A stretch of 64,000 nt of DNA from Flavobacteriales bacterium (lineage in GTDB: Bacteria > Bacteroidota > Bacteroidia > Flavobacteriales_F > PHOS-HE28): positions 287,522 through 351,521 of the forward strand of contig JADJXH010000004.1 in the NCBI GenBank assembly GCA_016715895.1, written 5' to 3'. The position numbers were made by a program, and so were the translations under genes. Of the stretch, positions 1 through 64,000 are shown piece after piece. Each line of letters begins with the position of its first letter. Within the stretch, counting starts at the first letter, position 1. The notes beneath the pieces were generated by a model, which saw only the letters and a list, made by a program, of their open reading frames with translations, was not told the origin of the DNA and did no database searches.

Positions 1-68
1 GTAATCGGAAAGCGGATCATGACGGGCGGCTTCCCCAGTGCCCGGAAGCTCATACCTCTGGACCGAGG

Positions 69-1718
69 TCAGTTGTCGCTGAAGGCGATCTCCACCCACT
101 TGACGCCGTTCCAGACCAGGGTCATCGAATCGTCCTGGGTCAGGCTTCTTCCGAAGAACCCCCCACCGACAGCTTGGGTCGGTGAGTCGGAGATCAGGAT
201 ACCATTGCCGCCAGTGGCGGTGCATTCGATGATGAGGAGCTGGCCGGCTGCCGAACCGGCACCCAGTGCGACCTGGCGAAACCCGGGAGTTCCCGTGGAT
301 CCGATCTGGAAATAGGTCCGATCGGTGGGATCGATCGGGAATCCTGTGAACGTGGCGGTCACCACGGCAGGCGTGGCCGTCACCGCGCCGTTCACATGCA
401 GGGTGGTGGCGGGTGCCGTGGTGCGGATACCCACACGCCCGGTGGCGTCGATCCGCATGCGTTCTCCGCCGCCGTTCACGAACTGGATGTTGCGGCTTAC
501 GGAGTTGTGCCCGATCTGCAACCCCACATCGTTGAGCTCCATGGTGGCGGTATACCCGCTGCTGCTGTTCGCGCGGAACTCGAACTGGGCATTGGTCTGA
601 TTGAAGCGGACCTTTCCGCCCGGCACGTTCACGTCCAGGCCGTTGGCATTGCCCGCCGAGGCATTGGCACTGCCGAAGAGCGCGATGGCGGCACCGTTCG
701 CACTGCTGCCTGACTGAGGACCGAGGAACATGTAGTCCGTGTTGTTGCGATACAGCAGCGCCGCGTTGTCCGCACTGAAGCCACCGTGGAAGAGCGCGCG
801 GCCGACCACATGGAATCGCTCCAAGGGTGTTTGCGTGCCGATCCCCACGCTGGCGGTCACCGTGGCGCCATTCTGGCCGGCGATGGCTCCGAGCACGATG
901 GCGTGGCTCTGGCTCACCTGGGCCCGGGCACCGACCGCCGTGGCATCGGTCAGCGAACCGGAGCCGAATCTGGTCATGAAGCCGAGGCCGGTGTTCCGTG
1001 ATCCGGTGGTGAGGTCGATCCCTGCATCGGTCCCCACGAACGTGTTGCCGAGCCCGGCGCCGTTCAACCAGGACCCGGCACTTCGGCCGATCGCGGTATT
1101 GGCCTGCGAGAACGGCGCGGCCACACCGGCGTTCGCGCCGATGAAGGTGTTGAAGGACCCGTTCGCGTTCATCCGTCCGGCCTCGGCACCGACGTAGGTG
1201 TTGTCCGTGCCCGCCACGGTGGTGAACCGCCCGGCCTCCGCACCGATGCTCACGCCTCTTGTACCGCCGTTCGTTGCGCCGGCCAGGGTCCCGTACGCCA
1301 CGCTCAACACTGGCGCGGCCTTGATGTAGCCGGAGGGAAGGTTGTTCACCCTGAAGTTCAAGCTCTGTGCGTCCGTGGTGCCGATGAACTGGGTGGCCGG
1401 GTCGGTGCCTGAGTTCCCCGCAAGCCGCCAGCCGGGACCCATGCTCAGCGGGGTCCACACCGTGCCATCGAAGTAGAAGAAACCGCCGGCCGTGCTGTTG
1501 AACACCAACAGACTGGTGGCCGGGGCGGGGATGGCGTTCATCTCGGCCGCGGTGACCCGAGGGATCAGCAGGCCGCGCTTGGTGCCGGCGATGGCGCTGC
1601 CGTCGATGTCCAGCAACGCGCTCGGGTGGGGCACCGAACCGTCCACGTTGATCCCGATGTTCTGCGCGGCCAGTGGAAGGGCCGCGGCGAGGACGAGGAA
1701 AAGCTGAAGGGCACGCAT
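69..1718 (-). CDS. Secreted protein with phage tail-fibre-like Gly/Thr/Asn-rich beta-helix repeats
   Basis: N-terminal signal peptide MRALQLFLVLAAALPLAAQ. Long run of degenerate ~14-aa repeats (NTxxGxxAGxxxTTG-like: NTYVGAEAG, NTFIGANAG, NTAIGRSAG, NTFVGTDAG, NTGLGF), then a 'VGIGTQTPLERFHVVG' segment typical of Bacteroidota 'tail fibre domain' proteins. Runs to the window edge at its 3' end (stop at 69). Confidence 0.45.
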   Translation of the reverse strand: MRALQLFLVLAAALPLAAQNIGINVDGSVPHPSALLDIDGSAIAGTKRGLLIPRVTAAEMNAIPAPATSLLVFNSTAGGFFYFDGTVWTPLSMGPGWRLAGNSGTDPATQFIGTTDAQSLNFRVNNLPSGYIKAAPVLSVAYGTLAGATNGGTRGVSIGAEAGRFTTVAGTDNTYVGAEAGRMNANGSFNTFIGANAGVAAPFSQANTAIGRSAGSWLNGAGLGNTFVGTDAGIDLTTGSRNTGLGFMTRFGSGSLTDATAVGARAQVSQSHAIVLGAIAGQNGATVTASVGIGTQTPLERFHVVGRALFHGGFSADNAALLYRNNTDYMFLGPQSGSSANGAAIALFGSANASAGNANGLDVNVPGGKVRFNQTNAQFEFRANSSSGYTATMELNDVGLQIGHNSVSRNIQFVNGGGERMRIDATGRVGIRTTAPATTLHVNGAVTATPAVVTATFTGFPIDPTDRTYFQIGSTGTPGFRQVALGAGSAAGQLLIIECTATGGNGILISDSPTQAVGGGFFGRSLTQDDSMTLVWNGVKWVEIAFSDN

Positions 1719-1786
1719 GGCGGGATCGTTGGAGCCTCAAAGCTCCAGGGCGGGCCAGACGGGCACAATAGAACCTTCGTTGACGA

Positions 1787-2458
1787 TCAGCGCCCGTAGT
1801 AGCGGTTCACCGCCTCGGTGCGGTTGCCCACATGCATCTTCTTGTAGATGCGGTGGATGCTCTGCTTCACCGTGCCCTCACTGACGCCGAACCGGTCGGC
1901 GATCTCCTTGTAGAGGGAACCTTCGGCCAGGAGCTCGAGCACGGCCATGTCGCGATCGGAAAGGCCGGCGGCGACCTGCAGTCCGCCGGCCGGTGCGGGA
2001 CGGAAGTGACGGATCACACGGCGCGCCACGGTCATGCTCATCGGGGCGCCGCCCTGATGGATGTCGAACACGGACGCGGCGATGCGCTCGGGGGATGCGT
2101 TCTTGAGGAGGTAGCCGTTGGCGCCGGCACGAAGGGCCTCGAAGACGAGCTCATCGGTGTCGTTCACGGTGTACATCATGAACTGCGCATCGGGCCATCG
2201 ATGGCGCAGCCCGATGATGCACTCGATGCCGGAGGCCCCGGGCAGGTTGATGTCCATGATGACCACATCGGGCGCTTCCTGCACGTCGGCCGTGGCCAGG
2301 ATCTCCTCGGCCGAACCGTGGACACCGCGAAGCCGGATGCCTTCGGTGGCGATGAACACGGCGCTGAGGACCTCCCGGATCACGGGGTCGTCCTCCACGA
2401 TCCGCAGGGCGATGGGCGGGCGGGCTGCCATGGGGCGAAGGTGGCCGGTGGCGGCCAT
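1787..2458 (-). CDS. Two-component response regulator, NarL/LuxR family (REC + LuxR HTH)
   Basis: REC motifs 'VVIMDINLPGASGIECI'. C-terminal LuxR-type HTH 'LSDRDMAVLELLAEGSLYKEIADRFGVSEGTVKQSIHRIYKKMHV'. Stop is 4 nt from the upstream HK gene. Confidence 0.85.
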   Translation of the reverse strand: MAATGHLRPMAARPPIALRIVEDDPVIREVLSAVFIATEGIRLRGVHGSAEEILATADVQEAPDVVIMDINLPGASGIECIIGLRHRWPDAQFMMYTVNDTDELVFEALRAGANGYLLKNASPERIAASVFDIHQGGAPMSMTVARRVIRHFRPAPAGGLQVAAGLSDRDMAVLELLAEGSLYKEIADRFGVSEGTVKQSIHRIYKKMHVGNRTEAVNRYYGR

Positions 2459-2462
2459 CCCA

Positions 2463-4301
2463 TCAAGCTAACTTTCGTTGCCCGAGGGGCACGGTGAAGC
2501 GCAGATGCGTGCCCCGCCCGACGGGAACGAGCTCCACGCCGCCTCCGATGCCGGCCATGCGCTTGCGCATGTTGGGCAGGCCATTGCCACTGGAGCCGTT
2601 CAACCCCGACAGCCCGCGGCCGTCATCGATCACCTCGATGATCAGGCCCTCTGACCACCGCAGCACCAGGGTCACCCGGGTGGCATCCGCATGCTTCACG
2701 ATGTTGTGCAGCGCCTCCTTCACGACCAGGAAACAATTGCGTCGCTCGGTGGTGCCCACGGTCAGGGACGGCCAGGGACCGTCGGCCTTCACGTCGAGCG
2801 GGATGCCGTGCTCCGCGAGGTAGGTGCGCGCGTGGTTGTTGATGTAGGCCACGAGGTCGGCGAGCTCGCCCTGGTCGTCCTGCAGGGCCCAGATGATGTG
2901 GCGCATGCTGGCCATGAGCTCCTCGGCGCGGCGGGCCTGTTCGCGGAGGAGCGCCTCCCGGTCGATTCGGCTCCCGGGCATCAGGGCCATCTCGCTGCGC
3001 AGCTTCAACCCGCTGAGGCCCACACCAAGGTCGTCGTGCAGATCGCGGCCCACCTGTTCGCGCACCCGCAGCTCGGCGATGGTCCGGTTCTGCCGTTCAC
3101 GCATCAATTCGCTCTCCGCAAGACGACGACGCGTCTTCTGCCTGCCGGAGACGAGCAGGAAGATGACCACGATCACCCCCAGGAGCAGCCCGCCGATGGC
3201 CAGGATGAAGAGGCGGACGACGCGCGCGCGATCCAGCTCGGCGGCGATGCGCTGGCGCTCCAGACGCTCCACCTCCAGGTCGTTGTCCGCGCGGAGCAGC
3301 TCGTCCTGTGCGGCCAGGCCCGACCGGATGTTGCGGGCGGTGATGGTGCTGTCGATGCGGTGCCAGTCCGCCAGATCGGCCAGGGCCCCCTGGACATCCC
3401 CCAGCTGCCTCAGCGTGGCGCTGGCCACACGAGCGAAGTTGCGCTGGGTCACCAGCCCGATGCCGGAGCGGTTCTCCAACAGGTAGGCGCGGGCGCGTTC
3501 CAATGCACGGAGCGCATCCTCCCGCCTCGCGGCGACGGCCAGCGCCCGTGCGCGCCCCACCAGCGCATCCACGCCGATGTCGTGATCGGCGTGTTCGGCG
3601 GCGATCGCGAAGGAGCGGTCATACCGGTGCAGGGCGCTGTCGGCGCGATGCCGCTGCACGGCCAGGTTGCCAAGGCCCCACCAGGCCACGGCGGCGGCAC
3701 GGCCCACCCCGGCCTCCTCGGCCAGGGCCAGCGAACGGCGCAGATGCCATTCGGCACTGCCATGCGCGCCCAGGGTGGTGAGGTAGGTGCCGAGGTTGCC
3801 ATGGATGTGGTGCAGCTCGGTGACGGGATAACGCGCTTCGGGCCGCTGCGGGAACAGCCGCAGGGCCGCCCTGAGGTAGGGCAGGGCGAGCCGGTTGTCC
3901 TGGATGTTCTCGTGCAGCAGGCCCTTCATGTTGAGGACGTTCGCCATCAGCGTGCTGTCGCCGAGCCGGTCGGCCAGCGCTCCGCACGCATCAAGGTCCC
4001 GCATGGCCTCGTTGAAGAGGCCTTCGTAGTAAAGCACCTCGGCGCGATAGCTGAGCAGGTAACAGCGCGCCTCCTCATCGGCCTGCGTGCGAACCAGGGC
4101 CTCGTTGATCAAGCGCAGCGCCGAGTCCGCGTGGAAGGCGTCCATCTGCAGCAGGATGCCCTCCATCCTGCGGTGGAGGTCGGCATCGGGAAAGGGCGGG
4201 AGCTGGCGCATGGTGCGGCCCACGCGCTGCTGCGCACCAAGCGGTGGGACCATGCCGATCAGCACGGCCACGCACATGCAGGCCCTGACGAACGCCGTCA
4301 T
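2463..4301 (-). CDS. Sensor histidine kinase (TPR-like periplasmic region, TM, HisKA_3, HATPase_c)
   Basis: Signal peptide and TPR-like helical repeats. TM segment 'VVRLFILAIGGLLLGVIVVIFLLV'. HisKA_3 box 'DLHDDLGVGLSGLKLRSEMA'. ATPase G-boxes 'VVKEALHNIVKHA...IDDGRGL...GNGLPNMRKRMAGIGG'. Overlaps the upstream RR gene by 4 nt. Confidence 0.85.
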   Translation of the reverse strand: MTAFVRACMCVAVLIGMVPPLGAQQRVGRTMRQLPPFPDADLHRRMEGILLQMDAFHADSALRLINEALVRTQADEEARCYLLSYRAEVLYYEGLFNEAMRDLDACGALADRLGDSTLMANVLNMKGLLHENIQDNRLALPYLRAALRLFPQRPEARYPVTELHHIHGNLGTYLTTLGAHGSAEWHLRRSLALAEEAGVGRAAAVAWWGLGNLAVQRHRADSALHRYDRSFAIAAEHADHDIGVDALVGRARALAVAARREDALRALERARAYLLENRSGIGLVTQRNFARVASATLRQLGDVQGALADLADWHRIDSTITARNIRSGLAAQDELLRADNDLEVERLERQRIAAELDRARVVRLFILAIGGLLLGVIVVIFLLVSGRQKTRRRLAESELMRERQNRTIAELRVREQVGRDLHDDLGVGLSGLKLRSEMALMPGSRIDREALLREQARRAEELMASMRHIIWALQDDQGELADLVAYINNHARTYLAEHGIPLDVKADGPWPSLTVGTTERRNCFLVVKEALHNIVKHADATRVTLVLRWSEGLIIEVIDDGRGLSGLNGSSGNGLPNMRKRMAGIGGGVELVPVGRGTHLRFTVPLGQRKLA

Positions 4302-4933
4302 CGACCGAAGTAGCGGTTCACCGCCTCGGTGCGGTTCTGCACGTGCAGCTTCTCGTACATGCGGTGGATGTGCTGCTTGATGGTGCCCACGGTGATGCCC
4401 AACCGCTCACCGATCTCCTTGTACAACAGGCCTTCGGCCAGCAGCGAGAGGATCTGTTGCTCCCGTTCGGTGAGCCGCGCCCCGTCCACCGGGGCCGTCG
4501 ACCGCGGCCTCAGATGCGCCACCACCCGTCGTGCGACATGGGCGCTCATGGGGCTGCCTCCACCGTGCAGCTCCCTCACCGCCTCGATGATCTCGTCGGG
4601 GGTGGCGCTCTTCAGGATGTAGCCGTTCGCGCCGGCCTTCAACGCCTCGAACACCCGGTTGTCGTCGTCGTGCACGGTGTACATCAGGAACTGCGTGCCG
4701 ACGCACCGCCGGCTCAGCTCGCGCACACAGTCGATCCCGCTCAACCCCGGAAGGTTGATGTCCATGATGGCCACCTGCGGGCAGTTGGTGCCCAGTCGCA
4801 GCAGGGCGTCCTCCGCGCTGCTGTGGGCGGTGAAGAGCTCAAGCCCCGGCTCGTCCCCGAACAGGGTGCGGAGCGTCTCCCGGATGATGGGGTCATCCTC
4901 CACGATGCTCACACGGATGGGATCGGTGCTCAT
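4298..4933 (-). CDS. Two-component response regulator, NarL/LuxR family
   Basis: REC 'VAIMDINLPGLSGIDCVREL'. LuxR HTH 'LTEREQQILSLLAEGLLYKEIGERLGITVGTIKQHIHRMYEKLHV'. ATGA overlap with the upstream HK. Confidence 0.85.
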   Translation of the reverse strand: MSTDPIRVSIVEDDPIIRETLRTLFGDEPGLELFTAHSSAEDALLRLGTNCPQVAIMDINLPGLSGIDCVRELSRRCVGTQFLMYTVHDDDNRVFEALKAGANGYILKSATPDEIIEAVRELHGGGSPMSAHVARRVVAHLRPRSTAPVDGARLTEREQQILSLLAEGLLYKEIGERLGITVGTIKQHIHRMYEKLHVQNRTEAVNRYFGR

Positions 4934-7900
4934 GCGCTGCGAAGGTCCTCCGGCCGGGTCGGACGTCCTATAGAACGAAGGTTAGGGGGGGCTTCCATCG
5001 GCACACGGAAGCGGAGGCAGGCCCCGGGGTGGTCGGGATCCGTGGAGCGCTCCAGGGTGAGCGTTCCGCCCAGGGCCGCGATCCGCCGGCCCATGTTGCG
5101 CAGGCCGTTGCCCTCGGTGGCCTCGGCGTGGGCGGGAGGCCCCGGCCCATCATCCGCGATGCGGACGTCCAGCGCCCCCTCACGCCAGGCCATCACCAGG
5201 CGCACCTGACGGGCGGCGGCATGCTTCACCACGTTGTGCAGGGCCTCCTTCACGACGAGGAAGATGTTGCGCCGCTGCTCCGCGCTCAAGGTCCGCAGCG
5301 GCATCCGCTCCTCCACGTCCACCCGCAGACGGATGCCATGCTCATCGCAATAGCGGCGGGCGTGGTTGGTGGTGTAGGCCACCAGGTCGGCCAGCTCGGC
5401 CTGGTCGGCGTTCATGGCCCAGATGATCTGGCGCATGCTGCCGATGAGCTCCCCGGCGGTCCGGGCCAGGGAGCCGAGGTGCGCGCGTTTGGCGGGGTCC
5501 TGTTCCACGCGAAGGGCCATTTCGCTGCGCAGCTTCAGCGCGCTGAGCCCGGCCCCCAGGTCATCGTGCATGTCCCCGGCGATCCGCATGCGCTCGGCCA
5601 GTACGGCCTGCTCCCGCTCGAACGCCTCGCGCTGCCGCCGCAGCCGCGCATGGAGGTAGGCCTTGAACCCGGCGAAGGCGGCCGCACCGATCGCCAACAG
5701 GGCGAGCGCCCGGAACCACCAGGTGGCGTGAAAAGGGGGCAACACCTGCACGGCCACTGCGGCCTCCTCCGGCGCCCAATGCACGCCGTCAAGGCTCATC
5801 TGCACGACGAGCTGATGCGATCCGGGGTCCAGATCGAACAGATCGATCCGCTTGGCGGCACCGATCTCCTTCCAGGCGGTATCGGCGGGAAGGACGCGGT
5901 AGCGGAAGAGCGGGACCTCACCGGGCATCACGCCGAGGCCGCCCAGTTCGAGCATCAGGGCCTTCCGGTCGGGTTCAAGGACCAGGTCCGCCGGCGCACC
6001 GAGCACGGTCGCATCACCCACGCGGTGGGCGGTGAACACCGGGACCGGCGGCAGCCCGTGTCGTTCGCGCAGGGGATCGTGCAGCAGGATCCGCGGACCG
6101 ACCCCGATGGCGATGCGGCCGTCGGGAAGCTCCACCAGGGCCCGGGAGAACGCCTGCCCGTCCAGTGCCGAGGGCAGCAGCATCGCGGCGAAGGTGGCCG
6201 CGCCCGGTGGTCGACGCGCCAGCCCCTGTGGCGTGGCGGCCCAGATGGTACCGTCCCGCGTGGCGCACAGCGCCAGGATGCGCGTGCCGGGCAGTCCGTC
6301 GCGCCGCCCGATGTACCGCTCGGATACGCCGGCCGGGTCATGCACAACCAGCCCATGCTCATGGGTGCCCAGCCACAGCAGGCCATCCGGACCCTGGGCC
6401 ATGCAGCGCACCACGCCGCCCACATGGGCGCCCGCCGCGTTCATCACGGCCGACCAGCGGCCCGCATGGAACCGGGCCAGTCCTCCGCCGTTGTTCAGCC
6501 CGGCCCAATGGCCACCGTCGGCCGTGGAGAGCCAGCTGAGCAGCATGAGGTTCGGCAGCCGCCCCCATGGACCGTCCGCGGTGTCCACGCGCTGCGCTTC
6601 ACCCGTACGCGGGTCCACGCGCCACAGCCCGCGCTGCCAGGTGCCGAGCCACAGCGCATCATCGGTGCGCTCTGCGAAGGTGAAGGCGCTGACCGCACCG
6701 TTGGGCACCAGCGCGGTGATGCCGTCGGCGGGACGAAGGGTGGCGGCGTGTACATCCAGCTCGGCCAGGCCACGGCCCGTGCAGACCAGCACGCGCCCAT
6801 CGACCGTGGCACCGAAGGCATGCACCAGGTTGGCGGAGTAGCGGACATCATCGGGCGCTCCAGGCACCTCGACCCGGAGTGCGGTGGATGCGCCGGTCCG
6901 GTGATCGACGAGGTGCACACCACCACCCTCGGTGCCCACCAGCAGCGTATCCTCTCCCCAGGCACGGATGACCGAGACCGCGAAGGGCGACGCATCGAAG
7001 GGAAGGACGGTATGCGCCTGCGCCCCCGGCCGCAGCACGGCCAGGCCCCCTGCGGTCCCGAGCAGGAACACACCGGAGCGCATCGTCCGCAGGCACCCCG
7101 CACGGGTGGATGGCGATCCGATCCCATCCGGTCGCACCTCCGACCAGGGCCCGTTCGGCGCGCGTACGAACAGGCGGTGCGTCCAGGTGGCGATCCAATG
7201 GCGGCCCTCGGCATCGAAGGTCTGGCAGCGCAGCTCGAACCGATTGGGCTGTTCCTCGACATCGGGCAATGCGGTAAGGTCGCCGGTCCGCAGGTCGTAC
7301 CGGAACAGCGTGTAGGGGCCATGCCGCATGTACCACAAGGCCTGGTCATGCACGACCGGCGCCCCGGTGGCCGAGAGGTCCGACCATGGCAGCATCGTGC
7401 TGTTGCGGTGGTCCGTCCACCGATCGGTGGCCGCGTCCCACGACGCGATGCCCCGGGCCGTGGCGGCCCAGATGGTGGCCCTCGGTGCATCCCAGAAGAG
7501 CGAGGAGTTCGATCGCATGCGGCCGGCTGGTCCCTCCCCGGGTGGACGGTCCTGCACGCTGTGGAGCCGCCCGTTCCGCGGGTCGCCACGGAAAAGCCCC
7601 GCCTCGGTGACCACCCAGAGCAGGGTGTCGCCCACGGCCACCACCTGGCGCATGCGGTTGGCCTGCAGGGCGTCGTTGCCCGAGGCCGTGACCCGCACGT
7701 TGACGAAGGTGCCGGAGCGGGGCACGAACCGGGACAGCCCGCTCATGGTGGCGAACCAGAGGGTGCCATCAGGCGCCTGGTCGATGCAGTTGACCTGATC
7801 ATGCGCCAGGCTGCTGCTGTCGACCGGGTCATGATGGAACGTCCGCACACGGGTCCCCTCCAGCCGGGCGAGGCCATCGGTGGTGCCCACCCAGACGAAC

Positions 7901-8044
7901 CCATCACGGTCCTCGAAGACGGCGTGCACCTCGTCGGACGGCAGGCCCTGCTCCACACCGATACGGTCGAACAGCAGCTGGGCGTCCATGGCGAGGACCC
8001 TCAGCAAGGTGGCGATCAGCAGGATGGGACGCATGCGGGCCGGG
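4930..8044 (-). CDS. Hybrid-architecture sensor histidine kinase (periplasmic two-component-regulator beta-propeller repeats + Y_Y_Y + HisKA_3 + HATPase_c)
   Basis: The ORF track extends to 9183, but the plausible start is the ATG giving 'MRPILLIATLLRVLAMDAQLLFDRIGVEQGLPSDEVHAVFEDRDGFVWVGT', which is the typical beginning of Reg_prop proteins. Many 'DG.LW.GT..GL' propeller repeats. TM 'WWFRALALLAIGAAAFAGF'. HisKA_3 box 'DMHDDLGAGLSALKLRSEMA'. HATPase 'VVKEALHNVVKHA...DDGPGPP...GNGLRNMGRRIAALGG'. Confidence 0.8.
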
Positions 8045-8106
8045 CGGAAGCGCACAGGGCAAAGCTCGGCAAGCGGGACACCCGGGCGCGGGTCTATTTT
8101 TCGGGC

Positions 8107-9093
8107 ATGTTGACCGACCGGCACGGCCGCACGCACCGCAGCCTGCGCATCAGCATCGTGGACAAGTGCGACCTGCGCTGCACCTACTGCATGCCGGAGG
8201 ATCAACATTTCCTGAAGCGCGAGGAGTTGATGACCCGCGCGGAGATCCTCACCATCGCACGGCTCTTCGTGGAGCGCTATGGGATCGCCAAGATCCGGCT
8301 CACCGGAGGCGAACCACTGGTGCGACCCGATGTGGTGGACATCGTGCGCGACCTTTCGCAGCTGCCGGTGAAGCTGGGACTCACCACCAACGCGCTCAGT
8401 CTGCACAAGCACCTGGATGGGTTGATGGATGCCGGTCTGAAGGGGGTGAACGTCAGCCTGGACACCTTCGATGCGGATCGCTTCCGGAAGATCGCGCGAC
8501 GCGATGGTTTCGACACGGTGCATGCCAACATCCTGCTCGCCCTGCGGAAGGGCCTCCGGGTAAAAGTGAACATGGTGGTGATGCGCGGGGTGAACGACGA
8601 CGAGCTCCTGCGCTTCGTGGAGCTCACCCGCGACCACGACCTGCACGTCCGTTTCATCGAGTTCATGCCCTTTGCGGGCAATCAATGGGGCCGCGATCGC
8701 GTGTACACCTACGCCGAGATGCTGGGCCGCATTGGCAGTGCGCATGCCTTCGAGAAACTGAACGACGACCCGCACAGCACGGCCAAGGCCTACCGGGTAC
8801 CGGGCTGGCCCGGCACCTTCGCGGTGATCAGCACGGTGACGGAGCCCTTCTGCGGCACGTGTGACCGGCTGCGGGTGACCGCGGAGGGCAGGATGCGCAA
8901 CTGCCTCTTTGCCCGCGAGGAGACCGACCTGCTCTCCGCCCTGCGCCGTGGAGAGGACATCGCGCCCTTGATCGAGGCGAATGTGCTGGCCAAGCACGCC
9001 ATGCTCGGCGGCCTGCCGCCCTTCAGGCCCGAGAAGCAGGAGGAGGTCCTGCACGACCTGAGCGAACGGCCGATGGTGGCGATCGGGGGATAG
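8107..9093 (+). CDS. moaA: GTP 3',8-cyclase MoaA (radical SAM; Moco biosynthesis step 1)
   Basis: Motifs 'ISIVDKCDLRCTYCMP' (CxxxCxxC radical-SAM cluster) and C-terminal 'FCGTCDRLRVTAEGRMRNCLF' (second cluster). 328 aa, typical MoaA size. Confidence 0.9.
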   Translation: MLTDRHGRTHRSLRISIVDKCDLRCTYCMPEDQHFLKREELMTRAEILTIARLFVERYGIAKIRLTGGEPLVRPDVVDIVRDLSQLPVKLGLTTNALSLHKHLDGLMDAGLKGVNVSLDTFDADRFRKIARRDGFDTVHANILLALRKGLRVKVNMVVMRGVNDDELLRFVELTRDHDLHVRFIEFMPFAGNQWGRDRVYTYAEMLGRIGSAHAFEKLNDDPHSTAKAYRVPGWPGTFAVISTVTEPFCGTCDRLRVTAEGRMRNCLFAREETDLLSALRRGEDIAPLIEANVLAKHAMLGGLPPFRPEKQEEVLHDLSERPMVAIGG

Positions 9094-9095
9094 TT

Positions 9096-9131
9096 CATGT
9101 GCACATGTGCTCATGAGCACATGTGCACATG
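9096..9131. terminator. Perfect 36-bp palindrome between the convergent moaA and NAP-like genes (candidate bidirectional terminator or protein-binding site)
   Basis: CATGTGCACATGTGCTCATGAGCACATGTGCACATG is its own reverse complement. It lies exactly between the moaA stop (9091-9093) and the minus-strand gene stop (9134-9136). Confidence 0.5.
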
Positions 9132-9133
9132 CC

Positions 9134-10156
9134 CTAGAGTTCCTGCTCGTAGTAGATCTTGTAGAACTTCCGGCCCTGGTCATCCACCCCCCGCTCGATC
9201 TTGTTGCGGTCGCCGTGGATGTAGATGTGGAAGTTCTTGTCCAGTTTCAGCACGCTCTTGAACACACGGGCCTGCTTCTTCACGGCGTCGGCGCTGATGG
9301 CGAAGCGGTCCTCCAGGTCCACGGCGCGCTCCTCCTGGAAGCGGTCGCCGAAGCGCTCGAAGGAGCCGATCACCTCCTCGCTTTGGAACACCTCACGGGC
9401 GAAGGAGCTCCGGTCGAACTCGGTGTTGTCCTTGAAGTACTGGACGGAGCGGTTCAGCAGGTCGATCTGGTCGGCCTTGGGGATCTCGTAGTCCTGCGGC
9501 AGTTGCTCGGTGATGAACGAGCGCGTCATCTCCAGCAGGTTATTGGTGCTGTTCACGTGGTCCTGTTTGGCACGGAGCCCGGCGAAGGCCTGCTGCCAGA
9601 ACCCGCTGCGCGGATCGTCATCGATCACCAGCACGGTGTGCTCACCCGGGGTGAAGAGCACCAGCAGGGCCTGGTCCGGCCTGCGCCCCCCCAGCCCGCG
9701 TTTGAGGCGCATGCCGATGTGGCCCCCACTGACCTTGCTCTCCAGGAAGACCTCCTTGTCGTCGAACTTGAGGATGCCCAGCGCATCATGCACCGCCCCG
9801 GCCAGCTCCACGGCGTGGAAGCGGACGACGAAGAGGTCACCGCCGCGCACCTCATGCTCCGCGGCGGTGTCGATGAGGAGCTTGGCGATGGCCCGGGACA
9901 CCCCGACCAGGTCCTTCGCCTTCGCCGCCTTGGCGCACAGGGCCTGAAGGGCATTGCCAGCACCCTGTGCTCCGTCGCCGAAGGTGTGGGTGACGGCCAC
10001 CGAGGCGAAGGGCTTCAGGAAGAGGCGGCGCAGGAACTCCTGCTCCTCGGGCCCCTGCAGCACGGCGCTCACGTCGGAGAGCACGCTGGGCGATCCATCC
10101 GTGCCCACCCGGTGCAGCACCAATTCCTCCACCATCGCCTCCTTGCCGTTGATCAT
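9134..10156 (-). CDS. Nucleoid-associated protein, NdpA/YejK-like (PF04245-type)
   Basis: 340 aa. Layout resembles NdpA ('ELVLHRVGT' near the N-terminus, 'GGDLFVVRFH' block, charged C-terminal half). The family call is from memory of YejK, not from a search. Confidence 0.45.
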   Translation of the reverse strand: MINGKEAMVEELVLHRVGTDGSPSVLSDVSAVLQGPEEQEFLRRLFLKPFASVAVTHTFGDGAQGAGNALQALCAKAAKAKDLVGVSRAIAKLLIDTAAEHEVRGGDLFVVRFHAVELAGAVHDALGILKFDDKEVFLESKVSGGHIGMRLKRGLGGRRPDQALLVLFTPGEHTVLVIDDDPRSGFWQQAFAGLRAKQDHVNSTNNLLEMTRSFITEQLPQDYEIPKADQIDLLNRSVQYFKDNTEFDRSSFAREVFQSEEVIGSFERFGDRFQEERAVDLEDRFAISADAVKKQARVFKSVLKLDKNFHIYIHGDRNKIERGVDDQGRKFYKIYYEQEL

Positions 10157-10214
10157 GCGTTGCGCGCCTGGCCTGTTGGCGAAGGCGAGGCGGCGAAGGT
10201 ATTGGGGAGGGCTC

Positions 10215-11144
10215 TTACAGCGTGGCCTTGACGCCCGTGCGATAGTCCGTGGGGCGCACGTTCAGCGCCCGCTCCAACTTGCTGCTGTCGAAGCGGTAGT
10301 CGTGCTCGAACTGGTACATCATCTCCTTGTTCTCGCGCAGCACGGGCATGACCAGGCCCATCAGCGAGAGCATCCAACCCGGTGCCACCTGGATCGCGTA
10401 GGGCTTGCCGGCCAGCTCACAGGCCATGCGCACGAACTGCTCGCCGGTCATGTCCTCTTTGCTGGTGAGCGCATGCCACACCTGTCCGTAGGCGGAAGGC
10501 GTATTGCCCAGCAGCGCCACGCTCCTACCAGCATCCGGCGTGTAGGTGAAGGTGTGCACGGCCTTGGCATTGCCCACCCACTGCGGGGTCTTGCCCGCCC
10601 GCAGCCGCTCGAACACCGTGGCGTGGGTGAGGCTCAGGGTCGCGTTCGGTCCGTAGAAGTCGGCCGCCCGGATGATCATGGCCTGCAGCTCGCCACGCTT
10701 CACCTCGTCCATCAAGGTGGTGGCGATGCGGGCCCGCACTTCCCCTTTCCGGCTGCAGGGGTTGTAGGGCGTGTCCTCGGCCATCACGCCGTCCACCCGG
10801 CCGTAGGCGTAAACGTTATCGAAGAAGACCAGCTTTGCGACGTGGCGCTTGCAGGCATCGATGGTGTTGCGCATGACCCGCGGCCATTGGTCGGCCCACA
10901 CGTTGGCATCGTACTTAAGCCCGGCCACCAGGTAGGCGACGTCGCTGCCCTTCACGGCCTCGCTCAAGGCATTGGCATCCAGCAGATCGGCGGAGAACAG
11001 CTCATCGGTGGCGTTCACCTGCTTCGGGTGGCGGCTCACCTGACGGACCTTGTCCGTGTACTGGGGTAGGAGCATGGAAAGTTCGTTGCCGATGACGCCG
11101 TTGGCGCCGAGGATGGTCTGCATGGCCGTGCGTTTGAGGCTCAC
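10215..11144 (-). CDS. NAD(P)-dependent epimerase/dehydratase (SDR) family protein
   Basis: N-terminal Rossmann motif 'ILGANGVIGNEL'. Overall SDR/NmrA-like length and composition. Sits between the Moco genes and the NAP-like gene. Confidence 0.6.
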   Translation of the reverse strand: MSLKRTAMQTILGANGVIGNELSMLLPQYTDKVRQVSRHPKQVNATDELFSADLLDANALSEAVKGSDVAYLVAGLKYDANVWADQWPRVMRNTIDACKRHVAKLVFFDNVYAYGRVDGVMAEDTPYNPCSRKGEVRARIATTLMDEVKRGELQAMIIRAADFYGPNATLSLTHATVFERLRAGKTPQWVGNAKAVHTFTYTPDAGRSVALLGNTPSAYGQVWHALTSKEDMTGEQFVRMACELAGKPYAIQVAPGWMLSLMGLVMPVLRENKEMMYQFEHDYRFDSSKLERALNVRPTDYRTGVKATL

Positions 11145-11213
11145 AAGCTAGGATCGCCCCAGGCGCATCGCCCAACCGTTCCTGTAATTGACAGTGGATG
11201 GATCACACCCTGA

Positions 11214-12131
11214 TCACATCCCATGCCTGAACGCATGTTCCTGCACCTTCACCACATGAAGCACGAACGGAAAAAGCGCATCCATCGTCTCCTGCGCCCC
11301 ACGCGTGGATCCCGGCAGGGTGATCACCAGCGTTCTTCCGATCATGCCGGCGATGCCCCGGCTCATCATCGCCCAGGGCATGCGCTCCTGGCCATAGCTG
11401 CGCGCGGCCTCCATGATACCGGGTACCTCCCGGTCCATCAGGGGTGCGATGGCCTCGGGCGTGCGGTCGCGGGGCGAGAGGCCCGTGCCGCCTGTGGTGA
11501 GGATGAGGTCCAGGCCCTCGGTTGACCATGCGTTCACCCTGTTGGCGATCTGCTCAGGCTCGTCAGCGCACACGGCCTGCACGGGCACCTCAACACCCAG
11601 CTGCGCCAAGCGTTCCACGATCGCCGCGCCCGCCTTGTCCTCCTTCTTCCCACCGGCCACCCCATCGCTGATCACCAGCACGGCCGCCTTCACGGGCGTG
11701 TCGAAGCGGTCCTTCCAGTCGCTCTTGCCGCCCTTCTTCTCCAGCAGCCGGATGCCCGCGATCACCACGCCCTTGTCGATGGGCTTGAGCATGTCGTAGA
11801 TGGTGAGGGCCGCCACGCTGGCACCGTGCATGGCCTCCACCTCCACCCCGGTGCGGTAGATGGTGCGCACCCGCATGGTGACGACGATCTCCATCGCCCC
11901 CACCTCGAACGTGCACGCCGCATGCTCGATGGGCAGCGGATGGCAATCGGGGATCAGCTCGTGGGTCTTCTTTACGCCGAACAAGGCCGCCACGCGGGCG
12001 CTCTCCAGCACATCGCCCTTGGGCACCTGCTTCCCGATAACTGCGGCGATCGTCGCAGAATTGGAAACGGTCACCAGCGCGGTCGCCGTGGCCTCGCGCA
12101 GGGTGGTGGGCTTGTGGGTGATGTCGATCAT
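11214..12131 (-). CDS. moaC: Bifunctional MoaC (cyclic pyranopterin monophosphate synthase) / MogA-MoaB-like molybdopterin adenylyltransferase fusion
   Basis: N-terminal half has MoaC motifs 'KGDVLESARVAALFGVKKTHELIPDCHPLP...TGVEVEAMHGASVAALTIYDMLK'. C-terminal half has MogA/MoaB motifs 'AAVLVISDGVAGG...LILTTGGTGLSPRD...LPGSTRGAQE'. Start placed at the internal ATG (MIDITHK); the ORF track begins 23 codons earlier. Confidence 0.8.
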   Translation of the reverse strand: MIDITHKPTTLREATATALVTVSNSATIAAVIGKQVPKGDVLESARVAALFGVKKTHELIPDCHPLPIEHAACTFEVGAMEIVVTMRVRTIYRTGVEVEAMHGASVAALTIYDMLKPIDKGVVIAGIRLLEKKGGKSDWKDRFDTPVKAAVLVISDGVAGGKKEDKAGAAIVERLAQLGVEVPVQAVCADEPEQIANRVNAWSTEGLDLILTTGGTGLSPRDRTPEAIAPLMDREVPGIMEAARSYGQERMPWAMMSRGIAGMIGRTLVITLPGSTRGAQETMDALFPFVLHVVKVQEHAFRHGM

Positions 12132-12212
12132 GAATGCAGGCGAATAGCGAATGGTCATTGGAGAATGGAACCAGGATCGGCACCATTCGCTAATCGCCAA
12201 TGACCATTCACC

Positions 12213-12716
12213 CTATCCATTGGATTTCCAAATATGCCCACCACCCTCCACGATCTCCTTCCCGAAGATGGGCAGCTCGGCCTTGATGCGGTCCACCACC
12301 CAGGCCACGGCCTCGCGCGCGGCAGCACGATGCGGTGCGCTGGCGAAGACCATGAAGCACAGCTCGCCGGCCTTGATGGTGCCCAGGCTGTGGTGCACAT
12401 GCAGACAGGTGATGTCCGGCCATCGGGCGAAGGCCACCTCGCGGATGTCCGTCATGCGCTCCAGGGCCATGTCCCTGTATGCGGTGTACTCGATGGCGAC
12501 CACCGTTGCCGCAGGCGGATGACCATCCGCCCCTGCAACGTGGTCCGCGCGCACCTGGCCCAGGAAGATCTCGTGGGCACCGATGTCCGTGCGGGTGGCA
12601 TGCCTGGCGATGCTCGTGGCGATGAAGGCCGGTTCGATCGGCCCCTCCACGAAGATGTCCCGCTTCTTATGCGCGGATCTTGTCGCCTCGGGATCCATCG
12701 GTGTCATCTGTGCCAT
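12213..12716 (-). CDS. moaE: Molybdopterin synthase catalytic subunit MoaE
   Basis: 'LHVHHSLGTIKAGELCFMVFASAPHRAAAREA' matches the MoaE signature region. About 160 aa. Immediately downstream of moaD. Confidence 0.8.
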   Translation of the reverse strand: MAQMTPMDPEATRSAHKKRDIFVEGPIEPAFIATSIARHATRTDIGAHEIFLGQVRADHVAGADGHPPAATVVAIEYTAYRDMALERMTDIREVAFARWPDITCLHVHHSLGTIKAGELCFMVFASAPHRAAAREAVAWVVDRIKAELPIFGKEIVEGGGHIWKSNG

Positions 12717-12723
12717 CTGCGGA

Positions 12724-12948
12724 TCAACCTCCGGCGAACGGGGGCAGCACGGCGATCTCCTCGGTGCCTGTGAGGGGCATGTCGCCGTGCTGGATCCTCC
12801 GGTCCACGGCGATCGCGTAGCTCAACGCGGCCAGGCCTTCGATGCGCTCCGCCAGCCGGTCCTTCAGTTCGCTCGTGCTGCTGGCGGACAGCTCGATCCT
12901 GTGCGTACCCGCGCGTTCCGCGATCAGTCCGAAGAGCAGCACCTCCAT
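12724..12948 (-). CDS. moaD: Molybdopterin synthase sulfur-carrier subunit MoaD
   Basis: 74-aa product 'MEVLLFGLIAERAG...IAVLPPFAGG' with a C-terminal Gly-Gly. Start trimmed from the ORF-track start to the internal ATG. Confidence 0.75.
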   Translation of the reverse strand: MEVLLFGLIAERAGTHRIELSASSTSELKDRLAERIEGLAALSYAIAVDRRIQHGDMPLTGTEEIAVLPPFAGG

Positions 12949-12952
12949 GGGC

Positions 12953-13519
12953 TCAAAGATCGGCCGGCGTATTGATGTTGCGGAAAAGATCGGGCGGCCA
13001 GCCCCCACGCCCCGGGGTCACGTCCACGGAAGCCCACCGGACCCGCTCCAGCGCATCGGTGAGCTTCAGGTCGCCGGCGTCGGCCGCCTGCTCGAACGGC
13101 GACAGGCACCTGAGGTGGTACGCCGCCGCGAGCGGCTCGATGCCGCGATCGTGCACGGGCACCGCCGCATCCACGGATGCGTCGCAATGGGCCTTCAAGC
13201 GAAGGATCAGGCGGTCGTTCACCGCAGGCATGTCGCAGGCCAGGGCGATGATGCGGCCATAGCGGCTGCGTTCAAGCGCCGTGATCAGACCGCCCAGCGG
13301 GCCCAGACCGGGGCGGCGGTCGCCGATGGTGCGGGCATGCGGATGACCATGCCGGTCGACATCACCGATGATGAGCAGCTCCCGCGCATGCGGGCGCAGC
13401 AGCTCCACCGCACGGTCCAGCAGCGTCGACCCGTCCAGTTCGATCAGGGCCTTGTCCGTGCCCATGCGGCGGCTGCGGCCGCCGGCCAGCACCACACCGG
13501 TCCAGGTCCGATCGTTCAT
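12953..13519 (-). CDS. mobA: Molybdenum cofactor guanylyltransferase MobA
   Basis: 'GVVLAGGRSRRMGTDKALIELDGSTLLDRAVELL' nucleotidyltransferase fold motif. Start at the ATG (MNDRTW) overlapping the moeA stop (ATGA). Confidence 0.8.
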   Translation of the reverse strand: MNDRTWTGVVLAGGRSRRMGTDKALIELDGSTLLDRAVELLRPHARELLIIGDVDRHGHPHARTIGDRRPGLGPLGGLITALERSRYGRIIALACDMPAVNDRLILRLKAHCDASVDAAVPVHDRGIEPLAAAYHLRCLSPFEQAADAGDLKLTDALERVRWASVDVTPGRGGWPPDLFRNINTPADL

Positions 13520-14691
13520 GGCAGGGGACGGATCACGCGCACGCGGTCGCCGCTGTTGAGGCGGGTCCGCGCGGCCTCCAGGTGACACAGGACGGCGCCG
13601 CCCACCAGGCCGCCGAGCAGATGGGAGCCTTCATCCGGCAGCAGCTCCACCCGGCCGTCGCGCACGCGCGCCGCGCGGAACTCGTCGCGTTCGCCCTTGC
13701 GCTCCACGGATCCAGCCAGGGGCAGCAGCTCTTCCGCAGGACCGGGATGGCGGGCACCCTGCAGCGCGCGGAGGAAGCCGCGCACATACACCTCGAAGAG
13801 CACCAGCACCGCGCGGGGGTTGCCCGGCAGCCCGATCACGGGCGTTCCGTCCAACGTGGCGAAGAGCATCGGCTTGCCCGGTTTCTGGCGAACACCGTGG
13901 AAGTGGAGCGTGGCGCCCAAGTGCTCCAGCACGGGCCGCAGCAGGTCGTGCTCCCCTACGGAGGCTCCGCCGGTGGTGAGCACCAGGTCAGCTCCGGCAC
14001 AAGCCGTTCGGAGCGCTTCGCACAAACCGTCACGATCATCCTGCACGGCGATGGGGGGCGAGGCCATGGGCGCGCCCACCTCCTGAAGCGCCGCCTGGAG
14101 CATCACCTCATTGCTGCTGTGGATCCGCCCTTCGGCGGCGCCATCGAGCGTGATGAACTCACCCCCGGTGCGGACCACGGCCACCCGTGGTCGTCGAGCC
14201 ACGGTCACCGAACGGATCCCCGACGAGGCCAGCAGACCGATGGCGGCGGGGTCCAGGCGGTCGCCGCGATGCAGCAGCAGGTCGCCCTCGCGATAGCCCT
14301 CGGCACGGCGACGGATGTTGGCGCCGGGCGTGGGAGGTCCGACCAAGGTGCGGACCTGCCCGGCGGTCTCATCGCAACGCTCCTGCATCAGGACGGCCAC
14401 CGCGCCTTCGGGCACGCAGGCGCCCGTGAAGATGCGCGCGCACTCGTCCGCACCGATGGGCCGGTCCAGCGTGTCCCCCGCGGCTACGGTGCCGATGCGT
14501 CTCCAAGGGCCCGGGCCGGAGCCCACGGCGTAGCCGTCCACCGCGCTCATGTCGAACCGCGGAAAGGCATCGGTGGCCACGACATCCGCGCACAGGAAGC
14601 GACCCACGGCACCGGACAGGGGTGCGACCTCCGCGGGAAGTGCGCGGACATGCCGCATCAGCGTGGCCCGGGCCTCCTGTACGTCGATCAT
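13516..14691 (-). CDS. moeA: Molybdopterin molybdotransferase MoeA
   Basis: 391 aa from 'MIDVQEARATL'. MoeA motifs 'DMSAVDGYAV', 'LVLTTGGASVGEHDLL', 'GLPGNPRAVLV'. The upstream extension in the ORF track is rejected. Confidence 0.85.
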   Translation of the reverse strand: MIDVQEARATLMRHVRALPAEVAPLSGAVGRFLCADVVATDAFPRFDMSAVDGYAVGSGPGPWRRIGTVAAGDTLDRPIGADECARIFTGACVPEGAVAVLMQERCDETAGQVRTLVGPPTPGANIRRRAEGYREGDLLLHRGDRLDPAAIGLLASSGIRSVTVARRPRVAVVRTGGEFITLDGAAEGRIHSSNEVMLQAALQEVGAPMASPPIAVQDDRDGLCEALRTACAGADLVLTTGGASVGEHDLLRPVLEHLGATLHFHGVRQKPGKPMLFATLDGTPVIGLPGNPRAVLVLFEVYVRGFLRALQGARHPGPAEELLPLAGSVERKGERDEFRAARVRDGRVELLPDEGSHLLGGLVGGAVLCHLEAARTRLNSGDRVRVIRPLP

Positions 14692-15443
14692 GCCATCAGC
14701 AGCTTGGTGGAGGCGAGCAGAAGAACGGCGCCCAGCACCTGCCGCAGCCGGAGGTCGGGCAGCACGCGGGCACCCAGTGTACTGCCGATCAGCGCACCGG
14801 CCAGCGCGGCGAAAAGCCAACCGATGTGCAGGCCGGCCGGCGGGCCGACGGCGTGAAGCCCGACGAGCCCTGCGGCGCTGTTCACCAGGATGAAGGGTGC
14901 ACTGACCGCGGCGGTGCGATGGGCATCGCCCCAACGCAGCAACAGAATGGCCGGGCTCAGCAGCACGCCGCCGCCGATCCCGACGAGGCCGGAGACCAGA
15001 CCGATGGCCGCACCGAGGACGGGCGCACCCAGCGGATGAACGCGGCGCAGCGCAGTGGCCGGCGCTCCGAACACGCCCAGGAGGCGCAAGGCCGCCAGCA
15101 GCAGGCAGAACGCCAGAAGGCGCTCGTAGGTCTCCGCCTCCAGGGTGATCCGCGCTCCGAGGTAGGCCATCGGTACGGACAGGAGCGCGAAGGGCAGGAA
15201 GAGGCGCCATGTGAAGTGGCCGGCACGCGCGTATTGGACCGTGGCCACGGCGCTCACCAGCAGATTGAGCCACAGCGCGGCGGGGCGCATGTCCGCCGGG
15301 GCCTGCCCCATCAGGGCCATCAGCGCCAGGTAACCGCTGGCCCCACCGTGGCCCACGGAGGCGTACAGCAGGGCGATGATGGCGATGCCAAGGGCAGCGG
15401 GCATGGCGGTCAGGTCGGCTGCGGTGGCGCGAACCGGGTCCAT
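14688..15443 (-). CDS. TauE/SafE-family (sulfite exporter-like) integral membrane protein embedded in the Moco operon
   Basis: Seven to eight hydrophobic helices. Duplicated 'GxGGGxxxxP' TauE signature: 'VGHGGASGYLALMALMG' and 'LVGIGGGVLLSPAILLL'. An alternative start (MPAALG, 15404) would remove the 34-nt overlap with moeB. Confidence 0.65.
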   Translation of the reverse strand: MDPVRATAADLTAMPAALGIAIIALLYASVGHGGASGYLALMALMGQAPADMRPAALWLNLLVSAVATVQYARAGHFTWRLFLPFALLSVPMAYLGARITLEAETYERLLAFCLLLAALRLLGVFGAPATALRRVHPLGAPVLGAAIGLVSGLVGIGGGVLLSPAILLLRWGDAHRTAAVSAPFILVNSAAGLVGLHAVGPPAGLHIGWLFAALAGALIGSTLGARVLPDLRLRQVLGAVLLLASTKLLMA

Positions 15444-16078
15444 CGGCTCCCCGCGTACAGGTCCAGGGCACCGTTCTCCACAGGTCGACCGGCCATGAGG
15501 TCGCCCACCCGTTGCTGCATGCATGCGCCCACGGCCTCCAGAACCTCCAACGGCACCTGGCGCATGTCGCACTCGTCCTGCCCCGGACCCGGCCGTCCGG
15601 CGAACACCTGCACACGCGTAAGCGACGGATCGCCTTGACCGTCCGGCGCATGCAGCACCAGCACCTGGCCCTCGCTCCCATGCACGGCTCCGCTGACGAG
15701 GGGGATCCGATGTTCCATGCATACCCGATCGATCAGGGTCCGCGCATGCACATCGTCCGTGCAGTCCACCACGATGCTGTGCTGCTCGACCAGGTTCGGC
15801 AGCGAGTCCGCGTCAGCGAAGGCGTCCACCACGTCGATGAGGGTGCCCGGCATGGCCTGGCGCAGCCATGCGGCGGCCACGGCCACCTTGGGCCGTCCCA
15901 GGTCCACCGGCGCGAAGAGCGGCTGGCGCTCCAGGTTGTGCGGCTCCACCCGGTCGCCGTCGACCAAGGTGAGTCGCCGGACCGGCAGCCGGGCACAGCG
16001 TTCCAACAGCGCATGGCCCAACCCGCCGATGCCGATCACCAGCACAGTGGACCGGAGCGGTGGAGCCGTGGAGCGCAT
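15410..16078 (-). CDS. moeB: ThiF/MoeB-family E1-like adenylyltransferase (MoaD/ThiS activating)
   Basis: 'VLVIGIGGLGHALLERCARLPVRRLTLVDGDRVEPHNLERQPLF' is a Rossmann ATP-binding signature. No rhodanese domain. Start uncertain (ATGs at 16078, 16108, 16147). Confidence 0.75.
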   Translation of the reverse strand: MRSTAPPLRSTVLVIGIGGLGHALLERCARLPVRRLTLVDGDRVEPHNLERQPLFAPVDLGRPKVAVAAAWLRQAMPGTLIDVVDAFADADSLPNLVEQHSIVVDCTDDVHARTLIDRVCMEHRIPLVSGAVHGSEGQVLVLHAPDGQGDPSLTRVQVFAGRPGPGQDECDMRQVPLEVLEAVGACMQQRVGDLMAGRPVENGALDLYAGSRWTRFAPPQPT

Positions 16079-16165
16079 GCCGCCAAAGTAAGCCGACGGA
16101 ACAGGCATCAAACGAAGGAGCCTCCGGCGCGCGGCCGGAGGCTCCATTCACTCAATGACGATCGA

Positions 16166-18979
16166 TCAGCGCACCGTCAAGCGGGTCACGCGCTGGCGAT
16201 CGGCGGAGGCGAGGCGGACGATGTACTGTCCTGCGGCCAGATCGCTCACATCGAAGGTGAGGCGTCCCGCGTTGCCGGCACCGCCCACACTGCGCACCAC
16301 ACGACCGCTGAGGTCGGAGACCTCGACGGTGACGCGGGCTTCGCTGGCGGGGAACACCACGGCCACGGACTCATCGGCCGGGTTGGGCATCAGCTGAAGT
16401 GCATCCGCACCATCGTTCTCCCCGATGCCCACGGAGCTCACGGTGACGATGGCCTCGGTGCGCGGGCTGGCGCAGTCCACGCCGAAGGCCTCCACCTGCC
16501 AGTCGTAGAAGAAGTAATAGTACTGCAGGGCGTTCTGCCCACCGATGTTGGTGCCGGTGATGGCGCCGAGGGTGCCCAGGGCGTAGGGGTACGTGGGATT
16601 GCTGCCGAGGCCGTCCCGCCACAGGTTCGGCGTGCCCACGCAGCGCAGGGCATAGTTCCCGGGGCCCGGCACTTCCAGGCCGAGGGTCACCACCTGAGTG
16701 CCGGTGGGGATGTTGGGCGTGACGCTGGCCACCGTGCTGTTGTCGCTCATGTCGATCACCGAGATGGTGCGCACACCGGCGGTGTTGGAGTAGACCTTCA
16801 CCGTGTTGATGGTGAAGCGCTCATACGCATCGAACAGCAGGTAGAAGCCATCGTTCTGGTGGTACTGACCGCTGGTGGTGTTGTCCACACGGCCTCCGCT
16901 GGCCGCGCCACCTCCGAAGGTGTTCACATCCTCGGCCCAGAAGCTGGTGGTGCTGTTCACGAAGGGCGTCGTCCACGTGTTGCCGCCGCCCAGTGCGGTG
17001 CCGCCGGAAGGCAGATCGTACCAGGTGATGGCCGCGCCCGTGGCACTGATATCGGCCGTACCCGGTCCCAGGATCGTGGCGCCCGTGGTGGCCGGTGCAT
17101 CAGGCGTGTCGATCACCTCCAGTTCCACAGGGGCGGAGGTGAAGTTGCCACAAAGACCGGCCACGGTCACCGTGATCGGTCCGTCCGCTGTGGCCTGCAC
17201 CGTCTGCGTGGTGGCGCCGTTGCTCCACGTGTAGCCGTTCGCCGGCGAACAGGTCAACTCCACCGCACCTCCCTCACAGAAGGTGGTCTCGCCGTTCACC
17301 GTCACTGTCGGCGTCTCATCGGGGTTCTCGGTGACGGTCACCGAGGCCTGGCTCCAGCAGCCCGTACCATCATCGATGGTCACCGTGTAGGTACCCCCTG
17401 CGGTGACGTCGATGCTCTGGGTGGTGGCGTTGGTGCTCCAGGTGTACTGGAAGCCGGGGTTCGCCGTGAGCGTCAGCGGGGTTCCGCCTGCGCAAACGAC
17501 CAGATCCCCACCCGCCGCGATCTCGGCCACCGGCGCGATGCAGATGCCTTCGAGGAGGGTGATGGTCTGGTCCGCGTCGATGTCGGTGTAGCTGTCCACC
17601 TCACCGCTGGGCCATTGCACGACCAGGCTGTCCACCTCGGTGATGGAACCGAGGCCGAAGTGGAGGGTGGCGCTGTTCACCACACCATAGCTCTCGCCGC
17701 TGCGCACCTCGCGCACCTGGATGCCCCAGGGGCCCCAGATCTTCACCTTGGCACCGATGGCCTCCTTGTTGCTCTGCACGCCCACCAGATCGATGTCCAG
17801 CCAGTGGTTCCCGTTCGGGGTGTTCATCCACAGCCGGTCGGGGAAGCTGGGGTCGCCGTCCACATAGGCATCCCCATAGCTGGCGTACACGTCCGTGAAC
17901 CCGTCCTCGTTGAGGTCGCCGAAGGCGAAGCTCAGCATGTTCTTGCCGGACGGGAACATGGAGGGCACCTCGGTGAACGTGCCGTCCCCGTTGCCCTTGA
18001 AGTAGTAGTCCGCCGAGCCGGTCATGATGTCCAGCCAGCCGTCATTGTCCAGGTCGCGGAACAGGCCCTGCAGGAAGAAGCCGGTGTAGGAGTCCAGGCC
18101 GCTGCCCGCCGTGACGTTCACGTAGTTGTTCGTGCCGTCGTTCTCGAACAGCATCAGCGTGGTGCTGTGGGTGGTGCTGAAGGCGTCGAGGTCGCCGTCG
18201 TTGTCGTAATCGCCGAAGTCGGTGGTCCACACCTGCTCGCGGTTCTGAAGACCGTAGTTGATGGCCAGGTCGGTGTAGTTGTTGTTGCCGTCGTTCACGA
18301 ACAGGCGGTCCCAGCGCCGGGGGTCGTTCGGGTTGTTCACGCCCTGGCGGCAGTGGCTGATGTGCAGGTCGATGTCGCCGTCGTCATCGAAATCGGTGAA
18401 CACGCTCGCGTAGTTCCCGCTCATGTCCGAGGCCGGGTTCGTGTTCCAGTCGATGAAGTTGCCATCGTAGAGCAGGTTCCCCGTGCCGTCGTTCATCCAG
18501 ATGTTGTTCGGACCCACATCGTTGCAGGCGTACAGATCGGCCCAGCCATCCCCGTTCATGTCGGCGATGCTCACACCCTGGTGGAAGATGGTGGGACCAT
18601 TGAGGTCGACGAGCTGGGACACGCCGCGCGAGGTGATGCGCAGGTACCGCGTGACGGACACGCCGCTCATGATGTCCTTGTGGCCGCTGCGGTCCATGTC
18701 CGCGATGGCCCAACCCCATTGGTTGCTGCCGTCCACCACCCCGTAATCGATCGTGGTGAAGGAGTGGTCGGGGTTCTGGTACAGGATGTACACATGCTTG
18801 CTCATGTCGAGCTGCACGATGTCATCCAGCCCGTCGAAGTCCATGTCCACCACGGCCATGCAACCTCCGCTGCTTGCGTTGTGCGACAGGTTGGTCGACT
18901 GGTTGGTGAACACGGGCTGCGCAAAAAGCCCGGTCGCGGACAACAGGAGCGCCGCCGCGGATGAGTAACGATGGACCAT
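16166..18979 (-). CDS. FG-GAP/VCBS (CRTAC1/ASPIC-UnbV-like) repeat protein with PKD-like modules and a type-A T9SS C-terminal sorting domain
   Basis: Signal peptide. Repeated 'DxDxDGxxD' FG-GAP calcium-binding loops (DFDDDGDIDL, DYDNDGDLDA, DLDNDGWLDI, DLNEDGFTDV). ASPIC/UnbV-like 'LWMNTPNGNHWLDIDLVGVQSNKEAIGAKV'. C-terminus 'LMPNPADESVAVVF...VEVSDLSGRVV...LAAGQYIVRL' is a canonical Por_Secre_tail. Confidence 0.8.
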   Translation of the reverse strand: MVHRYSSAAALLLSATGLFAQPVFTNQSTNLSHNASSGGCMAVVDMDFDGLDDIVQLDMSKHVYILYQNPDHSFTTIDYGVVDGSNQWGWAIADMDRSGHKDIMSGVSVTRYLRITSRGVSQLVDLNGPTIFHQGVSIADMNGDGWADLYACNDVGPNNIWMNDGTGNLLYDGNFIDWNTNPASDMSGNYASVFTDFDDDGDIDLHISHCRQGVNNPNDPRRWDRLFVNDGNNNYTDLAINYGLQNREQVWTTDFGDYDNDGDLDAFSTTHSTTLMLFENDGTNNYVNVTAGSGLDSYTGFFLQGLFRDLDNDGWLDIMTGSADYYFKGNGDGTFTEVPSMFPSGKNMLSFAFGDLNEDGFTDVYASYGDAYVDGDPSFPDRLWMNTPNGNHWLDIDLVGVQSNKEAIGAKVKIWGPWGIQVREVRSGESYGVVNSATLHFGLGSITEVDSLVVQWPSGEVDSYTDIDADQTITLLEGICIAPVAEIAAGGDLVVCAGGTPLTLTANPGFQYTWSTNATTQSIDVTAGGTYTVTIDDGTGCWSQASVTVTENPDETPTVTVNGETTFCEGGAVELTCSPANGYTWSNGATTQTVQATADGPITVTVAGLCGNFTSAPVELEVIDTPDAPATTGATILGPGTADISATGAAITWYDLPSGGTALGGGNTWTTPFVNSTTSFWAEDVNTFGGGAASGGRVDNTTSGQYHQNDGFYLLFDAYERFTINTVKVYSNTAGVRTISVIDMSDNSTVASVTPNIPTGTQVVTLGLEVPGPGNYALRCVGTPNLWRDGLGSNPTYPYALGTLGAITGTNIGGQNALQYYYFFYDWQVEAFGVDCASPRTEAIVTVSSVGIGENDGADALQLMPNPADESVAVVFPASEARVTVEVSDLSGRVVRSVGGAGNAGRLTFDVSDLAAGQYIVRLASADRQRVTRLTVR

Positions 18980-19071
18980 GTGAATGTTCGTGGTTGGGTG
19001 GTTCGGTTCCTTGCGGATCCCCCAAAGCTAGGCGGCTACCGCAGGCCGGACAACTGATCGTTGGCAGGTGC

Positions 19072-20193
19072 TTAGGATCCTGCCGCGGGTTCGAGGGCGC
19101 GTTCCCAGGCTTCGGTCTGTCGTCGGATGCTCTCCTGATGGACGGCGTTCATGAAGGCTTCGACGAAGGCCGGGCTGAGGCCTGAGCGGCGGCCCAGGTC
19201 GTGCTGGGCGGCCATGATGCGTTCCCAGCGCTCGGGCTGCAGGATGGCCACGTTGTGCTCCTTCTTGTACAACCCGATGCGTTCGGCGATGTCCAGGCGC
19301 TCGGCGAGCTTCTGGGCGATGTCCGCGTCCAGTTGGTCGATCTGATCGCGCAGTTCGTCCAAAAGATCCCGCAACCGGGGGCCCGGGGCTGCTTCGCGAT
19401 GCGCCAGACCGGCCAGAAGCGCGCCCAAGGCCTCAGGGGTCACCTGCTGATCGCCATCGCTCAGGGCGTGCTCCGGATCGGGGTGCGCCTCCACCATCAG
19501 CCCGCTGAAGTTGAGATCGAGCGCCTGCTGGGCCACATCGGCAAGCCGGTCGGGGTGGCCGGCGATGTGGCTGGGGTCGCACACCATGGGCAGCCCCGGG
19601 CAGGCGGCCATCAGCCGGATGGGGAACTCCCACATCGGGGTGTTGCGGAACGGGGTATGCCCCGACCAACTGAATCCGCGGTGCACGGCGGCCATGCGTC
19701 GGATGCCGGCGCGGTGCAGACGCTCCAGCGCACCCACCCACAAGGGCAGGTCCGGGTTGATGGGGTTCTTCACCAGCACGGGCACGTCCACCCCGGCAAG
19801 GGCGTCGGCGATGGCTTGGACGCTGAACGGATTGGGCGTGGTGCGGGCCCCCACCCAGAGCAGGTCGATCCCCGCCTTGAGCGCGGCCTCCACGTGGTGG
19901 GGTGTCGCCACCTCCGTGGCCACCAGCAATCCGGTGGCATCGGCCGCGGAACGCAGCCAGCGCAGCGCGGGTTCGCCGGCCCCCTCGAAGGCGCCGGGCC
20001 GGGTGCGCGGCTTCCACACCCCGGCGCGCAACACCCGTACACGGGGGGCATGCCGCCGGATGCCTGCGGCCACGGCCATCACCTGCTCCTCGCTTTCGGC
20101 ACTGCACGGTCCCGCGATGTGCAGTGGACGCTCCAAACCCAGACCCCATTGGTCCAGGGGGAGCGGGTCCAGTTCCGGCGTAAGGCGGCTCAT
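19072..20193 (-). CDS. Bifunctional 3-deoxy-7-phosphoheptulonate (DAHP) synthase / chorismate mutase
   Basis: N-terminal ~270 aa of a KDO8P/DAHPS class I-beta TIM barrel ('LHIAGPCSAESEEQV', 'VCDPSHIAG'). C-terminal ~90 aa helical AroQ-type chorismate mutase ('LRDLLDELRDQIDQLDADIAQKLAERLDIAERIGLYKKEH'). Confidence 0.8.
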   Translation of the reverse strand: MSRLTPELDPLPLDQWGLGLERPLHIAGPCSAESEEQVMAVAAGIRRHAPRVRVLRAGVWKPRTRPGAFEGAGEPALRWLRSAADATGLLVATEVATPHHVEAALKAGIDLLWVGARTTPNPFSVQAIADALAGVDVPVLVKNPINPDLPLWVGALERLHRAGIRRMAAVHRGFSWSGHTPFRNTPMWEFPIRLMAACPGLPMVCDPSHIAGHPDRLADVAQQALDLNFSGLMVEAHPDPEHALSDGDQQVTPEALGALLAGLAHREAAPGPRLRDLLDELRDQIDQLDADIAQKLAERLDIAERIGLYKKEHNVAILQPERWERIMAAQHDLGRRSGLSPAFVEAFMNAVHQESIRRQTEAWERALEPAAGS

Positions 20194-20251
20194 GCTGCAA
20201 AAGTAGACCGCTGTCCCCGGGACATTGTTCGCGGCGTGGGCCCAGGCCGGA

Positions 20252-21202
20252 TCAGTCCTTGACCAGGTTGTACAGCGCGGTAAGGTCCGGGGTGAGGATC
20301 ACTTCGATGCGGCGGTTCTTCGATTTATCGGCCGGGTCCACCGGCACGAACTCGCTCCGCCCCGCCGCCGTGATCCGTCGCGGTTCGATCGCGCTGCCCT
20401 CCTGGAGGATGCGCACCACGCTCGTGGCGCGTTCCACACTGAGCTCCCAGTTGTCCTTGTAGGTGCTGCCCGGCAGGATCTTGTCCGTATCGGTGTGGCC
20501 CTCCACCAGGATGCTGATGTCGCGGTCGGACTCGATGGCCTTGGCCAGTTTCACCAGGGCGTCGCGCCCCTGCTTGTCCACCGTGGCGCTTCCGCTGGGG
20601 AAGAGCAGCTTGTTCTCCAGGCTCACGTGAATGCGCCCGTCGCGCTGCTCCACGGTGAGGCCCTTGCCCTCGAACCCGGTGAGCGCCCGGCTCACACGGT
20701 CCTTCAGGTCGCGCATGGCCGCGTCCTTGCGGTCCAGCTCGGACTGCAGTTCCGACAACCGGGCCTCGCGCTCGGCCAGGCGCTTGCTGCTGCGGGCGAT
20801 GGAGTCCTCCTTGTTCTGGAGGTCGAGGCGCAGGGCCTCCAGATCGGTGAGCAGTTTGCGGTTCTCGCTGCGGTCGCCCGCGAGCAGCTTGTTGTACTTG
20901 TCCAGGAGCTCGTCGTTCAGTGCATTGATCTTGTCATACTGCTGCTGCATCTTCCGCAGGGAGGTGCCCAGCGTGGTGGTGTCCTGCTCCAAGAGCTTCA
21001 CACGACGCTTCAGGTCGCTCATCTCGTTGGCCTGGGCGTCCAGGGTCGCCTGGGCGTCACGCGCTTTCGCCAGCGCGGCCTCGGATTCGGTGCGCATGGC
21101 GTCCATGGAGGACTGGAGCTCCTCGTACTTGCGTTGCGGCACGCAGGCGGTGAACAACAGGGTGAACACGAGGGCGGCCGGGGCGATGGAACGAAGCTTC
21201 AT
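20252..21202 (-). CDS. OmpA/MotB-family lipoprotein with long coiled-coil stalk
   Basis: Lipobox 'LLFTAC'. About 200 aa of heptad-rich coiled coil. C-terminal OmpA_C domain 'ILVEGHTDTD...NWELSVERATSVVRIL...NRRIEVIL'. Start set at the ATG giving MKLRSIAPAALV. Confidence 0.8.
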   Translation of the reverse strand: MKLRSIAPAALVFTLLFTACVPQRKYEELQSSMDAMRTESEAALAKARDAQATLDAQANEMSDLKRRVKLLEQDTTTLGTSLRKMQQQYDKINALNDELLDKYNKLLAGDRSENRKLLTDLEALRLDLQNKEDSIARSSKRLAEREARLSELQSELDRKDAAMRDLKDRVSRALTGFEGKGLTVEQRDGRIHVSLENKLLFPSGSATVDKQGRDALVKLAKAIESDRDISILVEGHTDTDKILPGSTYKDNWELSVERATSVVRILQEGSAIEPRRITAAGRSEFVPVDPADKSKNRRIEVILTPDLTALYNLVKD

Positions 21203-21300
21203 GACATTACCTTTCGGTTCACACAAAGGTCCCGCCCCCCCGCGTGCGCCATCACCAGGGAGCAACCTTTTTTGTGAACACGCCGTTCATCGTACAAGCC

Positions 21301-22044
21301 ATGGCCCAAGCCCAGCTGCCCAAGGACTGGATCCTGATCCCGGCGATCGACCGGGAATTGAAGCACTATACCCTGCTGGCCTACCTGCAACGGGTCCGGC
21401 AGCGGTTCGCCGAGCGCAAGCTCTACCCCTACCTGCTGGATGTGGCCGACCACCTGAACGACCTGCTCGAACTACAGCAGCGCGCGGAGGGTCTGCGGGC
21501 CACCATGCCGCGGGACATCACCGGGCTAGACCCGCGCACGGGCACCGTGGCGTATGCCCCGCTGCCCGAGCCGACCGGTGCGCTGGGGGTGATCGATGAG
21601 GTGATCGACGATGCCGTTCCGGAGCTGCGCGACCACCTGGCCCAGGGCAGCGAGCTGCGCGAGCGCATCCGCGAGCACATCCAGTTCGGGCCGGTGGGGG
21701 TGCTTCCGCTCGATCCGCGCGCGGGCTACCTGCTGCTTCGCCAGGGCCCTGAGGCGCGCATCTACACCTATTCGGTCTCGCTGCTGCGTGATGCGGATGT
21801 CGACCTGCACTGGCGCAGCGTGGTGACGCACTACGTGGGCAGCCGGCCCCTGGGTCTGCGCACCACGTACGAGGTGATCCGCGCGGAGCTCATCGCCGGC
21901 CGGCCGCACCTGCCGGTGCCGGCCACCTTCGGCTTCGAGTGCGACTGGGAGGTGCCGCACATCGAGACCTTCATGCCGCTCGCCAAGCAGCTGGTGCACC
22001 GCTTCATCGCCACGGAAGTGGCGGGGGACCGGTTCAGCGGCTGA
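21301..22044 (+). CDS. Conserved hypothetical protein (no recognisable domain)
   Basis: Coding-like composition. Start could be 21244 (ORF track) or 21301 (MAQAQLPKDW). Not similar to any family I can name. Confidence 0.4.
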   Translation: MAQAQLPKDWILIPAIDRELKHYTLLAYLQRVRQRFAERKLYPYLLDVADHLNDLLELQQRAEGLRATMPRDITGLDPRTGTVAYAPLPEPTGALGVIDEVIDDAVPELRDHLAQGSELRERIREHIQFGPVGVLPLDPRAGYLLLRQGPEARIYTYSVSLLRDADVDLHWRSVVTHYVGSRPLGLRTTYEVIRAELIAGRPHLPVPATFGFECDWEVPHIETFMPLAKQLVHRFIATEVAGDRFSG

Positions 22045-23767
22045 CGCCGGGATCGGACCACACGCGGCCCAGGTCGCGCAGGTCCATCGCGTTCAAGGGC
22101 ATGTCCCGCACATCGGGTCGCAGCAACCGGATGGTACGCTCGTGGTAGAGCGGGGTCACCGGCGCATCGGCCATGGCCTTGTTCTCCGCGGCAGCATAGA
22201 GCTGCATGCGCCGGGCGTCATCCACGGTGCGCTGCGCTTCGGCGAAGAGGGAGTCGAAGCGCGCATCGGCATAGCGGGTGGTGTTCAGGTAGGTGGGCAG
22301 GGCCGTGTCCGCCTGGGCGTTCTTGCCGTACAGCAGGGAGAGGAAGTTCTCGGCGTCCGGCAGGTCGGCCACCCAGCCTTCGCGCCAGAAGCGTGCGCGT
22401 CCGCGCTCGATGGACGTGTAGTGCTGGTCCATGGGCAGTACGGACAGGATGAGGGGCACGCCGAGATGGCGCTGCAGCATGTCCTGCACGGCCTCCGCCA
22501 CCTGGATGTACCCAAAGCCGGGGCTGGCGTTCAGCACCACCTGGGGAAAGCCCTTCCCGCCGGGGAAGCCGGCCTCGGCCAGGAGCGCCCGCGCCGCCTC
22601 GGGGTCGAACCCGTGCCCGGCGACAACATCGTAGGGGTAACCGGACAGGCCGGGCGCCACCAGGCCATGCTCGGCGGGCACGGCCAGCCCGCCCAGCACA
22701 CTGTCCACCAGATAGCGCCGGTCGATCGCGAGGCTGAAGGCCCGGCGCACCCGGGGGTCCTCGAACGGGGGGGCGTGCAGGTTGAAGCCATAGAACTGCA
22801 CCGCCGAACCCGGGACGGACTGGAGGATGAACCGCTTCCGGCCGGACGCATCCACCGAGTCCTTCACCAAGCCGAGGCGGTCCACCGGCAGTTCGGTGAG
22901 GCAGGACAGGCGCCCGGCGAGGAAGGCCTCAAGCTCCTTGTTCTTGTCGGGGTCGAGGGTGATGCGGACGGCATCGAGGAAGGGAAGCGGGTTGCCATGC
23001 TCGTCGCGGTCCCAGTGATCGGGGTCGCGCTCCAGCACGAAGGCCTCGGCCGGCGAATAGGTGCGCAACTTGAACGGTCCCGTGCCGATGGCGTGCGCCA
23101 TCAGGTCATCACCGTAGGCCTCCACCAACTGCCGCGGATAGATCCAGCAGCCCTGGTGCGCCAGCACCTGCAGGAAACCGGCGTTGGGGTGGGCCAGCTT
23201 GATGCGGAAGGTGTGCCGATCAAGCACCTCAAGCCCGGCGATGGGCGCTTCCCGGTCGCCGCCGGCGGCGGTGTTCGCATAGTGGGTGTTGGCGCCGAGC
23301 ACCTTGTCCTGGAACAACCAGAACATGCGGTTCTCAGGGTCGGCCGTGCACAACGCGCGGAAGCAGTACAGGACGTCCTCCGCGTCCACCAGGCGGTCGT
23401 CCTCGGAGGTCAGCGCCGGATCCGCGTGGAAGCGGACGTCCTTGCGCAGGTATAGGGTGAAGGTGGTGGCGTCGGCATCCACCTCCCAGCGTTCGGCCAG
23501 GCAGGGCAGCACCTTCAGGTCGGCCGGATCGAAGCGCACCAGGCCTTGATAGATCTGCGAGGCGATGCGATGCTCGGCGGCCTGGGAGAGATGGAGCGGG
23601 AAGATGCTGCGCACCCCGCCGGCCTCGTTCATGTTGAAGACCCCGCCGTACTGCTTGCCTCCTTGAACGCGCCGAACGCGGTCCTCACCGTCGCCACCGC
23701 AGGCCATCAGCAGGGCCAGGGCCGCGGTGCACAACAGCCACGGGTTCCGTGCGTTCTCCAAGGTCAC
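22034..23767 (-). CDS. ABC transporter substrate-binding lipoprotein, family 5 (peptide/nickel-type SBP)
   Basis: Lipoprotein signal 'LLCTAALALLMACGG' (GTG start). About 575 aa with SBP_bac_5-like length and motifs ('YLRKDVRFHADPALTSEDV', 'GTGPFKL'). Confidence 0.65.
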   Translation of the reverse strand: MTLENARNPWLLCTAALALLMACGGDGEDRVRRVQGGKQYGGVFNMNEAGGVRSIFPLHLSQAAEHRIASQIYQGLVRFDPADLKVLPCLAERWEVDADATTFTLYLRKDVRFHADPALTSEDDRLVDAEDVLYCFRALCTADPENRMFWLFQDKVLGANTHYANTAAGGDREAPIAGLEVLDRHTFRIKLAHPNAGFLQVLAHQGCWIYPRQLVEAYGDDLMAHAIGTGPFKLRTYSPAEAFVLERDPDHWDRDEHGNPLPFLDAVRITLDPDKNKELEAFLAGRLSCLTELPVDRLGLVKDSVDASGRKRFILQSVPGSAVQFYGFNLHAPPFEDPRVRRAFSLAIDRRYLVDSVLGGLAVPAEHGLVAPGLSGYPYDVVAGHGFDPEAARALLAEAGFPGGKGFPQVVLNASPGFGYIQVAEAVQDMLQRHLGVPLILSVLPMDQHYTSIERGRARFWREGWVADLPDAENFLSLLYGKNAQADTALPTYLNTTRYADARFDSLFAEAQRTVDDARRMQLYAAAENKAMADAPVTPLYHERTIRLLRPDVRDMPLNAMDLRDLGRVWSDPGVSR

Positions 23768-23838
23768 CGGCCAAATGTACCCGGGCCCTCAGCGGAAGGT
23801 CAGCGGCCTCCGGGCCGCTCATCAACGATCGGATCTTG

Positions 23839-26800
23839 ATGGGCACCGGCTGCGTGAACGGGCTGGGTAATTTTCCGCCCTTGGGGCGCCACCCTTCCAC
23901 CACCGCACCACGTCCGGCCCGTTCCCGGGGGGTCGTGCTCCTGCCCCTGCTGCTGGTGCTGGTGCCGGCGCTGCAGGTCCTGGGTCAGGGCCCCGGTGAC
24001 AACCGGCGCACGCGCAGCATCGTGCTCACCGGCGACACCCTCGTGCTCGACACCCTGAGCATCGCACCGGGCAGCCTTTCCCTGTGGCGGGCAGGCGTCG
24101 AGATGCCGTCCACCGACCACTGGCTCGACCCCTACCGCGCCAGGCTCTGGGTGATCGGCGGCGCGGTCGGCGACACGCTCATCGCCCGGTACCGGGTGTG
24201 GCCCCTGCTCTTCGCCGGTGAACGGCGGCACAAGGACCGCATGCGGCTGCTGAGCGAGGACCCCGACCGGCGGGACCCGTTCAAGTACGAGGCGCCCTCG
24301 CAGCGCGAGGACCTCTTCGGCAACGCCGGCCTCAACAAGAGCGGCAGCATCTCGCGCGGCATCCTCTTCGGCAACAACCAGGACCTGTCGGTGAACTCCT
24401 CGCTGAACCTGGAGCTGAGCGGCCGCATCACGGACCGCATCCAGGTGCAGGCCTCGATCACGGACAACAACATCCCCATCCAGGCCGAGGGGAACACCCT
24501 GGAGCTGCAGGACTTCGACCAGGTGTTCATCAAGCTGTTCGAGGAGAACTGGGAGCTGATCGCCGGCGACTTCGTGCTTCAGCGCCCGAACAGCCACTTC
24601 CTCACCTACCTCAAGAAGTCGAAGGGCCTCTCGTTCAACACCCGCATCAAGGGTGCGAAGGCCACCAATGCGCTGGGCACCTCCGTCGCGATCTCCAAGG
24701 GCAAGTTCGCCCGCAATGTCATCCAGGGGGTCGAAGGCGTGCAGGGCCCCTACCGCCTGCGCGGTGATGCCGGTGAGACCTTCATCATCATCCTTTCGGG
24801 CACCGAGCGTGTGTTCATCGACGGCCAGCAACTGGTGCGCGGCCAGGAGAACGACTACGTGATCGACTACAACACCGCCGAGCTCACCTTCACCGCCCGC
24901 CGCCTGATCACCAAGGACCGCCGCATCACGGTGGAGTTCCAGTATTCGGACCGCAACTACATGCGCACGCTGGTGCGGCTGGACGACACCTGGACGCGCG
25001 GCCGGACGACGCTGCGGCTCAATGTGTTCAGCGAGCAGGACCACAAGGGGCAGCCGCTGCAGCAGGACCTCACGGACGAGGAGCAACGGGCCCTTGCCGA
25101 AGCGGGCGACGACCCCCTGGCCGCCGTGGCGCCCGGTGTGGATACCGTGGGCTACAACCCCGACCAGGTGCTGTACAAGGCGGTGGACTCCCTGGGCTAC
25201 AGCCCGGTGTACGTGTACAGCACCTCACCGGACAGCGCGCGGTACCGCATCACCTTTTCCACCGTCGGAGCCGGGCTGGGCGATTATGTGCAGCAGGAGT
25301 TCACGCCCAACGGCCGGGTGTTCCGCTGGGTGGCGCCGGACACGGTGGGCGGTGCCATCGTGCGGCGCGGTGACCATGCCCCGGTGCGTGTGCTGATCCC
25401 GCCCCGCTCCCAACAAGTGGTGACCCTGGGCGCGGACCACAGCACCGCCGGCGGGCTGAGGCTGAGCACCGAACTGGCCTACGGCCGCTACGACCGCAAC
25501 ACCTTCAGCAGCCGGGATGCGGCGGACGACCAGGCCTTCGCCGCACGGGTGAAGGCGGACCAGGCCATCCCCCTGCGTGCGGCCGACAGCACCTGGGCGC
25601 TGGAGCTGGGGCTGGAGACCGAGGCGCTCACCGCCTCCTTCACCCCCGTGGAACGGTACCGTGCGGTGGAGTTCGAGCGCAACTGGAACGCCGTGGGCCG
25701 TCCGCTCGACGGCGACCAACTGCTGGCCGGTTTGGGCGTGGGCCTTCGGGCGGGCAAGGCCGGTCGCCTTCGCTATGTGATCAACACCTTTCAGGTGCGC
25801 GACCGCTACGCCGGATGGCGCCACGACCTGATCAGCGACCTGCACCCCGGCCGCTTCGACCTCACCGGCACCGCCAGCCTGCTGACCACCACGGACCCGG
25901 TGCGCACCGAGTTCATGCGGCACAAGGCCCGGCTGGCGCGGCGCATGCGCTGGTTCACCATCGGCGTGCAGGATGAGCACGAGCGCAACCGCTTTCGGGC
26001 GGACACGGGCTCGGCCCTGCTGGCCGGCAGCTATCAGTTCTATGACTGGGAGGCCTTCATCCAGAGCCGCGACACGGCCCGCACCACCTTCCGCGTGGGC
26101 GGCGGCCAACGCTACGACCAGGGCCTGCGGGACGGCGGGCTCGCCCGCAGCACCGTGGCCACGGCCGGCACGGCCACCCTGGGCGTGGGCCGCGATGCCC
26201 GCCACCGGCTGGCCACCACCTTCACCTACCGGCAGCTCCGCATCGTGGACAGCACCCTCACCACCCAGCGGCCGGAGGACACCTACCTGATGCGCATCGA
26301 CCACGACCTCACCCTGGGCAAGGGCGTGGCCGTGTGGGACCTGTTCTATGAGCTGGGGTCGGGGCTGGAGCAGCAGCGCGAGTTCCTCTACGTGGAGGTG
26401 CCCGCCGGGCAGGGCCTGTACATCTGGAACGACTACAACGGCAACGGCATCAAGGAGCTCAACGAGTTCGAGCAGGCCAACTTCGGCTACGAGGCCAACT
26501 ACGTGCGCGTGTTCGTACCCAGCAACACCTACTCGCGCACCTTCAGCAACCAGCTCAGCGCCTCGCTGGACCTGCGGCCGTCGGTGGCCTGGGGCGGGCG
26601 CACGGGCATCCGCCGGTTCATCGCCAAGTTCTCCGACCTGGCCTCCTTTCGCAGCGACCGCAAGACGAGCACCGATGACCTGGGGCAGGCGCTCGACCCC
26701 TTCCGCATCGATCCGGCGGATACGCTGCTCACCGCCTTCACGAGCTCGCTGCGCAACACCCTGTTCTACGACCGCACCAGCCCCAAGTGGAGCGTGGACC

Positions 26801-27384
26801 ACACCTTCCAGAGCGACCGCACGAAGACCCTGTTGTTGAACGGCTTCGAATCACGGCTACGCGAGCTGAACCAGGTGCGCATCCGCTGGAACGCCACCCA
26901 GCAGTGGACAGCCGACCTGGAGAGTGAGGCCGGGCGGGTGGCCAACGCCTCCGATCTGCTGAGCGGCCGCACGTACAGCATCCGCCAGTACACCACCCGG
27001 CCACGGATCACCTGGAGGCCCAACACCGACCTGCGCGCAGCCTTGAGCTACCGCTACACCGACAAGCTGAACCGCGAGGAACTGGGCGGTGAGGCCGCCA
27101 CCGTGCAGAACCTGGGTCTGGAGGCCCGCTGGAACACCGCCGGCAAGGGCAGCATCCAGCTCAACCTGGACCTGGTGGACATCCGCTACGACGGCGACCC
27201 CAACACCAGCCTGGGCAACGAGATGCTCGCGGGCCTGAAGGTGGGCACCAACTGGACCTGGAGCCTCAGCATCCAACGGCGGCTGAACCAGAACCTGCAG
27301 GTGGACATCACCTACAACGGACGCAAGAGCGAGAACACCCCTGCGGTGCACGTGGGCGGCGCGCAGATCCGCGCCTTCTTCTGA
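23839..27384 (+). CDS. sprA: SprA-like T9SS/gliding outer-membrane protein (N-terminal SprA-type region; about half the canonical length)
   Basis: 'GNNQDLSVNSSLNLELSGRITDRIQVQASITDNNIPIQAEGNTLELQDFDQVFIKLFEENWELIAGDF' resembles the conserved SprA N-terminal repeat region. Ends in a terminal Phe (IRAFF), as beta-barrel OMPs do. Start ambiguous (GTG 23749, ATG 23839, or an internal TTG/GTG before 'VVLLPLLLVLVPALQVLGQ'). Confidence 0.5.
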   Translation: MGTGCVNGLGNFPPLGRHPSTTAPRPARSRGVVLLPLLLVLVPALQVLGQGPGDNRRTRSIVLTGDTLVLDTLSIAPGSLSLWRAGVEMPSTDHWLDPYRARLWVIGGAVGDTLIARYRVWPLLFAGERRHKDRMRLLSEDPDRRDPFKYEAPSQREDLFGNAGLNKSGSISRGILFGNNQDLSVNSSLNLELSGRITDRIQVQASITDNNIPIQAEGNTLELQDFDQVFIKLFEENWELIAGDFVLQRPNSHFLTYLKKSKGLSFNTRIKGAKATNALGTSVAISKGKFARNVIQGVEGVQGPYRLRGDAGETFIIILSGTERVFIDGQQLVRGQENDYVIDYNTAELTFTARRLITKDRRITVEFQYSDRNYMRTLVRLDDTWTRGRTTLRLNVFSEQDHKGQPLQQDLTDEEQRALAEAGDDPLAAVAPGVDTVGYNPDQVLYKAVDSLGYSPVYVYSTSPDSARYRITFSTVGAGLGDYVQQEFTPNGRVFRWVAPDTVGGAIVRRGDHAPVRVLIPPRSQQVVTLGADHSTAGGLRLSTELAYGRYDRNTFSSRDAADDQAFAARVKADQAIPLRAADSTWALELGLETEALTASFTPVERYRAVEFERNWNAVGRPLDGDQLLAGLGVGLRAGKAGRLRYVINTFQVRDRYAGWRHDLISDLHPGRFDLTGTASLLTTTDPVRTEFMRHKARLARRMRWFTIGVQDEHERNRFRADTGSALLAGSYQFYDWEAFIQSRDTARTTFRVGGGQRYDQGLRDGGLARSTVATAGTATLGVGRDARHRLATTFTYRQLRIVDSTLTTQRPEDTYLMRIDHDLTLGKGVAVWDLFYELGSGLEQQREFLYVEVPAGQGLYIWNDYNGNGIKELNEFEQANFGYEANYVRVFVPSNTYSRTFSNQLSASLDLRPSVAWGGRTGIRRFIAKFSDLASFRSDRKTSTDDLGQALDPFRIDPADTLLTAFTSSLRNTLFYDRTSPKWSVDHTFQSDRTKTLLLNGFESRLRELNQVRIRWNATQQWTADLESEAGRVANASDLLSGRTYSIRQYTTRPRITWRPNTDLRAALSYRYTDKLNREELGGEAATVQNLGLEARWNTAGKGSIQLNLDLVDIRYDGDPNTSLGNEMLAGLKVGTNWTWSLSIQRRLNQNLQVDITYNGRKSENTPAVHVGGAQIRAFF

Positions 27385-27398
27385 ACGCCTGGAACGCC

Positions 27399-28313
27399 CT
27401 ACTTCAGGTCGAAGGTGGCACGCCCCACCTTGCCCCCGCCCTCATACACCTCCACGATGTACTGACCGGTGGGCATCTCGCCGCTCGCGGTCCAGAACAT
27501 GCAGGCATCCACCGGCACGCCCTGATAGTTGACCTCACGCTTCACGCTGAACTCGCCCTCCACGCCCTCGAACTGGAAGCGGTTGTTGGACTCGCTGGCC
27601 GGCAGCACCTGGCCGTCCGGGCTGATGATGCGCATGTACAGCGTCTTGTCGCCGGTGCGGGCCACCCGGTTCTCCCCGATGGTGAAGCAGCACTTCACCA
27701 TCTCGGCCTTCTTGGCCCGGTCGGTGTCCACCTGCTTGCCGTTGTTGCGCAGCATCACGGCGCCGGCGCTCATGGTGGTGGCCGTGAGCACCGAGCCCTT
27801 GGCGATGAGGGCCTGCTGTTCAGCGGTCTGTTGCTCCAGCGCGTCCTTCTGTCCCTTCACGGTCCCCAGCTCCTGCGTCAGGTTGGCCTTGTCGGCGGTG
27901 AGCTGCAGATTCACCTGATTGAGCGAGTCGATGGTGGCCACATAGCCCTTCATGATCTTGCGCAGCGTGGCAGCCTCTTTCTGGGCCTTGGCGAGGCTGT
28001 AATTGCCCTTCTTCACCTGCTCCAGCAGGTTCTCGATCTGCTGCTTCTGGGCCTCCATCTCCACGTTCAGCTGCTCGTTCTCCGTCTCCAACGTGTCGTA
28101 CTGGGCCAGCATGTCCTCCAGCATGCGCGTCACGTTCTCCTTTTCACTCGTCACCTTCACCACCTCCCCCTGCGTCACTTCCTCCTGGCGCTTGCTCTGC
28201 ATGAGCAGATAGAGCATCACCACGTTGCTGATGAGCAGCAACACCACCAACGCCAGCAAGGCGACGTTGGAGCGGGGCTTGGCGGGTTGGGAGGGGCTGG
28301 AGGTCTGGTCCAT
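27399..28313 (-). CDS. Membrane-anchored coiled-coil protein (hypothetical)
   Basis: N-terminal TM 'VALLALVVLLLISNVVMLYLL', then ~150 aa of coiled coil and a C-terminal globular part. Start trimmed to the internal ATG, because the ORF-track start would overlap the divergent comF start. Confidence 0.45.
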   Translation of the reverse strand: MDQTSSPSQPAKPRSNVALLALVVLLLISNVVMLYLLMQSKRQEEVTQGEVVKVTSEKENVTRMLEDMLAQYDTLETENEQLNVEMEAQKQQIENLLEQVKKGNYSLAKAQKEAATLRKIMKGYVATIDSLNQVNLQLTADKANLTQELGTVKGQKDALEQQTAEQQALIAKGSVLTATTMSAGAVMLRNNGKQVDTDRAKKAEMVKCCFTIGENRVARTGDKTLYMRIISPDGQVLPASESNNRFQFEGVEGEFSVKREVNYQGVPVDACMFWTASGEMPTGQYIVEVYEGGGKVGRATFDLK

Positions 28314-28372
28314 GGGGGTTCGGGCTCGGGCGGCTAAATTACCCCCGTGATCAGCGGCCTTCAGGGCTTTCG

Positions 28373-29110
28373 ATGGCAATTATCAACACATCGACCGGGA
28401 TGGACCAGCGCTCGACGGCGGGCATCGGCCGGTGGGTGTTGGACGCCGTGGACCTGTTCCTGCCGCGCCGCTGCAGCGCCTGCGACCGTCCGCTGATGTC
28501 GCATGAGAAAGCCGTGTGTCTGCCCTGCGTGCACGACCTGCCGCGCACCGGCATGCACCTGCAGGCGGACAACCGGGTGGAGCGGCTCTTCCACGGCAAG
28601 GTGATGGTGGAGGCCGCCGCGGCCCTGCTCCAGTTCAACCGCCGGGGCCGCACCCAGCGGATGCTGCACCGCCTCAAGTACCAGGGTGACCACGCCGTGG
28701 GGCTCGAGATGGGCCGGTGGATGGCCGAAGCCCTGCGCGCCAGCCCCCGCTTCGCCACCGTGGACCACGTGATGGCCGTGCCGCTGCACCCGCAGCGGCT
28801 GCGCGAGCGCGGCTACAACCAGAGCCAGGTGCTGGTCGACGGCTTTCGCGAAGTGTGGCCCCTGCGCCTGCCCGACCAGGGGCTGATGCGCGTGGTGCGC
28901 ACCACCACCCAGACCCGCAAAGGCCGCTGGGAACGCTGGACCAACGTGAAGGAGGCCTTCGAGCTGGGCGATACCCGGTCGCTCGCCGGTGCGCATGTGC
29001 TGCTGGTCGATGATGTGGTCACCACGGGGGCCACCCTGGAAGGATGCATCCGTGCGTTGCTGCGCGTGCCCGACCTGCGGGTGAGCGTGTGCACGGCGGC
29101 GACGGCGTGA
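28373..29110 (+). CDS. comF: ComF-family protein (phosphoribosyltransferase domain; competence protein ComFC-like)
   Basis: N-terminal Zn-finger-like 'CSACDRPL...CLPCVHDL'. C-terminal PRTase motif 'HVLLVDDVVTTGATL'. Confidence 0.8.
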   Translation: MAIINTSTGMDQRSTAGIGRWVLDAVDLFLPRRCSACDRPLMSHEKAVCLPCVHDLPRTGMHLQADNRVERLFHGKVMVEAAAALLQFNRRGRTQRMLHRLKYQGDHAVGLEMGRWMAEALRASPRFATVDHVMAVPLHPQRLRERGYNQSQVLVDGFREVWPLRLPDQGLMRVVRTTTQTRKGRWERWTNVKEAFELGDTRSLAGAHVLLVDDVVTTGATLEGCIRALLRVPDLRVSVCTAATA

Positions 29111-29117
29111 GGGCGAT

Positions 29118-29352
29118 CAACCCATCACCGCAGGGCCTTCACCGATCGAACCGCACCGTTCGCTTCCTCCAAACGCGCCAGATACACGCCTGGTGCAGCT
29201 GCGGCCAGGTCCACCACGTGGCCGTCGCGGGCATGGCTTTGCATCAGCACCAAGCGGCCTTGCGCGTCCCACACGGCCAACTGGCCCACCACACCTGCCG
29301 GCAGCCGAAGCCGCCACTGGCCGGGCTCCAGGGGGATCAACCAGGGGGCTTC
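29118..29352. repeat. CTD-coding repeat copy A (~235 bp, ~80% identical to 30561..30795)
   Basis: DNA-level alignment, e.g. 'caccgcagggcctt[c/a]accgatcgaaccgcaccg...aacgcgccag[a/g]tacac...gggctccagggggatcaacca'. Confidence 0.8.
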
Positions 29353-30573
29353 GTCATCCTCCGCCGCTTCCATCACCGCCACCGGGGCGCTGCAATTCTC
29401 CACCTGGCCCAGCCACCGCGCCACGTGCCACAGGGTGTCGCCGTCGATGGTGATGAAACCGCCTGACATGTACAGCTCATCGCGCCACACGGTGAACCCG
29501 TTCGCTTTTCCACCCGGGGTTTGCATGGCATAGCTGCCCCCCAGGCCACACCAGCGGCTGCCGTCCCAGCGCGCGGCGTTCTCCGCCGGCACCCCGCCGG
29601 CGTAGTTGAACTGCCCGGCCACGTACAGGTCGCCGTTCCACGCGTGCAGGTCCAGCGCCACGCCTTGCGTGCTTGCGGGCAGCGCCGCCAGCAGCCCACT
29701 ACCCAGGGTCTGCCACTGGGTTCCGTTGAAGCGCGCCACCATGTTGCCCGGCGCTCCGCCCGCCTCGAAGAACCACCCGCACACGTACAGCCAGCCGTCC
29801 TTGATCAGCACGTCCTTGATCGGGTCCAGGGTGCTCCACCCCGGCACAGCCTCCCAGGCCGCGCCGTTCCAGCGCATGAAGCTGTAGTGCTGCCCTTGCA
29901 GGGGGTCGAAGAACAGGCCGGTGATGTAGGGCACGCCCTGGTACTTGAAGGCGAAGCCCACGTAGCTGGTGGGCCCGTGGTGCAGCACCGGCGCCCGGTA
30001 GGGGCTGGGCACGATGGTATCGCCCACGTAAGCGAACACGCAGCTGCTGTCGTAGCCGCACAGAGTGCCCCGGTAACCGGTGAGGTACATGGTGTCCTGC
30101 GGAAAGTGCGGCACCAGGGTGGCCATACCGCCCACGCCGGGGTTCACGCAGGGCAGGCGCTCCCACCCGTTGGTCTGCTCGTTCCAGCGGGCAAAGGACT
30201 CGTTCACCACCGAATCGGCGTCCCAAAAAACGAATGCACCATTTGCGTGCAAGCGGCCGTCGATCCGCATGAACTCGTACATGTTCGAACAAATATTCCC
30301 GCCACCACAAACGCCCACCGGAGCAGGCAGTGCAGACCAAGTTGCCCCGTCCCACATGGCCGCACCAGCGGTGTAGATCGAATCAGCCCCCACTACAGCC
30401 CACTTGAAATTGCCGCCAACTAAGAGCTTATCCCACACACTGTCCCCGTAAACCACATTCACCTGCGAGTGCAGCTTTGCCAAGGGCTGCAAGGGTGCCC
30501 AGTACTGCCCCATGCCCGCCGCTCCGGTACCGCACATCAGCAGCACCGCCAAGGTCCTGGCGCTCCTCATCAC
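29125..30573 (-). CDS. T9SS cargo protein (beta-propeller-like body, type-A C-terminal sorting domain)
   Basis: Signal peptide 'MMRSARTLAVLLMCGTGAAG'. W/G/Y-rich propeller-like repeats. Por_Secre_tail C-terminus 'APWLIPLEPGQWRLRLPAGVVGQLAVWDAQGRLV...APGVYLARLEEANGAVRSVKALR'. Overlaps the upstream cargo gene by 4 nt. Confidence 0.7.
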   Translation of the reverse strand: MMRSARTLAVLLMCGTGAAGMGQYWAPLQPLAKLHSQVNVVYGDSVWDKLLVGGNFKWAVVGADSIYTAGAAMWDGATWSALPAPVGVCGGGNICSNMYEFMRIDGRLHANGAFVFWDADSVVNESFARWNEQTNGWERLPCVNPGVGGMATLVPHFPQDTMYLTGYRGTLCGYDSSCVFAYVGDTIVPSPYRAPVLHHGPTSYVGFAFKYQGVPYITGLFFDPLQGQHYSFMRWNGAAWEAVPGWSTLDPIKDVLIKDGWLYVCGWFFEAGGAPGNMVARFNGTQWQTLGSGLLAALPASTQGVALDLHAWNGDLYVAGQFNYAGGVPAENAARWDGSRWCGLGGSYAMQTPGGKANGFTVWRDELYMSGGFITIDGDTLWHVARWLGQVENCSAPVAVMEAAEDDEAPWLIPLEPGQWRLRLPAGVVGQLAVWDAQGRLVLMQSHARDGHVVDLAAAAPGVYLARLEEANGAVRSVKALR

Positions 30574-30795
30574 CGCAGGGCCTTAACCGATCGAACCGCA
30601 CCGCTCACCTCCACCAAACGCGCCAGGTACACACCCGGTGCGCGGTCGGCCAGGTCCACCACATTCCCGTCCTGCGCCCTGGCGACCATCTGCACCAAGC
30701 GGCCCCGCGCGTCCCACAGCTCCAGGCGGCCCGCATGGCCCTGGGGCAAGCGTACCTGCCACCGCCCGGGCTCCAGGGGGATCAACCACGGGGCT
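30561..30795. repeat. CTD-coding repeat copy B
   Basis: See copy A. Covers the 3' end of the SBBP cargo gene plus a few nt of 3' flank. Confidence 0.8.
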
Positions 30796-33344
30796 TGGTC
30801 CTCAGGGGCTGTCTCGGACACGCTCAGGTTGGGCGAGAGCCCGAAGCTGCAGATAAAGCCATCGTGGCTGTGGCCGGGATGCGGGTCGGTGGCGAAGAAG
30901 TCGTCGATGGGGTTGTAGTAGTGGGTGTTGTTGGTGGAGATCCAGCCATAACCACCGCCCAGGTTGTTGGTGAGGTCGCCATCGTACCAATCCAGCGGAC
31001 TCAGGGGATCGAACTCGCGCAGGGGAAAGCTCAGCTGGTCGCTGATGGCGCCGCCGGCCAGGTAGAGCTCCGTGACGCTGGCGGCCACGCCCCAGCCACG
31101 ATCGGCGTGGATGCCGCCCCAGTAGGTGGTCCAGATGGGCTCCTGGGTGGCGCCGTTCACCGCCAGCACGAAGGCATCGCGCCGGTCGCCACCGAAGGTG
31201 CCCAGCAAGGGCTGGTCGTACAGGGTGCCCGCCCCGGCATGCCAGATGCCGGTGGCGCTGCCGGTCTCCCCGGTGGCGTATAGGCGGCAGCCGGTGCCAC
31301 CTGCGTTGCAGGCCGGGTCCACCTCCAGGTCCAGCACGGCATCGGGGCCCTCGCCGCCGTAGAGGCTACCCCAGAGCAGGGCGCTGTTGCCGTGGCCGAA
31401 CTTGAGCAGGTAGCCATCGCCCTGGCCACCGGGCACATCCTGGTGCAAGGCGATGGGACCACCGGCGGGCAGCTGGGCGGCGGTGAGGTTGGTGCTGCGG
31501 GTGGTGCCCCCCACCCAAATGAAGGTGCCGAAGGCCTCGCTGCTCATCACCTCCAAGGCAAGCCCCAGTTCGCGGCCATTGCCACCCCAGTAGGTACACC
31601 ATTCGATCTGGTAGGCGTCCAGGTTCAAGCGGTCCACATAGGCATCGCGCTGGCCGCCGCCGGGGGTGCCTTGGTAGAAGTCGGCCGTGCCGGGCAGGTC
31701 CACCACGTCCAGGGGAAAGAGCGCCGGGTCCGCCAGCCCCGCCGTGGTGCCGGTGAGGTAGGCGTAGCGGCCCTGGGTGGTGTTGAGCAGGCGCAGGTCG
31801 GCCAGGCCGGTGATCTCGCCCATGCTGCCGAAGGGGGTGCGCCACTCGGCCTGGTAAGCGCTGTTGAAGAGGGTGAAGAAGCCCCCGCCTACCGGCTTGC
31901 TGAAGGCGCCCGACGGCGTCACATACGGATAATCGTATTGCAAGGGGTCCAGCGGCGTCTCGCTCAGGCGGCCGCCCCAGGCCACGATCCCGTCCGCATC
32001 CACGTCCACGGCCATGCCTTCGGCCAGCCACACATCGCCCAGCGGGGCGCCGTGCGTGGTGCTCCAGTCCATGCGCCCATCCAGTTTCCGGAACGCGCTG
32101 AGGTAGGCGTTCGGCTTGGACCAGACCTGAACAGGATCGGTATCCGCATTCGCAAATGCCGATCCCGGCCAAGCTTGCAAAGGAAAATTCAAGCTCACCG
32201 TACTTCCGGTGACGAAGACATAATCCTTGTCGGTGTCGGGTCCGCGGTACACGGCCAGGTCATAGGCTTTGTCCAGGTCGGCCGCGCCGCCGCCGGCCGC
32301 GCCACCGCCCAGGTAGGTGGCCCATAGGATGCGCTTGGTGCTGCCCTCGAACTTCATCACCACCGCATCCTCGCCGCCCATCAGGTTGTCGAAGGCAGGT
32401 GGATAGAACTGCGTTCCCGTACCGATCGGAAAGTGCGACTCGTATGCATACCCGCAGACGTAGGCGTTGCCGTCCTCGTCCACATCAGCGGCGGTGAGCT
32501 CATCGGCATCGTTGCCGCCCACATAGGTGCTCCAGCCGAGGTTGCGCGGGTCGGTGGGTTCCCAGGCGCCCAAGGGCGGCGGGCCGATCTGGAAGATGAG
32601 GGGCAGGTGAATGTCGTAGGGGCCGAAGTCGAAGGTGACCTGCGTGCTGCCCTGCACGTGCTCGTACTCGGCGCTCCAATAAACTGGCACAATGGTCCCC
32701 TGGCCGTCCACTTGGAAGGCGATCGCCTCCTCCAAGCGGAGGAACTTCTCACCGAAGTACATGCGCAGGGCCCCTTGCCAGTCCACGTTCAGGCTGTCCT
32801 GCCCGGTGAACTGGAGGATGATCTGCCCGGGTTCGCTGCCCGGCTGGCACACGAAGGCCATCTTGGGCCCGGAGCGGCCGCCGTAGAAATGCTGGTCGAT
32901 CTTGGGGTACACCTCTTTCTTGATGATGCGGCCTTTGGGATGCAGTCCGGTGGTGGCCGATGTACACCAAGGGAAGTAGAAGTTCTGTACCCAAGGCAGT
33001 TCGGCCGCATGGCCGATGATCGGCTCCTCGTTCGCGGATTCTCCCACAAGGGCCAGCTCCACGGAGCGCAAGGTGTCCGGTGTGCTCGCTGAGGTGTCGC
33101 GTTGGGCGAGGACGAAGCGTGAGCGGGTACCGGTCTGCACATAAACGCGCGGCAGCGTGCCACCGGTGTAGGCGATCACATCCTCATTCACGCTGCCATC
33201 ATCGTTCAGGAGCTGCCCGGCGTTCAGGGTGTACCAAGCATTCCCCACGGTATCGCCGAAGAAATCGGGAACCTGTGCGCACAACGGGCCTGCGGCCAAT
33301 ATCCATGCAACAAGGAACGATACGGGTCGAAGTTGCTGTTCCAT
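30570..33344 (-). CDS. T9SS cargo protein with SBBP-like beta-propeller repeats and type-A C-terminal sorting domain
   Basis: Signal peptide. Repeated 'TYLGG...D.A.AVD..GN.YV.G.T.S..FP'-type (SBBP-like) units. C-terminal 75 aa nearly identical to the CTD of the downstream gene ('APWLIPLEPGRWQVRLPQGHAGRLELWDARGRLV...APGVYLARLVEVSGAVRSVKALR'). Confidence 0.7.
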   Translation of the reverse strand: MEQQLRPVSFLVAWILAAGPLCAQVPDFFGDTVGNAWYTLNAGQLLNDDGSVNEDVIAYTGGTLPRVYVQTGTRSRFVLAQRDTSASTPDTLRSVELALVGESANEEPIIGHAAELPWVQNFYFPWCTSATTGLHPKGRIIKKEVYPKIDQHFYGGRSGPKMAFVCQPGSEPGQIILQFTGQDSLNVDWQGALRMYFGEKFLRLEEAIAFQVDGQGTIVPVYWSAEYEHVQGSTQVTFDFGPYDIHLPLIFQIGPPPLGAWEPTDPRNLGWSTYVGGNDADELTAADVDEDGNAYVCGYAYESHFPIGTGTQFYPPAFDNLMGGEDAVVMKFEGSTKRILWATYLGGGAAGGGAADLDKAYDLAVYRGPDTDKDYVFVTGSTVSLNFPLQAWPGSAFANADTDPVQVWSKPNAYLSAFRKLDGRMDWSTTHGAPLGDVWLAEGMAVDVDADGIVAWGGRLSETPLDPLQYDYPYVTPSGAFSKPVGGGFFTLFNSAYQAEWRTPFGSMGEITGLADLRLLNTTQGRYAYLTGTTAGLADPALFPLDVVDLPGTADFYQGTPGGGQRDAYVDRLNLDAYQIEWCTYWGGNGRELGLALEVMSSEAFGTFIWVGGTTRSTNLTAAQLPAGGPIALHQDVPGGQGDGYLLKFGHGNSALLWGSLYGGEGPDAVLDLEVDPACNAGGTGCRLYATGETGSATGIWHAGAGTLYDQPLLGTFGGDRRDAFVLAVNGATQEPIWTTYWGGIHADRGWGVAASVTELYLAGGAISDQLSFPLREFDPLSPLDWYDGDLTNNLGGGYGWISTNNTHYYNPIDDFFATDPHPGHSHDGFICSFGLSPNLSVSETAPEDQAPWLIPLEPGRWQVRLPQGHAGRLELWDARGRLVQMVARAQDGNVVDLADRAPGVYLARLVEVSGAVRSVKALR

Positions 33345-33479
33345 GGTGATGCGGGTTGATGTCCCGAAAGTAAGGCCTGTTGATCACGAATGATCGACTT
33401 TTTATCCACCGTTCCTCGATCCATAACGACCGGTCCGCCCCACCCCGCCCCCTCAGATACCTTTGCGGCCCTTCCCCCT

Positions 33480-33968
33480 ATGGAGACCACGCTTTCACTG
33501 CCCGCCACCACGGACCGGGTGTCGCTCTACGCCGCGCTGATGCCCCAATTGCGGGCGCTGTTGGCGGAGGAACGTGACCCCATCGCCGCCATGGCCAACG
33601 TGAGCGCCGCCCTGCACCAGGCCTTCGGCTGGCATTGGGTGGGCTTCTACCGCGTGCTGGGCGCCGAGCTGGTGCTGGGTCCCTTCCAAGGGCCGGTGGC
33701 CTGCATGCGCATCGGCTTCGGCAAGGGCGTGTGCGGGGCGGCCTGGCAGCAGGAACGCACGTTGGTGGTGCCCGATGTGGAGCAGTTCCCCGGGCACATC
33801 GCCTGCAGCCCCCTGAGCCGGTCGGAGATCGTGGTGCCCCTGCGCGACCGGCACGGGCACGTGGCCGCCGTGCTCGACATCGACAGCAGCATGCTGAACG
33901 ACTTCAGCGAGGTGGATGCCCATGCCCTGGCGCAGGTGGGCGCCCTGCTGGAACCCCTCTTCGAATGA
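33480..33968 (+). CDS. GAF-domain protein, free methionine-(R)-sulfoxide reductase (MsrC/YebR-like)
   Basis: 162 aa. 'HWVGFYRV...ELVLGPFQGPVACMRIGFGKGVCGAAWQQERTLVVPDV...GHIACSPLSRSEIVVPL' matches the fRMsr GAF family, including its conserved Cys residues. Start trimmed to METTLSL. Confidence 0.75.
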   Translation: METTLSLPATTDRVSLYAALMPQLRALLAEERDPIAAMANVSAALHQAFGWHWVGFYRVLGAELVLGPFQGPVACMRIGFGKGVCGAAWQQERTLVVPDVEQFPGHIACSPLSRSEIVVPLRDRHGHVAAVLDIDSSMLNDFSEVDAHALAQVGALLEPLFE

Positions 33969-35533
33969 GCCGGCACGCGGCGACCGCCCTGGTGGTGTTC
34001 CTAGCAGCCTGTGCCCAGGTGCGCGACCCCACCGGCGGCCCCAAGGACGAGGATCCACCACAGCTGGTGTCCGCCGAACCACCGAGCGGCACCACGGGCT
34101 TCACGGGCGGGGCCATCACCCTGCGGTTCGACGAACGGATCGACCTGCGCAAGGTGCGCGATAACGTGGTGGTGTCACCACCCTTGGAGACCCCCTTGGA
34201 GGTGACCCGCACCGGTCCGCGGGACGTGCGGATCGACCTGCCCGGCCCGTTGCTGCCCAACACCACCTACGTGATCAACCTGGGCCAGGCCGTGGTGGAC
34301 CTCACCGAAGGCAACGCCGCGGACGAGCTGGTGCACGTGGTGGCCACGGGCGATGTGGTGGACAGCCTGGAGGTGGCCGGAGCGGTGCGCCACGCCTACA
34401 CCGGGATGCCGGAAAAGGCCGTGGCCGTCCTGCTCTACGCCGAAGGCGACACCGCGGCCTTCACCACCGGCCGCCCGCGCTACATCGCCCGCACCGATGC
34501 CGAGGGCCGCTTCCGGCTGCGCTACCTGGCCGGGGGCCGCTACGCCCTTCGCGCGCTGCGCGACATGAACGGCAACCTGCGCTACGACCTGCCCGGCGAG
34601 GAGATCGCCTGCGACACCGCGGTGGTGGCGCTGCCCGGCGACAGTGCCATTCATGTGCTGGAACTGTACCGCGAGCCGGGCCTTCAGCCGCAGGTGATGG
34701 ACGACCGAGTGCTGCCGGAAGGCGCGCTGCAGCTGGTGTTCAGCAAGCCGGTGGACAGCCTCTCGGTGCTCACCCCGGCGGATGGGCCCCGTCCCGTCTG
34801 GACCTTGGAGTGGGGCCTCGGAAGGGACACGGTGTTGGCGTGGCCGCAGGACACCACCCTGCTGCACGGCGTGCGCGTGATCCTGAGGCCGGATACCGCC
34901 CCGGCGGACACGGTGACCTATCGCAGGCCGCCTCGCCCCCCCTTCAACCTGGTGCTGCGCGCGGGTGGCCCCGGGCCCAAGGGGGTGCCCCTGCGCGCCT
35001 CCCGTCCGATCGACCGGGTGGACACGGATCGGATCGCGGCCACCGGCCCGGGGGCGGATAGCGTGCGCTTCGCGGTGGAGCGGGATACGACCGACCGACG
35101 CGTGCTTTGGATCAGGCCGAAGGCCGGACCGTCGGGCTCCATCCTGCTGAAAACCAAGGCCGTGCACGATCTGTATGGCGGCTGGAACGACAGCACCACG
35201 GTGGCCTTGGCGGCGCCTGACCCGGACACGTTCGGCAGCCTGAAGCTCACGTTCGACGGCGGATCCGAGGAGGCCCTGATCGCCCTGCTGCAGGATGCCC
35301 AGGGGCGGGCCGTGCGCCGGCAGCCGCTCTCCGGCGGGCTGCGAAGCGTGGTGTGGGAGGGGCTCACCGCCGGCACCTACGCCATCCGCGTGGTGCGGGA
35401 TGCCAACGGGAACGGCCGCTGGGACCCCGGACGCTGGCGGGAGGGCACTCTGCCGGAGCCCGTGCTGACCCATCCCGAGCCCGTGAACGTGCGCGCCGGC
35501 TGGGACCTGGAGGTGAACTGGACCCTGCCCTGA
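33965..35533 (+). CDS. Lipoprotein with tandem Ig-like/beta-sandwich domains (hypothetical)
   Basis: ATGA overlap with the msrC-like stop. Lipobox 'LVVFLAACAQ'. Several ~90-aa beta-rich units. Confidence 0.5.
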   Translation: MSRHAATALVVFLAACAQVRDPTGGPKDEDPPQLVSAEPPSGTTGFTGGAITLRFDERIDLRKVRDNVVVSPPLETPLEVTRTGPRDVRIDLPGPLLPNTTYVINLGQAVVDLTEGNAADELVHVVATGDVVDSLEVAGAVRHAYTGMPEKAVAVLLYAEGDTAAFTTGRPRYIARTDAEGRFRLRYLAGGRYALRALRDMNGNLRYDLPGEEIACDTAVVALPGDSAIHVLELYREPGLQPQVMDDRVLPEGALQLVFSKPVDSLSVLTPADGPRPVWTLEWGLGRDTVLAWPQDTTLLHGVRVILRPDTAPADTVTYRRPPRPPFNLVLRAGGPGPKGVPLRASRPIDRVDTDRIAATGPGADSVRFAVERDTTDRRVLWIRPKAGPSGSILLKTKAVHDLYGGWNDSTTVALAAPDPDTFGSLKLTFDGGSEEALIALLQDAQGRAVRRQPLSGGLRSVVWEGLTAGTYAIRVVRDANGNGRWDPGRWREGTLPEPVLTHPEPVNVRAGWDLEVNWTLP

Positions 35534-35674
35534 GATGTTTTTCTGCGGCTGGCAACGCCGGGCGGACCCTTCGCGTCATGTAGTCGGTCCACCAGCGGCT
35601 GTGCACGACCGGTTCCCGTTCCCTGCGGTACCTTTCAGCACCGGCCGACCTTTGAGACCCGAACGAACCTGACG

Positions 35675-38600
35675 ATGATGATGCGATCCTTTCTGTGCGC
35701 ACTGCCCGTGGTGGCGGTGCTGAGCCTGGGCCAGGTCCATGGCCAGGGTGTGGTGCCTACGATGGGCAAGGAGTTCTGGCTCGGTTTCATGCAGAACTAC
35801 CAGGGCAACCCCACCCAGAGCCTGGACATCTTCATCAGCTCCCCCGTGGCCACGGTGGGCGTGGTGACCATGCCGCTCGTGGGCTGGACGCAGGCGTTCA
35901 ACGTGAGCCCGAACGTCACCACCACCGTGACGATCCCCATCGCCACTGCGATGCACTATCAATCGGACATCATCGACAACAAGTCGGTGCTGGTGCAGAC
36001 GCAGGACACGGTGGCGGTGTTCGCCATCAACTTCGAGCAGTACACGGCGGACGGCACCACGGTGTATCCTGTGCAGTCCCTGGGCACCGAATACCGGATC
36101 CACGCGTATGGCGGTCTATCCGGTGTGGCCGGCCTCGCCTCCGAGTTCCTGATCGTCTCCACCCAGGATGACACCGAGGTGGAGATCACCACGACGGTGA
36201 ACACCGAGGGTGGCCACGTGGCCGGTGTGCCATGGACGGTGCAGCTGGACTCCGGGCAGACCTACCAGGTGAAGGCGGCAGGAACCAACGTCACAGACGA
36301 CTTCACCGGGACGACGATCATCGGGACGGCGCAGAGCGGTAGTTGCAGGCCGTTCGCGGTCTTCAGCGGTTCGGTGTGCACCAACATCCCCACCGGCTGT
36401 TACGCCTGTGACCACGTGGTGGAACAGAACCTGCCCAGGAACGTGTGGGGCCGGAAGTACTATTCCGTCCCCTACTCCACCACCACGGGCTACACATACC
36501 GCATCCTGGCCGATCAGAACGGCACGGTGGTGACGGTGAACGGTGGTCCGCCCATCAACCTGAACGCCGGACAGTTCACCGAGGTGAACGCTTACGGACA
36601 GGCGGCCTGCTTCGAGGGCAACGTGCCCTTCAGCGTGGCGCAGCTCATGGAGGGCATCACCTGCAGCGGCAACGGCGACCCTGCGCTGCTGATCCTGAAC
36701 GCCGAGGAGCAGCAGATCGACAACATCACCTTCAGCACGGTGTCGTCCACGGTGATCACGAACCACTACCTGAACATCATCACGGAGACGGCGAACATCA
36801 ACCAGGTCTCGCTGGACGGTGTGCTGGTGCCGGCGGCCAGCTTCACGGCCTACCCGGCCTGCCCCACAGCGGCCTATGCCAGCGTGCCCCTGACCCAGGG
36901 AAGCCACACGCTCACCTGCCCGGGTGGCCTGTCGGCCTATGTGTACGGCATGGGCAGTGCGGAGAGCTACGCCTACTCGGTGGGCTCCTTCACCCCGCTG
37001 CCGCCCATCAACATCGACTCGGTGTTCTGTGGTGTGGACAGCACCGGCACGCTGACCCTGGCCCCGCCCAACCCGCTCTTCAACCCGTTCTGGACGGTGA
37101 TCTCCGACCCGACGGACACCCTGCACTACGGGTTCTCCTACACCTTCACGCCCCCCGGTAGTGACGTGTACGTGGTCACGGGTTATGAGAACCTGAGCCA
37201 GTGCGAGGAGCAGTACTTCTTCAGCGTGGAAGTGGACACGCCGCCGCTGCTGACACCTACCGCCAATGGGGTGCCTTCACCGGCCTCGATCACGATCTGT
37301 GAGTATGAGACGGTGCAGTTGAACGTGGATGTGGACCCACCCGGCACCTACCTCTACAACTGGTGGCCGGACCCGCAGTTGAACGATGGATCGCTGCAGA
37401 ACCCGATCGCCACGCCCACGCAGAGCGGCTGGTTCTATGTGAGCGTGAGCACCCTGAACGGGTGCGCCGTGAGCCTGGACAGCGTGTACATCGACGTGAT
37501 CCAGGGCGACATCCTGCTCTACGAGGCCAGCACGGCCGTGGACGCCCTGTGCCTGGGTGATTCCTCGCAGCTGGACCTGCAGGTGCACCAGATCATCGCC
37601 GAGGACCCCTTCGACCTGGTGTTCTCGCCGATGTGGAGCTCGATCCAGGGCGGCACGATCAGCAATGCCTGCGGATCGGTGTTCGGCGATGCGCTCTATT
37701 TCGACGGCGTGAATCCGCGGCAGGCCACCACGGGTGCGATGAACGTGATCAACGGCGGCAGTGTGAGCTTCGCCATCAAGATCGGTGCGGCGGCCCCGCC
37801 CTGCGACGATGCGGACCCGGGCGAGGACGTGGTGCTGGAATACTCCACGAACGGCGGTGGTGCGTGGACCGTGATGGCCACCCTCTGGGAGTACCTCTAC
37901 CCGAACTTCACCACGGTGAGCTACCCCATTCCCCCTGCCGCGCAGACGGGAGCCACCCTCTTCCGTTGGCGGCAGCTGGCCAGCAGCGGCCCCGGCAACG
38001 ACAACTGGAGCCTGGACAACGTCGCCATCGGCGCCCAAGGCACCACGGGGCTCACGATCAACTGGTCGCCCGCCGCCACCCTCAGCGCGGCGAACATCAC
38101 CAACCCGATGGCCTACCCCACCAGCACGGGGTGGTACTATGTGCAGAGCACGCTCACCGGCACCCAGTGCAGCTATCAGGACTCGGTGTACATCGAGGTG
38201 GGTGCGCCGTTCAGCATCGCCATGACCCCGGACACCGCGATCTGCGACCTGGGCGGCATCCAGCTCGATGCAGCGCCGAGCTCGGGCACCAACCACACCT
38301 GGACGTGGACCCCGAACAACGGCACGCTCTCGGCCACCTTCGTCCAATCACCCATCGCCACACCGGCCACCACCACGGAGTACTTCGTGACGGTGACCAC
38401 CGGCCAGGGCTGCAGCGCCACCGACAGCGTGACCATCACCGTGAACCAACTGCTGGGGCTGACGATCACCACACCGGATGACGACCTGTGCCAGGGGGAA
38501 AGCACCCTGCTCGATGCCACCATCGCCGGCAACACCACCAACCTGGTGTACAGCTGGACGCCTGCCGGCTCGTTGAGCGACGGCACCGTGCAGGATCCCA

Positions 38601-40282
38601 CGGCCACGCCGTTGACCACCACCACCTATGTGCTGGCCGTCACGGACACCATCAGTGGATGCGTGCTGACGGAGGACATTGACATCACGGTGAGCACGGC
38701 CTACGTGGTGGAGGCCACCCCGGACACCTCGCTCTGCGATCCGGTGGGCTTCGTCCTTGACGTGCAGCACAACGTGCCGGGGGCCATCATCAGCTGGACC
38801 CCGACGAACCAGCTCGTGGGGGCCAACACCGCGAACCCGGTGATCACGTTCGACTCCACCGCCCAGTACATCGTGGTGGTGCAGGATGCCCTAGGCTGTT
38901 CGGCCCGTGACACGGTGAACATCAACGTTCCTTTCGACGACCTCACCTTCATCTCCGACTCGTCGCTGTGCGCGGGCCAGAGCATGGTGATCGATGCAGG
39001 ATACCCGGGCAGCACGTATGCCTGGAGCACCACCGCCACCACACAGAGCATCACCGTCTCCGCAGCGGGCGCCTACACCGTGGTCATCACCGACACGCTC
39101 GGCTGCCAGGCCACCTTCACCACCAACGTGACGGTGGACCCCCTGCCGGTGATCGTCCTCGGGCCTGACACCTCGCTGTGCATCGGACAGAACTGGACCC
39201 TGGACGCCGGCAACCCGGGCAGCCAGTACCTGTGGAACACCACGGCCGTCACGCAGGCCATCACGGTGAGCACGAACGACCTGTACTGGGTCGAGGTGAC
39301 GGATGGGAACGATTGTGTGAACACCGACAGCATCAACGTCGTGTTCGACCCGCTGCCGGTGATCGACCTGCGCGACACCACGGTGTGCATCAGCGAGACG
39401 ATCACGCTGGACGCGGGCAACGCGGGCAGCAGCTACCTCTGGAGCACGGGTGAGACCACCCAGGCCATCCAGGTGGACAGCGTGAGCGCGACCTACTCGG
39501 TGGTGGTGACCACGCCCACCTGGTGCGTCGATTCCGCCGATGCGGTGATCGACATCATCCCCTTCCCCATCGTGGACCTTGGTCCGGACACGGCGCTGTG
39601 CGACACCGACACCATGGACCTGAACGCGGGCAACCCCGGCCAGGCCTACATCTGGAGCAACGGCGCCCTGACGCAGACGACCTTCGTCACCACCACGCAA
39701 CAGGTGTGGGTGGACGTGTTCAACGGGTATTGCACCACGCGCGACACCGTGGAGGTGGTCTTCAACCCCCTGCCGAACATCATCACCGAGGAGGAGCAGG
39801 TGATCTGCCTGGACCACTGGCCGAAGAAAACCCTCCTGGATGCCGGAAACCCCGGTTGCACCTACCTGTGGAGCACCGACGAGGAGACACAGACCATCGA
39901 GGTGAACACCTACGGCTGGTACATCGTGGACATCACCACCCCGCTGAACTGCACCATCACCGACTCGATCGAAGTGGTGGAGTACTGCCCTCCGCAGTGC
40001 TTCGTGCCGAACAGCTTCACGCCGGACGGTGACGGGGTGAACGACCTGTTCATGCCGAGCGGCTACAACATCGCCACCATGGAGATGAAGATCTTCGACC
40101 GGTGGGGCGAGGAGATCTTCGCCGGCAAGGATGCGGAAGTGGGATGGGATGGCAAGCGCAACGGCACGGACGTCCAGGACGGCGTGTATGTGTGGAAGCT
40201 GAAGTACCGCTTCATCGAGGACGTGAACGGCATGATCGGCGCGGAGAAGGAGAGCGTGGGCCATGTGACCCTGATCCGCTGA
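35675..40282 (+). CDS. Giant (1,535 aa) repeat-rich adhesin-like protein: IgGFc-binding-like N-terminal domain, ~10 tandem ~75-aa Ig/PKD-like modules, type-B T9SS (gliding-associated CHU_C) C-terminal domain
   Basis: Signal peptide MMMRSFLCALPVVAVLSLGQVHGQ. N-terminal 'GKEFWLGFMQNY...DIFISSP' domain. Modules of the form 'LDAGNPGS.YLWSTG.TTQ.I.V...G.Y.V.VT...GC...D.I.V.F.PLP...LG.DT..C'. C-terminus 'CPPQCFVPNSFTPDGDGVNDLFMPSGYNIATMEMKIFDRWGEEIF...GWDGKRNGTDVQDGVYVWKLKYRF' is a type-B sorting domain. Confidence 0.8.
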   Translation: MMMRSFLCALPVVAVLSLGQVHGQGVVPTMGKEFWLGFMQNYQGNPTQSLDIFISSPVATVGVVTMPLVGWTQAFNVSPNVTTTVTIPIATAMHYQSDIIDNKSVLVQTQDTVAVFAINFEQYTADGTTVYPVQSLGTEYRIHAYGGLSGVAGLASEFLIVSTQDDTEVEITTTVNTEGGHVAGVPWTVQLDSGQTYQVKAAGTNVTDDFTGTTIIGTAQSGSCRPFAVFSGSVCTNIPTGCYACDHVVEQNLPRNVWGRKYYSVPYSTTTGYTYRILADQNGTVVTVNGGPPINLNAGQFTEVNAYGQAACFEGNVPFSVAQLMEGITCSGNGDPALLILNAEEQQIDNITFSTVSSTVITNHYLNIITETANINQVSLDGVLVPAASFTAYPACPTAAYASVPLTQGSHTLTCPGGLSAYVYGMGSAESYAYSVGSFTPLPPINIDSVFCGVDSTGTLTLAPPNPLFNPFWTVISDPTDTLHYGFSYTFTPPGSDVYVVTGYENLSQCEEQYFFSVEVDTPPLLTPTANGVPSPASITICEYETVQLNVDVDPPGTYLYNWWPDPQLNDGSLQNPIATPTQSGWFYVSVSTLNGCAVSLDSVYIDVIQGDILLYEASTAVDALCLGDSSQLDLQVHQIIAEDPFDLVFSPMWSSIQGGTISNACGSVFGDALYFDGVNPRQATTGAMNVINGGSVSFAIKIGAAAPPCDDADPGEDVVLEYSTNGGGAWTVMATLWEYLYPNFTTVSYPIPPAAQTGATLFRWRQLASSGPGNDNWSLDNVAIGAQGTTGLTINWSPAATLSAANITNPMAYPTSTGWYYVQSTLTGTQCSYQDSVYIEVGAPFSIAMTPDTAICDLGGIQLDAAPSSGTNHTWTWTPNNGTLSATFVQSPIATPATTTEYFVTVTTGQGCSATDSVTITVNQLLGLTITTPDDDLCQGESTLLDATIAGNTTNLVYSWTPAGSLSDGTVQDPTATPLTTTTYVLAVTDTISGCVLTEDIDITVSTAYVVEATPDTSLCDPVGFVLDVQHNVPGAIISWTPTNQLVGANTANPVITFDSTAQYIVVVQDALGCSARDTVNINVPFDDLTFISDSSLCAGQSMVIDAGYPGSTYAWSTTATTQSITVSAAGAYTVVITDTLGCQATFTTNVTVDPLPVIVLGPDTSLCIGQNWTLDAGNPGSQYLWNTTAVTQAITVSTNDLYWVEVTDGNDCVNTDSINVVFDPLPVIDLRDTTVCISETITLDAGNAGSSYLWSTGETTQAIQVDSVSATYSVVVTTPTWCVDSADAVIDIIPFPIVDLGPDTALCDTDTMDLNAGNPGQAYIWSNGALTQTTFVTTTQQVWVDVFNGYCTTRDTVEVVFNPLPNIITEEEQVICLDHWPKKTLLDAGNPGCTYLWSTDEETQTIEVNTYGWYIVDITTPLNCTITDSIEVVEYCPPQCFVPNSFTPDGDGVNDLFMPSGYNIATMEMKIFDRWGEEIFAGKDAEVGWDGKRNGTDVQDGVYVWKLKYRFIEDVNGMIGAEKESVGHVTLIR

Positions 40283-40302
40283 CGACGGGCGACCGTTGCT
40301 GC

Positions 40303-40329
40303 GAAGGGCCGGGGTTCTCCCGGCCCTTC
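40303..40329 (+). terminator. GC-rich hairpin 21 nt after the stop of the first giant gene (candidate intrinsic terminator or attenuator)
   Basis: GAAGGGCCGGG-gttct-CCCGGCCCTTC: 11-bp perfect stem, extendable to 13 bp. No U-tract follows, which is common in high-GC genomes. Confidence 0.4.
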
Positions 40330-40402
40330 GCCGTTCCAGGCCGGGAACCTTGACGGGTGGATCCCGTATGCACGGCGCGAACCACCCCGCTCTTCGGTGG
40401 AC

Positions 40403-43400
40403 ATGACCGCCCGAACCCCCTTCCTGCACATGCGCCCGGCACTGGTCGTCGGCCTTGTCGTCCTGTGCCTGAGCAGTGCATCGGCCCAGGTCAACGGCCC
40501 GATGCCGACCCTCGGCACGGACCTGTGGACCGGCTTCATGCAGAACGCCTATGGTGCCCAGGAGACGCGGTTGTACATCAGCGCGCCCTCCGCCACCACT
40601 GGCACGGTGAGCATTCCCCAGACCGGCTGGAGCCAGGCCTTCAGTGTTCCGGCGAACGGGGTCGTGCAGGTGAACGTCCCCAACACCGCCGAACATGTCG
40701 GTTCCGAAACAGTGACCGGAAAAGGGGTCCGGATCCAGGCGGTCGCACCCGTGGCCGTCACCGCGGTGAGCTACCAGAGCTACACCCATGATGGCACCCA
40801 GGTGCTTCCGGTGGAAGCGCTGGGCACCGACTACTTCGCCGAGGCCTACCGCGGCCTCCCCGGGTTCAACGAATTCTACAAGAGCGAGCTGCTCATCGTG
40901 GCCACCACCGATGACACGGAAGTGGAGATCACCCCCAGCGTGAACACCGCCGGGGGGCGGCCCGCAGGCGTCCCCTTCACGGTGATGCTCGACGAGGGCC
41001 AGAGCTATCAGGTGCAATCGGCCCTGTCGTCGCTGGACCTCACGGGCACGCGCGTCCGGGCCACAGCGGCGAGCGGTCCCTGCCGTCCCTTCGTGGTGCT
41101 CAGCGGGAGCATGTGCGCCAATGTGCCGGTGGGCTGCCCGGCCTGCGACCACGTGGTGGAGCAGATGCTCCCACTGGAGCGCTGGGGCACCTCGTTCAAG
41201 ACCTTCCTGCCCGGCGGGATCTCCAATGCGACCGTGCGCGTCCTTGCCGGCCAGAACGGCACCAGCGTCACCGTGAACGGAGGCGCGCCCATCTCCCTGA
41301 ACGCCGGCCAGGCCCACGAACTGAACGGACTTGCAGGCACCGCGTGCATCAACGCGTCGGCGCCCGTCTCGGTGGTCGTCATCTATGAAGGGTACAACTG
41401 CGCCAACGCGGGCGACCCCTCGATGGTGGTGATCGAACCGGACGACCGCACGACCACCTCCACCACCTTCAGCACGGTGAGTTCGCCGCAGATCACCGGC
41501 CACCGGGTGGAACTGGTGGTGCCCACCGCCGTGGTGGGCCAGGTGGCCGTGGATGGCACAGCCGTGCCGGCCGGCAGCTTCACGGCCTTCGCCACGTGCC
41601 CCACCTGGTCGCATGCCAGCCGCACGATCACCTCGGGCACGCACCGCGTCACCGCTCCGCAGGGCATCCATGTGTACGCCACCGGCTTCGGCACGGGCGA
41701 GAGCTATGCGTTCAACGCCAACGCCACCGAGGTACCGGTGGTGGTGCAGGACTCGCTGCTGTGCGTGAACGGGCCGGTGACGTTGACCTCGCCCGAGCCC
41801 ATGGACAACCCGCAGTGGGAGGCCGCCAGCACACCGGGGGTGGTGCTCGCCAACGGGCTGAGCTACTCGTTCACACCCACCACCAACGACACGTACACGG
41901 TCTCCGGCACGGCACCGGGATCCACCTGTCCCCTGGAGTTCACGTTCCATGTCGGCATCCAGGTGCCCGTGACGGTGGAGGCCACGGCCAACGGAGGGAA
42001 CGCGGCCCAGATCTGCCAGTACCAGCCCGTGCAGCTCGGCACCACGCCGAACCTCGACCCCAATGCCTATGCGCTGAACTGGACACCGGCGGCCGTGGTG
42101 AGCGACCCCACCATCCCCGACCCGGTGGCCTATCCGATGACCACCACGTGGTTCAAGCTGAACGTGACCAGCCCACTGGGCTGCGGCAGCGCCACCGACA
42201 GTGTGCTCGTTCAGGTGACACCGAACACGGTGCACAGTGTGGAGGCCATCACGGCCGACAGCATCATCTGCCTGGGGGACGCGGTGCAACTGGGCACCCG
42301 CACGCAGCGGATGATCGGCTTCGACCCGTTGGACAACACCACCTCGGCGATGTGGGCCCAGGTGCAGGGCGGTGGCGTGAGCGGCACCTGTGGGGCGGTC
42401 AACGGCAACGCGCTCCTGTTCAATGGAACGGGCACGCGGCAGGCACGCACCACCCCCGCCAACGTGCCCCAGGGCGGCACCCTGATGTTCAGCCTGTGGA
42501 TCTCGGGCGGCACGGCACCCTGTGACGGTGCCGAACCCGGGGAGGACGTGGTGGTGGAATACAGCTTGAACGGGGTGGCCTGGACGGTGATCCAGACCTT
42601 GAACGAGTCGCAATACCCGGCCTTCACCCCGCTCACCCTGGCCATCCCGCCCGCCGCATGGTCCGCCGCCACGCACTTCCGCTGGCGCCAGCTGGCCAAC
42701 AGCGGTGCCGCGCAGGATGTGTGGGCACTGGACAACGTGACGCTCACCCGGGTGGACAACACCGGGGTGCCGCTCCTGTGGTCGCCTGGCGCCACGCTGA
42801 ACGATCCGACGAGCGCGAGCCCGGTGGCCACACCCCTGGCCGACACCTGGTACACCGTGGAGGCCACCAGCGGAACGGGATGCACGGTCAGCGATCCGGT
42901 GTTCGTCCAAGTGGCCCCGGCCTTCACCATCAACGCCGGGAATGACGTGCTGCTCTGCGGCGGCGGACAGATCCAGCTGCAGGCCACCGCCAGTTCCGGC
43001 CAGGGCATCCAATGGAGCTGGGCCCCGAACAACGGAAGCCTGAACAGCACGACCATCGCTGCGCCCATGGCCAGCCCCACCGCCACCACGACCTACACCG
43101 CCACGGCCACCAGCAGCATCGGATGCACGGCGAGCGATGCGGTGACCGTGACGATGGGGCCCCAATTGGGCCTCAGCCTCAGCGCCAGTGACCTCACGCT
43201 GTGCCAGGGGGAGAGCAGCCAGTTGAACGCCGTGATGCAGGGCACAGGGACCTTGCAGCTCCTCTGGAACAACGCCGGCAGCCTCAGCAGCGCCACCGCC
43301 CCGAACCCTGTGGCCACGCCAAGCGGGACGACCACCTACACGGCCACCCTCACGGACACGCAGACCGGCTGCAGCACCCAGGCCTCGATCACGATCGCGG

Positions 43401-45406
43401 TGACCACCGCGTACAGCATCGCGGCCACGGAGGACACCACCCTGTGCAACGCACTGGGCTTCCAGCTCGATGTGCAGCACAACGTGCCCGCACCGTTCAC
43501 CATCGCGTGGACCCCGGCCGCCCTCCTGAACTCAGGGAGCATCGCATCCCCCACGGTGATGGCCGACACCACGATGCTCTTCGAGGTGACGATCACCGAT
43601 GCGAACGGCTGCTCGGTGACGGATTCCGTGCGCATCACCGATGCGTTCGACAGCATGGTGAACCCGGTGAACATCGCGGGATGCGTCGGCCAGAACGTGG
43701 TGCTGGACGCCGGGTTCCCCGGAAGCACCTACGTCTGGGCGCACGGCCCGACCACGCAGACGGTCACGGTGACCGCCAGCGGCACGTACGTGGTGGAGAT
43801 CACGGACGCCCAGGGCTGCCAGACCACCAAGACCTTCAACGTCGCGCTGAACGCCTTGCCAGCGCTCGACCTGGGGCCTGACAGCCTGCTCTGCGGGGTC
43901 ACCGCGTTCACCATCCAGGCCAACAGCCCGGGCAGCACTGTGGTGTGGGGCAATGGCAGCACGGGGCAGCAGTTCCAAGCGACGGGCAGCGGCACCTACA
44001 CCGCCACCGCCACCAGCGCACAAGGATGCGTGAGCACGGACGCGGTGACCCTCACCTTCGCGCCGATGCCGATCGACGCATTGCAGGACATCACGGCCTG
44101 CTCCACCACTTCGGTGACGCTCGACGCGGGCAACCCCGGGAGCTCCTACCTGTGGAACACGAACGCGACCGGCCAGTCGATCCCGGTGACCACGAGCGGC
44201 ACGTACAGTGTGCTTGTGACCGATCCCCAGGGCTGCAGCGCCACGTTCGATGCCCAGGTCGTTCTGGTGGAACCGCCTGTGGTCGACCTGGGACCCGACA
44301 CCACGGTTTGCACCGGTCCGGGTGTCGTGCTGGACGCCGGCAACCCGGGCAGCACCTACCTGTGGAGCACCGGCGCCACGGGACAGACCATCAGCCCCTC
44401 GCAGAGCGGCCTCTACGGGGTCCTGGTCAGCAACTCCGTCTGCCAGGCGTCGGACAGCGTGATGCTCACCGTGCTTCCCGGGCCGGTGGACGGACCGATC
44501 GACGCCACCGCGTGCACCGGCGAACCCGTGCTGCTCGACGCCGGCAACCCCGGAAGCACCTACGCCTGGAGCACCGGGGCGACCACACGGACCATCACAG
44601 CTGCCACGGCGGGAACGTACACCGTGCTGGTGACCACGGCGCAGGGCTGCACCGGTTCCTTTGATGCCGCGGTGACCTTCGTCCCCTGGCCCGTCGTGGA
44701 CCTGGGACCGGACACGGCCCTGTGCCAGGGCGATGTGCTGACCCTGGATGCAGGCAACCCCGGCGCAGCGTACACCTGGAGCACGGGCGCCACTGCACGC
44801 ACCATCGACGTGGTGCAGAACGGCACATACAGCGTCACCGTGGACAACGGATACTGCAGCGTGAGCGACGCCGTGGTGACCGGTTTCAATCCGCGTCCCA
44901 GCAGCATGCCCGTGCACCAGATCTTCACCTGCCTGGACGAGGAGCCGCATTTCGTGGTGATCGATGCCGGCAATCCGGGCTCGCGCTTCGACTGGAGTTC
45001 GGGGGAGACCGCACAGATCATCCTTGCCGGCGCGTACGGCTGGTACTTCGTCGACATCACCAACACGTTCAACTGCGGTCTGCGCGACTCGGTGAAGGTG
45101 AACGAGTTCTGCCCGGCGAGCATCTATGTGCCCAACACCTTCACCCCCAACGCCGATGGCATCAACGACACCTGGGGGCCGGTGGGCAAGAACGTGGCCA
45201 CGATGGAACTGATCGTGTTCGACCGCTGGGGTGGAGTGCTTTGGCAGACCAACAGCCCCACCGACCAATGGGACGGCACCGCACATGGTGCGGAGGTCCC
45301 CAACGAGGTCTATGTGTGGAAGATGCGCTACCGCTTCGTGGACGACGAGCAGGGTGGCGTGGGCATGGAACAGGAGCGCATGGGGCACGTGACGGTCATG
45401 CGCTGA
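40403..45406 (+). CDS. Giant (~1,667 aa) paralogue of the preceding adhesin-like protein (same N-domain, repeat modules, type-B T9SS CTD)
   Basis: 'PTLGTDLWTGFMQNAYG...LYISAP' N-domain. The same 'LDAGNPGSTY.WSTGATTQTI' modules. C-terminus 'EFCPASIYVPNTFTPNADGINDTWGPVGKNVATMELIVFDRWGGVLW...QWDGTAHGAEVPNEVYVWKMRYRF'. First ATG is at 40403 (the ORF track starts at GTG 40397). Confidence 0.8.
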   Translation: MTARTPFLHMRPALVVGLVVLCLSSASAQVNGPMPTLGTDLWTGFMQNAYGAQETRLYISAPSATTGTVSIPQTGWSQAFSVPANGVVQVNVPNTAEHVGSETVTGKGVRIQAVAPVAVTAVSYQSYTHDGTQVLPVEALGTDYFAEAYRGLPGFNEFYKSELLIVATTDDTEVEITPSVNTAGGRPAGVPFTVMLDEGQSYQVQSALSSLDLTGTRVRATAASGPCRPFVVLSGSMCANVPVGCPACDHVVEQMLPLERWGTSFKTFLPGGISNATVRVLAGQNGTSVTVNGGAPISLNAGQAHELNGLAGTACINASAPVSVVVIYEGYNCANAGDPSMVVIEPDDRTTTSTTFSTVSSPQITGHRVELVVPTAVVGQVAVDGTAVPAGSFTAFATCPTWSHASRTITSGTHRVTAPQGIHVYATGFGTGESYAFNANATEVPVVVQDSLLCVNGPVTLTSPEPMDNPQWEAASTPGVVLANGLSYSFTPTTNDTYTVSGTAPGSTCPLEFTFHVGIQVPVTVEATANGGNAAQICQYQPVQLGTTPNLDPNAYALNWTPAAVVSDPTIPDPVAYPMTTTWFKLNVTSPLGCGSATDSVLVQVTPNTVHSVEAITADSIICLGDAVQLGTRTQRMIGFDPLDNTTSAMWAQVQGGGVSGTCGAVNGNALLFNGTGTRQARTTPANVPQGGTLMFSLWISGGTAPCDGAEPGEDVVVEYSLNGVAWTVIQTLNESQYPAFTPLTLAIPPAAWSAATHFRWRQLANSGAAQDVWALDNVTLTRVDNTGVPLLWSPGATLNDPTSASPVATPLADTWYTVEATSGTGCTVSDPVFVQVAPAFTINAGNDVLLCGGGQIQLQATASSGQGIQWSWAPNNGSLNSTTIAAPMASPTATTTYTATATSSIGCTASDAVTVTMGPQLGLSLSASDLTLCQGESSQLNAVMQGTGTLQLLWNNAGSLSSATAPNPVATPSGTTTYTATLTDTQTGCSTQASITIAVTTAYSIAATEDTTLCNALGFQLDVQHNVPAPFTIAWTPAALLNSGSIASPTVMADTTMLFEVTITDANGCSVTDSVRITDAFDSMVNPVNIAGCVGQNVVLDAGFPGSTYVWAHGPTTQTVTVTASGTYVVEITDAQGCQTTKTFNVALNALPALDLGPDSLLCGVTAFTIQANSPGSTVVWGNGSTGQQFQATGSGTYTATATSAQGCVSTDAVTLTFAPMPIDALQDITACSTTSVTLDAGNPGSSYLWNTNATGQSIPVTTSGTYSVLVTDPQGCSATFDAQVVLVEPPVVDLGPDTTVCTGPGVVLDAGNPGSTYLWSTGATGQTISPSQSGLYGVLVSNSVCQASDSVMLTVLPGPVDGPIDATACTGEPVLLDAGNPGSTYAWSTGATTRTITAATAGTYTVLVTTAQGCTGSFDAAVTFVPWPVVDLGPDTALCQGDVLTLDAGNPGAAYTWSTGATARTIDVVQNGTYSVTVDNGYCSVSDAVVTGFNPRPSSMPVHQIFTCLDEEPHFVVIDAGNPGSRFDWSSGETAQIILAGAYGWYFVDITNTFNCGLRDSVKVNEFCPASIYVPNTFTPNADGINDTWGPVGKNVATMELIVFDRWGGVLWQTNSPTDQWDGTAHGAEVPNEVYVWKMRYRFVDDEQGGVGMEQERMGHVTVMR

Positions 45407-45411
45407 CCCGA

Positions 45412-46191
45412 TCAGAGGCGCAGCTCGAACGCATCGGCCTCCAGGGCCACCGGGAACTTCGCCCGGAAGTCCTCCAGCTCCGCACGATCCAGGATGGCGG
45501 TCACCAGGCCCTCCTGGGAGGGCTCCACAGCGGCCACCGCGGCCCCACGGGGACCGATCACCACACTGTCGCCGCTGTAGTGGATGCCCTTGCCGTCCAT
45601 GCCCACTCGGTTGACCCCGGCCACGTAGCACTGGTTCTCGATGGCGCGTGCGATGAGCAACTGGCTCCACGGATAGCGCCGCGCCTCCGGCCAGTTCGCG
45701 ACGTACAGGATGGCATCGTAGTCGCCGCGGTTGCGCGCGAACACCGGGAAGCGCAGGTCGAAGCAGATCTGCAGCAACAGCCGCCATCCCTGCCACTCCA
45801 CCACCACCCGCTCACGGCCCGGGCTGTAGTGGTCCGTCTCGTTCGCGAAGCGGAAGAGGTGCCGCTTGTCATACACGGTGACCTGCCCGTCGGGCTTCAC
45901 GAAGAGCCCGCGGTTGAAGCGGTGGCCGCCCTCGGCAATGATCACGCTCCCATAGAGGGCCGCATCCAGCGCGGCGGCCTGCGTTCGCATCCACTCCACG
46001 GTCGGACCATTCAAGGCCTCCGCGAGTTCATGGCTGCGCATGCTGAAGCCCGTTGTGAACATTTCCGGCAGCACGACGAGGTCGGTCGTGCCTTTCGATC
46101 CAGCGAGTTTATCGCTGAACATCGCCCGGTTCGCGGCCGCATCCTCCCAATGGAGCATGCTTTGCACCAACGTCATCCTCAGATCCCGCAT
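45412..46191 (-). CDS. Carbon-nitrogen hydrolase family protein (omega-amidase, YafV-like)
   Basis: Nitrilase-superfamily catalytic triad context 'VLPEMF' (Glu), 'YDKRHLF' (Lys), 'LLQICFDLRFP' (Cys). Confidence 0.75.
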   Translation of the reverse strand: MRDLRMTLVQSMLHWEDAAANRAMFSDKLAGSKGTTDLVVLPEMFTTGFSMRSHELAEALNGPTVEWMRTQAAALDAALYGSVIIAEGGHRFNRGLFVKPDGQVTVYDKRHLFRFANETDHYSPGRERVVVEWQGWRLLLQICFDLRFPVFARNRGDYDAILYVANWPEARRYPWSQLLIARAIENQCYVAGVNRVGMDGKGIHYSGDSVVIGPRGAAVAAVEPSQEGLVTAILDRAELEDFRAKFPVALEADAFELRL

Positions 46192-47321
46192 AGCTTCTCG
46201 ATCGCTGCGTCCAAGGTAGCGTCCTGCTTGGCGAAGCAGAAGCGCAGCAGTCGTTGACCGGGCGGAGGCTCCTGGTAGAAGGGAGAAAGCGGGATCGTCG
46301 CCACCCCGAACTCCCTCGCCACGCGTTCGGCAAAGGCCCGATCGCCCTCGTCGCTGATGGCACTGTAATCGGCCGTCTGGAAGTACGAGCCCTCGCAGGG
46401 CAGCAGCGTGAACCGCGAGTTCCTCATGCCGGCCACGAAGCGATCCCGCTTGGCCTGGTAGAAGGCCGAGACCTGCTCGTAATGCGCGGGCTCCTGCATG
46501 TAGGCCGCCAAGGCATGCTGCATCGGTGTGTTCGCGCTGAACACGTTGAACTGGTGCACCTTGCGGAACTCAGCCATCAGGGCCTTCGGGGCCAGGGCAT
46601 AGCCCATCTTCCAGCCGGTGGCGTGGAACACCTTGCCGAAGCTGAAGATCACAAAGGCGCGTTCGCGCAGCTCCGGGTAGTTGATCGCGGAAGCGTGGGG
46701 CTCGCCATCGAAGACCAAGTGCTCGTAAACCTCGTCGCTCAGCAGCAGGATGTCGGTGCCGCGCAGCAGGTCGGCGATCCGCCGCATGTCCGCATCGCGC
46801 AGGATGGTGCCTGCCGGGTTGTGCGGCGTGTTGATCATCAGCATGCGGGTGCGGGGCGTGATGGCCGCCTTCACCGCTCCCGCATCGAACTTCATGTCCG
46901 CACCCAGGCGCACATGCACCGGCCTGCCGCCGAACAGCTCCACCGTGGGCGCGTAGCAGTCATAGGCAGGATCGATGATGATCACCTCATCGCCGGGATG
47001 GACGACCGCCCCCAGGGCCGTGAAGATGGCCTGGGTACCGCCCGCTGTCACCGTCACCTCCGTGTCGGGATCATAGTTGAAGCCGTACAGCCGCTTCACC
47101 TTGACCGCGATGGCCTCCCGCAAGGCCGGCAGACCCGGCATGGGCGCGTACTGGTTGTGCCCGGCCCGCATGGCCTTGTCCACCAACTCGATGAGCCTGC
47201 TGTCGATGGGGAAGTCGGGGAAGCCCTGGCTCAGGTTGATGGCGCCGCACTCCTGCGCGAGCTTGCTCATCACCGTGAAGATGGTGGTGCCGACGTGGGG
47301 GAGCTTGCTGGTCAACCGCAT
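46179..47321 (-). CDS. PLP-dependent aminotransferase class I (methionine aminotransferase, YbdL-like)
   Basis: 'NLSQGFPDFP' N-terminus. PLP-lysine region 'FSFGKVFHATGWKMGY'. About 380 aa. Adjacent to the omega-amidase, as in methionine/2-oxoacid salvage pairs. Confidence 0.75.
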   Translation of the reverse strand: MRLTSKLPHVGTTIFTVMSKLAQECGAINLSQGFPDFPIDSRLIELVDKAMRAGHNQYAPMPGLPALREAIAVKVKRLYGFNYDPDTEVTVTAGGTQAIFTALGAVVHPGDEVIIIDPAYDCYAPTVELFGGRPVHVRLGADMKFDAGAVKAAITPRTRMLMINTPHNPAGTILRDADMRRIADLLRGTDILLLSDEVYEHLVFDGEPHASAINYPELRERAFVIFSFGKVFHATGWKMGYALAPKALMAEFRKVHQFNVFSANTPMQHALAAYMQEPAHYEQVSAFYQAKRDRFVAGMRNSRFTLLPCEGSYFQTADYSAISDEGDRAFAERVAREFGVATIPLSPFYQEPPPGQRLLRFCFAKQDATLDAAIEKLCGI

Positions 47322-47382
47322 GCTCGGCTAAGCTAAATGGACGCGGGTCCGAGTTCACCACGGGCCATAGATAGGGAACAAG

Positions 47383-47405
47383 AAAGGCCGTCGATGACGG
47401 CCTTT
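47383..47405 (-). terminator. Intrinsic terminator-like hairpin downstream of sdhB
   Basis: AAAGGCCGTC-gat-GACGGCCTTT, a perfect 10-bp stem with A/T flanks. On the minus strand it is followed by 'cttgttccc'. Lies between the sdhB stop (47428) and the ybdL-like start (47321). Confidence 0.55.
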
Positions 47406-47427
47406 CCAGTAGTTCATCAGTGATCTT

Positions 47428-48177
47428 TCACTCCTTCGTCACGCTCGCCGCCAGGTATTCCCTGTTCATGCGGGCGATGTGCTCCAAGCTGATGCCCTTG
47501 GGGCATTCCACCTCGCAGGCGCCGGTGTTGCTGCAGTTGCCGAAGCCCTCCTTGTCCATCTGGTCCACCATGGCCAGCACGCGGCGCTTGGCCTCGGGAC
47601 GACCCTGGGGCAGCAGGGCGAACTGGCTCACCTTGGCGGCCACGAAGAGCATGGCGCTGCCGTTGGGGCAGGTGGCCACGCAGGCCCCACAGCCGATGCA
47701 GGTAGCGGCGTCGAAGGCCTTATCGGCATCATCCTTCGGGATGGGCACCGCGTTGCCGTCCACCAGGTTCCCGCTGGTGTTCACACTGACGAAACCGCCG
47801 GCGGCCTGGATGCGATCGAAGGACCCGCGGTTCACGGCCAGGTCCTTGATCACGGGGAAGGCCGCGCTGCGCCAAGGCTCGATGAATATGGTGTCCCCAT
47901 CCTTGAACTTGCGCATGTGCAACTGGCAGGTGGTGATGCCGCGGCCCGGGCCGTGGGGTTCACCATTGATGAACAGGCTGCACATGCCACAGATGCCCTC
48001 GCGGCAGTCGTGGTCGAAGGCGACCGGGTCCTTGCCCTCGCGGATCAGCTGGTCGTTCAGCACGTCCAGCATCTCCAGGAAGGACATGTCCTCGGACACG
48101 TCGTTCACGGGATAGGTCTCCATGCGGCCCTTGTCGTTGGGACCGTTCTGGCGCCAGATCTTCAGTGTCAGTTTCAT
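47428..48177 (-). CDS. sdhB: Succinate dehydrogenase/fumarate reductase iron-sulfur subunit
   Basis: 2Fe-2S and 4Fe-4S/3Fe-4S Cys clusters: '[17 protein letters not shown]', '[15 protein letters not shown]', '[15 protein letters not shown]'. Confidence 0.9.
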
Positions 48178-48207
48178 GGTGAATGGTCAATGGTGAATGG
48201 CGAATGG
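48178..48207. repeat. Heptad-repeat arm (GGTGAATGG TCAATGG TGAATGG CGAATGG), inverted partner of 48699..48727
   Basis: Starts 1 nt after the sdhB ATG and ends 7 nt before the stop of the four-helix-bundle gene. Built from 7-mer units xGAATGG. Confidence 0.8.
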
Positions 48208-48214
48208 GCAGGCC

Positions 48215-48679
48215 TCATCTGCCATCACGGTCCTTGCGAAGTGATTCGTAACGGGCCTCGATCTTCACGATCATTTTGTTCAACATCCGCGCTATCGAGG
48301 TGAGGCGAGATGTGATCGGCGTAGGGTCCAAGCGGAGCTTGCGGTATAGCCGACGAGCAAGTTCCAGATGTGTTTCGAGCTCGTACAGTGAACCACGCGT
48401 GATCCGGAGGTAACTGAGCAGTTGGCGATCACTACTGGTGCCGCGGCCCCATCCTTCTGCGATGTTGGCAGGCATGGAAACCGCCGCCCGGCACATTTGG
48501 CTGACCAGGCCGAAACGCTCCTCGTTGGGCAGCAGCGCCGCGAACTCATACACCATCTCTGTGGTGTCCATGGAGTGTTGCCAGATGATGAGGTCACGGT
48601 AGCTGCTGATGGACCCATAGGGCTCGTTCGGCTCCTCCACGCAGAGTTCATTGAAGGCATCCAATCGTTCCTGGCTCAT
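48215..48679 (-). CDS. Four-helix-bundle protein (23S rRNA intervening-sequence-protein family, TIGR02436/PF05635-like)
   Basis: 154 aa from MSQERLDAF. All-helical, with 'ANIAEGWGR' and 'LRITRGSLYELETHLELA' motifs typical of this family. Visibly lower GC than the flanking sdh genes. The 89-codon N-terminal extension in the ORF track is rejected. Confidence 0.7.
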   Translation of the reverse strand: MSQERLDAFNELCVEEPNEPYGSISSYRDLIIWQHSMDTTEMVYEFAALLPNEERFGLVSQMCRAAVSMPANIAEGWGRGTSSDRQLLSYLRITRGSLYELETHLELARRLYRKLRLDPTPITSRLTSIARMLNKMIVKIEARYESLRKDRDGR

Positions 48680-48698
48680 GTCAGCTCCGGGTATTTCC

Positions 48699-48727
48699 CA
48701 TTCACCATTGACCTTTCGCCATTCACC
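48699..48727. repeat. Heptad-repeat arm (reverse-complement orientation: CCATTCACC ATTGACC TTTCGCC ATTCACC)
   Basis: Overlaps the sdhA stop codon by 1 nt. Its reverse complement GGTGAATGG CGAAAGG TCAATGG TGAATGG uses the same units as the left arm in permuted order. Confidence 0.8.
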
Positions 48728-50742
48728 TACTTGTAGCTCCGCTGCGTCAGTTTCACCTCCTCGAAGGTCAGCGGCTCCTTGTGCAGCTCGGCCTTGCCGG
48801 CCTCGCCCAGCCACTCCCAGGCGGCCACGTAGGCGAAGTTGGCGTCGTCGCGCTTGGCCTCGCCCTGCTGCGGCCCCTCCATCTCCTGGTACTCCTCGCG
48901 GAAATGGCCGCCACAACTCTCGTTGCGGTGCAGTGCATCCATGCACATCAGCTCACCCAGCTCCAGGAAGTCGGCCACGCGACCGGCCTTCTCCAGTTCC
49001 TGGTTGAACTCGTCGGCCTTGCCGGGTACGCGCACATCCTTCCAGAACTCTTCACGGATCTGGCGGATCTCCTGGATGGCCTCCTTCAGGCCCTGCTCGT
49101 TGCGCGCCATGCCGCACTTGTCCCACATCACCTTGCCCAGTCGGCGGTGGAACTCATCCACCGGCTTGGTGCCCTTGTTGTTGATGAAGTGGTTGATGCG
49201 GTCGGTCACCTCCTTCTCGGCGGCGTCGAACTCGGGACGCTTGGTGTCGATGGGGCCGGTGCGGATGTCGTCGGCCAGGTAATCGCCCACGGTGTAGGGG
49301 ATCACGAAGTAGCCGTCGGCCAGGCCCTGCATCAGCGCTGAGGCACCGAGGCGATTGGCGCCGTGGTCGCTGAAGTTGGCCTCGCCCAGCGCGAAGAGGC
49401 CCGGTACGGTGGTCTGCAGGTTGTAATCCACCCACAGGCCGCCCATGGTGTAGTGCACGGCGGGGTAGATCTTCATCGGCTCCTTATAGGGGTTCTCGCC
49501 GACGATGTTCTCGTACATGTCGAAGAGGTTCCCGTACTTCTCGCTCACGACCGCCTCGCCCAGCTCGCGGATCTTCTCCTTGCTGGGGTTCTCCAGCTTC
49601 AGGATGTTCGCCTGGAGCTTGCCGTAGCGCTCGATGGCCGCGCTGAAGTCCAGGTAAACGGCCTCACCGGTCTTGTTCACGCCGAAGCCCGCATCGCAAC
49701 GCTCCTTGGCGGCACGGCTGGCCACGTCACGCGGTACCAGGTTGCCGAAAGCCGGGTAGCGGCGCTCCAGGTAGTAGTCGCGGTCGGCCTCGGGGATGTC
49801 GCTGCCCTTCTTCTTCCCTTCGCGGATGGCCTTGGCATCCTCCAACTTGGCCGGCACCCAGATGCGGCCGTCGTTGCGGAGCGACTCCGACATCAGCGTG
49901 AGCTTGCTCTGGTGCGTGCCGCTCACCGGAATGCAGGTGGGGTGGATCTGCGTGTAGCAGGGGTTGCCGAAGAAGGCCCCGCGCTTGTGCGCCTTCCACG
50001 CGGCGGTGACGTTGCTGCCCATGGCGTTCGTGCTCAGGAAGAACACGTTGCCGTAGCCGCCGGTGCACAGGAGCACCGCGTGCGCGCCGTGCCGCTCGAT
50101 CTCGCCGGTGATCAGGTTGCGGGCGATGATGCCGCGCGCCTTGCCGTCCACGACCACCACATCGAGCATCTCGTGTCGGTCGTACATCTTCACCGTGCCC
50201 TTGCCCACCTGGCGCATCAGCGCGCTGTAGGCACCGAGCAGCAGCTGCTGGCCGGTCTGTCCGCGGGCATAGAAGGTGCGGCTCACCTGCACCCCGCCGA
50301 AGGAGCGGTTGTCCAGCAGTCCGCCGTAGTCGCGGGCGAAGGGCACTCCCTGCGCGACGCACTGGTCGATGATGTTCGCGCTCACCTCGGCCAGGCGGTA
50401 CACATTGGCCTCGCGGGCCCGGTAATCGCCGCCCTTCACGGTGTCGTAGAACAGACGGTACACACTGTCACCGTCGTTCATGTAGTTCTTGGCGGCGTTG
50501 ATACCCCCCTGCGCGGCGATGCTGTGGGCGCGGCGGGCGCTGTCCTGGAAGCAGAAGGCCTTCACGTTGTAGCCCATCTCCGCCAACGAGGCCGCGGCGG
50601 CACCACCGGCCAGGCCGGTGCCCACCACGATGACATCGATGCGGCGCTTGTTCGCAGGCGCCACGATGCGCATGTGCCCCTTGTGGTAGGTCCACTTCTT
50701 GTCGATGGGACCGGGAGGGATCTTGCTGTCGAGCTTGCTCAT
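48727..50742 (-). CDS. sdhA: Succinate dehydrogenase/fumarate reductase flavoprotein subunit
   Basis: FAD-binding '[21 protein letters not shown]'. Covalent-FAD histidine context '[15 protein letters not shown]'. 671 aa. Confidence 0.9.
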
Positions 50743-50770
50743 GGAATTGCGGACGGATCTAAGGGAAGGA

Positions 50771-51448
50771 TCAACCGGGGAAAGCGAACATCCACACCGG
50801 GATGAGGGCGAAGAGGATGGGCACCACCACGCCGAAGAACACCCCCACGTTCTTGATGATCGGGGTGTAGCGCGGATGGTTCAGGCCCAGGCTCTGGAAG
50901 GCGCTCTGGAACCCGTGCAGCAGGTGGAAGCCCAGCACGGCCATGGCCACCACATAGAACAGCACGTACAGGGGCTGCTGGAAGGCGGCCGCCACCACGG
51001 TGAAGAGGTCGGTGTTGCCCTCGGCATCCATCGGCAGGCCACCCCAGTGCATCTCGTACCAGAAGTGCTTCATGTGCATCACGATGAACACCAGCAGCAA
51101 GGTGCCCAACAGCGCCATCTGGCCGCTGTACCAGGTGCGGTTGGCGGAAGGCTTCTCCTTCACGTAACGGGTTGGACGGGCCTGGCGGTTCTGCATGGCC
51201 AGCAGGATGCCGTCAAAGGCGTGGAACAGGATGCTGAAGTAGAGCAGGTAGCTTACCACCTTGATCAACGGGAAGGTGGTCATGAACTTGGCGTAGGCGT
51301 TGAACTTCAGCCTGCCTTCCGGGCTGGCGTCCAGCAACTGCAGGTTGCCGGCCAGATGGATCACCAGGAACAGGCAAAGGAAAAGGCCCGTGAGGGCCAT
51401 CCAATACTTCTTCGTGAGGGAGGAACCGAGGAGGGCTGTTCGTGCCAT
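50771..51448 (-). CDS. sdhC: Succinate dehydrogenase cytochrome b558-type membrane subunit
   Basis: Five TM helices with conserved His ligands ('HLAGNLQLL', 'HAFDGILLA', 'HMKHFW', '[10 protein letters not shown]'). Immediately upstream of sdhA. Confidence 0.8.
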
Positions 51449-51486
51449 GTCTTCTTAACAGCGAACCACTGAGGTTCGTTCGGCCG

Positions 51487-51494
51487 CAAACTTA
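51487..51494 (-). promoter_or_regulatory. Candidate Bacteroidota sigma-A -7 element (TAAGTTTG = TAnnTTTG) ~39 nt upstream of the sdhC ATG
   Basis: Reverse complement of 51487..51494 reads TAAGTTTG. No clean -33 TTG at the expected spacing, so this is weak. Confidence 0.3.
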
Positions 51495-51595
51495 CGGGGC
51501 GAGCGGTTGGCATGGAAGCCGAGGGGGGTGCGTCCCTTGTTTAGAACGGTTCTGATCAGGGCTGCCGCCGCCAATGGCAGATGGTCGGGCACGGC

Positions 51596-52018
51596 TTACT
51601 GACCTGGGTAGGCCTTCCGCGTGGCCGCGATGGACCGCTTGATCATCGCCTTCAACACCCTCAGGTCGATGTCGGCCAGGCGCTTCACGTACAAGCAGCC
51701 CTTCGTGGCCTTGTGCTTCCCCAGTTTGGCCAGCACCTCCGGCTCCAAGGCCTCCTGGCCCAGGTAGATGACCAGCTCCGGCTTGCGCGGGCTGAAGGCC
51801 GCGAGGGGCGCGCTGCCCGAATGACCGCTGGCGTAAGTGTAGTGGTAGGTTCCGAAGCCGATGATTGACGGGCCGTACATGTGGGGCTGCTCGCCGGTCA
51901 GCTCCTGCATCAGATTCACAAGCACCCGGCTGTCATCGCGCATCTCCTCCTTGGGGTGCTTGTCGATGAAAGCCTCCACATTAGCGGTGGTGGCCTGGGT
52001 CTTGTTGGCCTTCGCCAT
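51596..52018 (-). CDS. DUF1801 (YdhG-like) domain protein
   Basis: 140 aa. 'VEAFIDKHPKEEMRDDSRVLVNLMQELTGEQPHMYGPSIIGFG' and 'GCLYVKRLADIDLRVLKAMI' match the DUF1801 layout. Confidence 0.55.
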   Translation of the reverse strand: MAKANKTQATTANVEAFIDKHPKEEMRDDSRVLVNLMQELTGEQPHMYGPSIIGFGTYHYTYASGHSGSAPLAAFSPRKPELVIYLGQEALEPEVLAKLGKHKATKGCLYVKRLADIDLRVLKAMIKRSIAATRKAYPGQ

Positions 52019-52021
52019 GGC

Positions 52022-52294
52022 TCAGAACTGCTTGTCCAGCTCGACGTACTGCACCTGGGCCATGTGCGGGAAGTAGGGCAGGGTGCCGATCAGCTCCTTC
52101 GCCCGGCCCAACTCCACCCCGCTCAGGAGCAGGAACGCCCCCGTCCGGTCGGTGCTGATGAAGAAGCTCTCGAGGAGCCCCTCCTCCTTCCACCGGTTGA
52201 CGAACTCCATCTCCACCTTCTGTAGCTCCGGGGTGGCCCGGATGTGCGCCATGCCTTCGGGGGAAAGGGAGATGGAGACGAGGATGCGTTTCAT
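52022..52294 (-). CDS. Small muconolactone-isomerase-like (dimeric alpha/beta barrel) protein
   Basis: 90 aa. 'LIGTLPYFPHMAQVQYVEL' resembles the MIase 'LPLFPYMDIEV' region. Tentative. Confidence 0.35.
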   Translation of the reverse strand: MKRILVSISLSPEGMAHIRATPELQKVEMEFVNRWKEEGLLESFFISTDRTGAFLLLSGVELGRAKELIGTLPYFPHMAQVQYVELDKQF

Positions 52295-52538
52295 CGGGAT
52301 CGGGTTGGACGGGGCAAGAATAAGGAGCGGAGGTGATGAAGGTGGTATGGCCCCATGTGGTCAGTAATCCTGGGGATGATGTGCCGCGTGAGGGATAGGA
52401 GCAAGTAGCCCGCACCCCGAGGCTTTGCGAGGGGGAGGACTACTGCGGATAGCCCGACGGCGCGCTCCCGAGCGGAGGCTTTGCGCAGCGAAGGGACGGC
52501 GCCGGCACGCCCAGAACAAGCCTCAAGTCACAAAGCTA

Positions 52539-53654
52539 TTGATCCGGCATTCATGATCTGGACTCAGGCTGCGTAACGAACGGTGTCTTTCTGGAACAGT
52601 GCGATGATGCGCTTGGGGTGTCGCTGGAGGGAACGCAGGAAGCGTGATGTGAAGAGTTCAAGCTGCCCCTTCTTGCGTGCTGGAGCGTGCTTGGTGACGG
52701 CATCCTTCAGCGCTGCGTTCGCTACTTCCACCGGGTTGAGTTCGGGCGAATAACTCGGCAGGTGGAAGACCTCGATGCTCTCCAGATGCTCCTCGAGCCA
52801 TTCCTTGACCGGCTTGCTGTGGTGGACCCTGAGGTTGTCCAAGATCAGGAACACCTTGTTGTCGCTATCCTTGACCAGTCTTCTCAGAAAGCCGATCAGG
52901 ATGCTGCTGTTCAGTGCGCCCTTGAAGACCATCCAGCGCATTTCCCCGCGATTGGTCACCGTGGAGATCACCGAACAGCCGTGGCGGTTGTGGTTCACCC
53001 TGACCACGGGAGTGTGGCCTCGCAGGGAGTAGCTGCGCCCGCGAACGTCATCACTGCGCAGACCGGTCTCATCGCCCCAGTGGATCACGGCACCTTCAGC
53101 CTTGGCACGTGCACGGATGGCCGGATAATCCTCGTGCAGCCACTTGCGCACCGCCTCCGGTCGCTGCTCGTAGGCCTTGCGCAGTGGCTTCTGCGGCGTA
53201 AATCCCCAGCGCTCCAGATAGAGCCCCACACTGCGTATGGCCAGCTTGCGGTCGTAGCGCCGCTCGATCAGCTCGCGCACCGCTTGCCGGTTCCACAACG
53301 CATAAGGCATTTTCAACTGATCGGGCGTTCTGTCACGGATCAGCCGTTGTGTCTCCTTCTCCTGCTCACTTGTCAGGATGCGTCCCTTGCCCACCGGGCG
53401 ACCGGTCTTCCACACACGAATGGCCTTCCAGCCACCGGCCTTGTACCGTTGCCAGGCTTCGTTCACCGTGTTGCGGGACATGCCACAGAGTTCGGCCGTT
53501 TCCTTCAGGCCCATGCCCTTGAGCCTGCATTGCACCGCCTGCCTACGACGCTCATTGAGCTCGGGCATCGACAGCTTCCTGGAGTCGTTCTCGCGCATGC
53601 CTCGGCAAGATCCACAGATCGTGCCGATCGTCCGCTATATCGATGCCGGATCAA
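52539..53654 (-). mobile_element. IS630-family insertion sequence (1,116 bp) with 12-bp terminal inverted repeats and TA target-site duplication
   Basis: Ends TTGATCCGGCAT (52539..52550) and ATGCCGGATCAA (53643..53654). Each is flanked by TA (52537-38 and 53655-56), the hallmark IS630/Tc1 target duplication. Interior is a single DDE transposase gene. Lower GC than the flanks. Confidence 0.75.
52564..53598 (-). CDS. IS630-family transposase (N-terminal HTH + DDE_3 domain)
   Basis: 344 aa. HTH 'ELCGMSRNTVNEAWQRYKAGG'. DDE_3 motifs 'VIHWGDETGLRSDD', 'FLILDNLRVHHSKPVKEWL', 'FHLPSYSPELNPVEVANAALK'. Confidence 0.85.
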   Translation of the reverse strand: MRENDSRKLSMPELNERRRQAVQCRLKGMGLKETAELCGMSRNTVNEAWQRYKAGGWKAIRVWKTGRPVGKGRILTSEQEKETQRLIRDRTPDQLKMPYALWNRQAVRELIERRYDRKLAIRSVGLYLERWGFTPQKPLRKAYEQRPEAVRKWLHEDYPAIRARAKAEGAVIHWGDETGLRSDDVRGRSYSLRGHTPVVRVNHNRHGCSVISTVTNRGEMRWMVFKGALNSSILIGFLRRLVKDSDNKVFLILDNLRVHHSKPVKEWLEEHLESIEVFHLPSYSPELNPVEVANAALKDAVTKHAPARKKGQLELFTSRFLRSLQRHPKRIIALFQKDTVRYAA

Positions 53655-53774
53655 TAAAGCCCCAAGCTTCAAAGGCGTGCCTTGGGCCTTGATGCTTGTA
53701 GCTTGAGAATTGAAGCTTCGCTCCCTCCCCTACCTTCGCCCTATTCACCTACGCCGAGGCTTCGGCGAATTACA

Positions 53775-55079
53775 ATGCGATACACACCGCTCTCTGCGTC
53801 CACCTACCGCGAGCACCGCGCCCGTTTCCGCCAGCACCTGGAGAAAGGGGGTCTGGCCGTGTTCCACAGCAACGACATCATGCCCACCAGCGCCGATGGC
53901 ACGATGCCGTTCAAGCAGGCCAGCGACATCTTCTACCTCACCGGCATCGACCAGGAGGAGACGATCCTGCTGCTGTTCCCTGATGCGGTGGACCCGAAGG
54001 ACCGCGAGATCCTCTTCGTGCGCGAGACCAGCGAGCTGATCGCGATCTGGGAGGGCGCCAAGTTCAGCCAGCAGGAGGCACGCGACCTGAGCGGCATCGC
54101 CACCGTGCTGTGGACGAGCAGCTACGAGGCCACGATCAAGCGCCTGGTGCCGCAGTGCGAGCACCTGTACCTGAACAGCAACGAGCACCTGCGCCAGCAC
54201 AACGAGGTGGAGACGCGCGAGGACCGCAAGAACAAGGAACTGCGCGCCCAGTACCCGCTGCACAGCGTGAAGCGCAGCGCGCCGATCATGCACCGCATCC
54301 GCAGCCGCAAGACGCAGGAGGAAGTGGCGCAGATGAAGCGCGCGATCGCCATCACCGGCAAGGCCTTCGAGCGGGTGTGCGGCTTCGTGAAGCCCGGCGT
54401 GAAGGAGTACGAGATCGAAGCGGAGATCACGCACGAGTTCCTGCGCAACGGCTCACGCGGCCATGCCTACACGCCCATCATCGCCAGCGGCTACAACGCC
54501 TGCGTGCTGCACTACATCACCAACGACCAGGTGTGCATCGATGGCGATGTGATCCTGATGGACTTCGGCAGCGAGTACGGCGGCTACGCCAGCGACCTCA
54601 CCCGCTGCATCCCCGTGAACGGCCGCTTCACCGACCGCCAGCGCGCGGTGTACAACGCCGTGCTCCGCGTGAAGAACGAAGCCACGCAACTGCTGCGTCC
54701 CGGCACCCTGCTGGCCGACTACCACAAGGAAGTGGGGAAGATCATGGAGAGCGAGCTGATCGGCCTGGGCCTGCTGGACAAGACCGATGTGGCGAAGCAG
54801 GACCCCGAGCGTCCGCTGTACAAGAAGTACTTCATGCACGGCACCAGCCACTTCCTGGGCCTGGATGTGCACGATGTGGGCCTGTGGAACGAGATGATCC
54901 AGCCGGACATGGTCTTCACCGTGGAGCCGGGCATCTACATCCGCGAGGAGAAGCTGGGCATCCGCTTGGAGAACAACATCCTGGTGACGCGCGACAACCC
55001 GATCGACCTGTTCGCGGACATCCCCGTGGAGGCGGAGGCGGTGGAGGAGTTGATGAGCCGGAGGAAGGTTGAGGCGTGA
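53775..55079 (+). CDS. pepP: Xaa-Pro aminopeptidase (M24B family, PepP-like)
   Basis: Creatinase/prolidase N-domain, then the M24 pita-bread metal-binding motifs 'DFGSEYGGYASDLTR', 'HGTSHFLGLDVHD', 'VFTVEPGIY'. Start trimmed to MRYTPLSAST. Confidence 0.85.
   Translation: MRYTPLSASTYREHRARFRQHLEKGGLAVFHSNDIMPTSADGTMPFKQASDIFYLTGIDQEETILLLFPDAVDPKDREILFVRETSELIAIWEGAKFSQQEARDLSGIATVLWTSSYEATIKRLVPQCEHLYLNSNEHLRQHNEVETREDRKNKELRAQYPLHSVKRSAPIMHRIRSRKTQEEVAQMKRAIAITGKAFERVCGFVKPGVKEYEIEAEITHEFLRNGSRGHAYTPIIASGYNACVLHYITNDQVCIDGDVILMDFGSEYGGYASDLTRCIPVNGRFTDRQRAVYNAVLRVKNEATQLLRPGTLLADYHKEVGKIMESELIGLGLLDKTDVAKQDPERPLYKKYFMHGTSHFLGLDVHDVGLWNEMIQPDMVFTVEPGIYIREEKLGIRLENNILVTRDNPIDLFADIPVEAEAVEELMSRRKVEA
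54966..55079. repeat. Direct repeat copy 1 (authentic 3' end of pepP incl. TGA)
   Basis: About 112 bp, ~96% identical to 56106..56217 (55-nt identical run, then 2 mismatches, a 38-nt identical run, 2 mismatches, then 'aggcgtga'). Confidence 0.85.
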
Positions 55080-55408
55080 GCGGCTCTGCTCTCCGGGTTC
55101 GTGGCATCGTTCGGAACGTGGGACGCACACTACAGTTCCTGCAACTGGGGCTCATCCTGTTCTTCGTGTACCACATCGTGGACGCATTCATCACGCCGTA
55201 TCAAAGCGAGTGGCTCACGGCTGAAGCCTTTGTACCCGGGCTTATCCTCGCGATCCTCTTCTACAGCTTCTGTCTGCTGGTCACCCAATGGGTCGTCGTG
55301 TTCGCGGAACACCGGCTTGCTTGGTTGCTCTTGATCCCGATCGCGGTGGTCACGCTGGTGCCCTTTGCACTCCTCCTGCTGGAGCCGATACGCGTGATGG
55401 GCGCGTGA
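55076..55408 (+). CDS. Small 3-TM membrane protein (hypothetical), first gene of the inserted cassette
   Basis: GTG start overlapping the pepP stop (GTGA). Three hydrophobic helices (LQLGLILFFVYHIV, FVPGLILAILFYSFCLLV, LAWLLLIPIAVVTLVPFALLLL). Confidence 0.45.
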   Translation: MSGSALRVRGIVRNVGRTLQFLQLGLILFFVYHIVDAFITPYQSEWLTAEAFVPGLILAILFYSFCLLVTQWVVVFAEHRLAWLLLIPIAVVTLVPFALLLLEPIRVMGA

Positions 55409-55446
55409 TCGCGCATGAGCCCTAGCATTGCATTTAACTTCGCTCC

Positions 55447-55776
55447 ATGCTCGCCGACCTGATCAACGGCCATCGTCAACAGTTCATCGACCTGTGCAAG
55501 GCGCACCGGGTAAAGGAACTGTATGCCTTTGGATCGGCGGTCAACGGCCCGTTCACGGCGCAGAGCGACGTGGACCTGTTGGTGGAGATCGAGCTGGACA
55601 ACCCCGTGGAGGATGGTGAACGGCTATGGTCGTTCTGGGATCGGATGGAAGCGTTCTTCCAGCGCAAGGTGGACCTGCTTACGCCCCGCTCTTTACAGAA
55701 CCCGGTGAAGAAGCGCGCCATCGAGGCCTCCAAGAAGCTGATCTACGATGGAGCGACTGGACGGCTACTATGCTGA
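55447..55776 (+). CDS. Nucleotidyltransferase (Pol-beta superfamily, MNT-type antitoxin)
   Basis: 'LYAFGSAVNGPFTAQSDVDLLVE' is the GSx9-13DxD minimal NTase motif. 109 aa. 3' end overlaps the HepT start. Confidence 0.75.
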   Translation: MLADLINGHRQQFIDLCKAHRVKELYAFGSAVNGPFTAQSDVDLLVEIELDNPVEDGERLWSFWDRMEAFFQRKVDLLTPRSLQNPVKKRAIEASKKLIYDGATGRLLC

Positions 55777-56086
55777 TATCCTTCGGGCCATTGACCTGAT
55801 CGAGGCCTTCATGGCCCAGGGGAATGTCTCCTCGTTCGAGGCATACACCCGGCACGCACTGGTGAAGAGCGCCGTGGAGCGCCAGCTTGGCATCATCGGT
55901 GAAGCAGTGAACAAGATCCGGAAGCTCGACCCGTCACATCCGATCCCCGAGGCGGACCGCATCGTGCAGTTCAGGAACCGGTTGATCCATTCGTACGATA
56001 CGATCGACGACACGTTCGTGTGGCCCATCCTCCAGAAGCACCTACCTGCTTTGAAGAACGCCATTCAGCAGGCGCGGAAGAGCTGA
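55748..56086 (+). CDS. HepT-like (DUF86) RNase toxin
   Basis: 112 aa, all-helical. Rx4HxY active-site motif 'RNRLIHSYD' near the C-terminus. Overlaps the MNT gene by 29 nt, the typical MNT-HepT arrangement. Confidence 0.75.
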   Translation: MERLDGYYADILRAIDLIEAFMAQGNVSSFEAYTRHALVKSAVERQLGIIGEAVNKIRKLDPSHPIPEADRIVQFRNRLIHSYDTIDDTFVWPILQKHLPALKNAIQQARKS

Positions 56087-56105
56087 ACACCTAGGGCAAA
56101 CGCGT

Positions 56106-56217
56106 GGAGAACAACATCCTGGTGACGCGCGACAACCCGATCGACCTGTTCGCGGACATTCCGGTGGAGGCGGAGGCGGTGGAGGAGTTGATGAGCCGGA
56201 GGAAGGTAGAGGCGTGA
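56106..56217. repeat. Direct repeat copy 2 (duplicate of the pepP 3' end, downstream of the cassette)
   Basis: See copy 1. Would encode the last 36 aa of PepP plus TGA. No upstream ORF continues into it in frame. Confidence 0.85.
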
Positions 56218-56237
56218 TCCGCTCCTCCATGCACCAG

Positions 56238-56265
56238 GGAGCCCCGCGAACGATCGCGGGGCTCC
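56238..56265. terminator. GC-rich hairpin between convergent units (candidate bidirectional terminator; likely the ancestral pepP terminator)
   Basis: GGAGCCCCGCG-aacgat-CGCGGGGCTCC: 11-bp perfect stem. Lies 21 nt after repeat copy 2 and 24 nt before the stop of the minus-strand cargo gene. Confidence 0.45.
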
Positions 56266-56288
56266 TATGGTCGAGATCGGGCCTGCCG

Positions 56289-58124
56289 CTACTCCTTCAC
56301 CACCATTCGGGTGAAGCGTGCTCCGCTGCCCATCACCTCACAGAGGTATACACCCTTTGCCAGGTCGCTCACATCAACGGCCGAGCGTTCACCGGAAGTG
56401 CGCATCGCACGGACGACGCGCCCGGAGGCATCACGCAGCGTGAGCTCGGCGCCAGCGGCGATACCCGGTGTCAGCACCACGAGCTGCTCGGTCGCCGGGT
56501 TGGGGAACACCTGAACCCCCATGGAGCGGCGGTGGTCCGACAATCCCACGGTGACGAGGTGCGGAGCACAAACGGACAAGGCGTTCTCCTCGGCGATGCC
56601 GAACACTTCGGCCATGCCGCCCACGTCGCCGATGACGCTGGCGAGCGCACTGTCCGCCGCGGCCTGCAGGGCGTTGACACTGGCCAGCGGACCGCCGGAG
56701 GGTGCTTGGGCGAAGAGGTAGGCGAACAGCAGGTCGGCATGTTCGCCGGACTCCAGAACGAAGGGTCCGGTGACGCCGATCATGCGGCGGTCGCCCGGTG
56801 TGTTGCCCTCACCCACCTCGGACCACGGCGCCTGTGCCGCACCATCCGTGCCCGCTCCGAGGGGATCGCTGTCGCCAGGGTACATGAACCGCGCTGGCAC
56901 CGCGTTCGGGTCCTGCGAGTACCCGTTCCCCCCGTAGGTCTGCGGCAGGCCGTCCAGCCATTGCCCGGCCAGGTAACGCTCCACATCAACGGCGGTCTGA
57001 GGGATGCCGGTGGCGCCGGATGCCGTGGAGTAGATGCGGCTGCTCGTGAGCCCGAAGCGCTCATTGTCGATCTGCTGGTCTGCAAAGCCCTGGCCGTTGA
57101 AGCCGGGGATGAGGGGAACGACCGGGTCGTCATTGCCATCGGCCTCCACCAGCGGACCCTTGATGAGCCGCACACCGAAGGCGGGGGGCTGGCCGCCATA
57201 GCCGGGGCCCCAGAAGGACGGACCATCGAATCCATCCCCGTTGTACGCGTACCACAGGTTGCGCGACGGGTCGGTCCCGATCATGTCATCCTCCGGGTCT
57301 CCCAGGTCGAAGTCGGTGTGCAACCCGATGCGCACATCGGTGTACGCGTTGCTGCTGCGGTTGATGACGTGCGCGCGCAGAAAGAGCGTGTTGGCCAGTT
57401 CGGGGTCGTTCGTATCGAAGACGAAGGGCATCAACCTGAGCTCGATGCCGAGCGGCGGACCCTGCGAGAAACTGTGCGGCCGTTGGTCGTTCAGCACCAT
57501 GAAGCAGGCACGATCGCCCAGGATGCAGGGCACATCACCGAAGGCCGGATCGTAGGTGCCATCCCCATCGCGGTCCACGAACGGTGCCTGATAGGGGGCC
57601 AGGCCGAGGGCGATATCCCCCATCGCCGGCCAGTCGAGCAGGGACTGCGCGGGTTGGTATCCAGGGTACACGAGGGCCTCCTCGCAATCGGGGTCGTCCA
57701 CACAGTCGTGGTAGTTCAGGTGCTGTTCGATGTCGAAGCGCTCCACGCACCAGATGCGGTCGTAGGCCTGGGCCACACCGGGCAGGGCGGTGGCGGAGCC
57801 GTCGGTGGTGAGCGGACCGGTCCAATAATCGGAATCGAACAGACCTCCATAGTCCGCCCCGGCGGCATGCAGCGTATCACCCGGACCACGCCCGGTGACC
57901 CACAATCCGCTGCCCCAGAGGACATGGGCGCCCGTTCCCGGCGGCACTTCGAACGCGGGGCTGGCCCCATCGGCCCCCGCACCGATCAAGCCCCAGGAGG
58001 TGAGCCCCACCTCCAGGCGGTCGTTCCCGATGGATGTGATCGCGGTGCCCTGTGCGGTCCCGTCAACGGGGATCGCCCAGGCATGCGCGGACAACAGCGC
58101 GAGGCAGAGTGAAGATCGGATCAT
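56289..58124 (-). CDS. T9SS cargo protein (hypothetical body, type-A C-terminal sorting domain)
   Basis: Signal peptide 'MIRSSLCLALLSAHAWA'. Asp/Gly-rich body. C-terminus 'VFPNPATEQLVVL...LTLRDASGRVVRAM...LAKGVYLCEV' is a Por_Secre_tail. Confidence 0.65.
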   Translation of the reverse strand: MIRSSLCLALLSAHAWAIPVDGTAQGTAITSIGNDRLEVGLTSWGLIGAGADGASPAFEVPPGTGAHVLWGSGLWVTGRGPGDTLHAAGADYGGLFDSDYWTGPLTTDGSATALPGVAQAYDRIWCVERFDIEQHLNYHDCVDDPDCEEALVYPGYQPAQSLLDWPAMGDIALGLAPYQAPFVDRDGDGTYDPAFGDVPCILGDRACFMVLNDQRPHSFSQGPPLGIELRLMPFVFDTNDPELANTLFLRAHVINRSSNAYTDVRIGLHTDFDLGDPEDDMIGTDPSRNLWYAYNGDGFDGPSFWGPGYGGQPPAFGVRLIKGPLVEADGNDDPVVPLIPGFNGQGFADQQIDNERFGLTSSRIYSTASGATGIPQTAVDVERYLAGQWLDGLPQTYGGNGYSQDPNAVPARFMYPGDSDPLGAGTDGAAQAPWSEVGEGNTPGDRRMIGVTGPFVLESGEHADLLFAYLFAQAPSGGPLASVNALQAAADSALASVIGDVGGMAEVFGIAEENALSVCAPHLVTVGLSDHRRSMGVQVFPNPATEQLVVLTPGIAAGAELTLRDASGRVVRAMRTSGERSAVDVSDLAKGVYLCEVMGSGARFTRMVVKE

Positions 58125-58401
58125 GGCAACAGGGTTTGCCGCCAACCTATCGGAAGGTGAAGCGACCCGCATGCGCCGATCGACGGAAGGCGGTATCGGT
58201 TCAGGGACCGGTGCGGGAGAACGGCTCAGCTGCGCTCCCCGGTTGCGCCGGGCACCAGCACAAAGACCACCTCGACCTCTTTGCCGGCCGTGGTGCCGCT
58301 CTCGAAAGGAACATGGGCCATGCCGTTGCGATCGATGCGCAGCACATTGCCCACGATGGTGAGGGCCCGGTAAGAGGGAATGACGGCGGCGGGTGCGTGC
58401 A

Positions 58402-58767
58402 TCAGACGGCGCGGCGCAGGTGGATGGGCTTCACCGTGCTCACTTCGCCATCGAGCACCATCAGGAAATACTCCTCCCCATCCAGGTCGGTGATGCGCAC
58501 GCGCGTGACGGGTCCACTGACATCGCCGGTCTTGACGATCCGGCCGCTGGGGTCCACGATGTCGAACAGCGCATCCTGGGAGGCGGGGTCATAGTCGAAC
58601 ATCAGCAGGCGCTCGAGCTGGTCGATGCGCACGTGGATCTCGTGGGGGGTGGTGTGCTGGGCCATGGGCCTGTTCTTCACCCCGTTGTACGACATCATCG
58701 GGGGCAGGGTTGCCCAAGAACGCCGGAGGGCCGGCCCACCACCCGGCGGACCGACCCTCCACACCAA
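58402..58767 (-). CDS. Small hypothetical protein (~97-121 aa)
   Basis: Coding-like ORF. Probable start at MMSYNG or MAQHTT. An overlapping 59-aa ORF (ATG at 58410-58412, 'MHAPAAVIPSYRALTIVGNV...') continues downstream. No recognisable domain. Confidence 0.3.
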   Translation of the reverse strand: MVWRVGPPGGGPALRRSWATLPPMMSYNGVKNRPMAQHTTPHEIHVRIDQLERLLMFDYDPASQDALFDIVDPSGRIVKTGDVSGPVTRVRITDLDGEEYFLMVLDGEVSTVKPIHLRRAV

Positions 58768-58995
58768 AACCTGACATGAGCACTGCGCGGTTCAACTGCC
58801 CTGGTCGGAGAAGATCCAGAGCTTGTGATGGGAGTTCATGGAAGCCATGGCAACAAGGGGTTTGCGTTCAATGGTGACCCCAACCTACCATGCCCGACGC
58901 CCGATCGCCAGCGCGATCCGGGCAACGGTCGCGACGAAGAGAAGAACGGTCGCTCCGGTGGTGCCGCTATTTTCGCCGGCATGGGGTCGCGGCGG

Positions 58996-59754
58996 ATGCG
59001 GGCATTGATCGTGGACGATGAGGAACCGGCCCGGGAGAACCTGCGCCTGATGCTGGAGGACCTCTGCCCCGAGGTGGAGGTGGCGGGAACGGCCGATGGA
59101 CCGGCGAGCGCGCGCGAGCGGATCGCGGAGCTTGACCCCGACCTGCTCTTCCTGGACATCCGCATGCCCAGTGGCACCGAGGGCCTCGACCTGCTGGCCG
59201 AGCTCCGCGACCTGCGCGCCCTGGTCGTCTTCGTCACGGCCTTCAAGGACTACGCGCTGCAGGCCTTTCACACCCATGCGGTGGACTACCTGTTGAAGCC
59301 GATCGATCCCGATGAGCTGCGGGCGGCGGTGATGAAGGCCCTCGAGCGGGTGCGTGAACAGCATGAACGGCCAGCGGAGGCCACGGCGTATCGCGCAAGG
59401 TTGAACGCCGCCGTCCGCGAGGCCTCGCTGCCCGCGGGCCGCATCGTGATCGATCACGCCAAAGGGTTCAAGCTCTTCGACCCGCACAACATCAGCCACC
59501 TGGAGGCCGAGGGCAACTGCACCCAGCTGCACTTCAGCGATGGCACGCGCTACCTCGACACCCGCACCCTGCGTGTGTATGAGGAACTGCTCGATCCGTC
59601 CTTGTTCCTGCGGGTGCATCGCTCGCACATCGTGAACCTGGAGCACCTGCGTGAATACCTGCGCGACGACGGCCATTGGGCGGTGCTCCGCGACGGGCGG
59701 AGGGTCCCGATCGCTCGCGAGCGCGTGGCCGAGTTCCTCGAACGCGTCCGCTGA
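58996..59754 (+). CDS. Response regulator, LytTR family (REC + LytTR DNA-binding domain)
   Basis: REC 'MRALIVDDEEPARENL...LLFLDIRMP...VVFVTAF'. LytTR 'HLEAEGNCTQLHFSDGTRYLDTRTLRVYEELLDPSLFLRVHRSHIVNLEHL'. Start trimmed to MRALIV. Confidence 0.85.
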   Translation: MRALIVDDEEPARENLRLMLEDLCPEVEVAGTADGPASARERIAELDPDLLFLDIRMPSGTEGLDLLAELRDLRALVVFVTAFKDYALQAFHTHAVDYLLKPIDPDELRAAVMKALERVREQHERPAEATAYRARLNAAVREASLPAGRIVIDHAKGFKLFDPHNISHLEAEGNCTQLHFSDGTRYLDTRTLRVYEELLDPSLFLRVHRSHIVNLEHLREYLRDDGHWAVLRDGRRVPIARERVAEFLERVR

Positions 59755-59864
59755 CGGTCCACATGGCCGGGATGACGGTCCGCTCGATCGGGCGCACCGG
59801 TCAGGCGACGGTCACCCAAGCCACCGCGGACCGACCTAGCTTGAGCCCACCAAACCCATCGGCC

Positions 59865-60617
59865 ATGCGTGTACTGATCGTGGACGACGAACCCGACGCC
59901 CGGGAGAACCTGCGGATGATGCTGGAGGAGCACTGCCCCGACCTGGTCGTGGTGGGCTCGGCGGGAAGCGCCCAGGAGGCGCGCGAACTGATCGCGATGG
60001 AACACCCGCAGGCGCTCTTCCTCGACATCAAGATGCCGGGAGAGGATGGCTTTGCGCTGCTTCATTCCCTGCAAGGGCAGGAGCTTCCGGTGGTCTTCAC
60101 CACCGCCTACGACGAATATGCGCTGCAGGCCTTCAAGGAGAACGCCCTGGACTACCTCGAGAAGCCGATCGATGTGGAGGAGCTCAAGCGGGCGGCCGCA
60201 AAGCTCCGCCGCATGGCGTCGGACCCCGCGGCCGCACCGCAACAGACCGGTGCCATCGCGGCGCTGCTCCTGGACCCCGCCTCCCCCTTGAGCAAACGCA
60301 TGGCCGTTCCGGGTCGCGACGGGCTCACCTTGGTGAAGCATGAGGACATCCTCTACCTGGAGGCCAGCGACAGCTACACCACCATCCACACACGCGACGG
60401 CAAGCGGCAGATCAGCAGCAAGCACATCCGGGTCTTTGAGAACAACCTGGACCCGAAGCGCTTCTTCCGCGTCCACAAGTCATACATCATCAACCTGGAG
60501 CACCTGCGCGCGTTCAGCCGGGGGGAAGGCAACATGGCCGTGCTGGACAACGGCGCCATGATCCCCGTTTCGCGCCGCAAAATGCCCGACTTCCTTGCCC
60601 TGATCCCCACCTTCTGA
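59865..60617 (+). CDS. Response regulator, LytTR family (second, tandem copy)
   Basis: REC 'MRVLIVDDEPDARENL...ALFLDIKMPGEDG...VVFTTAY'. LytTR 'YLEASDSYTTIHTRDGKRQISSKHIRVFENNLDPKRFFRVHKSYIINLEHL'. Stop overlaps the HK start. Confidence 0.85.
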   Translation: MRVLIVDDEPDARENLRMMLEEHCPDLVVVGSAGSAQEARELIAMEHPQALFLDIKMPGEDGFALLHSLQGQELPVVFTTAYDEYALQAFKENALDYLEKPIDVEELKRAAAKLRRMASDPAAAPQQTGAIAALLLDPASPLSKRMAVPGRDGLTLVKHEDILYLEASDSYTTIHTRDGKRQISSKHIRVFENNLDPKRFFRVHKSYIINLEHLRAFSRGEGNMAVLDNGAMIPVSRRKMPDFLALIPTF

Positions 60618-63600
60618 TGCGGCGCACGGGCTTGCTGCTCGGGCTGTTGCTCGGTTCCATGGGCCTGCTGCGGGCCCAGCAGTTCGGCTTCATCCACTAC
60701 ACCACCAGGGACGGGCTCGCCCAAAGCCAGGTGCGCACGATCGCACAGGATGAGCAGGGCTTCCTCTGGATCGGCACACTGGGCGGCGTGAGCCGGTTCG
60801 ACGGCAGCGGGTTCCGCAACCACGCCCTGCAACAGGGGTTGCCCGATGCGCAGGTGAACGCCCTTCTTCCGCGTCCCGACGGCTCGATGTGGTGCGGCAC
60901 CGGAGGAGGCCTCGTGAGCTTCAGGCACGGCACGGAGGTGATCCCCATCCCGCTGCCGGGCCTCGACCGCCCGCGCATCACCGCCCTGGCCACGGATGCG
61001 CGTGGGCGGGTGCTGATCGGGGTGGAGGACCGGGGTGTGCTGGTGCACGAGGACGGCAGGGTGCATGGTCTGGAGGGCTTTCCCACAGATACCGCCGGTA
61101 CGGTGCGATCGCTGCTCTGCCTGGCGGATGGCACCGTCTACATCGGCCTGCGCAATGGCCTGCTCCGATGGGCCGATGGCCGCTGCACGACCGTGATCCT
61201 GGGCCGCGAGGACCGCTCCAACGTGAGCAGCATGGCCGCAGGCGAGGATGGCACCCTTTGGGTGGCCACGTTCGGACAAGGGGTCTTCGCGCTCCGGCCC
61301 GATGGCACCGTGGAGGAGATCGATGAGACCGACGGGCTCCTGCAGAACAATGTGCGCAGCGTGACGATCGATCGCCAGGGCCGCGTGTGGCTGGCCAGCA
61401 AGTTCGGCGTCAACGTCATCGAAGGCGGCCGCATCCGGGCGCTCACGGTGAACCAGGGCATGCCGAACGACAACATCTGGTGCGTATCGGTGGACGACAA
61501 TGGCGACCTGTGGCTCGGAACGGATGGAGCGGGGATCCTGCGCTGGACCGGGGACCGGTTCGTCACCTACACGCAGCGCGATGGATTGTGCAGCGATCAG
61601 GTGATGTGCCTGGTGGCCGACAGCGCGAACGACCTGTGGTTGGGCACATATGGCAACGGGATCTGCCGGATGGATGGCATGGCGCTGGTGAGCACGTTGG
61701 ACGGGCTGCCGAACAACACCGTATGGACCGGGCTGCGGCGCCGGGACAACAGCCTGTGGTTCGGCACCAGCGACGGGTTGTGCAGGCTGCGCAACGGCGT
61801 GGTGGTGCCGCTTCCGGACAGCTTGTCCCTTCGGGATGAACGCATCGTTGCCCTGCACGAGGACCCCGACGGCACGCTGTGGTGCGGCGCCCGGGAAGGG
61901 CTCTTCTCGATCCGCGAGGACCGGTTGCGGCGGGAACCCGGGCCGCCCGGCGTACCGCTCCGGTCCATCCGGGCCCTGCATCGCGACGGCGATGGCCGCT
62001 TATGGGTGGCCCATGAGGTGGGCGTGGCGCGGCGGGGCGCGAACGGCTGGACGACATGGGCCGCCGGGCGGGAGCTCCCGACCGGGGCGGTGTACTGCCT
62101 GGCCGAGGACCGCCGCGGAAGGGTCTGGGCCGGCACCGCGGACGGGCTGGTCTGCTTCACCGGATCCGGCCCTCGTGTGCTCCGCCTGGCACCGGACTTC
62201 GGCTCCAACTACATCGACCTGCTGCGTGTCACGAGCGACGGACGGATCTGGGTGGGCACCAACAACGGCCTGTTCCAGGTGGCACCGGACAGCCTGCTGA
62301 CCACCGGGGGCGGGGTGACCCACTACACCAGCAGCGACGGGCTGCTGAGCCTGGAGTGCAACCTGAACGCATCGCATCTGGACACCAAGGGCCGGCTGTT
62401 CTTCGGCACTTCGCGCGGCCTGGTCCTGCATCCGCCCGCATCCGAGCCCACCCGGCACACGGACGTCATCCCGCTCCACATCACCGGCCTGCGCTGGTTC
62501 CTCCGACCCTCGGGCTGGGAAGGGCGGTCCACCGGTACCGACCGCTTTTCGGGGCTTCCCACAGGCCTTCTGCTCCCCTACGAACGCAACCACCTGACCT
62601 TCGATTTCACCGGCATCAGCCTGAGCGCGCCCGAACAGGTGGTCTACCGCTATCGCCTGCTGGGCCATGACAATGACTGGCTGCCGGAAACGGACGTGCG
62701 ATCGGCGAGTTTCAGCAACCTGCCCCACGGTCACTACGTGTTCCAAGTGATGGCCAGGGGGCGCAACGGCCGATGGAGCCCACCGAAGGAATACGCATTT
62801 GATGTACAGCCGCCGTTCTGGGCCCGGTGGTGGTTCTTCGCGCTCACCGGGGCGGTGGTGATCGGCTCGGTGGGCGGTGTGGCCCGGTATCGTTCCGTTC
62901 AGCGTCATCGCCTGGAGCGCACCCGCCAGTTGATGCTCCGGTCACGCATGCTCCAGCTCGAGCAGCAGGCATTGAACGCCAACATGAACCGGCACTTCAT
63001 CTTCAATGCCCTGAACAGCATCCAGTTCCACATCAACAAACAGGACCGGGCCACGGCGAACCGCTATCTCACGAGCTTCGCCAAGCTCATCCGCAAGAAC
63101 CTCGATGCCAGCCAGAGCGACACCACTTCCCTGGCCGAGGAGCTCGAACGACTGGAGCTGTACCTCGTCCTGGAGCACATGCGCTTCAAGGACCGCTTCC
63201 GCTACATCCTGACGGTGGATCCGGGGGTGGACACGCTCCAGGTGCGGTTGCCGGCCATGATGCTGCAGCCCTACGTGGAGAACAGCATCTGGCATGGCAT
63301 CCTGCCCACCGAGCGCCAAGGTCAGGTCACCATCCGGGTCGACCCGGGAGAGGCCGGCCGGGTGCGGGTCATTATCGCCGATGATGGGCTGGGCATCGAA
63401 CAGAGCAAGGCGCGCAAGCAGAGCGGTGACCACATCTCCAGGGGGATCGAGATCACCAAAGGCCGGGCGGACGTGCTGCGGAACCTCCAAGTGACGGACA
63501 TCAGGATCACCGGTCCCGAGCAGGTGCAGGGCGCGGACGGTCGGATCATGGGCACACAGGTCACCATCGACCTGCCGAGCAACGGTCCATCCCCTTCCAC

Positions 63601-63649
63601 CGGTCCGGATTTGCGATCCGGCCCCGGGCACCTTACCTTTGGAACATGA
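60617..63649 (+). CDS. LytS/YehU-type sensor histidine kinase with periplasmic two-component-regulator beta-propeller + Y_Y_Y domain
   Basis: Signal peptide. Many 'DG.LW.GT..GL' propeller repeats. Y_Y_Y 'YRYRLLGHDNDWLP'. TM 'WWFFALTGAVVIGSVGG'. His_kinase (PF06580) box 'MNRHFIFNALNSIQFHI'. HATPase 'ENSIWHGI...IADDGLGI'. Confidence 0.85.
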   Translation: MRRTGLLLGLLLGSMGLLRAQQFGFIHYTTRDGLAQSQVRTIAQDEQGFLWIGTLGGVSRFDGSGFRNHALQQGLPDAQVNALLPRPDGSMWCGTGGGLVSFRHGTEVIPIPLPGLDRPRITALATDARGRVLIGVEDRGVLVHEDGRVHGLEGFPTDTAGTVRSLLCLADGTVYIGLRNGLLRWADGRCTTVILGREDRSNVSSMAAGEDGTLWVATFGQGVFALRPDGTVEEIDETDGLLQNNVRSVTIDRQGRVWLASKFGVNVIEGGRIRALTVNQGMPNDNIWCVSVDDNGDLWLGTDGAGILRWTGDRFVTYTQRDGLCSDQVMCLVADSANDLWLGTYGNGICRMDGMALVSTLDGLPNNTVWTGLRRRDNSLWFGTSDGLCRLRNGVVVPLPDSLSLRDERIVALHEDPDGTLWCGAREGLFSIREDRLRREPGPPGVPLRSIRALHRDGDGRLWVAHEVGVARRGANGWTTWAAGRELPTGAVYCLAEDRRGRVWAGTADGLVCFTGSGPRVLRLAPDFGSNYIDLLRVTSDGRIWVGTNNGLFQVAPDSLLTTGGGVTHYTSSDGLLSLECNLNASHLDTKGRLFFGTSRGLVLHPPASEPTRHTDVIPLHITGLRWFLRPSGWEGRSTGTDRFSGLPTGLLLPYERNHLTFDFTGISLSAPEQVVYRYRLLGHDNDWLPETDVRSASFSNLPHGHYVFQVMARGRNGRWSPPKEYAFDVQPPFWARWWFFALTGAVVIGSVGGVARYRSVQRHRLERTRQLMLRSRMLQLEQQALNANMNRHFIFNALNSIQFHINKQDRATANRYLTSFAKLIRKNLDASQSDTTSLAEELERLELYLVLEHMRFKDRFRYILTVDPGVDTLQVRLPAMMLQPYVENSIWHGILPTERQGQVTIRVDPGEAGRVRVIIADDGLGIEQSKARKQSGDHISRGIEITKGRADVLRNLQVTDIRITGPEQVQGADGRIMGTQVTIDLPSNGPSPSTGPDLRSGPGHLTFGT

Positions 63650-63957
63650 TGGTCCGGAACCTCATCGTCTTCCTGCTCATGGTGGTGGCCTTGGCCGCCT
63701 GCACCAAGGAGCAGGTCGCGCCTGCAGGAGAGGTGCTGACCGGAGAGGACAAGCGTCTGCAGCAGGGACCGAACGAGGCTGACCACGGTTCGACGTCCAT
63801 CCTGAAGGAAGAGCCGCAGAGCTCGGAAGGCATTCTGCGCTCCGGTGACCTCGATGAGCAGGGGGGCGAGGACGACGGTGACATCTCCGATGATGGGGAT
63901 GAGGATGCCGATGGTGAGCGCAACAAGAAGAAGAACATCGGTTCGTCAGGGAACTGA
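63646..63957 (+). CDS. Small acidic lipoprotein (hypothetical)
   Basis: ATGA overlap with the HK stop. Lipobox 'LMVVALAACT'. Asp/Glu/Gly-rich tail. 103 aa. Confidence 0.4.
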   Translation: MMVRNLIVFLLMVVALAACTKEQVAPAGEVLTGEDKRLQQGPNEADHGSTSILKEEPQSSEGILRSGDLDEQGGEDDGDISDDGDEDADGERNKKKNIGSSGN

Positions 63958-64000
63958 ACCTGACGAACGAACGTGATCGACGCCCTGGTCTGGTCCAGGG

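Follow-up and report, generated by a model that had tools for sequence, protein, structure and literature searches.

A gene for a small four-helix-bundle (4HB) protein lies between sdhA and sdhB in the window, by which we mean the whole 64-kb stretch of Flavobacteriales DNA analyzed here, and it is flanked on both sides by inverted arrays of 7-nt repeats. What is such an insert, how did it come to sit inside the sdhCAB operon, and what do its repeat arms do there?

Layout of the sdhA-sdhB insert and its protein

Read along the minus strand, the sdhA stop is followed by a G-rich heptad arm of 31 nt, the 4HB ORF of 154 aa, a complementary C-rich arm of 31 nt and the ATG of sdhB:

50771..51448, minus strand: probable sdhC, cytochrome b subunit, first gene of the operon (weak PF01127 match; position as in called genes of relatives)
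48727..50742, minus strand: sdhA, flavoprotein subunit (PF00890 and PF02910 in the translation; stop TAG 48729-48727)
48697..48727, minus strand: G-rich 5' arm (transcript sense), GGTGAATGG CGAAAGG TCAATGG TGAATGG G; base 1 is the G of the sdhA TAG
48680..48696, minus strand: spacer from the 5' arm to the 4HB ATG, 17 nt with GGAG inside, unconserved in orthologs
48215..48679, minus strand: 4HB ORF, 154 aa (PF05635 / TIGR02436, S23p / IVS protein family)
48209..48214, minus strand: 6-nt spacer from the 4HB stop codon to the 3' arm
48178..48208, minus strand: C-rich 3' arm (transcript sense), CCCATTCG CCATTCA CCATTGA CCATTCA CC; last base is -1 of the sdhB ATG
47428..48177, minus strand: sdhB, iron-sulfur subunit (PF13085 and Fer4 families in the translation; ATG 48177-48175)

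The original prediction had described a 4HB ORF between heptad arms that together fill the sdhA-sdhB space, one arm adjoining the sdhB ATG and the other sharing the G of the sdhA TAG, and all of its coordinates hold, with the arms at 48178-48208 and 48697-48727. It had also called the ORF lower in GC than the sdh genes, and GC indeed drops from ~65% to ~57% over the insert. The further remark, that this is one of three small low-GC insertions within ~8 kb, concerns an unrelated phenomenon: the low-GC stretches nearby contain a DUF1801 gene and a DDE transposase of the IS630 type. No sigma-70-like promoter or terminator was detected inside the element by a scan that covers sigma-70 promoters and intrinsic terminators but not Bacteroidota promoters, and nothing in or at it has the form of an intrinsic terminator, a short GC-rich hairpin with a T run behind it. 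The window contains no other 4HB gene detectable by phmmer.

The two arms are 84% complementary over 31 nt and can be paired in other registers (30 nt at 87%, 19 nt at 89%), as had been anticipated for arms built of heptads. They form the top inverted repeat and the sole period-7 tandem array of the 64-kb window: TRF reports period 7 with 4.6 copies, and the heptad pattern occurs 15 times versus 5.0 ± 2.4 in shuffles, a count reached in 0 of 100 of them. The arm-arm duplex is predicted at -45 kcal/mol (z = -6.8), and the long-range pairing for which a folding check had been proposed appears in both the MFE and the centroid structures of the 586-nt sense RNA. The insert is a promoterless IVS-type cassette: a 4HB gene stands between two inverted arrays of some four tandem heptads each, the one at the 5' side G-rich and the one at the 3' side C-rich.

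The assignment of the ORF to the IVS-protein family is borne out by its matches to PF05635 (E = 2e-27, 95.9 bits, cut-off 33.8), TIGR02436 (95.4 bits, cut-off 24) and PDB entry 2GSC (E = 2e-18 for the sequence alone and 1e-39 for the profile), and 2RLD matches at 3e-10. Each of these two homologs has five chains per PDB entry, and 2GSC was reported as a homopentamer. The hallmark motifs NIAEG and ELET are invariant in the protein alignment. The protein consists of a basic core (pI 9.7; family median 9.2) and an acidic N-terminal extension of 27 aa, and a single-sequence AF2 model of it is all-helical, with a pLDDT of 54.7 that is too poor for a fold search. PF05635 is the sole Pfam match in the cassette, and PADLOC returned no defense-system match.

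Avd, from diversity-generating retroelements (DGRs), has been described as a pentameric, positively charged barrel resembling S23 proteins. Its PHROG match to the 4HB protein is weak (E = 0.007), and a PDB sequence search using the 4HB family profile did not retrieve it. The DGR hallmarks, an adjacent reverse transcriptase and a template or variable repeat, are absent beside the sdh 4HB gene, whose immediate neighbors are sdhA and sdhB. Judged by sequence similarity, the 4HB protein is a homolog of the pentameric XCC0516 and distantly Avd-like.

Filled, empty and gene-less junctions

Within a high-GC clade of Flavobacteriales, 16 species-level genomes share this arrangement, each with an intact ORF and with arms that pair. 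The carriers form a single clade in the SdhB tree, and over these 16 orthologous loci the ORF is under strong purifying selection (median dN/dS about 0.09, with dS near saturation). Heptads change jointly on both arms (GGTGAAT/ATTCACC to GGTGATT/AATCACC), and their copy number ranges from 4 to ~18. Of the 16 duplexes computed (the window and 15 orthologs), 15 have energies of -40 to -107 kcal/mol; the exception, L013, where two cassettes differ in both protein and heptads, results only from a misread ORF end. The 3' arm is the more conserved one, being 97-100% identical (30-31 of 31 nt) over L001-L008 and L016, where sdhB four-fold sites are 54-92% identical.

Four relatives have no gene at sdhA-sdhB (SdhB 81-84% identical), with spacers of 7-30 nt and no heptad arms. 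The original prediction had proposed a comparison that could overturn it, asking whether arms also stand at junctions of relatives without the gene; because the four gene-less junctions are armless as well, the arms belong to the insert and arrived with the gene. The close packing of stop, arm and start is the automatic outcome of an insertion into a spacer of only 7-30 nt, and it is not independent evidence of function. Other Bacteroidota also have 4HB genes at sdhA-sdhB; in the SdhB tree these are interspersed with empty sites, and they are not orthologous to this one (43% identical, versus 66-79% for SdhA, at the three full-gene loci), so we rejected the idea that one ancient sdh insertion accounts for all Bacteroidota. 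One locus, L109, may represent a precise loss. The cassette entered the short sdhA-sdhB spacer whole, in an ancestor of this high-GC clade, and vertical inheritance has passed it on from there.

The window also holds a heptad hairpin without a gene, between moaE and moaC, which the original prediction did not include:

12139..12212, minus strand: gene-less heptad hairpin between the moaE stop (12215-12213) and the ATG of the moaC fusion (12131-12129)
12183-12212, minus strand: 5' arm of the hairpin
12169-12182, minus strand: 14-nt loop
12139-12168, minus strand: 3' arm of the hairpin

Its heptads are of the type found in the sdh cassette of the same genome. A 16-bp stem is kept in four species, with 2 compensatory pairs, and both filled and empty sites are found at moaE-moaC, as at sdhA-sdhB. 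Searches of Rfam gave no match at E ≤ 1 for either region (47900-49000 and 12000-12350).

Heptad arms across the 4HB family

Arms at other 4HB loci were scored as ungapped inverted repeats against shifted controls, since duplexes computed on 240-nt flanks were uninformative (long, loose duplexes form everywhere). Inverted flanking arms scored above the 95th percentile of the controls in 85% of 75 independent 4HB loci. The median arm length in this survey is 29 nt; where a flank has a clear tandem period, that period is 7 in 30/33 upstream and 33/39 downstream cases; and 57 of 64 loci have a G-rich 5' arm. The median distance from the end of a same-strand upstream ORF to the arm is 3 nt, and that from the arm to the start of a downstream ORF is 14 nt. 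Host operons include sdh, nuo, carAB, a split metH and cas, and an exact match to the 14-nt sarcin-ricin loop motif, as a sign of 23S rRNA context, was found at 0 of 108 loci. A metagenome scan for S23p showed that at least 587 of at least 600 matching stretches encode a relative. The gene and its inverted heptad arms travel together across phyla, and the sdh cassette is a member of this phylum-spanning class and no one-off.

As 7 is coprime with 3 and many heptads hold TAG or TGA, we asked whether the repeats act as all-frame translation stops. This idea was rejected: such stops occur in 23/64 of the 5' arms and 20/64 of the 3' arms, with no enrichment.

Among arm mismatches, G-U pairs (65) are not in excess over A-C pairs (61; p = 0.79), so position-by-position selection on sense-RNA pairing is undetectable. 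This lack of excess fits DNA-level or strand-neutral maintenance equally as well as it fits RNA pairing. It also bears on the possibility that a mobile element acting at the DNA level has the arms as its terminal inverted repeats, its gene-less copies being MITE-like and any RNA stem incidental. We consider this improbable, and the same holds for the corresponding proposal that complementarity is kept by DNA hairpin or cruciform processes together with slippage. Several observations suit it besides the missing G-U bias: the non-orthologous 4HB genes scattered among empty sdh sites, the occurrence of both sdhA-sdhB and moaE-moaC in filled and empty form, the possible precise loss at L109 and the wide range of heptad copies. 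A transposon origin of IVSs was proposed in the older literature, and MITE/autonomous pairs and REP-type hairpins likewise comprise ORF-bearing and ORF-less copies with common arms and patchy site occupancy. However, the cassette encodes no transposase, recombinase or nuclease domain and no RAYT-type enzyme, PF05635 being alone in it, and its arms consist of heptads in tandem, not of a unique terminal inverted repeat. Comparison of filled with empty junctions, whose sequences are highly diverged, gave no recognizable target-site duplication. In addition, the cassette has been stable in one clade past synonymous-site saturation, and its strong co-orientation with the host operon and strict G-rich/C-rich polarity relative to transcription would be needless for a purely DNA-level element.

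The heptads themselves share a core. YAG is found in those of 39 of the 54 independent elements (15.5 expected; maximum 24 in 1000 shuffles), the heptad information content is 4.79 bits versus 3.63 ± 0.13, and the AG positions vary least within arms. The conservation of the 3' arm beyond what pairing needs and the cross-phylum YAG core point to a putative additional, sequence-specific reader. The arrays might, then, be primarily binding sites for a 4HB pentamer, which would either read one core per 7 nt as a ring or grip the stem as Avd does. Such a pentamer may target the arms of its own cassette and also, in trans, gene-less copies such as the moaE-moaC hairpin, controlling processing, downstream translation or its own synthesis, and its binding may coexist with stem formation. 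The working analogy is with TRAP and HutP, where a ring protein meets a short core at a fixed period: both read NAG triplets, and the period of HutP is 7 (UAG-N4). The comparison makes no claim of membership, and the fold and family of these proteins are unrelated to 4HB. As the primary role of the arrays we regard pentamer binding as unlikely. The core statistics and the fixed polarity of the arms, the 3' arm conserved beyond neutral expectation, the basic character of the protein and its relatives, and the five chains of 2GSC and 2RLD all argue for it, as does the Avd pentamer, whose five protomers all take part in binding an RNA stem-loop (bioRxiv 10.1101/2023.10.23.563531). Moreover, the gene-less moa hairpin shares the sdh heptad type, and the two proteins of L013 pair with different heptads. 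On the other hand, heptads vary widely between elements while the conserved motifs of the protein are invariant, the window's own heptads are mostly TGG and not YAG, and a typical arm has about four heptads and not five.

A candidate RNase III-cut stem in the sdhCAB RNA

The reading that we prefer is that the IVS-type cassette has arms that pair in the sdhCAB RNA and are cut by RNase III; taken as a whole, we give it about an even chance. The cassette would be transcribed within the sdhCAB RNA, and pairing of its arms would give an imperfect duplex of 27-31 bp, with the stop of sdhA and the start of sdhB brought together at its base and the 4HB ORF looped out. RNase III would cut this duplex, as it does the homologous stem of Coxiella and Leptospira rRNA IVSs, releasing the 4HB mRNA and separating the sdhCA and sdhB mRNAs. 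In this way an essential operon would tolerate the insertion, and the 4HB gene would be expressed without a promoter of its own. A standing stem would sequester the sdhB initiation region, the 3' arm, until RNase III cuts or a ribosome terminates at the stop codon of sdhA, and sdhB expression would thus stay tied to upstream events. In our analysis, this processing is suggested by pairing that is kept despite sequence turnover, by the Coxiella precedent, and by the combination of no own promoter with only 17 nt from arm to ATG. The missing G-U excess among arm mismatches counts against it.

The Coxiella IVS has a 4HB ORF within terminal inverted repeats that form a 28-bp stem with tandem heptamers, and RNase III cuts it mid-stem, as established by in vitro assay and RACE mapping (PMC4990558). 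More generally, the ORF-bearing 23S rRNA IVSs of Coxiella burnetii and Leptospira share with the sdh element the protein family, a stem of ~28-30 bp, heptamers in variable copy number and the lack of an own promoter (PMC4990558). The original interpretation is supported in part: the IVS-like architecture that it proposed for the sdh insert is upheld, matching Coxiella in stem, ORF and heptamers, and the arms pair at all 16 loci, while the suggested mRNA processing and effect on sdhB are candidate features. The sdh element has the long stem enclosing an ORF, but its host is the polycistronic sdhCAB mRNA, known here from sequence, rather than an rRNA helix. The two cases are also not equivalent in that the Coxiella ORF is seemingly untranslated and decaying, whereas the sdh 4HB ORF is under strong purifying selection.

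The stem could also serve, unprocessed, as a long-range translational coupler, in which the terminating ribosome melts its base and hands over to sdhB across the 550-nt insert. We judge this very unlikely. Its base does lie directly against the stop of sdhA and the start of sdhB, the arm that forms the sdhB leader is the better conserved of the two, and coupling was proposed for the cyanobacterial STRR hairpins at hupS-hupL (PMC2670836). However, insertion into a short spacer explains the geometry, and the same arms in rRNA IVSs are left unexplained; the present evidence does not separate coupling from processing.

The preferred reading, of a processed stem, also has to be set beside the intergenic heptanucleotide repeats known from other bacteria. 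STRRs, the Xanthomonas GGGAATC repeats and the Geobacter metallireducens sites consist of inverted arrays of 3-5 or more tandem 7-nt units between co-oriented ORFs, conserved in position and variable in length between relatives (PMC4692102, PMC2670836, PMC2700814). The sdh element has these features (at least three tandem 7-nt units, inverted, with co-oriented ORFs), and, as in those repeats, its G-rich strand lies just past a stop and its C-rich strand just ahead of the next start. At one surveyed 4HB locus, L083, the arms are STRR1 (CCCCAGT) itself. The published repeats were described alone and read as G-quadruplexes, transcript stabilizers or regulator binding sites, whereas the sdh repeats enclose a 4HB gene, the moaE-moaC copy being the only one here that lacks a gene. 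The STRR report on Calothrix PCC 7601 reportedly dates from 1990. That report is cited in PMC4692102. A G-quadruplex in the G-rich arm, as proposed for the Xanthomonas heptamers, is most improbable at sdh: GGG-containing heptamers do form such structures in vitro (Rehm et al., PMC4692102), but the sdh arm has GG runs only, enough for no more than two tetrads, the C-rich arm, fully complementary to it, is a competing partner, and many family heptads are G-poor (for example TAGCTTC and GATATCA).

In the mostly non-subscription literature that we searched, we found no paper tying 4HB genes in general to flanking heptad arms, and an earlier description is possible. For annotation, the cassettes matter in that they split operons and even genes, and the appearance of the 4HB family in surveys of cas-associated genes is plausibly due to cassettes that sit inside cas operons. 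We know of two crystal structures for the S23p or '23S rRNA IVS protein' family and of no function outside DGR Avd. The function of S23p, the intergenic heptad repeats, which have so far each been given an ad hoc interpretation (STRR, Xanthomonas GGGAATC, Geobacter sites), and the origin of ORF-bearing rRNA IVSs are three puzzles that may have one answer. We offer, as a tentative and rather doubtful proposal, that the 4HB pentamer and the inverted YAG-heptad arrays are one widespread two-part system of autonomous cassettes and far commoner gene-less hairpins acted on in trans, which would colonize cistron junctions and rRNA helix tips because its arms fold out of the host RNA as a ligation-free, RNase III-dependent 'operon intron', with the protein reading the heptads. 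The conserved YAG core and the precise placement at cistron junctions make such a function testable, by RNase III cleavage, heptad binding and reporter coupling. If true, the two-part system would give STRRs, the Xanthomonas GGGAATC repeats, the Geobacter sites and the ORF-bearing rRNA IVSs a common origin and function, and the very large S23p family its first function.

A four-helix-bundle cassette between sdhA and sdhB

In the sdh operon of the window, 549 nt separate the sdhA stop from the sdhB start (transcript sense). This junction is occupied by a four-helix-bundle (4HB) gene and two inverted heptad arms, named in transcript sense:

50771..51448, minus strand: probable sdhC, upstream of sdhA
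48727..50742, minus strand: sdhA (FAD_binding_2 and Succ_DH_flav_C domains), stop TAG at 48729-48727
Minus strand: 5' arm, 31 nt, overlapping the TAG of sdhA, GGTGAATGG CGAAAGG TCAATGG TGAATGG G
Minus strand: 17-nt spacer
48679..48215, minus strand: 4HB ORF, 154 codons
Minus strand: 6-nt spacer
Minus strand: 3' arm, 31 nt, followed directly by the sdhB ATG, CCCATTCG CCATTCA CCATTGA CCATTCA CC
47428..48177, minus strand: sdhB (Fer2_3 and Fer4 domains), ATG at 48177-48175

Complementarity between the arms is 84% across 31 nt; in shifted registers it reaches 87% (30 nt) or 89% (19 nt). The arms form the top-scoring inverted repeat of the 64-kb window, and the array at 48176-48207 is its sole period-7 tandem repeat: the heptad pattern has 15 matches, compared with 5.0 ± 2.4 in shuffles, and 0/100 shuffles reach 15. 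The predicted duplex of the two arms has an energy of -45 kcal/mol (z = -6.8), and the arms are paired in both the MFE and centroid structures of the 586-nt sense RNA. The insert has a GC content of ~57% versus ~65% around it. The 5' arm ends just 17 nt from the 4HB ATG, and no sigma-70-type promoter match was found in the element, by a scan which does not cover Bacteroidota promoters. The original observation of the arms, the ORF and their placement between sdhA and sdhB was borne out in every detail (coordinates, repeat statistics and fold). The other low-GC insertions that it had placed near sdh are also present, but they are not kin to the cassette: these are an IS630-type transposase (DDE_3 and HTH domains) and a DUF1801 gene (52564-53598, minus strand, and 51596-52018).

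The 4HB protein belongs to PF05635/TIGR02436: it scores far over the cut-offs of both PF05635 (23S_rRNA_IVP, E=2e-27) and TIGR02436 ("four helix bundle protein"), and matches the solved structure of XCC0516 (PDB code 2GSC) at E=2e-18. XCC0516 has been reported as a homopentamer, and the entry contains five chains. The core of the window protein is basic (pI 9.7; family median 9.2). Its similarity to Avd, the accessory protein of diversity-generating retroelements (DGRs), is weak at sequence level (E=0.007). Avd has been described as an S23-like, pentameric and positively charged barrel; its pentamer holds an RNA stem-loop of 11 bp, whose flipped-out bases lie between protomers (bioRxiv 10.1101/2023.10.23.563531). 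The cassette is not a DGR, as it has neither RT nor TR/VR. It is an IVS-type 4HB cassette in an mRNA operon junction; it is proposed to work like the rRNA intervening sequences (IVSs) in which the family was first found, but its host is the sdh operon and not the rRNA location that defines an IVS.

Filled, empty and gene-less junctions

A scan with one genome per species returned the order sdhA-4HB-sdhB in 16 uncultured Flavobacteriales/Bacteroidota genomes (loci L001-L016), with SdhA 82-97% and 4HB proteins 68-99% identical to those of the window. The 4HB ORF is intact in 16/16, and its median pairwise dN/dS is 0.09, with dS near saturation in most comparisons; together, these sequence comparisons indicate that the 4HB protein is under purifying selection and functional, and that the insertion is old. 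All orthologous loci carry arms, paired in each. The computed duplexes (the window and 15 orthologs) have energies between -40 and -107 kcal/mol in all 16 cases but one, the exception being L013, whose ORF end was misread; L004 and L016 have a perfect 30-bp duplex. Near relatives have GGTGAAT/ATTCACC heptads, and in a deeper subclade (L009, L011, L013 and L015) both arms are altered, to GGTGATT/AATCACC. The upstream arm has between 4 and about 18 copies among orthologs, and the heptad variants of the 5' arm are arranged differently from genome to genome. The 3' arm is identical at 30-31 of 31 nt in L001-L008 and L016, where four-fold sites of sdhB are merely 54-92% identical; the arm-adjacent spacers are not conserved among orthologs. 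Gene and arms are co-inherited, with their complementarity maintained and in co-orientation with the host operon.

In L011 (2875-3000, 3460-3730) and L013 (2835-3000), the 5' arm has grown to about 14-18 heptads, and the long downstream spacers hold several C-rich heptad blocks apart from one another, which would allow a number of alternative stems. L013 also has a second 4HB cassette between sdhC and sdhA (270-830), with a different protein and different heptads (GTTACGG/CCGTAAC): heptad type is therefore a property of the element rather than of the genome.

The insert is lacking in four relatives with an SdhB identity of 81-84%. Their sdhA-sdhB spacers, of 7, 18, 24 and 30 nt, contain no heptads. 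In a neighbor-joining tree of SdhB, the genomes with the orthologous cassette group in a single clade; the empty junction of L109 (2990-3001, 7-nt spacer) is nested beside the deeper subclade and may represent precise loss of the whole cassette, although this 250-aa tree is weak.

A further heptad hairpin of the window encloses no gene:

12139-12212, minus strand: gene-less heptad hairpin between the moaE stop and the moaC-fusion ATG, both genes lying on the minus strand too

It fills the 81-nt spacer of this junction exactly and reads, in sense orientation, GGTGAATGG TCATTGG CGATTAG CGAATGG, a 14-nt loop, and CCATTCT CCAATGA CCATTCG CTATTCGCC. Heptad type and polarity are those of the sdh cassette, and the hairpin has no ORF. 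Three relatives (MoaE 90%, 82% and 77% identical) share the hairpin at this junction; a fourth, the L012 genome, lacks it and has a 6-nt spacer instead. All four carriers retain a lower stem of 16 bp, in which L116 shows two compensatory double changes. Since this hairpin is conserved without a gene, arms are able to persist long without one. The proposed tie between arms and inserted gene had been made testable at gene-less junctions: the four empty sdh sites, arm-less as well, confirm that arms accompany the gene, but the idea that they serve only the gene is too narrow in light of the moa hairpin.

At 9091-9136 (minus strand), a perfect palindrome of CATGTGCA octamers starts right after a TAG stop (9136-9134), and an ATG past it (...CACATGAAC...) is a possible start of the next minus-strand gene. 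This looks like a third stop-hairpin-start junction, with a different repeat type.

Heptad arms as companions of 4HB genes

A profile scan of metagenome contigs provided the 80 best-matching further 4HB loci, with roughly 40-50% identity to the query, and 75 independent loci from these and eight distant genome hits were analysed. The ungapped flanking inverted repeat exceeds the 95th percentile of 324 shifted same-locus controls in 85% of the 75 loci (median score 16 versus 8), a sample in which the 80 loci are top matches to a profile made from arm-bearing genes and DGR-type Avd genes are left out. Of the flanks with a clear tandem period, 30/33 upstream and 33/39 downstream have a period of 7, and most of the others one of 8. 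The 64 clear-armed loci have a median arm length of 29 nt. With ORFs counted from 100 aa upward, 54/64 have one upstream on the same strand, whose end precedes the 5' arm by a median of 3 nt, and 48/63 have one downstream on the same strand, whose start follows the 3' arm by a median of 14 nt.

Host junctions, named from sequence reading, include sdhA/sdhB in distant Bacteroidota, nuoC/nuoD, nuoK/nuoL and carA/carB. The sdh cassettes of other Bacteroidota were considered as orthologs of the window cassette and rejected: in three loci with the full gene, the 4HB is 43% identical (SdhA 66-79%), and the best matches are non-sdh 4HBs. The sdhA-sdhB junction has therefore been colonised repeatedly. 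Five separate metagenome contigs (L045, L048, L061, L063 and L070) have cassettes at nuoC-nuoD, apparently a further preferred site; although the hosts are unrelated, GTGAATGG-type heptads resembling those of the window occur in some of them. In four Bacteroidia (L018, L020 and L022, ~2900-3500; L019, ~350-950), metH is interrupted by a cassette at a domain boundary and consists of two ORFs: the first ends at a stop codon within the arm, and the second has a new ATG past the 3' arm. Cyanobacterial plasmids have the same cassette build. In Anabaena sp. 90 plasmid pANA02 (L108, 1150-2000), a type I-D CRISPR-Cas operon carries a cassette, with CAGGTGA/TCACCTG arms, at its cas6-cas4 junction, which may account for the cas-associated label of the Pfam family in metagenome surveys. 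The arms of L083 (~2400-2500 and ~2840-2900), (ACTGGGG)n/(CCCCAGT)n, are identical to the classical cyanobacterial tandem heptamer repeat STRR1 (CCCCAGT).

Polarity in the 4HB sense is consistent, with a G-rich 5' arm in 57/64 loci and a C-rich 3' arm in 55/64. This link to transcription, together with the lack of a transposase in the window cassette, makes a purely DNA-level mobile element unlikely, though the repeated colonisation and patchy occupancy support it.

We set the 5'-arm consensus heptads of 54 independent elements to a common phase. Position 1 is A in 44/55, position 2 is G in 51/55 and position 7 is a pyrimidine in 50/55; a circular YAG occurs in 39/54 elements versus 15.5 expected (composition-preserving shuffles; maximum 24 in 1000), and total information is 4.79 bits versus 3.63 ± 0.13. 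Within-arm variation is lowest at AG, 4-12% versus about 20% at positions 4-6. The window heptads are T-R-G-T-G-A-W, mainly of the TGG variant, and TAG units are seen in orthologs and the moa hairpin. The YAG core, fixed polarity and 3' arm conservation suggest some reader of the arm sequence, beyond complementarity. The heptads could be putative binding sites for the 4HB pentamer, which would best account for the core, the polarity and the existence of gene-less copies; we give this a clearly lower probability than the RNA processing proposed below, to which it is the main rival or complement.

Proposed RNA processing and related repeats

In the Coxiella IVS, a 4HB (S23p) ORF lies inside terminal inverted repeats forming a 28-bp stem, which RNase III cuts mid-stem in vitro (ends mapped by RACE); strains differ in their number of tandem heptamers (GACAGAT), and the authors concluded that the ORF is decaying and S23p probably not made (Warrier et al., PMC4990558). 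On the rRNA IVS model, the window cassette would be transcribed inside sdhCAB and the arms would pair into a 27-31-bp duplex, looping out the 4HB ORF and bringing the sdhA stop and the sdhB start together. Cleavage by RNase III would free the 4HB mRNA and expose the sdhB leader (the 3' arm), and an intact stem would block sdhB initiation; a ribosome terminating at the sdhA TAG could also open the stem base. We give this mechanism roughly even chances: the stop-arm-start geometry is already explained by insertion into a 7-30-nt spacer, and arm mismatches show no G-U excess (65 G-U versus 61 A-C). Translational coupling as the sole role is improbable.

Intergenic tandem heptamers, often inverted pairs between co-oriented ORFs, have been reported separately (PMC2670836, PMC4692102, PMC2700814). 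These include the Nostoc/Calothrix STRRs, with hupS-hupL hairpins without assigned function (PMC2670836), and Geobacter metallireducens heptamers interpreted as sites for unidentified global regulators (PMC2700814). In Xanthomonas, 70 inverted GGGAATC pairs, with the G-rich strand directly past stop codons, were interpreted as G-quadruplexes (PMC4692102), a structure we regard as very improbable for the cassette arms. None of these three papers mentions the 4HB family, and the literature searched held no paper on a general 4HB-heptad-arm association, which may be known in literature beyond our reach. By sequence comparison, the 4HB gene and its inverted YAG-heptad arms appear to form one module across phyla. 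This family-level result is the more interesting one, as such a module may unify several unexplained repeat families.

Follow-up and report, generated by a model that had tools for sequence, protein, structure and literature searches.

Gene content of the locus

The interval described here belongs to a 64-kb window (the whole stretch of DNA that was analysed, 64,000 nucleotides) and, judged by comparison with related sequences, appears to be one allele of a hypervariable locus directly 3' of pepP in an uncultured, high-GC clade of Flavobacteriales. Its features are listed below in window coordinates, with the evidence for each in brackets.

52564-53598: IS630-type transposase, upstream of pepP and outside the repeats (absent from other carriers)
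53775..55079, + strand: pepP, Xaa-Pro aminopeptidase of the M24 family, intact (Pfam AMP_N 2.3e-28, Peptidase_M24 4.2e-60)
54967..55079, + strand: repeat copy 1, the functional pepP 3' end with its TGA at 55077-55079 (window self-comparison)
55076..55408, + strand: 3TM-A, the 'slot' gene, 110 aa with three predicted membrane segments (hydropathy)
55435..55446, + strand: conserved leader AACTTCGCTCC (start of toxin-antitoxin (TA) homology in relatives)
55447..55776, + strand: MNT, MntA-like minimal nucleotidyltransferase, predicted antitoxin (Pfam NTP_transf_2 3.6e-12, Polbeta 9.6e-10)
55748..56086, + strand: HepT, HEPN/DUF86 RNase, predicted toxin (Pfam HepT-like 3.9e-19)
56087..56104, + strand: junction ACACCTAGGGCAAACGCG, HepT 3' flank joined to decayed pepP, about -128 to -114 (junction string shared with relatives)
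56105..56217, + strand: repeat copy 2 (pepP'), a displaced, non-functional pepP 3' end (three synonymous differences from copy 1)
56238..56265, no strand: GC-rich hairpin that separates pepP' from the T9SS gene, the two being convergent (folding)
56289..58172, - strand: secreted protein with a T9SS C-terminal sorting domain (Pfam Por_Secre_tail 2.3e-08)

Orthologues of pepP in Flavobacteriales MAGs have 79-96% amino acid identity; no record matched the exact pepP and T9SS proteins of the window. By self-comparison of the window, the terminal 113 nt of pepP, TGA included (54967-55079), recur at 56105-56217, at a spacing of 1138 and with 97% identity. The original prediction of a 112-bp repeat with about four mismatches was thereby confirmed with slightly different figures, the mismatches being three (55022 C/T, 55025 C/G and 55070 T/A). 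All of them fall on synonymous third-codon positions of the pepP frame, a placing with a chance probability of roughly p = 0.04, calculated on three sites only. Decayed, weaker homology extends for about 12-15 nt to the left of the repeat, to about -128 from the stop codon, and weak homology also covers about 7 nt beyond the stop. Between the copies lie 1,025 nt (55080-56104) with a GC content of 0.590, compared to a mean of 0.662 (sd 0.028) for the window, a value as low being reached by only 0.2% of the 1,025-nt windows within the 64 kb. This low-GC insert, its three genes and the hairpin after copy 2 had all been described correctly beforehand.

The pepP-end pair is the sole direct repeat of at least 45 nt at 90% identity or more within the 64-kb window. 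A general habit of 3'-end duplication in this genome was rejected on the grounds that the window holds no second such repeat and that none surrounds the additional TA pair which precedes pepP in the comparison loci L169/L171.

In its 81-nt context, the hairpin folds with -47 kcal/mol (z = -4.3). It was also considered as a REP-like repeated element, which was discarded as the motif is found only once in the window. Homologues of it stand directly 3' of pepP at the empty site L085, 3' of pepP' in L175 and 3' of HepT in L176, and it is probably the original pepP terminator. On the right, the variable locus is bordered by the T9SS gene, which is conserved there, with homologues flanking the locus in L003, L083, L085, L088, L173 and L176.

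The MNT-HepT pair

MNT and HepT adjoin, with PF01909 (MNT) upstream of PF01934 (HepT/DUF86) and the HepT start overlapping the MNT end by 29 nt. Both score above the Pfam gathering thresholds (47 vs 21 bits for MNT, 69 vs 23.5 bits for HepT) and below the NCBIfam cutoff of 60 bits, with 40.5 bits for MntA_antitoxin (NF047752) and 37.2 bits for HepT_toxin (NF047751). MNT further matches PADLOC PDC-S09 at 4.9e-20 and the minimal nucleotidyltransferase of PDB entry 1wot at 1.4e-4; HepT has 1,625 homologues at E<=1e-10, and a sequence search with it against solved structures returned no match. Class I HepT/MntA pairs have been defined by the motifs GSX10DXD and RX4HXY (Yao et al. 2020, PMC7641770), both of which can be read from the translations (G29-S30-AVNGPFTAQS-D41-V-D43 in MNT, R76-NRLI-H81-S-Y83 in HepT), in support of the earlier reading as a TA pair. 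The pair here resembles that class in gene order, overlapping ORFs, protein lengths (109 and 112 aa), Pfam families and both motifs, but differs in falling below the equivalog cutoffs, in a HepT for which the sequence search gave no solved relative and in sitting within a repeat-flanked, recombining locus. At the level of sequence it appears to be a divergent member of class I, and is predicted to form a type VII TA pair in which the HepT RNase would be neutralised once MNT adds AMP to the tyrosine of RX4HXY.

Homology between TA modules starts at 55434/55435 in every context compared (L003, L082, L173, L176, L177, L179/180), so that the AACTTCGCTCC leader appears to be the left edge of the MNT-HepT module.

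The slot gene

The GTG start of 3TM-A overlaps the TGA of pepP, and its product carries a conserved PYQSEWL motif. Searches of Pfam, NCBIfam and PADLOC were all without match. Its family comprises 10 clusters (58-96% identity), each directly downstream of pepP. Descent as a divergent paralogue of the GldL_N-like ('HWPG') gene that follows pepP in L011 was dismissed for want of similarity.

The original prediction had proposed the membrane protein as a possible third partner of the TA pair. This, and with it a single unit made up of all three ORFs, was rejected on the pattern of co-occurrence: the 3TM family is present without the TA pair in L167-L172, and the pair is found without any slot ORF in L173, behind other slot ORFs (ORF143 in L176, TM-B in L003 and L082, a GldL_N-like ORF in L181-184) and at loci unrelated to pepP (L177, L179/180). 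An identical MNT protein occurs, in different samples, behind 3TM-A, TM-B and an intact or truncated GldL_N-like ORF, and thus follows at least three ORF arrangements besides 3TM-A. HepT orthologues mostly remain at the pepP locus. The 3-TM gene would be a separate, resident module neighbouring pepP.

Empty and occupied sites among relatives

The loci used for comparison are mostly MAG, metagenome or unitig sequences, in which some linkages across the repeats could be mis-assembled. The cassette is present in the window, L163-166, L173-175 and L181-184. Four relatives (L085, L084, L005, L004) have an empty site with the order pepP, hairpin and T9SS gene on the minus strand. Because related metagenomic loci include such sites, the segment is regarded as an insertion with duplication into an ancestral pepP/hairpin/T9SS site, and the view of copy 2 as the displaced 3' end of pepP, followed by the apparent original terminator, is borne out by the same comparison. 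The empty site that had been anticipated was thus found in relatives, but not in the species of the window itself, for which the genomes and metagenomes scanned yielded none (best pepP match 96% aa). Carriers fall into two separate pepP clades that are interleaved with empty sites; in L003 and L176, the TA pair occupies the pepP locus without a duplication.

Junctions and arrays

The junction string of the window recurs in L173/174, L175 and L183/184, and in a diverged form in L163-166, such that the HepT-to-pepP' junction is common to at least four diverged lineages. These show 5-14% nucleotide divergence, and their pepP and pepP' copies are only 83-85% alike. A recent insertion is not supported in view of this sharing, and 56087..56104 is best read as an old illegitimate junction. 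Repeats shared by diverged relatives that lack empty-site alleles had been named as evidence against insertion; the shared repeats were indeed observed, but empty-site alleles do exist.

At least six junction types were distinguished, 77-166 nt before the stop codon and each flanking different cargo, with left boundaries at -77/-80, about -94 or further, -128, -142, -130 to -165, and -166. Such junctions are found in L001/L006, L058, L088, L167/168 and L169-172. The last ~77 nt of pepP are common to all duplications, and the same architecture is seen in L058, a distant lineage (60% aa identity). In L088 and L167 there are three pepP ends, of which the farthest downstream is the most decayed. 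The L088 junction truncates MNT at codon 20, within a microhomology (AGGTGAAG/AGGAGAAG, 7/8); for the decayed, window-type junction, a match between GAAGAGCTG and GAGAAGCTG is possible. Derivation of L088 from the window structure by deletion alone was rejected, because its pepP' keeps a clean pepP stretch from -142 to -128 which is lacking at the window junction. That six independent junctions should all lie within ~170 nt of the end of a single housekeeping gene would be accounted for by arguments of ascertainment and selection only.

Mosaic structure of pepP'

The functional pepP ends of carriers are all of the type ELMSRR(K/N)VxA, with ELMSRRKVEA common to the window and other cassette carriers. 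The right half of pepP', in turn, differs by lineage, matches functional pepP ends of non-carriers, and falls into at least four allelic types which run on into lineage-specific downstream DNA. In L181 and L163 it is of the KAFA type, nearest to L084 (90% and 84%) and continuous with L084-like downstream DNA; in L173 it is of the KGNKVVA type, nearest to L176 and L088 (88%); in L175 it is nearest to L083. In the window, pepP' is nearest to its own copy 1 (98%) and then to copy 1 of L181 (96%). It shares a GTA codon and a post-stop 'TC' with the functional pepP end of the sister strains L181/L184, both of which are absent from its own copy 1. A lineage-specific GAG codon is carried by both window copies. 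The mosaic patterns suggest that recombination with a functional allele of pepP has recently renewed pepP' in the window; the copies would be 97% identical with synonymous differences only because a later exchange overwrote the last 113 nt of pepP'. The proposal that cassettes can be exchanged through homologous recombination between the repeats finds strong support in the mosaic pepP' and the exchange of slot genes, as far as sequences can tell.

Proposed history of the locus

In our preferred reading, to which we assign a probability of about 0.6, the hypervariable locus 3' of pepP is a recombination hotspot, at which an insertion-duplication made pepP' and recombination then reused it as a portable homology arm. 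A piece of DNA with a pepP 3' end and MNT-HepT would have entered an empty pepP/terminator/T9SS site, either by a single (Campbell-type) crossover of a circularised fragment or by homology-facilitated illegitimate recombination (HFIR) anchored in pepP, leaving pepP intact and displacing the resident 3' end, now a dead fragment, to a position further downstream. The end product is the same for a linear double crossover, a single crossover of the Campbell type and HFIR, and donor and recipient are indistinguishable in it; we infer both the pathway and its direction. The event would be old and common to several lineages. Thereafter, pepP on the left and pepP' or the TA genes on the right may have served as homology arms through which ordinary RecA-type recombination between strains moved the cassette into new backgrounds, exchanged the slot gene that lies 3' of the pepP stop and 5' of MNT, and built up arrays of units that contain two or three pepP ends. 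In the window, exchange with the functional pepP allele of a close relative would lately have overwritten the last 113 nt of pepP'. Addiction to the TA pair, if active as predicted, would counter-select loss of the cassette through repeat-mediated deletion. In agreement with insertion-duplication or HFIR, a conserved anchor gene, pepP, adjoins heterologous DNA, and the duplication of its end varies in length.

Purely local rearrangement is an unlikely explanation for the same structure. It assumes no transfer between strains: TA pair and slot gene would be ancient vertical residents, pepP' a product of in-situ tandem duplication and deletion, and the near-identity of the copies a result of intragenomic gene conversion. 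The junction shared by diverged lineages, which makes the structure largely inherited, agrees with this, as do the predominance of HepT orthologues at the pepP locus, the GAG codon in both window copies, and the duplicated MNT-delta::pepP' unit of L088, which resembles a tandem amplification. Yet the four or more types of pepP' right half match the functional ends and downstream DNA of other lineages, the GTA and 'TC' of the window match the sister strain's functional allele and not copy 1, and the three repeat differences are all synonymous. The two interleaved carrier clades, the identical MNT protein behind several slot ORFs, and the incongruence seen here among pepP, TA pair, pepP' and downstream flank likewise speak for transfer.

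In a stronger form of the transfer scenario, which we consider distinctly unlikely, pepP' would be no passive scar but the right-hand homology arm of a selfish TA cassette that enters naive pepP genomes by means of the host's RecA and no integrase. If true, this would result in integron-like additive arrays in which the toxin guards the cassette from repeat-mediated deletion. If also general, with other anchor genes and in other phyla, it would constitute an unrecognised, integrase-free route of cassette mobility.

The original prediction had likened the repeats to attL and attR of a miniature element, integrated or exchanged in trans unless it arose by another duplication-insertion route. In full, an attL/attR reading would have an integrase encoded elsewhere target a core within the pepP 3' end, with arrays arising by serial integration as for tRNA-targeting islands or integron cassettes. 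Duplication of the 3' end at both junctions with the gene restored is the classical footprint of integration; empty sites and arrays with two to three pepP ends exist, the shared last ~77 nt could hold a common core, and even the distant L058 has the same architecture. Nevertheless, this reading is very unlikely. Empty and occupied alleles of the target are both found (the empty ones in other species), but a constant boundary or crossover core across independent insertions is not: left boundaries vary, and one joint lies inside MNT, within microhomology. No recombinase ORF was found between the repeats of the window, L001, L006, L058, L088, L167, L169 or L173, and no integrase in any examined insert or flank. 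As neither a tRNA nor a tmRNA lies in 50-60 kb of the window, nor any Rfam family in 52000-59000, an integrase or RNA att site was rejected. Moreover, the cargo is often one small ORF, slot genes are swapped at a second breakpoint, the MNT leader, that is unrelated to pepP, and L003 and L176 hold the same TA pair at the locus without a duplication. As for an integron cassette array, no IntI was found and the repeats merely duplicate part of a coding sequence.

An assembly artefact, in which strain variants were wrongly joined across a collapsed repeat to give copy 2, is extremely improbable, even though a metagenome or MAG is the probable source of the window and short-read graphs are interrupted at the repeat (it contains the ends of unitigs L081, L165 and L166), since both the copy 1-to-3TM-A and the HepT-to-pepP' junctions occur in independent samples (L081: 1,095 nt, identical in 3 samples, covering 55040-56134 and ending one k-mer into each repeat) and diverged relatives have the same architecture on contigs of 5.7-38.7 kb that span both copies (L173 38.7 kb, L169 36 kb, L167 13 kb, L088 5.7 kb) and are unambiguous because these copies are only 83-87% alike.

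Relation to known systems

The locus reveals neither a new enzyme nor a new class of element. Integrase islands target the 3' ends of tRNA, tmRNA or protein genes and restore the target gene by direct repeats. The pepP locus shares with them and with integron arrays the 3'-end direct repeats, the restored gene, empty and occupied alleles and additive arrays, but it has heterogeneous boundaries and cargo down to one ORF, and no integrase, fixed att core or attC-like structure was found.

TA modules and small accessory genes are widespread, usually without a mobility gene, and their movement is poorly documented. The locus would be a natural record of one route, in which a one-off illegitimate joint turns the displaced end of a gene into a homology arm, with repeated exchange of cassette, slot gene and downstream flank between lineages and stacking into arrays. 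The locus also raises the testable idea that an addictive TA pair may hold in place an insertion which, flanked by repeats, would otherwise be lost through deletion.

In E. coli, the lacZ end was duplicated over 109-950 bp by single crossovers of circularised fragments (Amarir-Bouhram et al. 2011, PMC3240628), and HFIR has been described by de Vries & Wackernagel 2002 and Prudhomme et al. 2002 (both as cited in PMC5361080). Insertion-duplication and HFIR have in common with the pepP locus a single conserved anchor gene, foreign DNA trapped beside it without a dedicated recombinase, a duplicated anchor end of variable length (109-950 bp in the experiments vs 77-166 nt here) and microhomology at the illegitimate joint (here clear in L088). 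By the same accounts they are known from laboratory events in E. coli, Acinetobacter and Streptococcus, whereas the pepP products are natural, fixed, inherited and repeatedly reused, and their pathway is a deduction.

Orphan arrays have been proposed to arise through sequential displacement, with HFIR as the mechanism (Kirchberger et al. 2017, PMC5361080). In those of Rhs, CDI and T6SS effector-immunity loci, as here, an incoming 3' module displaces the old 3' end downstream, giving strings of displaced fragments of which the oldest are the most distal and the most decayed. The pepP locus would extend this principle, known from polymorphic-toxin loci, to a gene of ordinary housekeeping function in uncultured Flavobacteriales: its anchor is a cytoplasmic aminopeptidase instead of a polymorphic toxin, displacement has left non-coding scars of 65-170 nt instead of toxin tips with immunity genes, and the cargo consists of a TA pair together with small ORFs for membrane or secreted proteins.

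A cassette between two pepP ends

The last 113 nt of pepP, an M24 aminopeptidase gene, including its TGA (54967-55079), are found again at 56105-56217, with a spacing of 1,138 nt and three mismatches (55022 C/T, 55025 C/G, 55070 T/A), all three at third positions and synonymous in the pepP frame. To the left of the repeat, weaker homology continues for about 12-15 nt (window ...CTAGGGCAAACGCG vs pepP ...CTGGGCATCCGCT), and weak homology also extends a few bases beyond the stop codon. No other long direct repeat of high identity occurs in the 64 kb. GC content drops to 0.590 over the 1,025 nt separating the copies, compared with a window mean of 0.662; only 0.2% of windows of that size have a GC content this low. 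The original prediction of a recurring pepP 3' end (the displaced copy is called pepP' hereafter) and of a lower-GC insert with a 3-TM ORF, MNT and HepT was borne out by the repeat, the base composition, and Pfam-type matches and motifs:

53775-55079: pepP, AMP_N/Peptidase_M24 gene
55076-55408, GTG start overlapping the pepP TGA: 110-aa ORF (3TM-A) with three hydrophobic segments, no match to any family
55447-55776: MNT nucleotidyltransferase, NTP_transf_2 (3.6e-12), G29-S30-x10-D41-x-D43
55748-56086, overlapping MNT by 29 nt: HepT-like protein (3.9e-19), R76-x4-H81-x-Y83

A strong hairpin at 56238-56265 (z = -4.3), with a single occurrence in the window, separates pepP' from the convergent gene of a T9SS-sorted protein. 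In a cassette-free form obtained by precise deletion, TCCGCTCC would separate the pepP TGA from this hairpin.

Arrangements of the locus in relatives

Orthologues of pepP with 79-96% amino acid identity were found in MAGs and metagenomes of uncultured, high-GC Flavobacteriales, many of them sampled from activated sludge; comparison loci from these and from unitigs carry L numbers, L081-L082 and L181-L184 coming from samples SRR11674019, SRR36615399, SRR28640823 and SRR27778296. The interval that runs from pepP to a small, conserved gene on the minus strand plus a LytTR regulator is extremely variable.

Arrangements 3' of pepP in relatives
Empty: pepP, hairpin, T9SS(-); L085, L084, L005, L004
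Empty: pepP, small(-) gene; L002
GldL_N-like: pepP, then GldL_N-like 'HWPG' membrane genes; L011, L098
TM-B without MNT-HepT: pepP, TM-B, hairpin, HWPG, T9SS; L083
MNT-HepT without duplication: pepP, TM-B, MNT, HepT, HWPG, T9SS; L003
MNT-HepT without duplication: pepP, ORF143, MNT, HepT, hairpin, T9SS; L176

The search for an empty site in relatives was successful, and relative to the arrangements with pepP, hairpin and T9SS(-) the window thus carries an insertion. As proposed from the sequence, the hairpin after the second copy corresponds to the terminator directly 3' of pepP at empty sites.

The HWPG genes (L011:6636-7553, L001:8133-8519, L006:8106-9176, L167:6155-7072, L181:154-678) encode small membrane proteins in which the motif '...LFK(I/T)(L/Q)HWPG...' recurs and which match the N-terminal domain of GldL (T9SS motor PorL/GldL). 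They often lie 3' of pepP or pepP', in several cases with a GTG start overlapping the pepP stop.

Junctions of pepP'

A pepP' is present in many loci, and at least six junction types can be distinguished by their distance from the stop codon.

Junction types of pepP' (negative positions, nt before the pepP stop)
(i) HepT flank to about -128; window, L163-166, L173/174, L175, L181-184
(ii) MNT codon 20 to -142; L088, twice
(iii) 3TM-A stop to -77/-80; L167/168, L169-172
(iv) decayed distal copy still overlapping the HWPG gene start, like the functional end in L011; L167
(v) ORF160 to between -130 and -165; L001, L006
(vi) 433-aa secreted-protein gene to -166; L058 (PepP identity only 60%)

Three pepP ends each are found in L088 and L167, with the greatest decay in the most distal copy (72% vs 87% in L088). 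The L088 joint, which truncates MNT, lies within a 7/8 microhomology (MNT AGGTGAAG vs pepP AGGAGAAG). No recombinase gene was found in any insert of the pepP/pepP' loci compared, and no tRNA, tmRNA or Rfam RNA near the locus. Integration at a fixed attL/attR-type site, as originally suggested, is therefore disfavoured: the boundaries are heterogeneous, one joint cuts a gene, and the inserts carry no integrase. Of the overall interpretation, the insertion with duplication is supported and the fixed att site is not.

Age of the joint and mosaic structure of pepP'

The string following HepT, GAGCTGAACACCT(A)GGG(C/A)CAAACGC, is common to the window, L173/174, L175 and L183/184, with a diverged form in L163. 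In the lineages sharing it, the MNT-HepT region differs from the window by 4-14%, and within them the two pepP ends are just 81-87% alike; the illegitimate joint therefore goes back to a single event before these lineages split.

Downstream of this joint, pepP' is mosaic. In L181 and L163 it is of the '...SRRKAFA' type, closest to the functional end found in L084, an empty-site lineage, and in L181 the sequence into which it continues, hairpin included, is L084-like as well; in L173 ('...ANKGNKVVA') it is closest to L176, L088 and L005, and in L175 to L083. The window pepP' is closest to its own functional end (98%), followed by that of the sister strain L181 (96%), and has its GTA codon and post-stop 'TC' in common with L181/L184. 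All carriers have a single functional-end type, ELMSRR(K/N)VxA, including L173, the upstream pepP sequence of which groups with empty-site lineages. Judged from these sequences, such a pattern would be expected if the cassette with the left part of pepP' recombined with empty alleles through crossovers in pepP and inside pepP'; equivalently, empty-type flanks may have recombined in. The near-identical block of 113 nt, its decayed left edge and the exclusively synonymous differences would be explained by the arrival of a close relative's functional pepP allele. The HepT-pepP' joint of the window is old, but pepP' itself is young.

Modularity of the insert

The 3-TM family comprises 10 clusters (58-96% identity, conserved PYQSEWL motif), and all located members lie directly 3' of pepP. 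In L167-L172 the 3-TM ORF occurs without MNT-HepT, bracketed there by pepP and pepP'. The MNT-HepT homology always starts at 55434/5 (leader AACTTCGCTCC) and stops near the HepT stop, whether the pair sits beside pepP or at an unrelated locus (L177, L179/180). In different public samples, one and the same MNT protein follows 3TM-A, TM-B, or an intact or truncated 174-aa GldL_N-like ORF; the interval from the pepP stop to the MNT start is therefore a swappable slot between two homology arms. The membrane protein had been considered as a specific third partner of the toxin-antitoxin pair, which is ruled out by its occurrence without the pair and by the other ORFs preceding the same MNT.

The slot holds ORF154 in L088 (4650-5114) and ORF143 in L176 (3233-3664), which have in common about 60 nt leading into the MNT start, CGCATGAG(C/T)CGACGTTGAA..., of which the window retains only about 11 nt (GCGCATGAGCC, 55411-55421). 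This remnant suggests that 3TM-A took the place of an ORF154/ORF143-like ORF in the window lineage.

The cargo itself is predicted to be an ordinary though divergent type VII toxin-antitoxin pair. It fits the class I HepT/MntA definition (PF01909/PF01934 neighbours, GSX10DXD, RX4HXY; PMC7641770) and scores below the NCBIfam equivalog cutoffs, and MNT matches the PADLOC candidate system PDC-S09. HepT would accordingly act as a toxic RNase neutralised by AMPylation of Y83, and the pair may shield the repeat-flanked cassette from deletion.

Proposed mechanism and alternatives

We propose that (a) a single insertion-duplication caught the pepP 3' end together with MNT-HepT at an empty site, pushing the resident end aside; that (b) host homologous recombination afterwards used pepP, pepP' and the toxin-antitoxin genes as arms, which would have spread the cassette, swapped both the slot gene and the flank downstream, and formed arrays by unequal or Campbell-type exchange, the L088 array being the exact outcome expected of recombination between two alleles with a common MNT-delta::pepP' joint; and that (c) a recent exchange would have renewed pepP' in the window genome. 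In E. coli, experiments looking for homology-facilitated illegitimate recombination (HFIR) most commonly yielded a circularised fragment integrated by a single crossover, with 109-950 bp of the lacZ end duplicated (PMC3240628). For the orphan arrays of T6SS and Rhs loci, sequential displacement of the HFIR type has been put forward (PMC5361080).

A purely local duplication with gene conversion is unlikely: it conflicts with the mosaicism of pepP', with the incongruence of the pepP clades and with the different slot ORFs that precede an identical MNT. An integrase acting in trans, with its core in the final ~77 nt of pepP common to the duplications, is more doubtful still; it lacks positive evidence and is hard to square with joints this heterogeneous. 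Mis-assembly is very unlikely, because a unitig from three public runs is identical to 55040-56134, ending one k-mer into each repeat, and the same architecture is found on long contigs of diverged relatives.

The locus is a natural case of a cassette being trapped and shuffled, without an integrase, at a housekeeping gene's 3' end. The processes at work are known ones (insertion-duplication or HFIR, displacement arrays, toxin-antitoxin modules in flexible loci), and it is not a new kind of element. It is possible, if rather improbable, that toxin-antitoxin cassettes follow a general selfish strategy in which each brings along a piece of a host gene to serve as its homology arm.

Surroundings of the locus

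An apparently intact IS630-type transposase gene (52564-53598, minus strand; 344 aa, DDE_3 and HTH domains) separates pepP from the conserved genes upstream. It is missing at the equivalent position in L001, L011, L083 and L167-L171 and is therefore a window-specific insertion beside the variable locus.

The region upstream of pepP is variable too in L169 (1118-3403), L170 and L171 (1460-3389), where a second, unrelated MNT/HepT pair (96 + 115 aa) is followed by an FRG-domain or DUF4062 protein; accessory, defence-like genes thus lie on both sides of pepP there. No 3'-end duplication was found around this upstream region. In L167 (3705-5004, JGI contig) pepP is called as two ORFs of 245 and 178 aa, and ~60 nt equivalent to window 54485-54546 are unaligned. 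The cause could be a frameshift, pseudogenisation or, with three pepP ends at this locus, faulty assembly.

On its right, the variable region is bounded by the gene of a highly conserved ~85-aa protein (58402-58767, minus strand) with the core '...IRLRIDQ(I/L)ERLLMFDYEPG...VTRVRITDL.GEEYYLMVLDG', which has no Pfam or NCBIfam match; homologues occur in L001-L006, L011, L087, L089 and L176. It adjoins LytTR response regulators, in the window a tandem pair of paralogues (58825-60200) whose similarity shows up as two direct repeats, 59029/59898 and 59223/60089 (identity 71-83%, ~867 nt apart). Two large paralogous genes or regions at 36100-44800, lying ~4.7-5.1 kb from each other, harbour many internal repeats of ~210 nt that code for modules of the type '...D.GNPGS.Y.WS.G.T.Q.I...'; their products are probably giant repetitive cell-surface proteins.

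Follow-up and report, generated by a model that had tools for sequence, protein, structure and literature searches.

The BT4663-type hybrid sensors of Bacteroides fuse a HisKA/HATPase transmitter, a receiver and an AraC output in a single chain, and the LytS, BtsS and YpdA kinases sense via 5TMR-LYT and GAF membrane domains. In the agr, comCDE and plnABCD systems, LytTR regulators bind direct repeats spaced by about 21 bp, regulate their own genes and directly target a small peptide gene; pln has two such regulators in tandem. AlgR often binds single sites that lie far from the promoter. To our knowledge, almost nothing is known of LytTR regulators in Bacteroidota, and RRNPP systems have been described in Firmicutes and their phages. 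RusR (BT2802) activates the ribose utilisation locus (rus) of Bacteroides thetaiotaomicron and is needed for its induction (10.1101/574913).

The locus that we compare with these systems lies in a window of 64,000 nucleotides from a Flavobacteriales bacterium (GCA_016715895.1 JADJXH010000004.1:287522-351521), the window being the whole stretch of DNA that was analysed. Across 80 species-level genomes, and all genomes compared are MAGs, the gene order is M24 peptidase, (T9SS cargo), UP58, UP85, micro-ORF, (RR1), RR2, HK, lipoprotein and TPR protein. Judged by this comparison, the locus is a conserved, clade-specific module of uncultured Flavobacteriales built on a common Bacteroidota two-component type. 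The two regulators, the 1,010-aa sensor kinase (HK), the overlapping lipoprotein gene and the two divergent small ORFs described in a first-pass annotation are all present, and the larger divergent ORF, given there as 121 aa, actually encodes 87 aa (58402..58665). The features of the locus are as follows, counted from the first nucleotide of the window.

58226..58402, minus strand: UP58, 58 aa, overlapping the UP85 stop
58402..58665, minus strand: UP85, 87 aa, beta-rich and very strongly conserved (homologues of 85-87 aa)
58686..58711, minus strand: conserved AACC-N17-CGTA motif, some 46 nt upstream of the UP85 ATG
58725..58760, minus strand: G+C-rich, terminator-like RNA hairpin of about 15-16 bp, 31 nt past the micro-ORF stop
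58761..58782, minus strand: G/U-rich stretch, GCTCATGTCAGGTTTTGGTGT in the window and TTGGTTTGGTGGTGG in the family, directly 5' of the hairpin
58792..58848, minus strand: micro-ORF of 18 codons, MASMNSHHKLWIFSDQGS-stop, from translation and conservation
58880..58887, minus strand: -7 box TAGGTTGG of the micro-ORF promoter, matching the Bacteroidetes TAnnTTTG, 39 nt before the ATG
58924..58953, no strand assigned: AACGGTCGC-N12-AACGGTCGC, a perfect direct repeat of 21-nt period, read on the minus strand as GCGACCGTT...GCGACCGTT
58981..59754, plus strand: RR1, LytTR response regulator, 257 aa when read from its conserved ATG, from Pfam and orthologue starts
59753..59783, plus strand: GACGGTCCAC-N11-GACGGTCCGC, a second direct repeat of 21-nt period, between RR1 and RR2
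59865..60617, plus strand: RR2, LytTR response regulator, 250 aa, from Pfam, adjoining HK
60617..63649, plus strand: HK, sensor kinase, 1010 aa, from Pfam
63646..63957, plus strand: small acidic lipoprotein, 103 aa, its start overlapping the HK stop as ATGATG

HK proves to have the PF06580 core and the Reg_prop/Y_Y_Y sensor that the first-pass annotation had assigned to it, with Pfam matches to Reg_prop (9e-55), Y_Y_Y (2.3e-14) and His_kinase PF06580 (2.4e-18, residues 782-861). The Pfam match to HATPase_c is weak (19.8 bits against a cut-off of 26.4), and the ATP-binding N box (N889) and G1 box (D922/G924/G926) are present despite this sub-cut-off score. The protein is laid out as a signal or anchor peptide, a double beta-propeller with Y_Y_Y in the periplasm, a single TM helix (~733-758), the PF06580 His_kinase and an ATPase domain. 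Residues 20-735 align to the BT4663-type sensor 4a2l (E 4.6e-52) and residues 789-934 to PDB 6swj, 'Histidine kinase' (E 4.6e-17), and His793 (in NRHFIFNALNSIQ), Asn889 and the D922/G924/G926 box are invariant in 23 orthologues. The succession of Reg_prop repeats, Y_Y_Y and membrane helix is that of a Bacteroidota Reg_prop/Y_Y_Y sensor, with the same double beta-propeller (Reg_prop) and Y_Y_Y as in the BT4663-type hybrids (PDB 4A2L/4A2M; also 3V9F, 3OTT/3VA6). In contrast to those hybrids, HK has a PF06580 transmitter, with LytTR regulators as outputs on separate chains; Pfam finds no Response_reg or HTH_AraC match in its 1010 aa, so that it is not an HTCS fusion. The core also places HK beside LytS/LytR, BtsS/BtsR (YehU/YehT) and YpdA/YpdB, which likewise combine a PF06580 core and its conserved phospho-acceptor His with Response_reg+LytTR partners, encoded here by two adjacent upstream genes. 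Unlike LytS, BtsS and YpdA, however, HK has a periplasmic domain of 715 aa, and with no Pfam match to 5TMR-LYT it is not a LytS proper.

This combination of sensor and transmitter had been called unusual in the first-pass annotation, a view that wider comparison does not support. HK residues 640-1010 match 12,381 cluster representatives at E<=1e-30, and the best 150 of these, down to 37% identity, are alike in size (~960-1030 aa) and in match position (~620-1000); among these 150, all nine of the most distant representatives tested have Reg_prop, Y_Y_Y and His_kinase. The same three Pfam families occur in every one of the best 120 full-length HK homologues. The layout is common in Bacteroidota, with at least 150 clusters (50% identity) of like architecture, and as a standard design of this phylum it needs no further attention. 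The kinase with which HK had been compared, given as 4930..8044, is an ORF that extends over 4930..9183 on the minus strand.

Both response regulators are intact in the window. RR1 matches Response_reg at 1.5e-21 and LytTR at 9.6e-16, RR2 at 4e-24 and 6.6e-22, and both receivers, as read from their sequences, retain the acidic pair, the phospho-acceptor Asp54, the Thr and the Lys; by these features neither is a pseudogene, a possibility that had been raised as a check on the earlier description. BtsR is the top NCBIfam match of both (6.9e-45 for RR2, below the cut-off), and the scores of both fall short of the BtsR and the LytR cut-offs. RR1 most likely starts at 58981 (MGSRRMRALIV...) and not at 58996 as given earlier, because a conserved ATG follows closely on a TAyTTTCG box across orthologues, 5 nt after the box (58968..58975) in the window and ~6-8 nt past it in the others. 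RR2 ends and HK begins within a shared TGATG. RR2 orthologues are found in every related locus (58-98% identical), and RR1 orthologues (59-96% identical) are present in 26 loci and absent from 41. This distribution, together with an identity of 44% between RR1 and RR2 and their reciprocal monophyly, argues against a recent duplication and for an old one that was followed by repeated loss of RR1.

Between UP85 and RR1 lies the micro-ORF, which the first-pass annotation overlooked inside the very interval that it proposed for an operator search (58768..58995). It is found in 64 of 72 species-level genome loci in identical place and on the identical strand, and 36 of the 37 metagenome contigs with its codon pattern have the same neighbour genes. 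The family peptides are 18-22 aa long, with an N-terminus that varies in sequence and length, in frame across the 64 loci, and an invariant W-I-F-x-D-Q-G-x-stop end. Third positions vary synonymously at the D, Q and G codons (GAT32/GAC28, CAG28/CAA20 and GGC32/GGG21/GGT5/GGA2), and three stop codons are used at the fixed position (TGA39/TAG16/TAA5). This codon-level pattern indicates selection acting on the peptide itself. The micro-ORF and RR2 share the start context AAACCCCTTGTTGCC-ATG. The peptide has no Pfam or NCBIfam match and contains no signal peptide, double-glycine leader or hydrophobic segment; we found no relevant literature for the peptide motif, for PF06580+PF07494 or for LytTR+propeller in Flavobacterium. 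Comparative sequence analysis shows the ORF, the promoter layout and the hairpin, and the predicted product is a new micro-protein, strongly conserved and overlooked by gene callers.

The -7 box stands at -29 to -41 from the micro-ORF ATG in most loci, commonly at -37 to -39. The LytTR direct repeat sought in the interval mentioned above is indeed there, as the perfect repeat at 58924..58953. It is unique in the window (chance expectation 0.03), precedes the micro-ORF promoter and abuts the RR1 promoter too, and we regard it as a candidate LytTR operator of the micro-ORF promoter. The suggestion that the divergent small ORFs are targets is partly right: this candidate operator fronts the micro-ORF and not directly the 87-aa ORF. 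Within the family, 59 of 64 loci have a proximal site CCGTTGCTCG, and 49 have a CCGTT-like distal site that lies 20-22 nt farther upstream; in 55 of 57 loci, exactly 31 nt separate the operator from the -7 box. The CCGTT core is identical to the one in the AlgR site consensus of Pseudomonas aeruginosa, CCGTTCGTC (PMC4064291), which the family sites CCGTTGCTCGTTC and CCGTTCGCTC resemble. The sites here differ from those of AlgR in that they come as pairs 21 nt apart, at a constant distance of 31 nt from the -7 box.

The second repeat, at 59753..59783, is also unique in the window (chance expectation 0.00). A third copy, GACGGTCACC, can be read at ~59807..59816, family equivalents (CCGTTCGCTCGATC and CGATCCGCTC) stand at the same place, and loci with one regulator have CCGTT-N16-CCGTT before RR2. 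This repeat is a candidate operator for autoregulation of RR2-HK, although in the window its core reads CGGTC, not CCGTT, and it does not keep to the 31-nt rule in its distance from the putative RR2 promoter. The other CCGTT-N16-CCGTT matches in the window (36518 and 41255) were dismissed as operators because they lie inside ORFs of 1535 aa and 1669 aa. A scan for sigma-70 promoters and terminators returned no sigma-70 consensus, as expected for Bacteroidota, and the promoter calls are therefore made purely from motif knowledge. The conserved TGGCAACAAGGGGTTTGC upstream of the micro-ORF ATG was considered as a sigma-54 promoter and rejected by inspection, as the GG-to-GC distance is 15 nt, not 12, and the strand is wrong.

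Direct repeats of ~21 bp before both the peptide gene and the regulator genes are, at the level of sequence, the arrangement of a peptide-LytTR circuit, and the likeness to agr, comCDE and plnABCD extends to the small peptide gene, the tandem LytTR regulators (pln) and the predicted autoregulation. Unlike those systems, the locus lacks an HPK10 polytopic kinase, a leader-bearing precursor and a dedicated exporter, the peptide having no export leader and the conserved gene set no transporter. Overall, the micro-ORF appears to be the main target of the adjacent two-component system.

Downstream of the micro-ORF, the hairpin has a dG of -34.5 kcal/mol (single sequence), and its alignment shows 15 pairs, six of them with compensatory changes, and many G-U pairs that are workable only on the minus-strand RNA; the U-tract after it is weak in many loci. 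In its strict form, the G/U motif has a single occurrence in each of 20 loci, on the minus strand every time, and none elsewhere in 1.5 Mb; loci without the ORF retain the G/U stretch. An Rfam scan of 54000..64000 at E<=1 gave no family. Farther on, UP85 has 228 homologues, all 'hypothetical' and, where named, from Flavobacteriales MAGs, with 70-93% identity among the 120 homologues listed and a mean column identity of 79%. Its AF2 model shows five strands with a pLDDT of 52, too poor for a fold search. UP85 stands beside the regulators in most loci and is adjoined by UP58 in many related ones (37-88% identity by tblastn), and neither protein has a Pfam or NCBIfam match. The AACC-N17-CGTA motif is found in 52 of the 52 loci listed, 27-69 nt before the estimated UP85 start, and is kept also in loci without the micro-ORF. 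It looks like an ECF-sigma-type promoter, and UP85 and UP58 appear to have a promoter of their own behind the terminator-like hairpin.

At the other end of the locus, the translational coupling of the lipoprotein to HK described in the first-pass annotation is seen in the ATGATG overlap, and the lipoprotein is conserved. Its lipobox Cys precedes T-K-E, and ISDDGDxDADGERNKKK forms a conserved C-terminus. After the kinase, ~57 of 66 loci examined have a small ORF (46-116 aa) whose end is an ISDDGDD-type motif, a lipobox being scored by regex in 42; C-[ST]-K-E-E and ISDDGDDxxDxE[RK]xxKK recur in the family, and in most loci this ORF starts within the HK stop. The lipoprotein has no Pfam or NCBIfam match. 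Downstream of it, beyond the window, a conserved TPR protein is encoded, which aligns end to end with NCBIfam NF058569 (RusR/BT2802; E 6.9e-37, 5-506 of 519 residues) at a score of 127.6 bits, far under the 550-bit cut-off. By this profile it is a distant RusR (BT2802) homologue and not a family member by the NCBI criterion, and unlike RusR it has no ribokinase, SusC/D or permease genes near its locus. Its model is nearest to the Rap/NprR peptide receptors, with generic TPR proteins scoring almost equally. Neither sequence nor profile comparison of the TPR protein with the PDB gave anything meaningful, and its N-terminal 150 residues matched no family. In contrast to the RRNPP systems (Rap, NprR, PlcR, AimR), the TPR protein has no detectable sequence similarity to their receptors and the peptide has no export signal.

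The presence of the micro-ORF and that of the TPR gene are closely matched: among 67 loci with enough flank, 59 have both, five neither, two the micro-ORF only and one the TPR gene only, and this last locus carries a WILSDQGS variant that the regex missed. By HMM search, the TPR gene is absent from six ORF-less loci, which keep the promoter, the candidate operator, the G/U stretch, the hairpin, UP85, RR2 and HK, and three sister loci keep both genes. The two loci with only the micro-ORF have no TPR gene within 10 kb.

On balance, we lean towards a two-component system that regulates its own genes and activates a gene for a small peptide, which probably works together with the TPR regulator. 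HK would sense a periplasmic cue via its double beta-propeller/Y_Y_Y, possibly with the co-translated lipoprotein, and by analogy with the homologous Bacteroides hybrid sensors this cue could be a glycan fragment. As is usual in the family, HK would phosphorylate RR2, and RR1 where present, and the phosphorylated LytTR regulators would bind the CCGTT repeats of 21-bp period, as suggested by geometry, conservation and likeness to the AlgR site. Because one repeat pair precedes RR2-HK, binding there would give positive autoregulation. As the main output, the pair fixed 31 nt from the -7 box would drive a transcript of ~150 nt that encodes the 18-22-aa W-I-F-x-D-Q-G-x peptide and ends at the conserved hairpin; its G/U-rich 3' part may have a separate RNA function. 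Most likely, the peptide would then act intracellularly with the RusR-like TPR protein, as short peptides do on Rap/NprR-type TPR receptors. This is the weakest step, and the evidence for it consists of one or two joint losses in a nine-tip clade, one rearranged locus and the fold similarity. The fuller proposal, in which the TPR regulator has the peptide as its cognate ligand or partner inside the cell and the pair is wired as the output of the two-component system and carried on a dual-function small RNA, is speculative and rather unlikely.

The transcript might instead be mainly a regulatory sRNA, with the G/U stretch as seed, the hairpin as terminator and the ORF secondary. Both RNA elements are conserved in sequence, locus-specific and persistent where the ORF is lost, and in several loci a complementary CCAAACC/CCAACCACC is seen by inspection immediately before the start codons of RR2 and UP85; yet codon-level selection on the peptide itself and the lack of an Rfam match make this unlikely as the whole account, and it can coexist with our preferred reading as a dual-function RNA. 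The variable N-terminus and the invariant last eight residues and stop might also suggest a cis-acting leader, in which a TnaC/SecM-like stall at the stop would control hairpin read-through into UP85-UP58. These genes do lie downstream on the same strand with the terminator-like hairpin between, and the W-x3-D spacing of the peptide resembles the W12-D16 spacing of the TnaC arrest peptide. However, the hairpin begins 31 nt past the stop, beyond the ribosome footprint, UP85 has its own conserved promoter-like motif past the hairpin, and six loci retain the hairpin, UP85 and the candidate operator after decay of the ORF, the distant TPR gene being what was lost with it, and we hold a leader to be somewhat less probable still than a predominant sRNA.

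A further reading takes the peptide for an exported autoinducer sensed by the HK propeller, which would amount to an agr/com/pln-like quorum-sensing loop in a Gram-negative. The candidate LytTR operator before a small peptide gene, the predicted autoregulation of the regulators and their tandem arrangement, which recalls PlnC/PlnD, would all fit. But the peptide has none of the export features listed above, the conserved module has no exporter or processing gene and HK is not of the HPK10 type; moreover, the peptide end is invariant while the sensor domains are only ~50% identical, unlike diversifying pherotypes, and such a loop seems very improbable. Least credible of all is an ordinary two-component system with its targets elsewhere, the micro-ORF and repeats being conserved non-coding sequence with an ORF by chance. 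Spurious ORFs are frequent here since the genomes are high in G+C, but chance would hardly produce D, Q and G codons whose variation is synonymous throughout, all three stops at a fixed position and an in-frame N-terminus of variable length over 64 loci, nor the fixed promoter-operator geometry.

Set against the described systems, the locus is a clean example of a Bacteroidota LytTR regulon that lends itself to testing. If the fuller proposal is true, it would provide a Bacteroidota peptide/TPR-receptor pair analogous to Rap-Phr, NprR-NprX and ComR-XIP of Firmicutes. Should the link between peptide and TPR protein hold, peptide-receptor signalling of the RRNPP kind would reach beyond Firmicutes, and a two-component system would pass its signal to a second, cytoplasmic regulator via a tiny peptide. 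The locus also gives a first hint on the ligand that the poorly understood RusR-type TPR regulators might recognise.

Every ORF that the first-pass annotation listed for this locus was found in the window, and the genes of the locus are as follows.

58226..58402, minus strand, UP58, a small ORF divergent from the regulators
58402..58665, minus strand, UP85, a second small divergent ORF
58996..59754, RR1, first tandem response regulator (Pfam Response_reg 1.5e-21, LytTR 9.6e-16)
59865..60617, RR2, second tandem response regulator (Response_reg 4e-24, LytTR 6.6e-22)
60617..63649, HK, 1010-aa propeller sensor kinase (Reg_prop 9e-55, Y_Y_Y 2.3e-14, His_kinase PF06580 2.4e-18)
63646..63957, plus strand, small lipoprotein

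The kinase core belongs to PF06580, as first proposed, with a HATPase_c match below the Pfam threshold, and neither regulator is a pseudogene, as the acidic pair, Asp54, Thr and Lys of active receivers can be read in both sequences, which are 44% identical to each other. Stop and start codons overlap at two junctions, in TGATG between RR2 and HK and in ATGATG between HK and the lipoprotein. Across 23 orthologues, His793, Asn889 and the DxGxG box of HK are unchanged, and the cytoplasmic half shows almost no variation.

The combination of this sensor with a LytS-type transmitter had been called unusual, but HK belongs to a very common class of kinases and is ordinary within it. Among the candidates scored, over 4,185 proteins are homologous to full-length HK at E<=1e-10, and the best 120 of these are all approximately 1000 aa long and all contain PF07494, PF07495 and PF06580, under the source names "two-component regulator propeller domain-containing protein" or [quoted passage not shown]. 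Searching 1.84 billion cluster representatives with HK residues 640-1010 (Y_Y_Y, TM helix and kinase) gave 12,381 matches at E<=1e-30; the same layout runs through the best 150 of these (to 37% identity), which are proteins of ~960-1030 aa aligned from Y_Y_Y on (~620-1000), and all 9 of the most distant matches tested among them carry Reg_prop, Y_Y_Y and His_kinase. A literature search on the Reg_prop/Y_Y_Y and PF06580 combination found no paper discussing such proteins. Solved structures of Bacteroides hybrid-system sensors (4a2l) are homologous to the periplasmic part of HK (E 4.6e-52). The kinase offered for comparison at 4930..8044 is in fact a longer ORF (4930..9183, minus strand, 1417 aa), 24% identical to HK across the propeller region and with a regulator gene alongside at 4298..4933 (whole region 4298..9183, minus strand).

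With one genome taken per species, scanning gave 80 related loci. Their sources are without exception MAGs of uncultured Flavobacteriales or Bacteroidota, and one locus (L004) is 98% identical to the window. The gene order that recurs starts with aminopeptidase P (M24), with a T9SS cargo gene after it in some loci; next come UP58 and UP85, in opposite orientation, and then RR1 (where the locus has it), RR2, HK, the small lipoprotein and a protein of ~520 aa. RR2 is universal among related loci, while RR1 is present in 26 and missing from 41. The phylogeny suggested for dating the regulator duplication makes it old, with repeated loss of RR1, because RR1s and RR2s form reciprocally monophyletic groups and the RR2s from two-regulator loci do not form a clade of their own. 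In several genomes, RR1 and RR2 are separated by 2-7 kb insertions, among them an rve integrase fragment (L002 at 4313..4750, and L012, L022, L059 and L061), and RR1 remains on the side of the micro-ORF (described below) and UP85 in these split loci. UP85 has 228 homologues, all labelled hypothetical, whose named sources are Flavobacteriales MAGs; identity among the 120 listed is 70-93%, so UP85 is better conserved than HK, and its AF2 model is poor. In the window, the T9SS cargo (56289..58172, minus strand, 627 aa, with a C-terminal sorting domain) separates the aminopeptidase from UP58 and, being found in only some related loci, is probably outside the module. In addition, an IS element encoding a DDE_3 transposase with HTH domains (52564..53598, minus strand) lies just upstream of aminopeptidase P (53682..55079), and a HepT-like (HEPN) ribonuclease toxin gene of 112 aa occupies 55748..56086 (plus strand; PF01934 at 3.9e-19).

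Alignment of the UP85-to-regulator spacers revealed conserved blocks, one ending in a minus-strand ATG, which opens an ORF of 18-22 codons whose N-terminus varies and whose end is always W-I-F-x-D-Q-G-x-stop. The elements of this region and of the RR1-RR2 spacer are given below.

58686..58711, minus strand, AACC-N17-CGTA motif
58725..58760, 15-bp G+C-rich hairpin
58792..58848, minus strand, micro-ORF, product MASMNSHHKLWIFSDQGS
58880..58887, TAnnTTTG-like box, TAGGTTGG
58924..58953, plus strand, perfect direct repeat AACGGTCGC-N12-AACGGTCGC, unique in the window (0.03 expected by chance)
59753..59783, repeat pair before RR2, GACGGTCCAC-N11-GACGGTCCGC (0.00 expected by chance)

The micro-ORF is present in 64 of the 72 genome loci with enough upstream sequence. 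In the 60 distinct nucleotide versions, the amino acids at the Trp, Asp and Gly codons are constant, third positions vary freely (GAT 32/GAC 28; CAG 28/CAA 20; GGC 32/GGG 21/GGT 5/GGA 2) and a stop is always present, in any of the three forms (TGA 39, TAG 16, TAA 5), the pattern expected when selection acts on a peptide that is translated. A codon-pattern scan of metagenomes found 37 contigs, and UP85 and/or the regulators adjoin in 36, so the micro-ORF is exclusive to this module. It is absent from the public gene calls shown for three related loci (L001-L003), and its peptide has no match in Pfam, NCBIfam or the literature. The ATG context AAACCCCTTGTTGCC is common to the micro-ORF and the RR2 of two-regulator loci; AAACCC(C)TTGTnGCC-ATG, which precedes the micro-ORF (58849..58863) and RR2 (59847..59864) here and in related loci, may be a translation-initiation context peculiar to this clade, whose bacteria do not use Shine-Dalgarno sequences.

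The TAnnTTTG-like box, a match to the known Bacteroidetes -7 element, lies at about -39 from the micro-ORF ATG; a proximal site, CCGTTGCTCG(TTC), occurs in 59 of 64 loci, exactly 31 nt upstream of the box in 55 of 57, and a second CCGTT-like half-site follows 20-22 nt beyond it in 49. Known LytTR operators (AgrA, ComE, PlnC/D) consist of 9-10-bp direct repeats that recur every ~21 bp, and the operator search proposed for 58768..58995 yielded a perfect direct repeat of this style. CCGTT is also the core of the AlgR consensus, CCGTTCGTC (PMC4064291). Before RR2, other two-regulator loci have CCGTTCGCTCGATC or CGATCCGCTC, and one-regulator loci have CCGTT-N16-CCGTT ~30 nt upstream of a TATCTTTTCG box. 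Judged by their sequence, the repeats before the micro-ORF and RR2 are candidate regulator-binding sites. Two other copies of CCGTT-N16-CCGTT (36518..36543 and 41255..41280, both minus strand) are each contained in a very long ORF (35675..40282 and 40397..45406) and are probably coding repeats, not operators.

Downstream of the micro-ORF stop there is a conserved G/U-rich stretch, a motif found in a single copy per locus and 0 times elsewhere in 1.5 Mb, and then, ~31 nt after the stop, the hairpin, which shows compensatory changes in 6 pairs, many G-U pairs possible only in minus-strand RNA, and a modest U-tract after it. The AACC-N17-CGTA motif follows, 27-69 nt before the UP85 start in 52 of the 52 loci listed, and resembles an ECF-sigma-type promoter; no sigma or anti-sigma gene was found in the conserved module. 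With the hairpin and this promoter-like motif ahead of UP85, the micro-ORF and UP85-UP58 seem to be transcribed separately, the former as a short unit.

At the other end of the module, a small ORF (46-116 aa) ending in an acidic motif lies directly 3' of HK in ~57 of 66 loci examined, its start usually overlapping the kinase stop; by the regex applied, 42 have a lipobox. After the lipobox Cys come [ST]-K-E-E and a variable middle, and the C-terminal ISDDGDDxxDxE[RK]xxKK is invariant. The Cys-x-K-(D/E)2 start resembles the Bacteroidetes surface-lipoprotein export signal, and ISDDGDDxxDxE looks like a calcium-binding DxDxDG loop. The ~520-aa cytoplasmic protein is encoded 70-100 nt further on, just beyond the window end (from L004). 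Its 128 homologues are labelled hypothetical or TPR, and its Pfam TPR matches are sub-threshold only. AF2 predicts an all-helical protein with confidence (pLDDT 88.8), for which Foldseek gives nothing beyond weak, generic TPR matches. It aligns end to end with the NCBIfam family of BT2802 (RusR) at E 6.9e-37, far below the family cut-off. Genetic evidence supports RusR as the activator of the ribose locus in B. thetaiotaomicron, and it is described as differing from the PUL regulators known so far (10.1101/574913).

The micro-ORF and the TPR gene occur together: in 67 loci with enough flank, both are present in 59, neither in 5, the ORF alone in 2 and the TPR gene alone in 1, and this last locus has a WILSDQGS variant missed by the regex. 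Six loci without the ORF in the UP85-RR2 spacer (L034, L039, L042, L054, L055 and L056) belong to a 9-tip clade in which the remaining three tips have kept both genes. The TPR gene is missing from these six, as an HMM search confirmed, but they retain the operator, promoter, G/U stretch, hairpin, UP85, RR2 and HK. This joint loss, which amounts to one or two independent events, argues for a link of the peptide with the TPR protein and against one with control of UP85 in cis; a stalling leader peptide is rated lower, since the ORF is lost where UP85 is kept. That the G/U stretch and hairpin persist in ORF-less loci suggests that this 3' RNA module has a function of its own and would suit a transcript acting purely as a small RNA, but the codon variation, which points to selection on the peptide, places that reading lower as well. 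An exported autoinducer is also rated lower. In the chain of events that the evidence supports, the propeller kinase would sense a periplasmic cue, perhaps with the lipoprotein, and transfer phosphate to RR2 and RR1, which would bind the CCGTT repeats, leading to autoregulation and induction of the micro-ORF transcript. For the step beyond this, joint action of the peptide and the RusR-like TPR protein is our best available guess.

Overall, the real value of this locus lies beside the kinase, in a micro-gene that is conserved but unannotated and has a LytTR-type promoter of rigid layout, and in a TPR partner resembling RusR. Together these would constitute a new form of LytTR-controlled small-peptide circuit.
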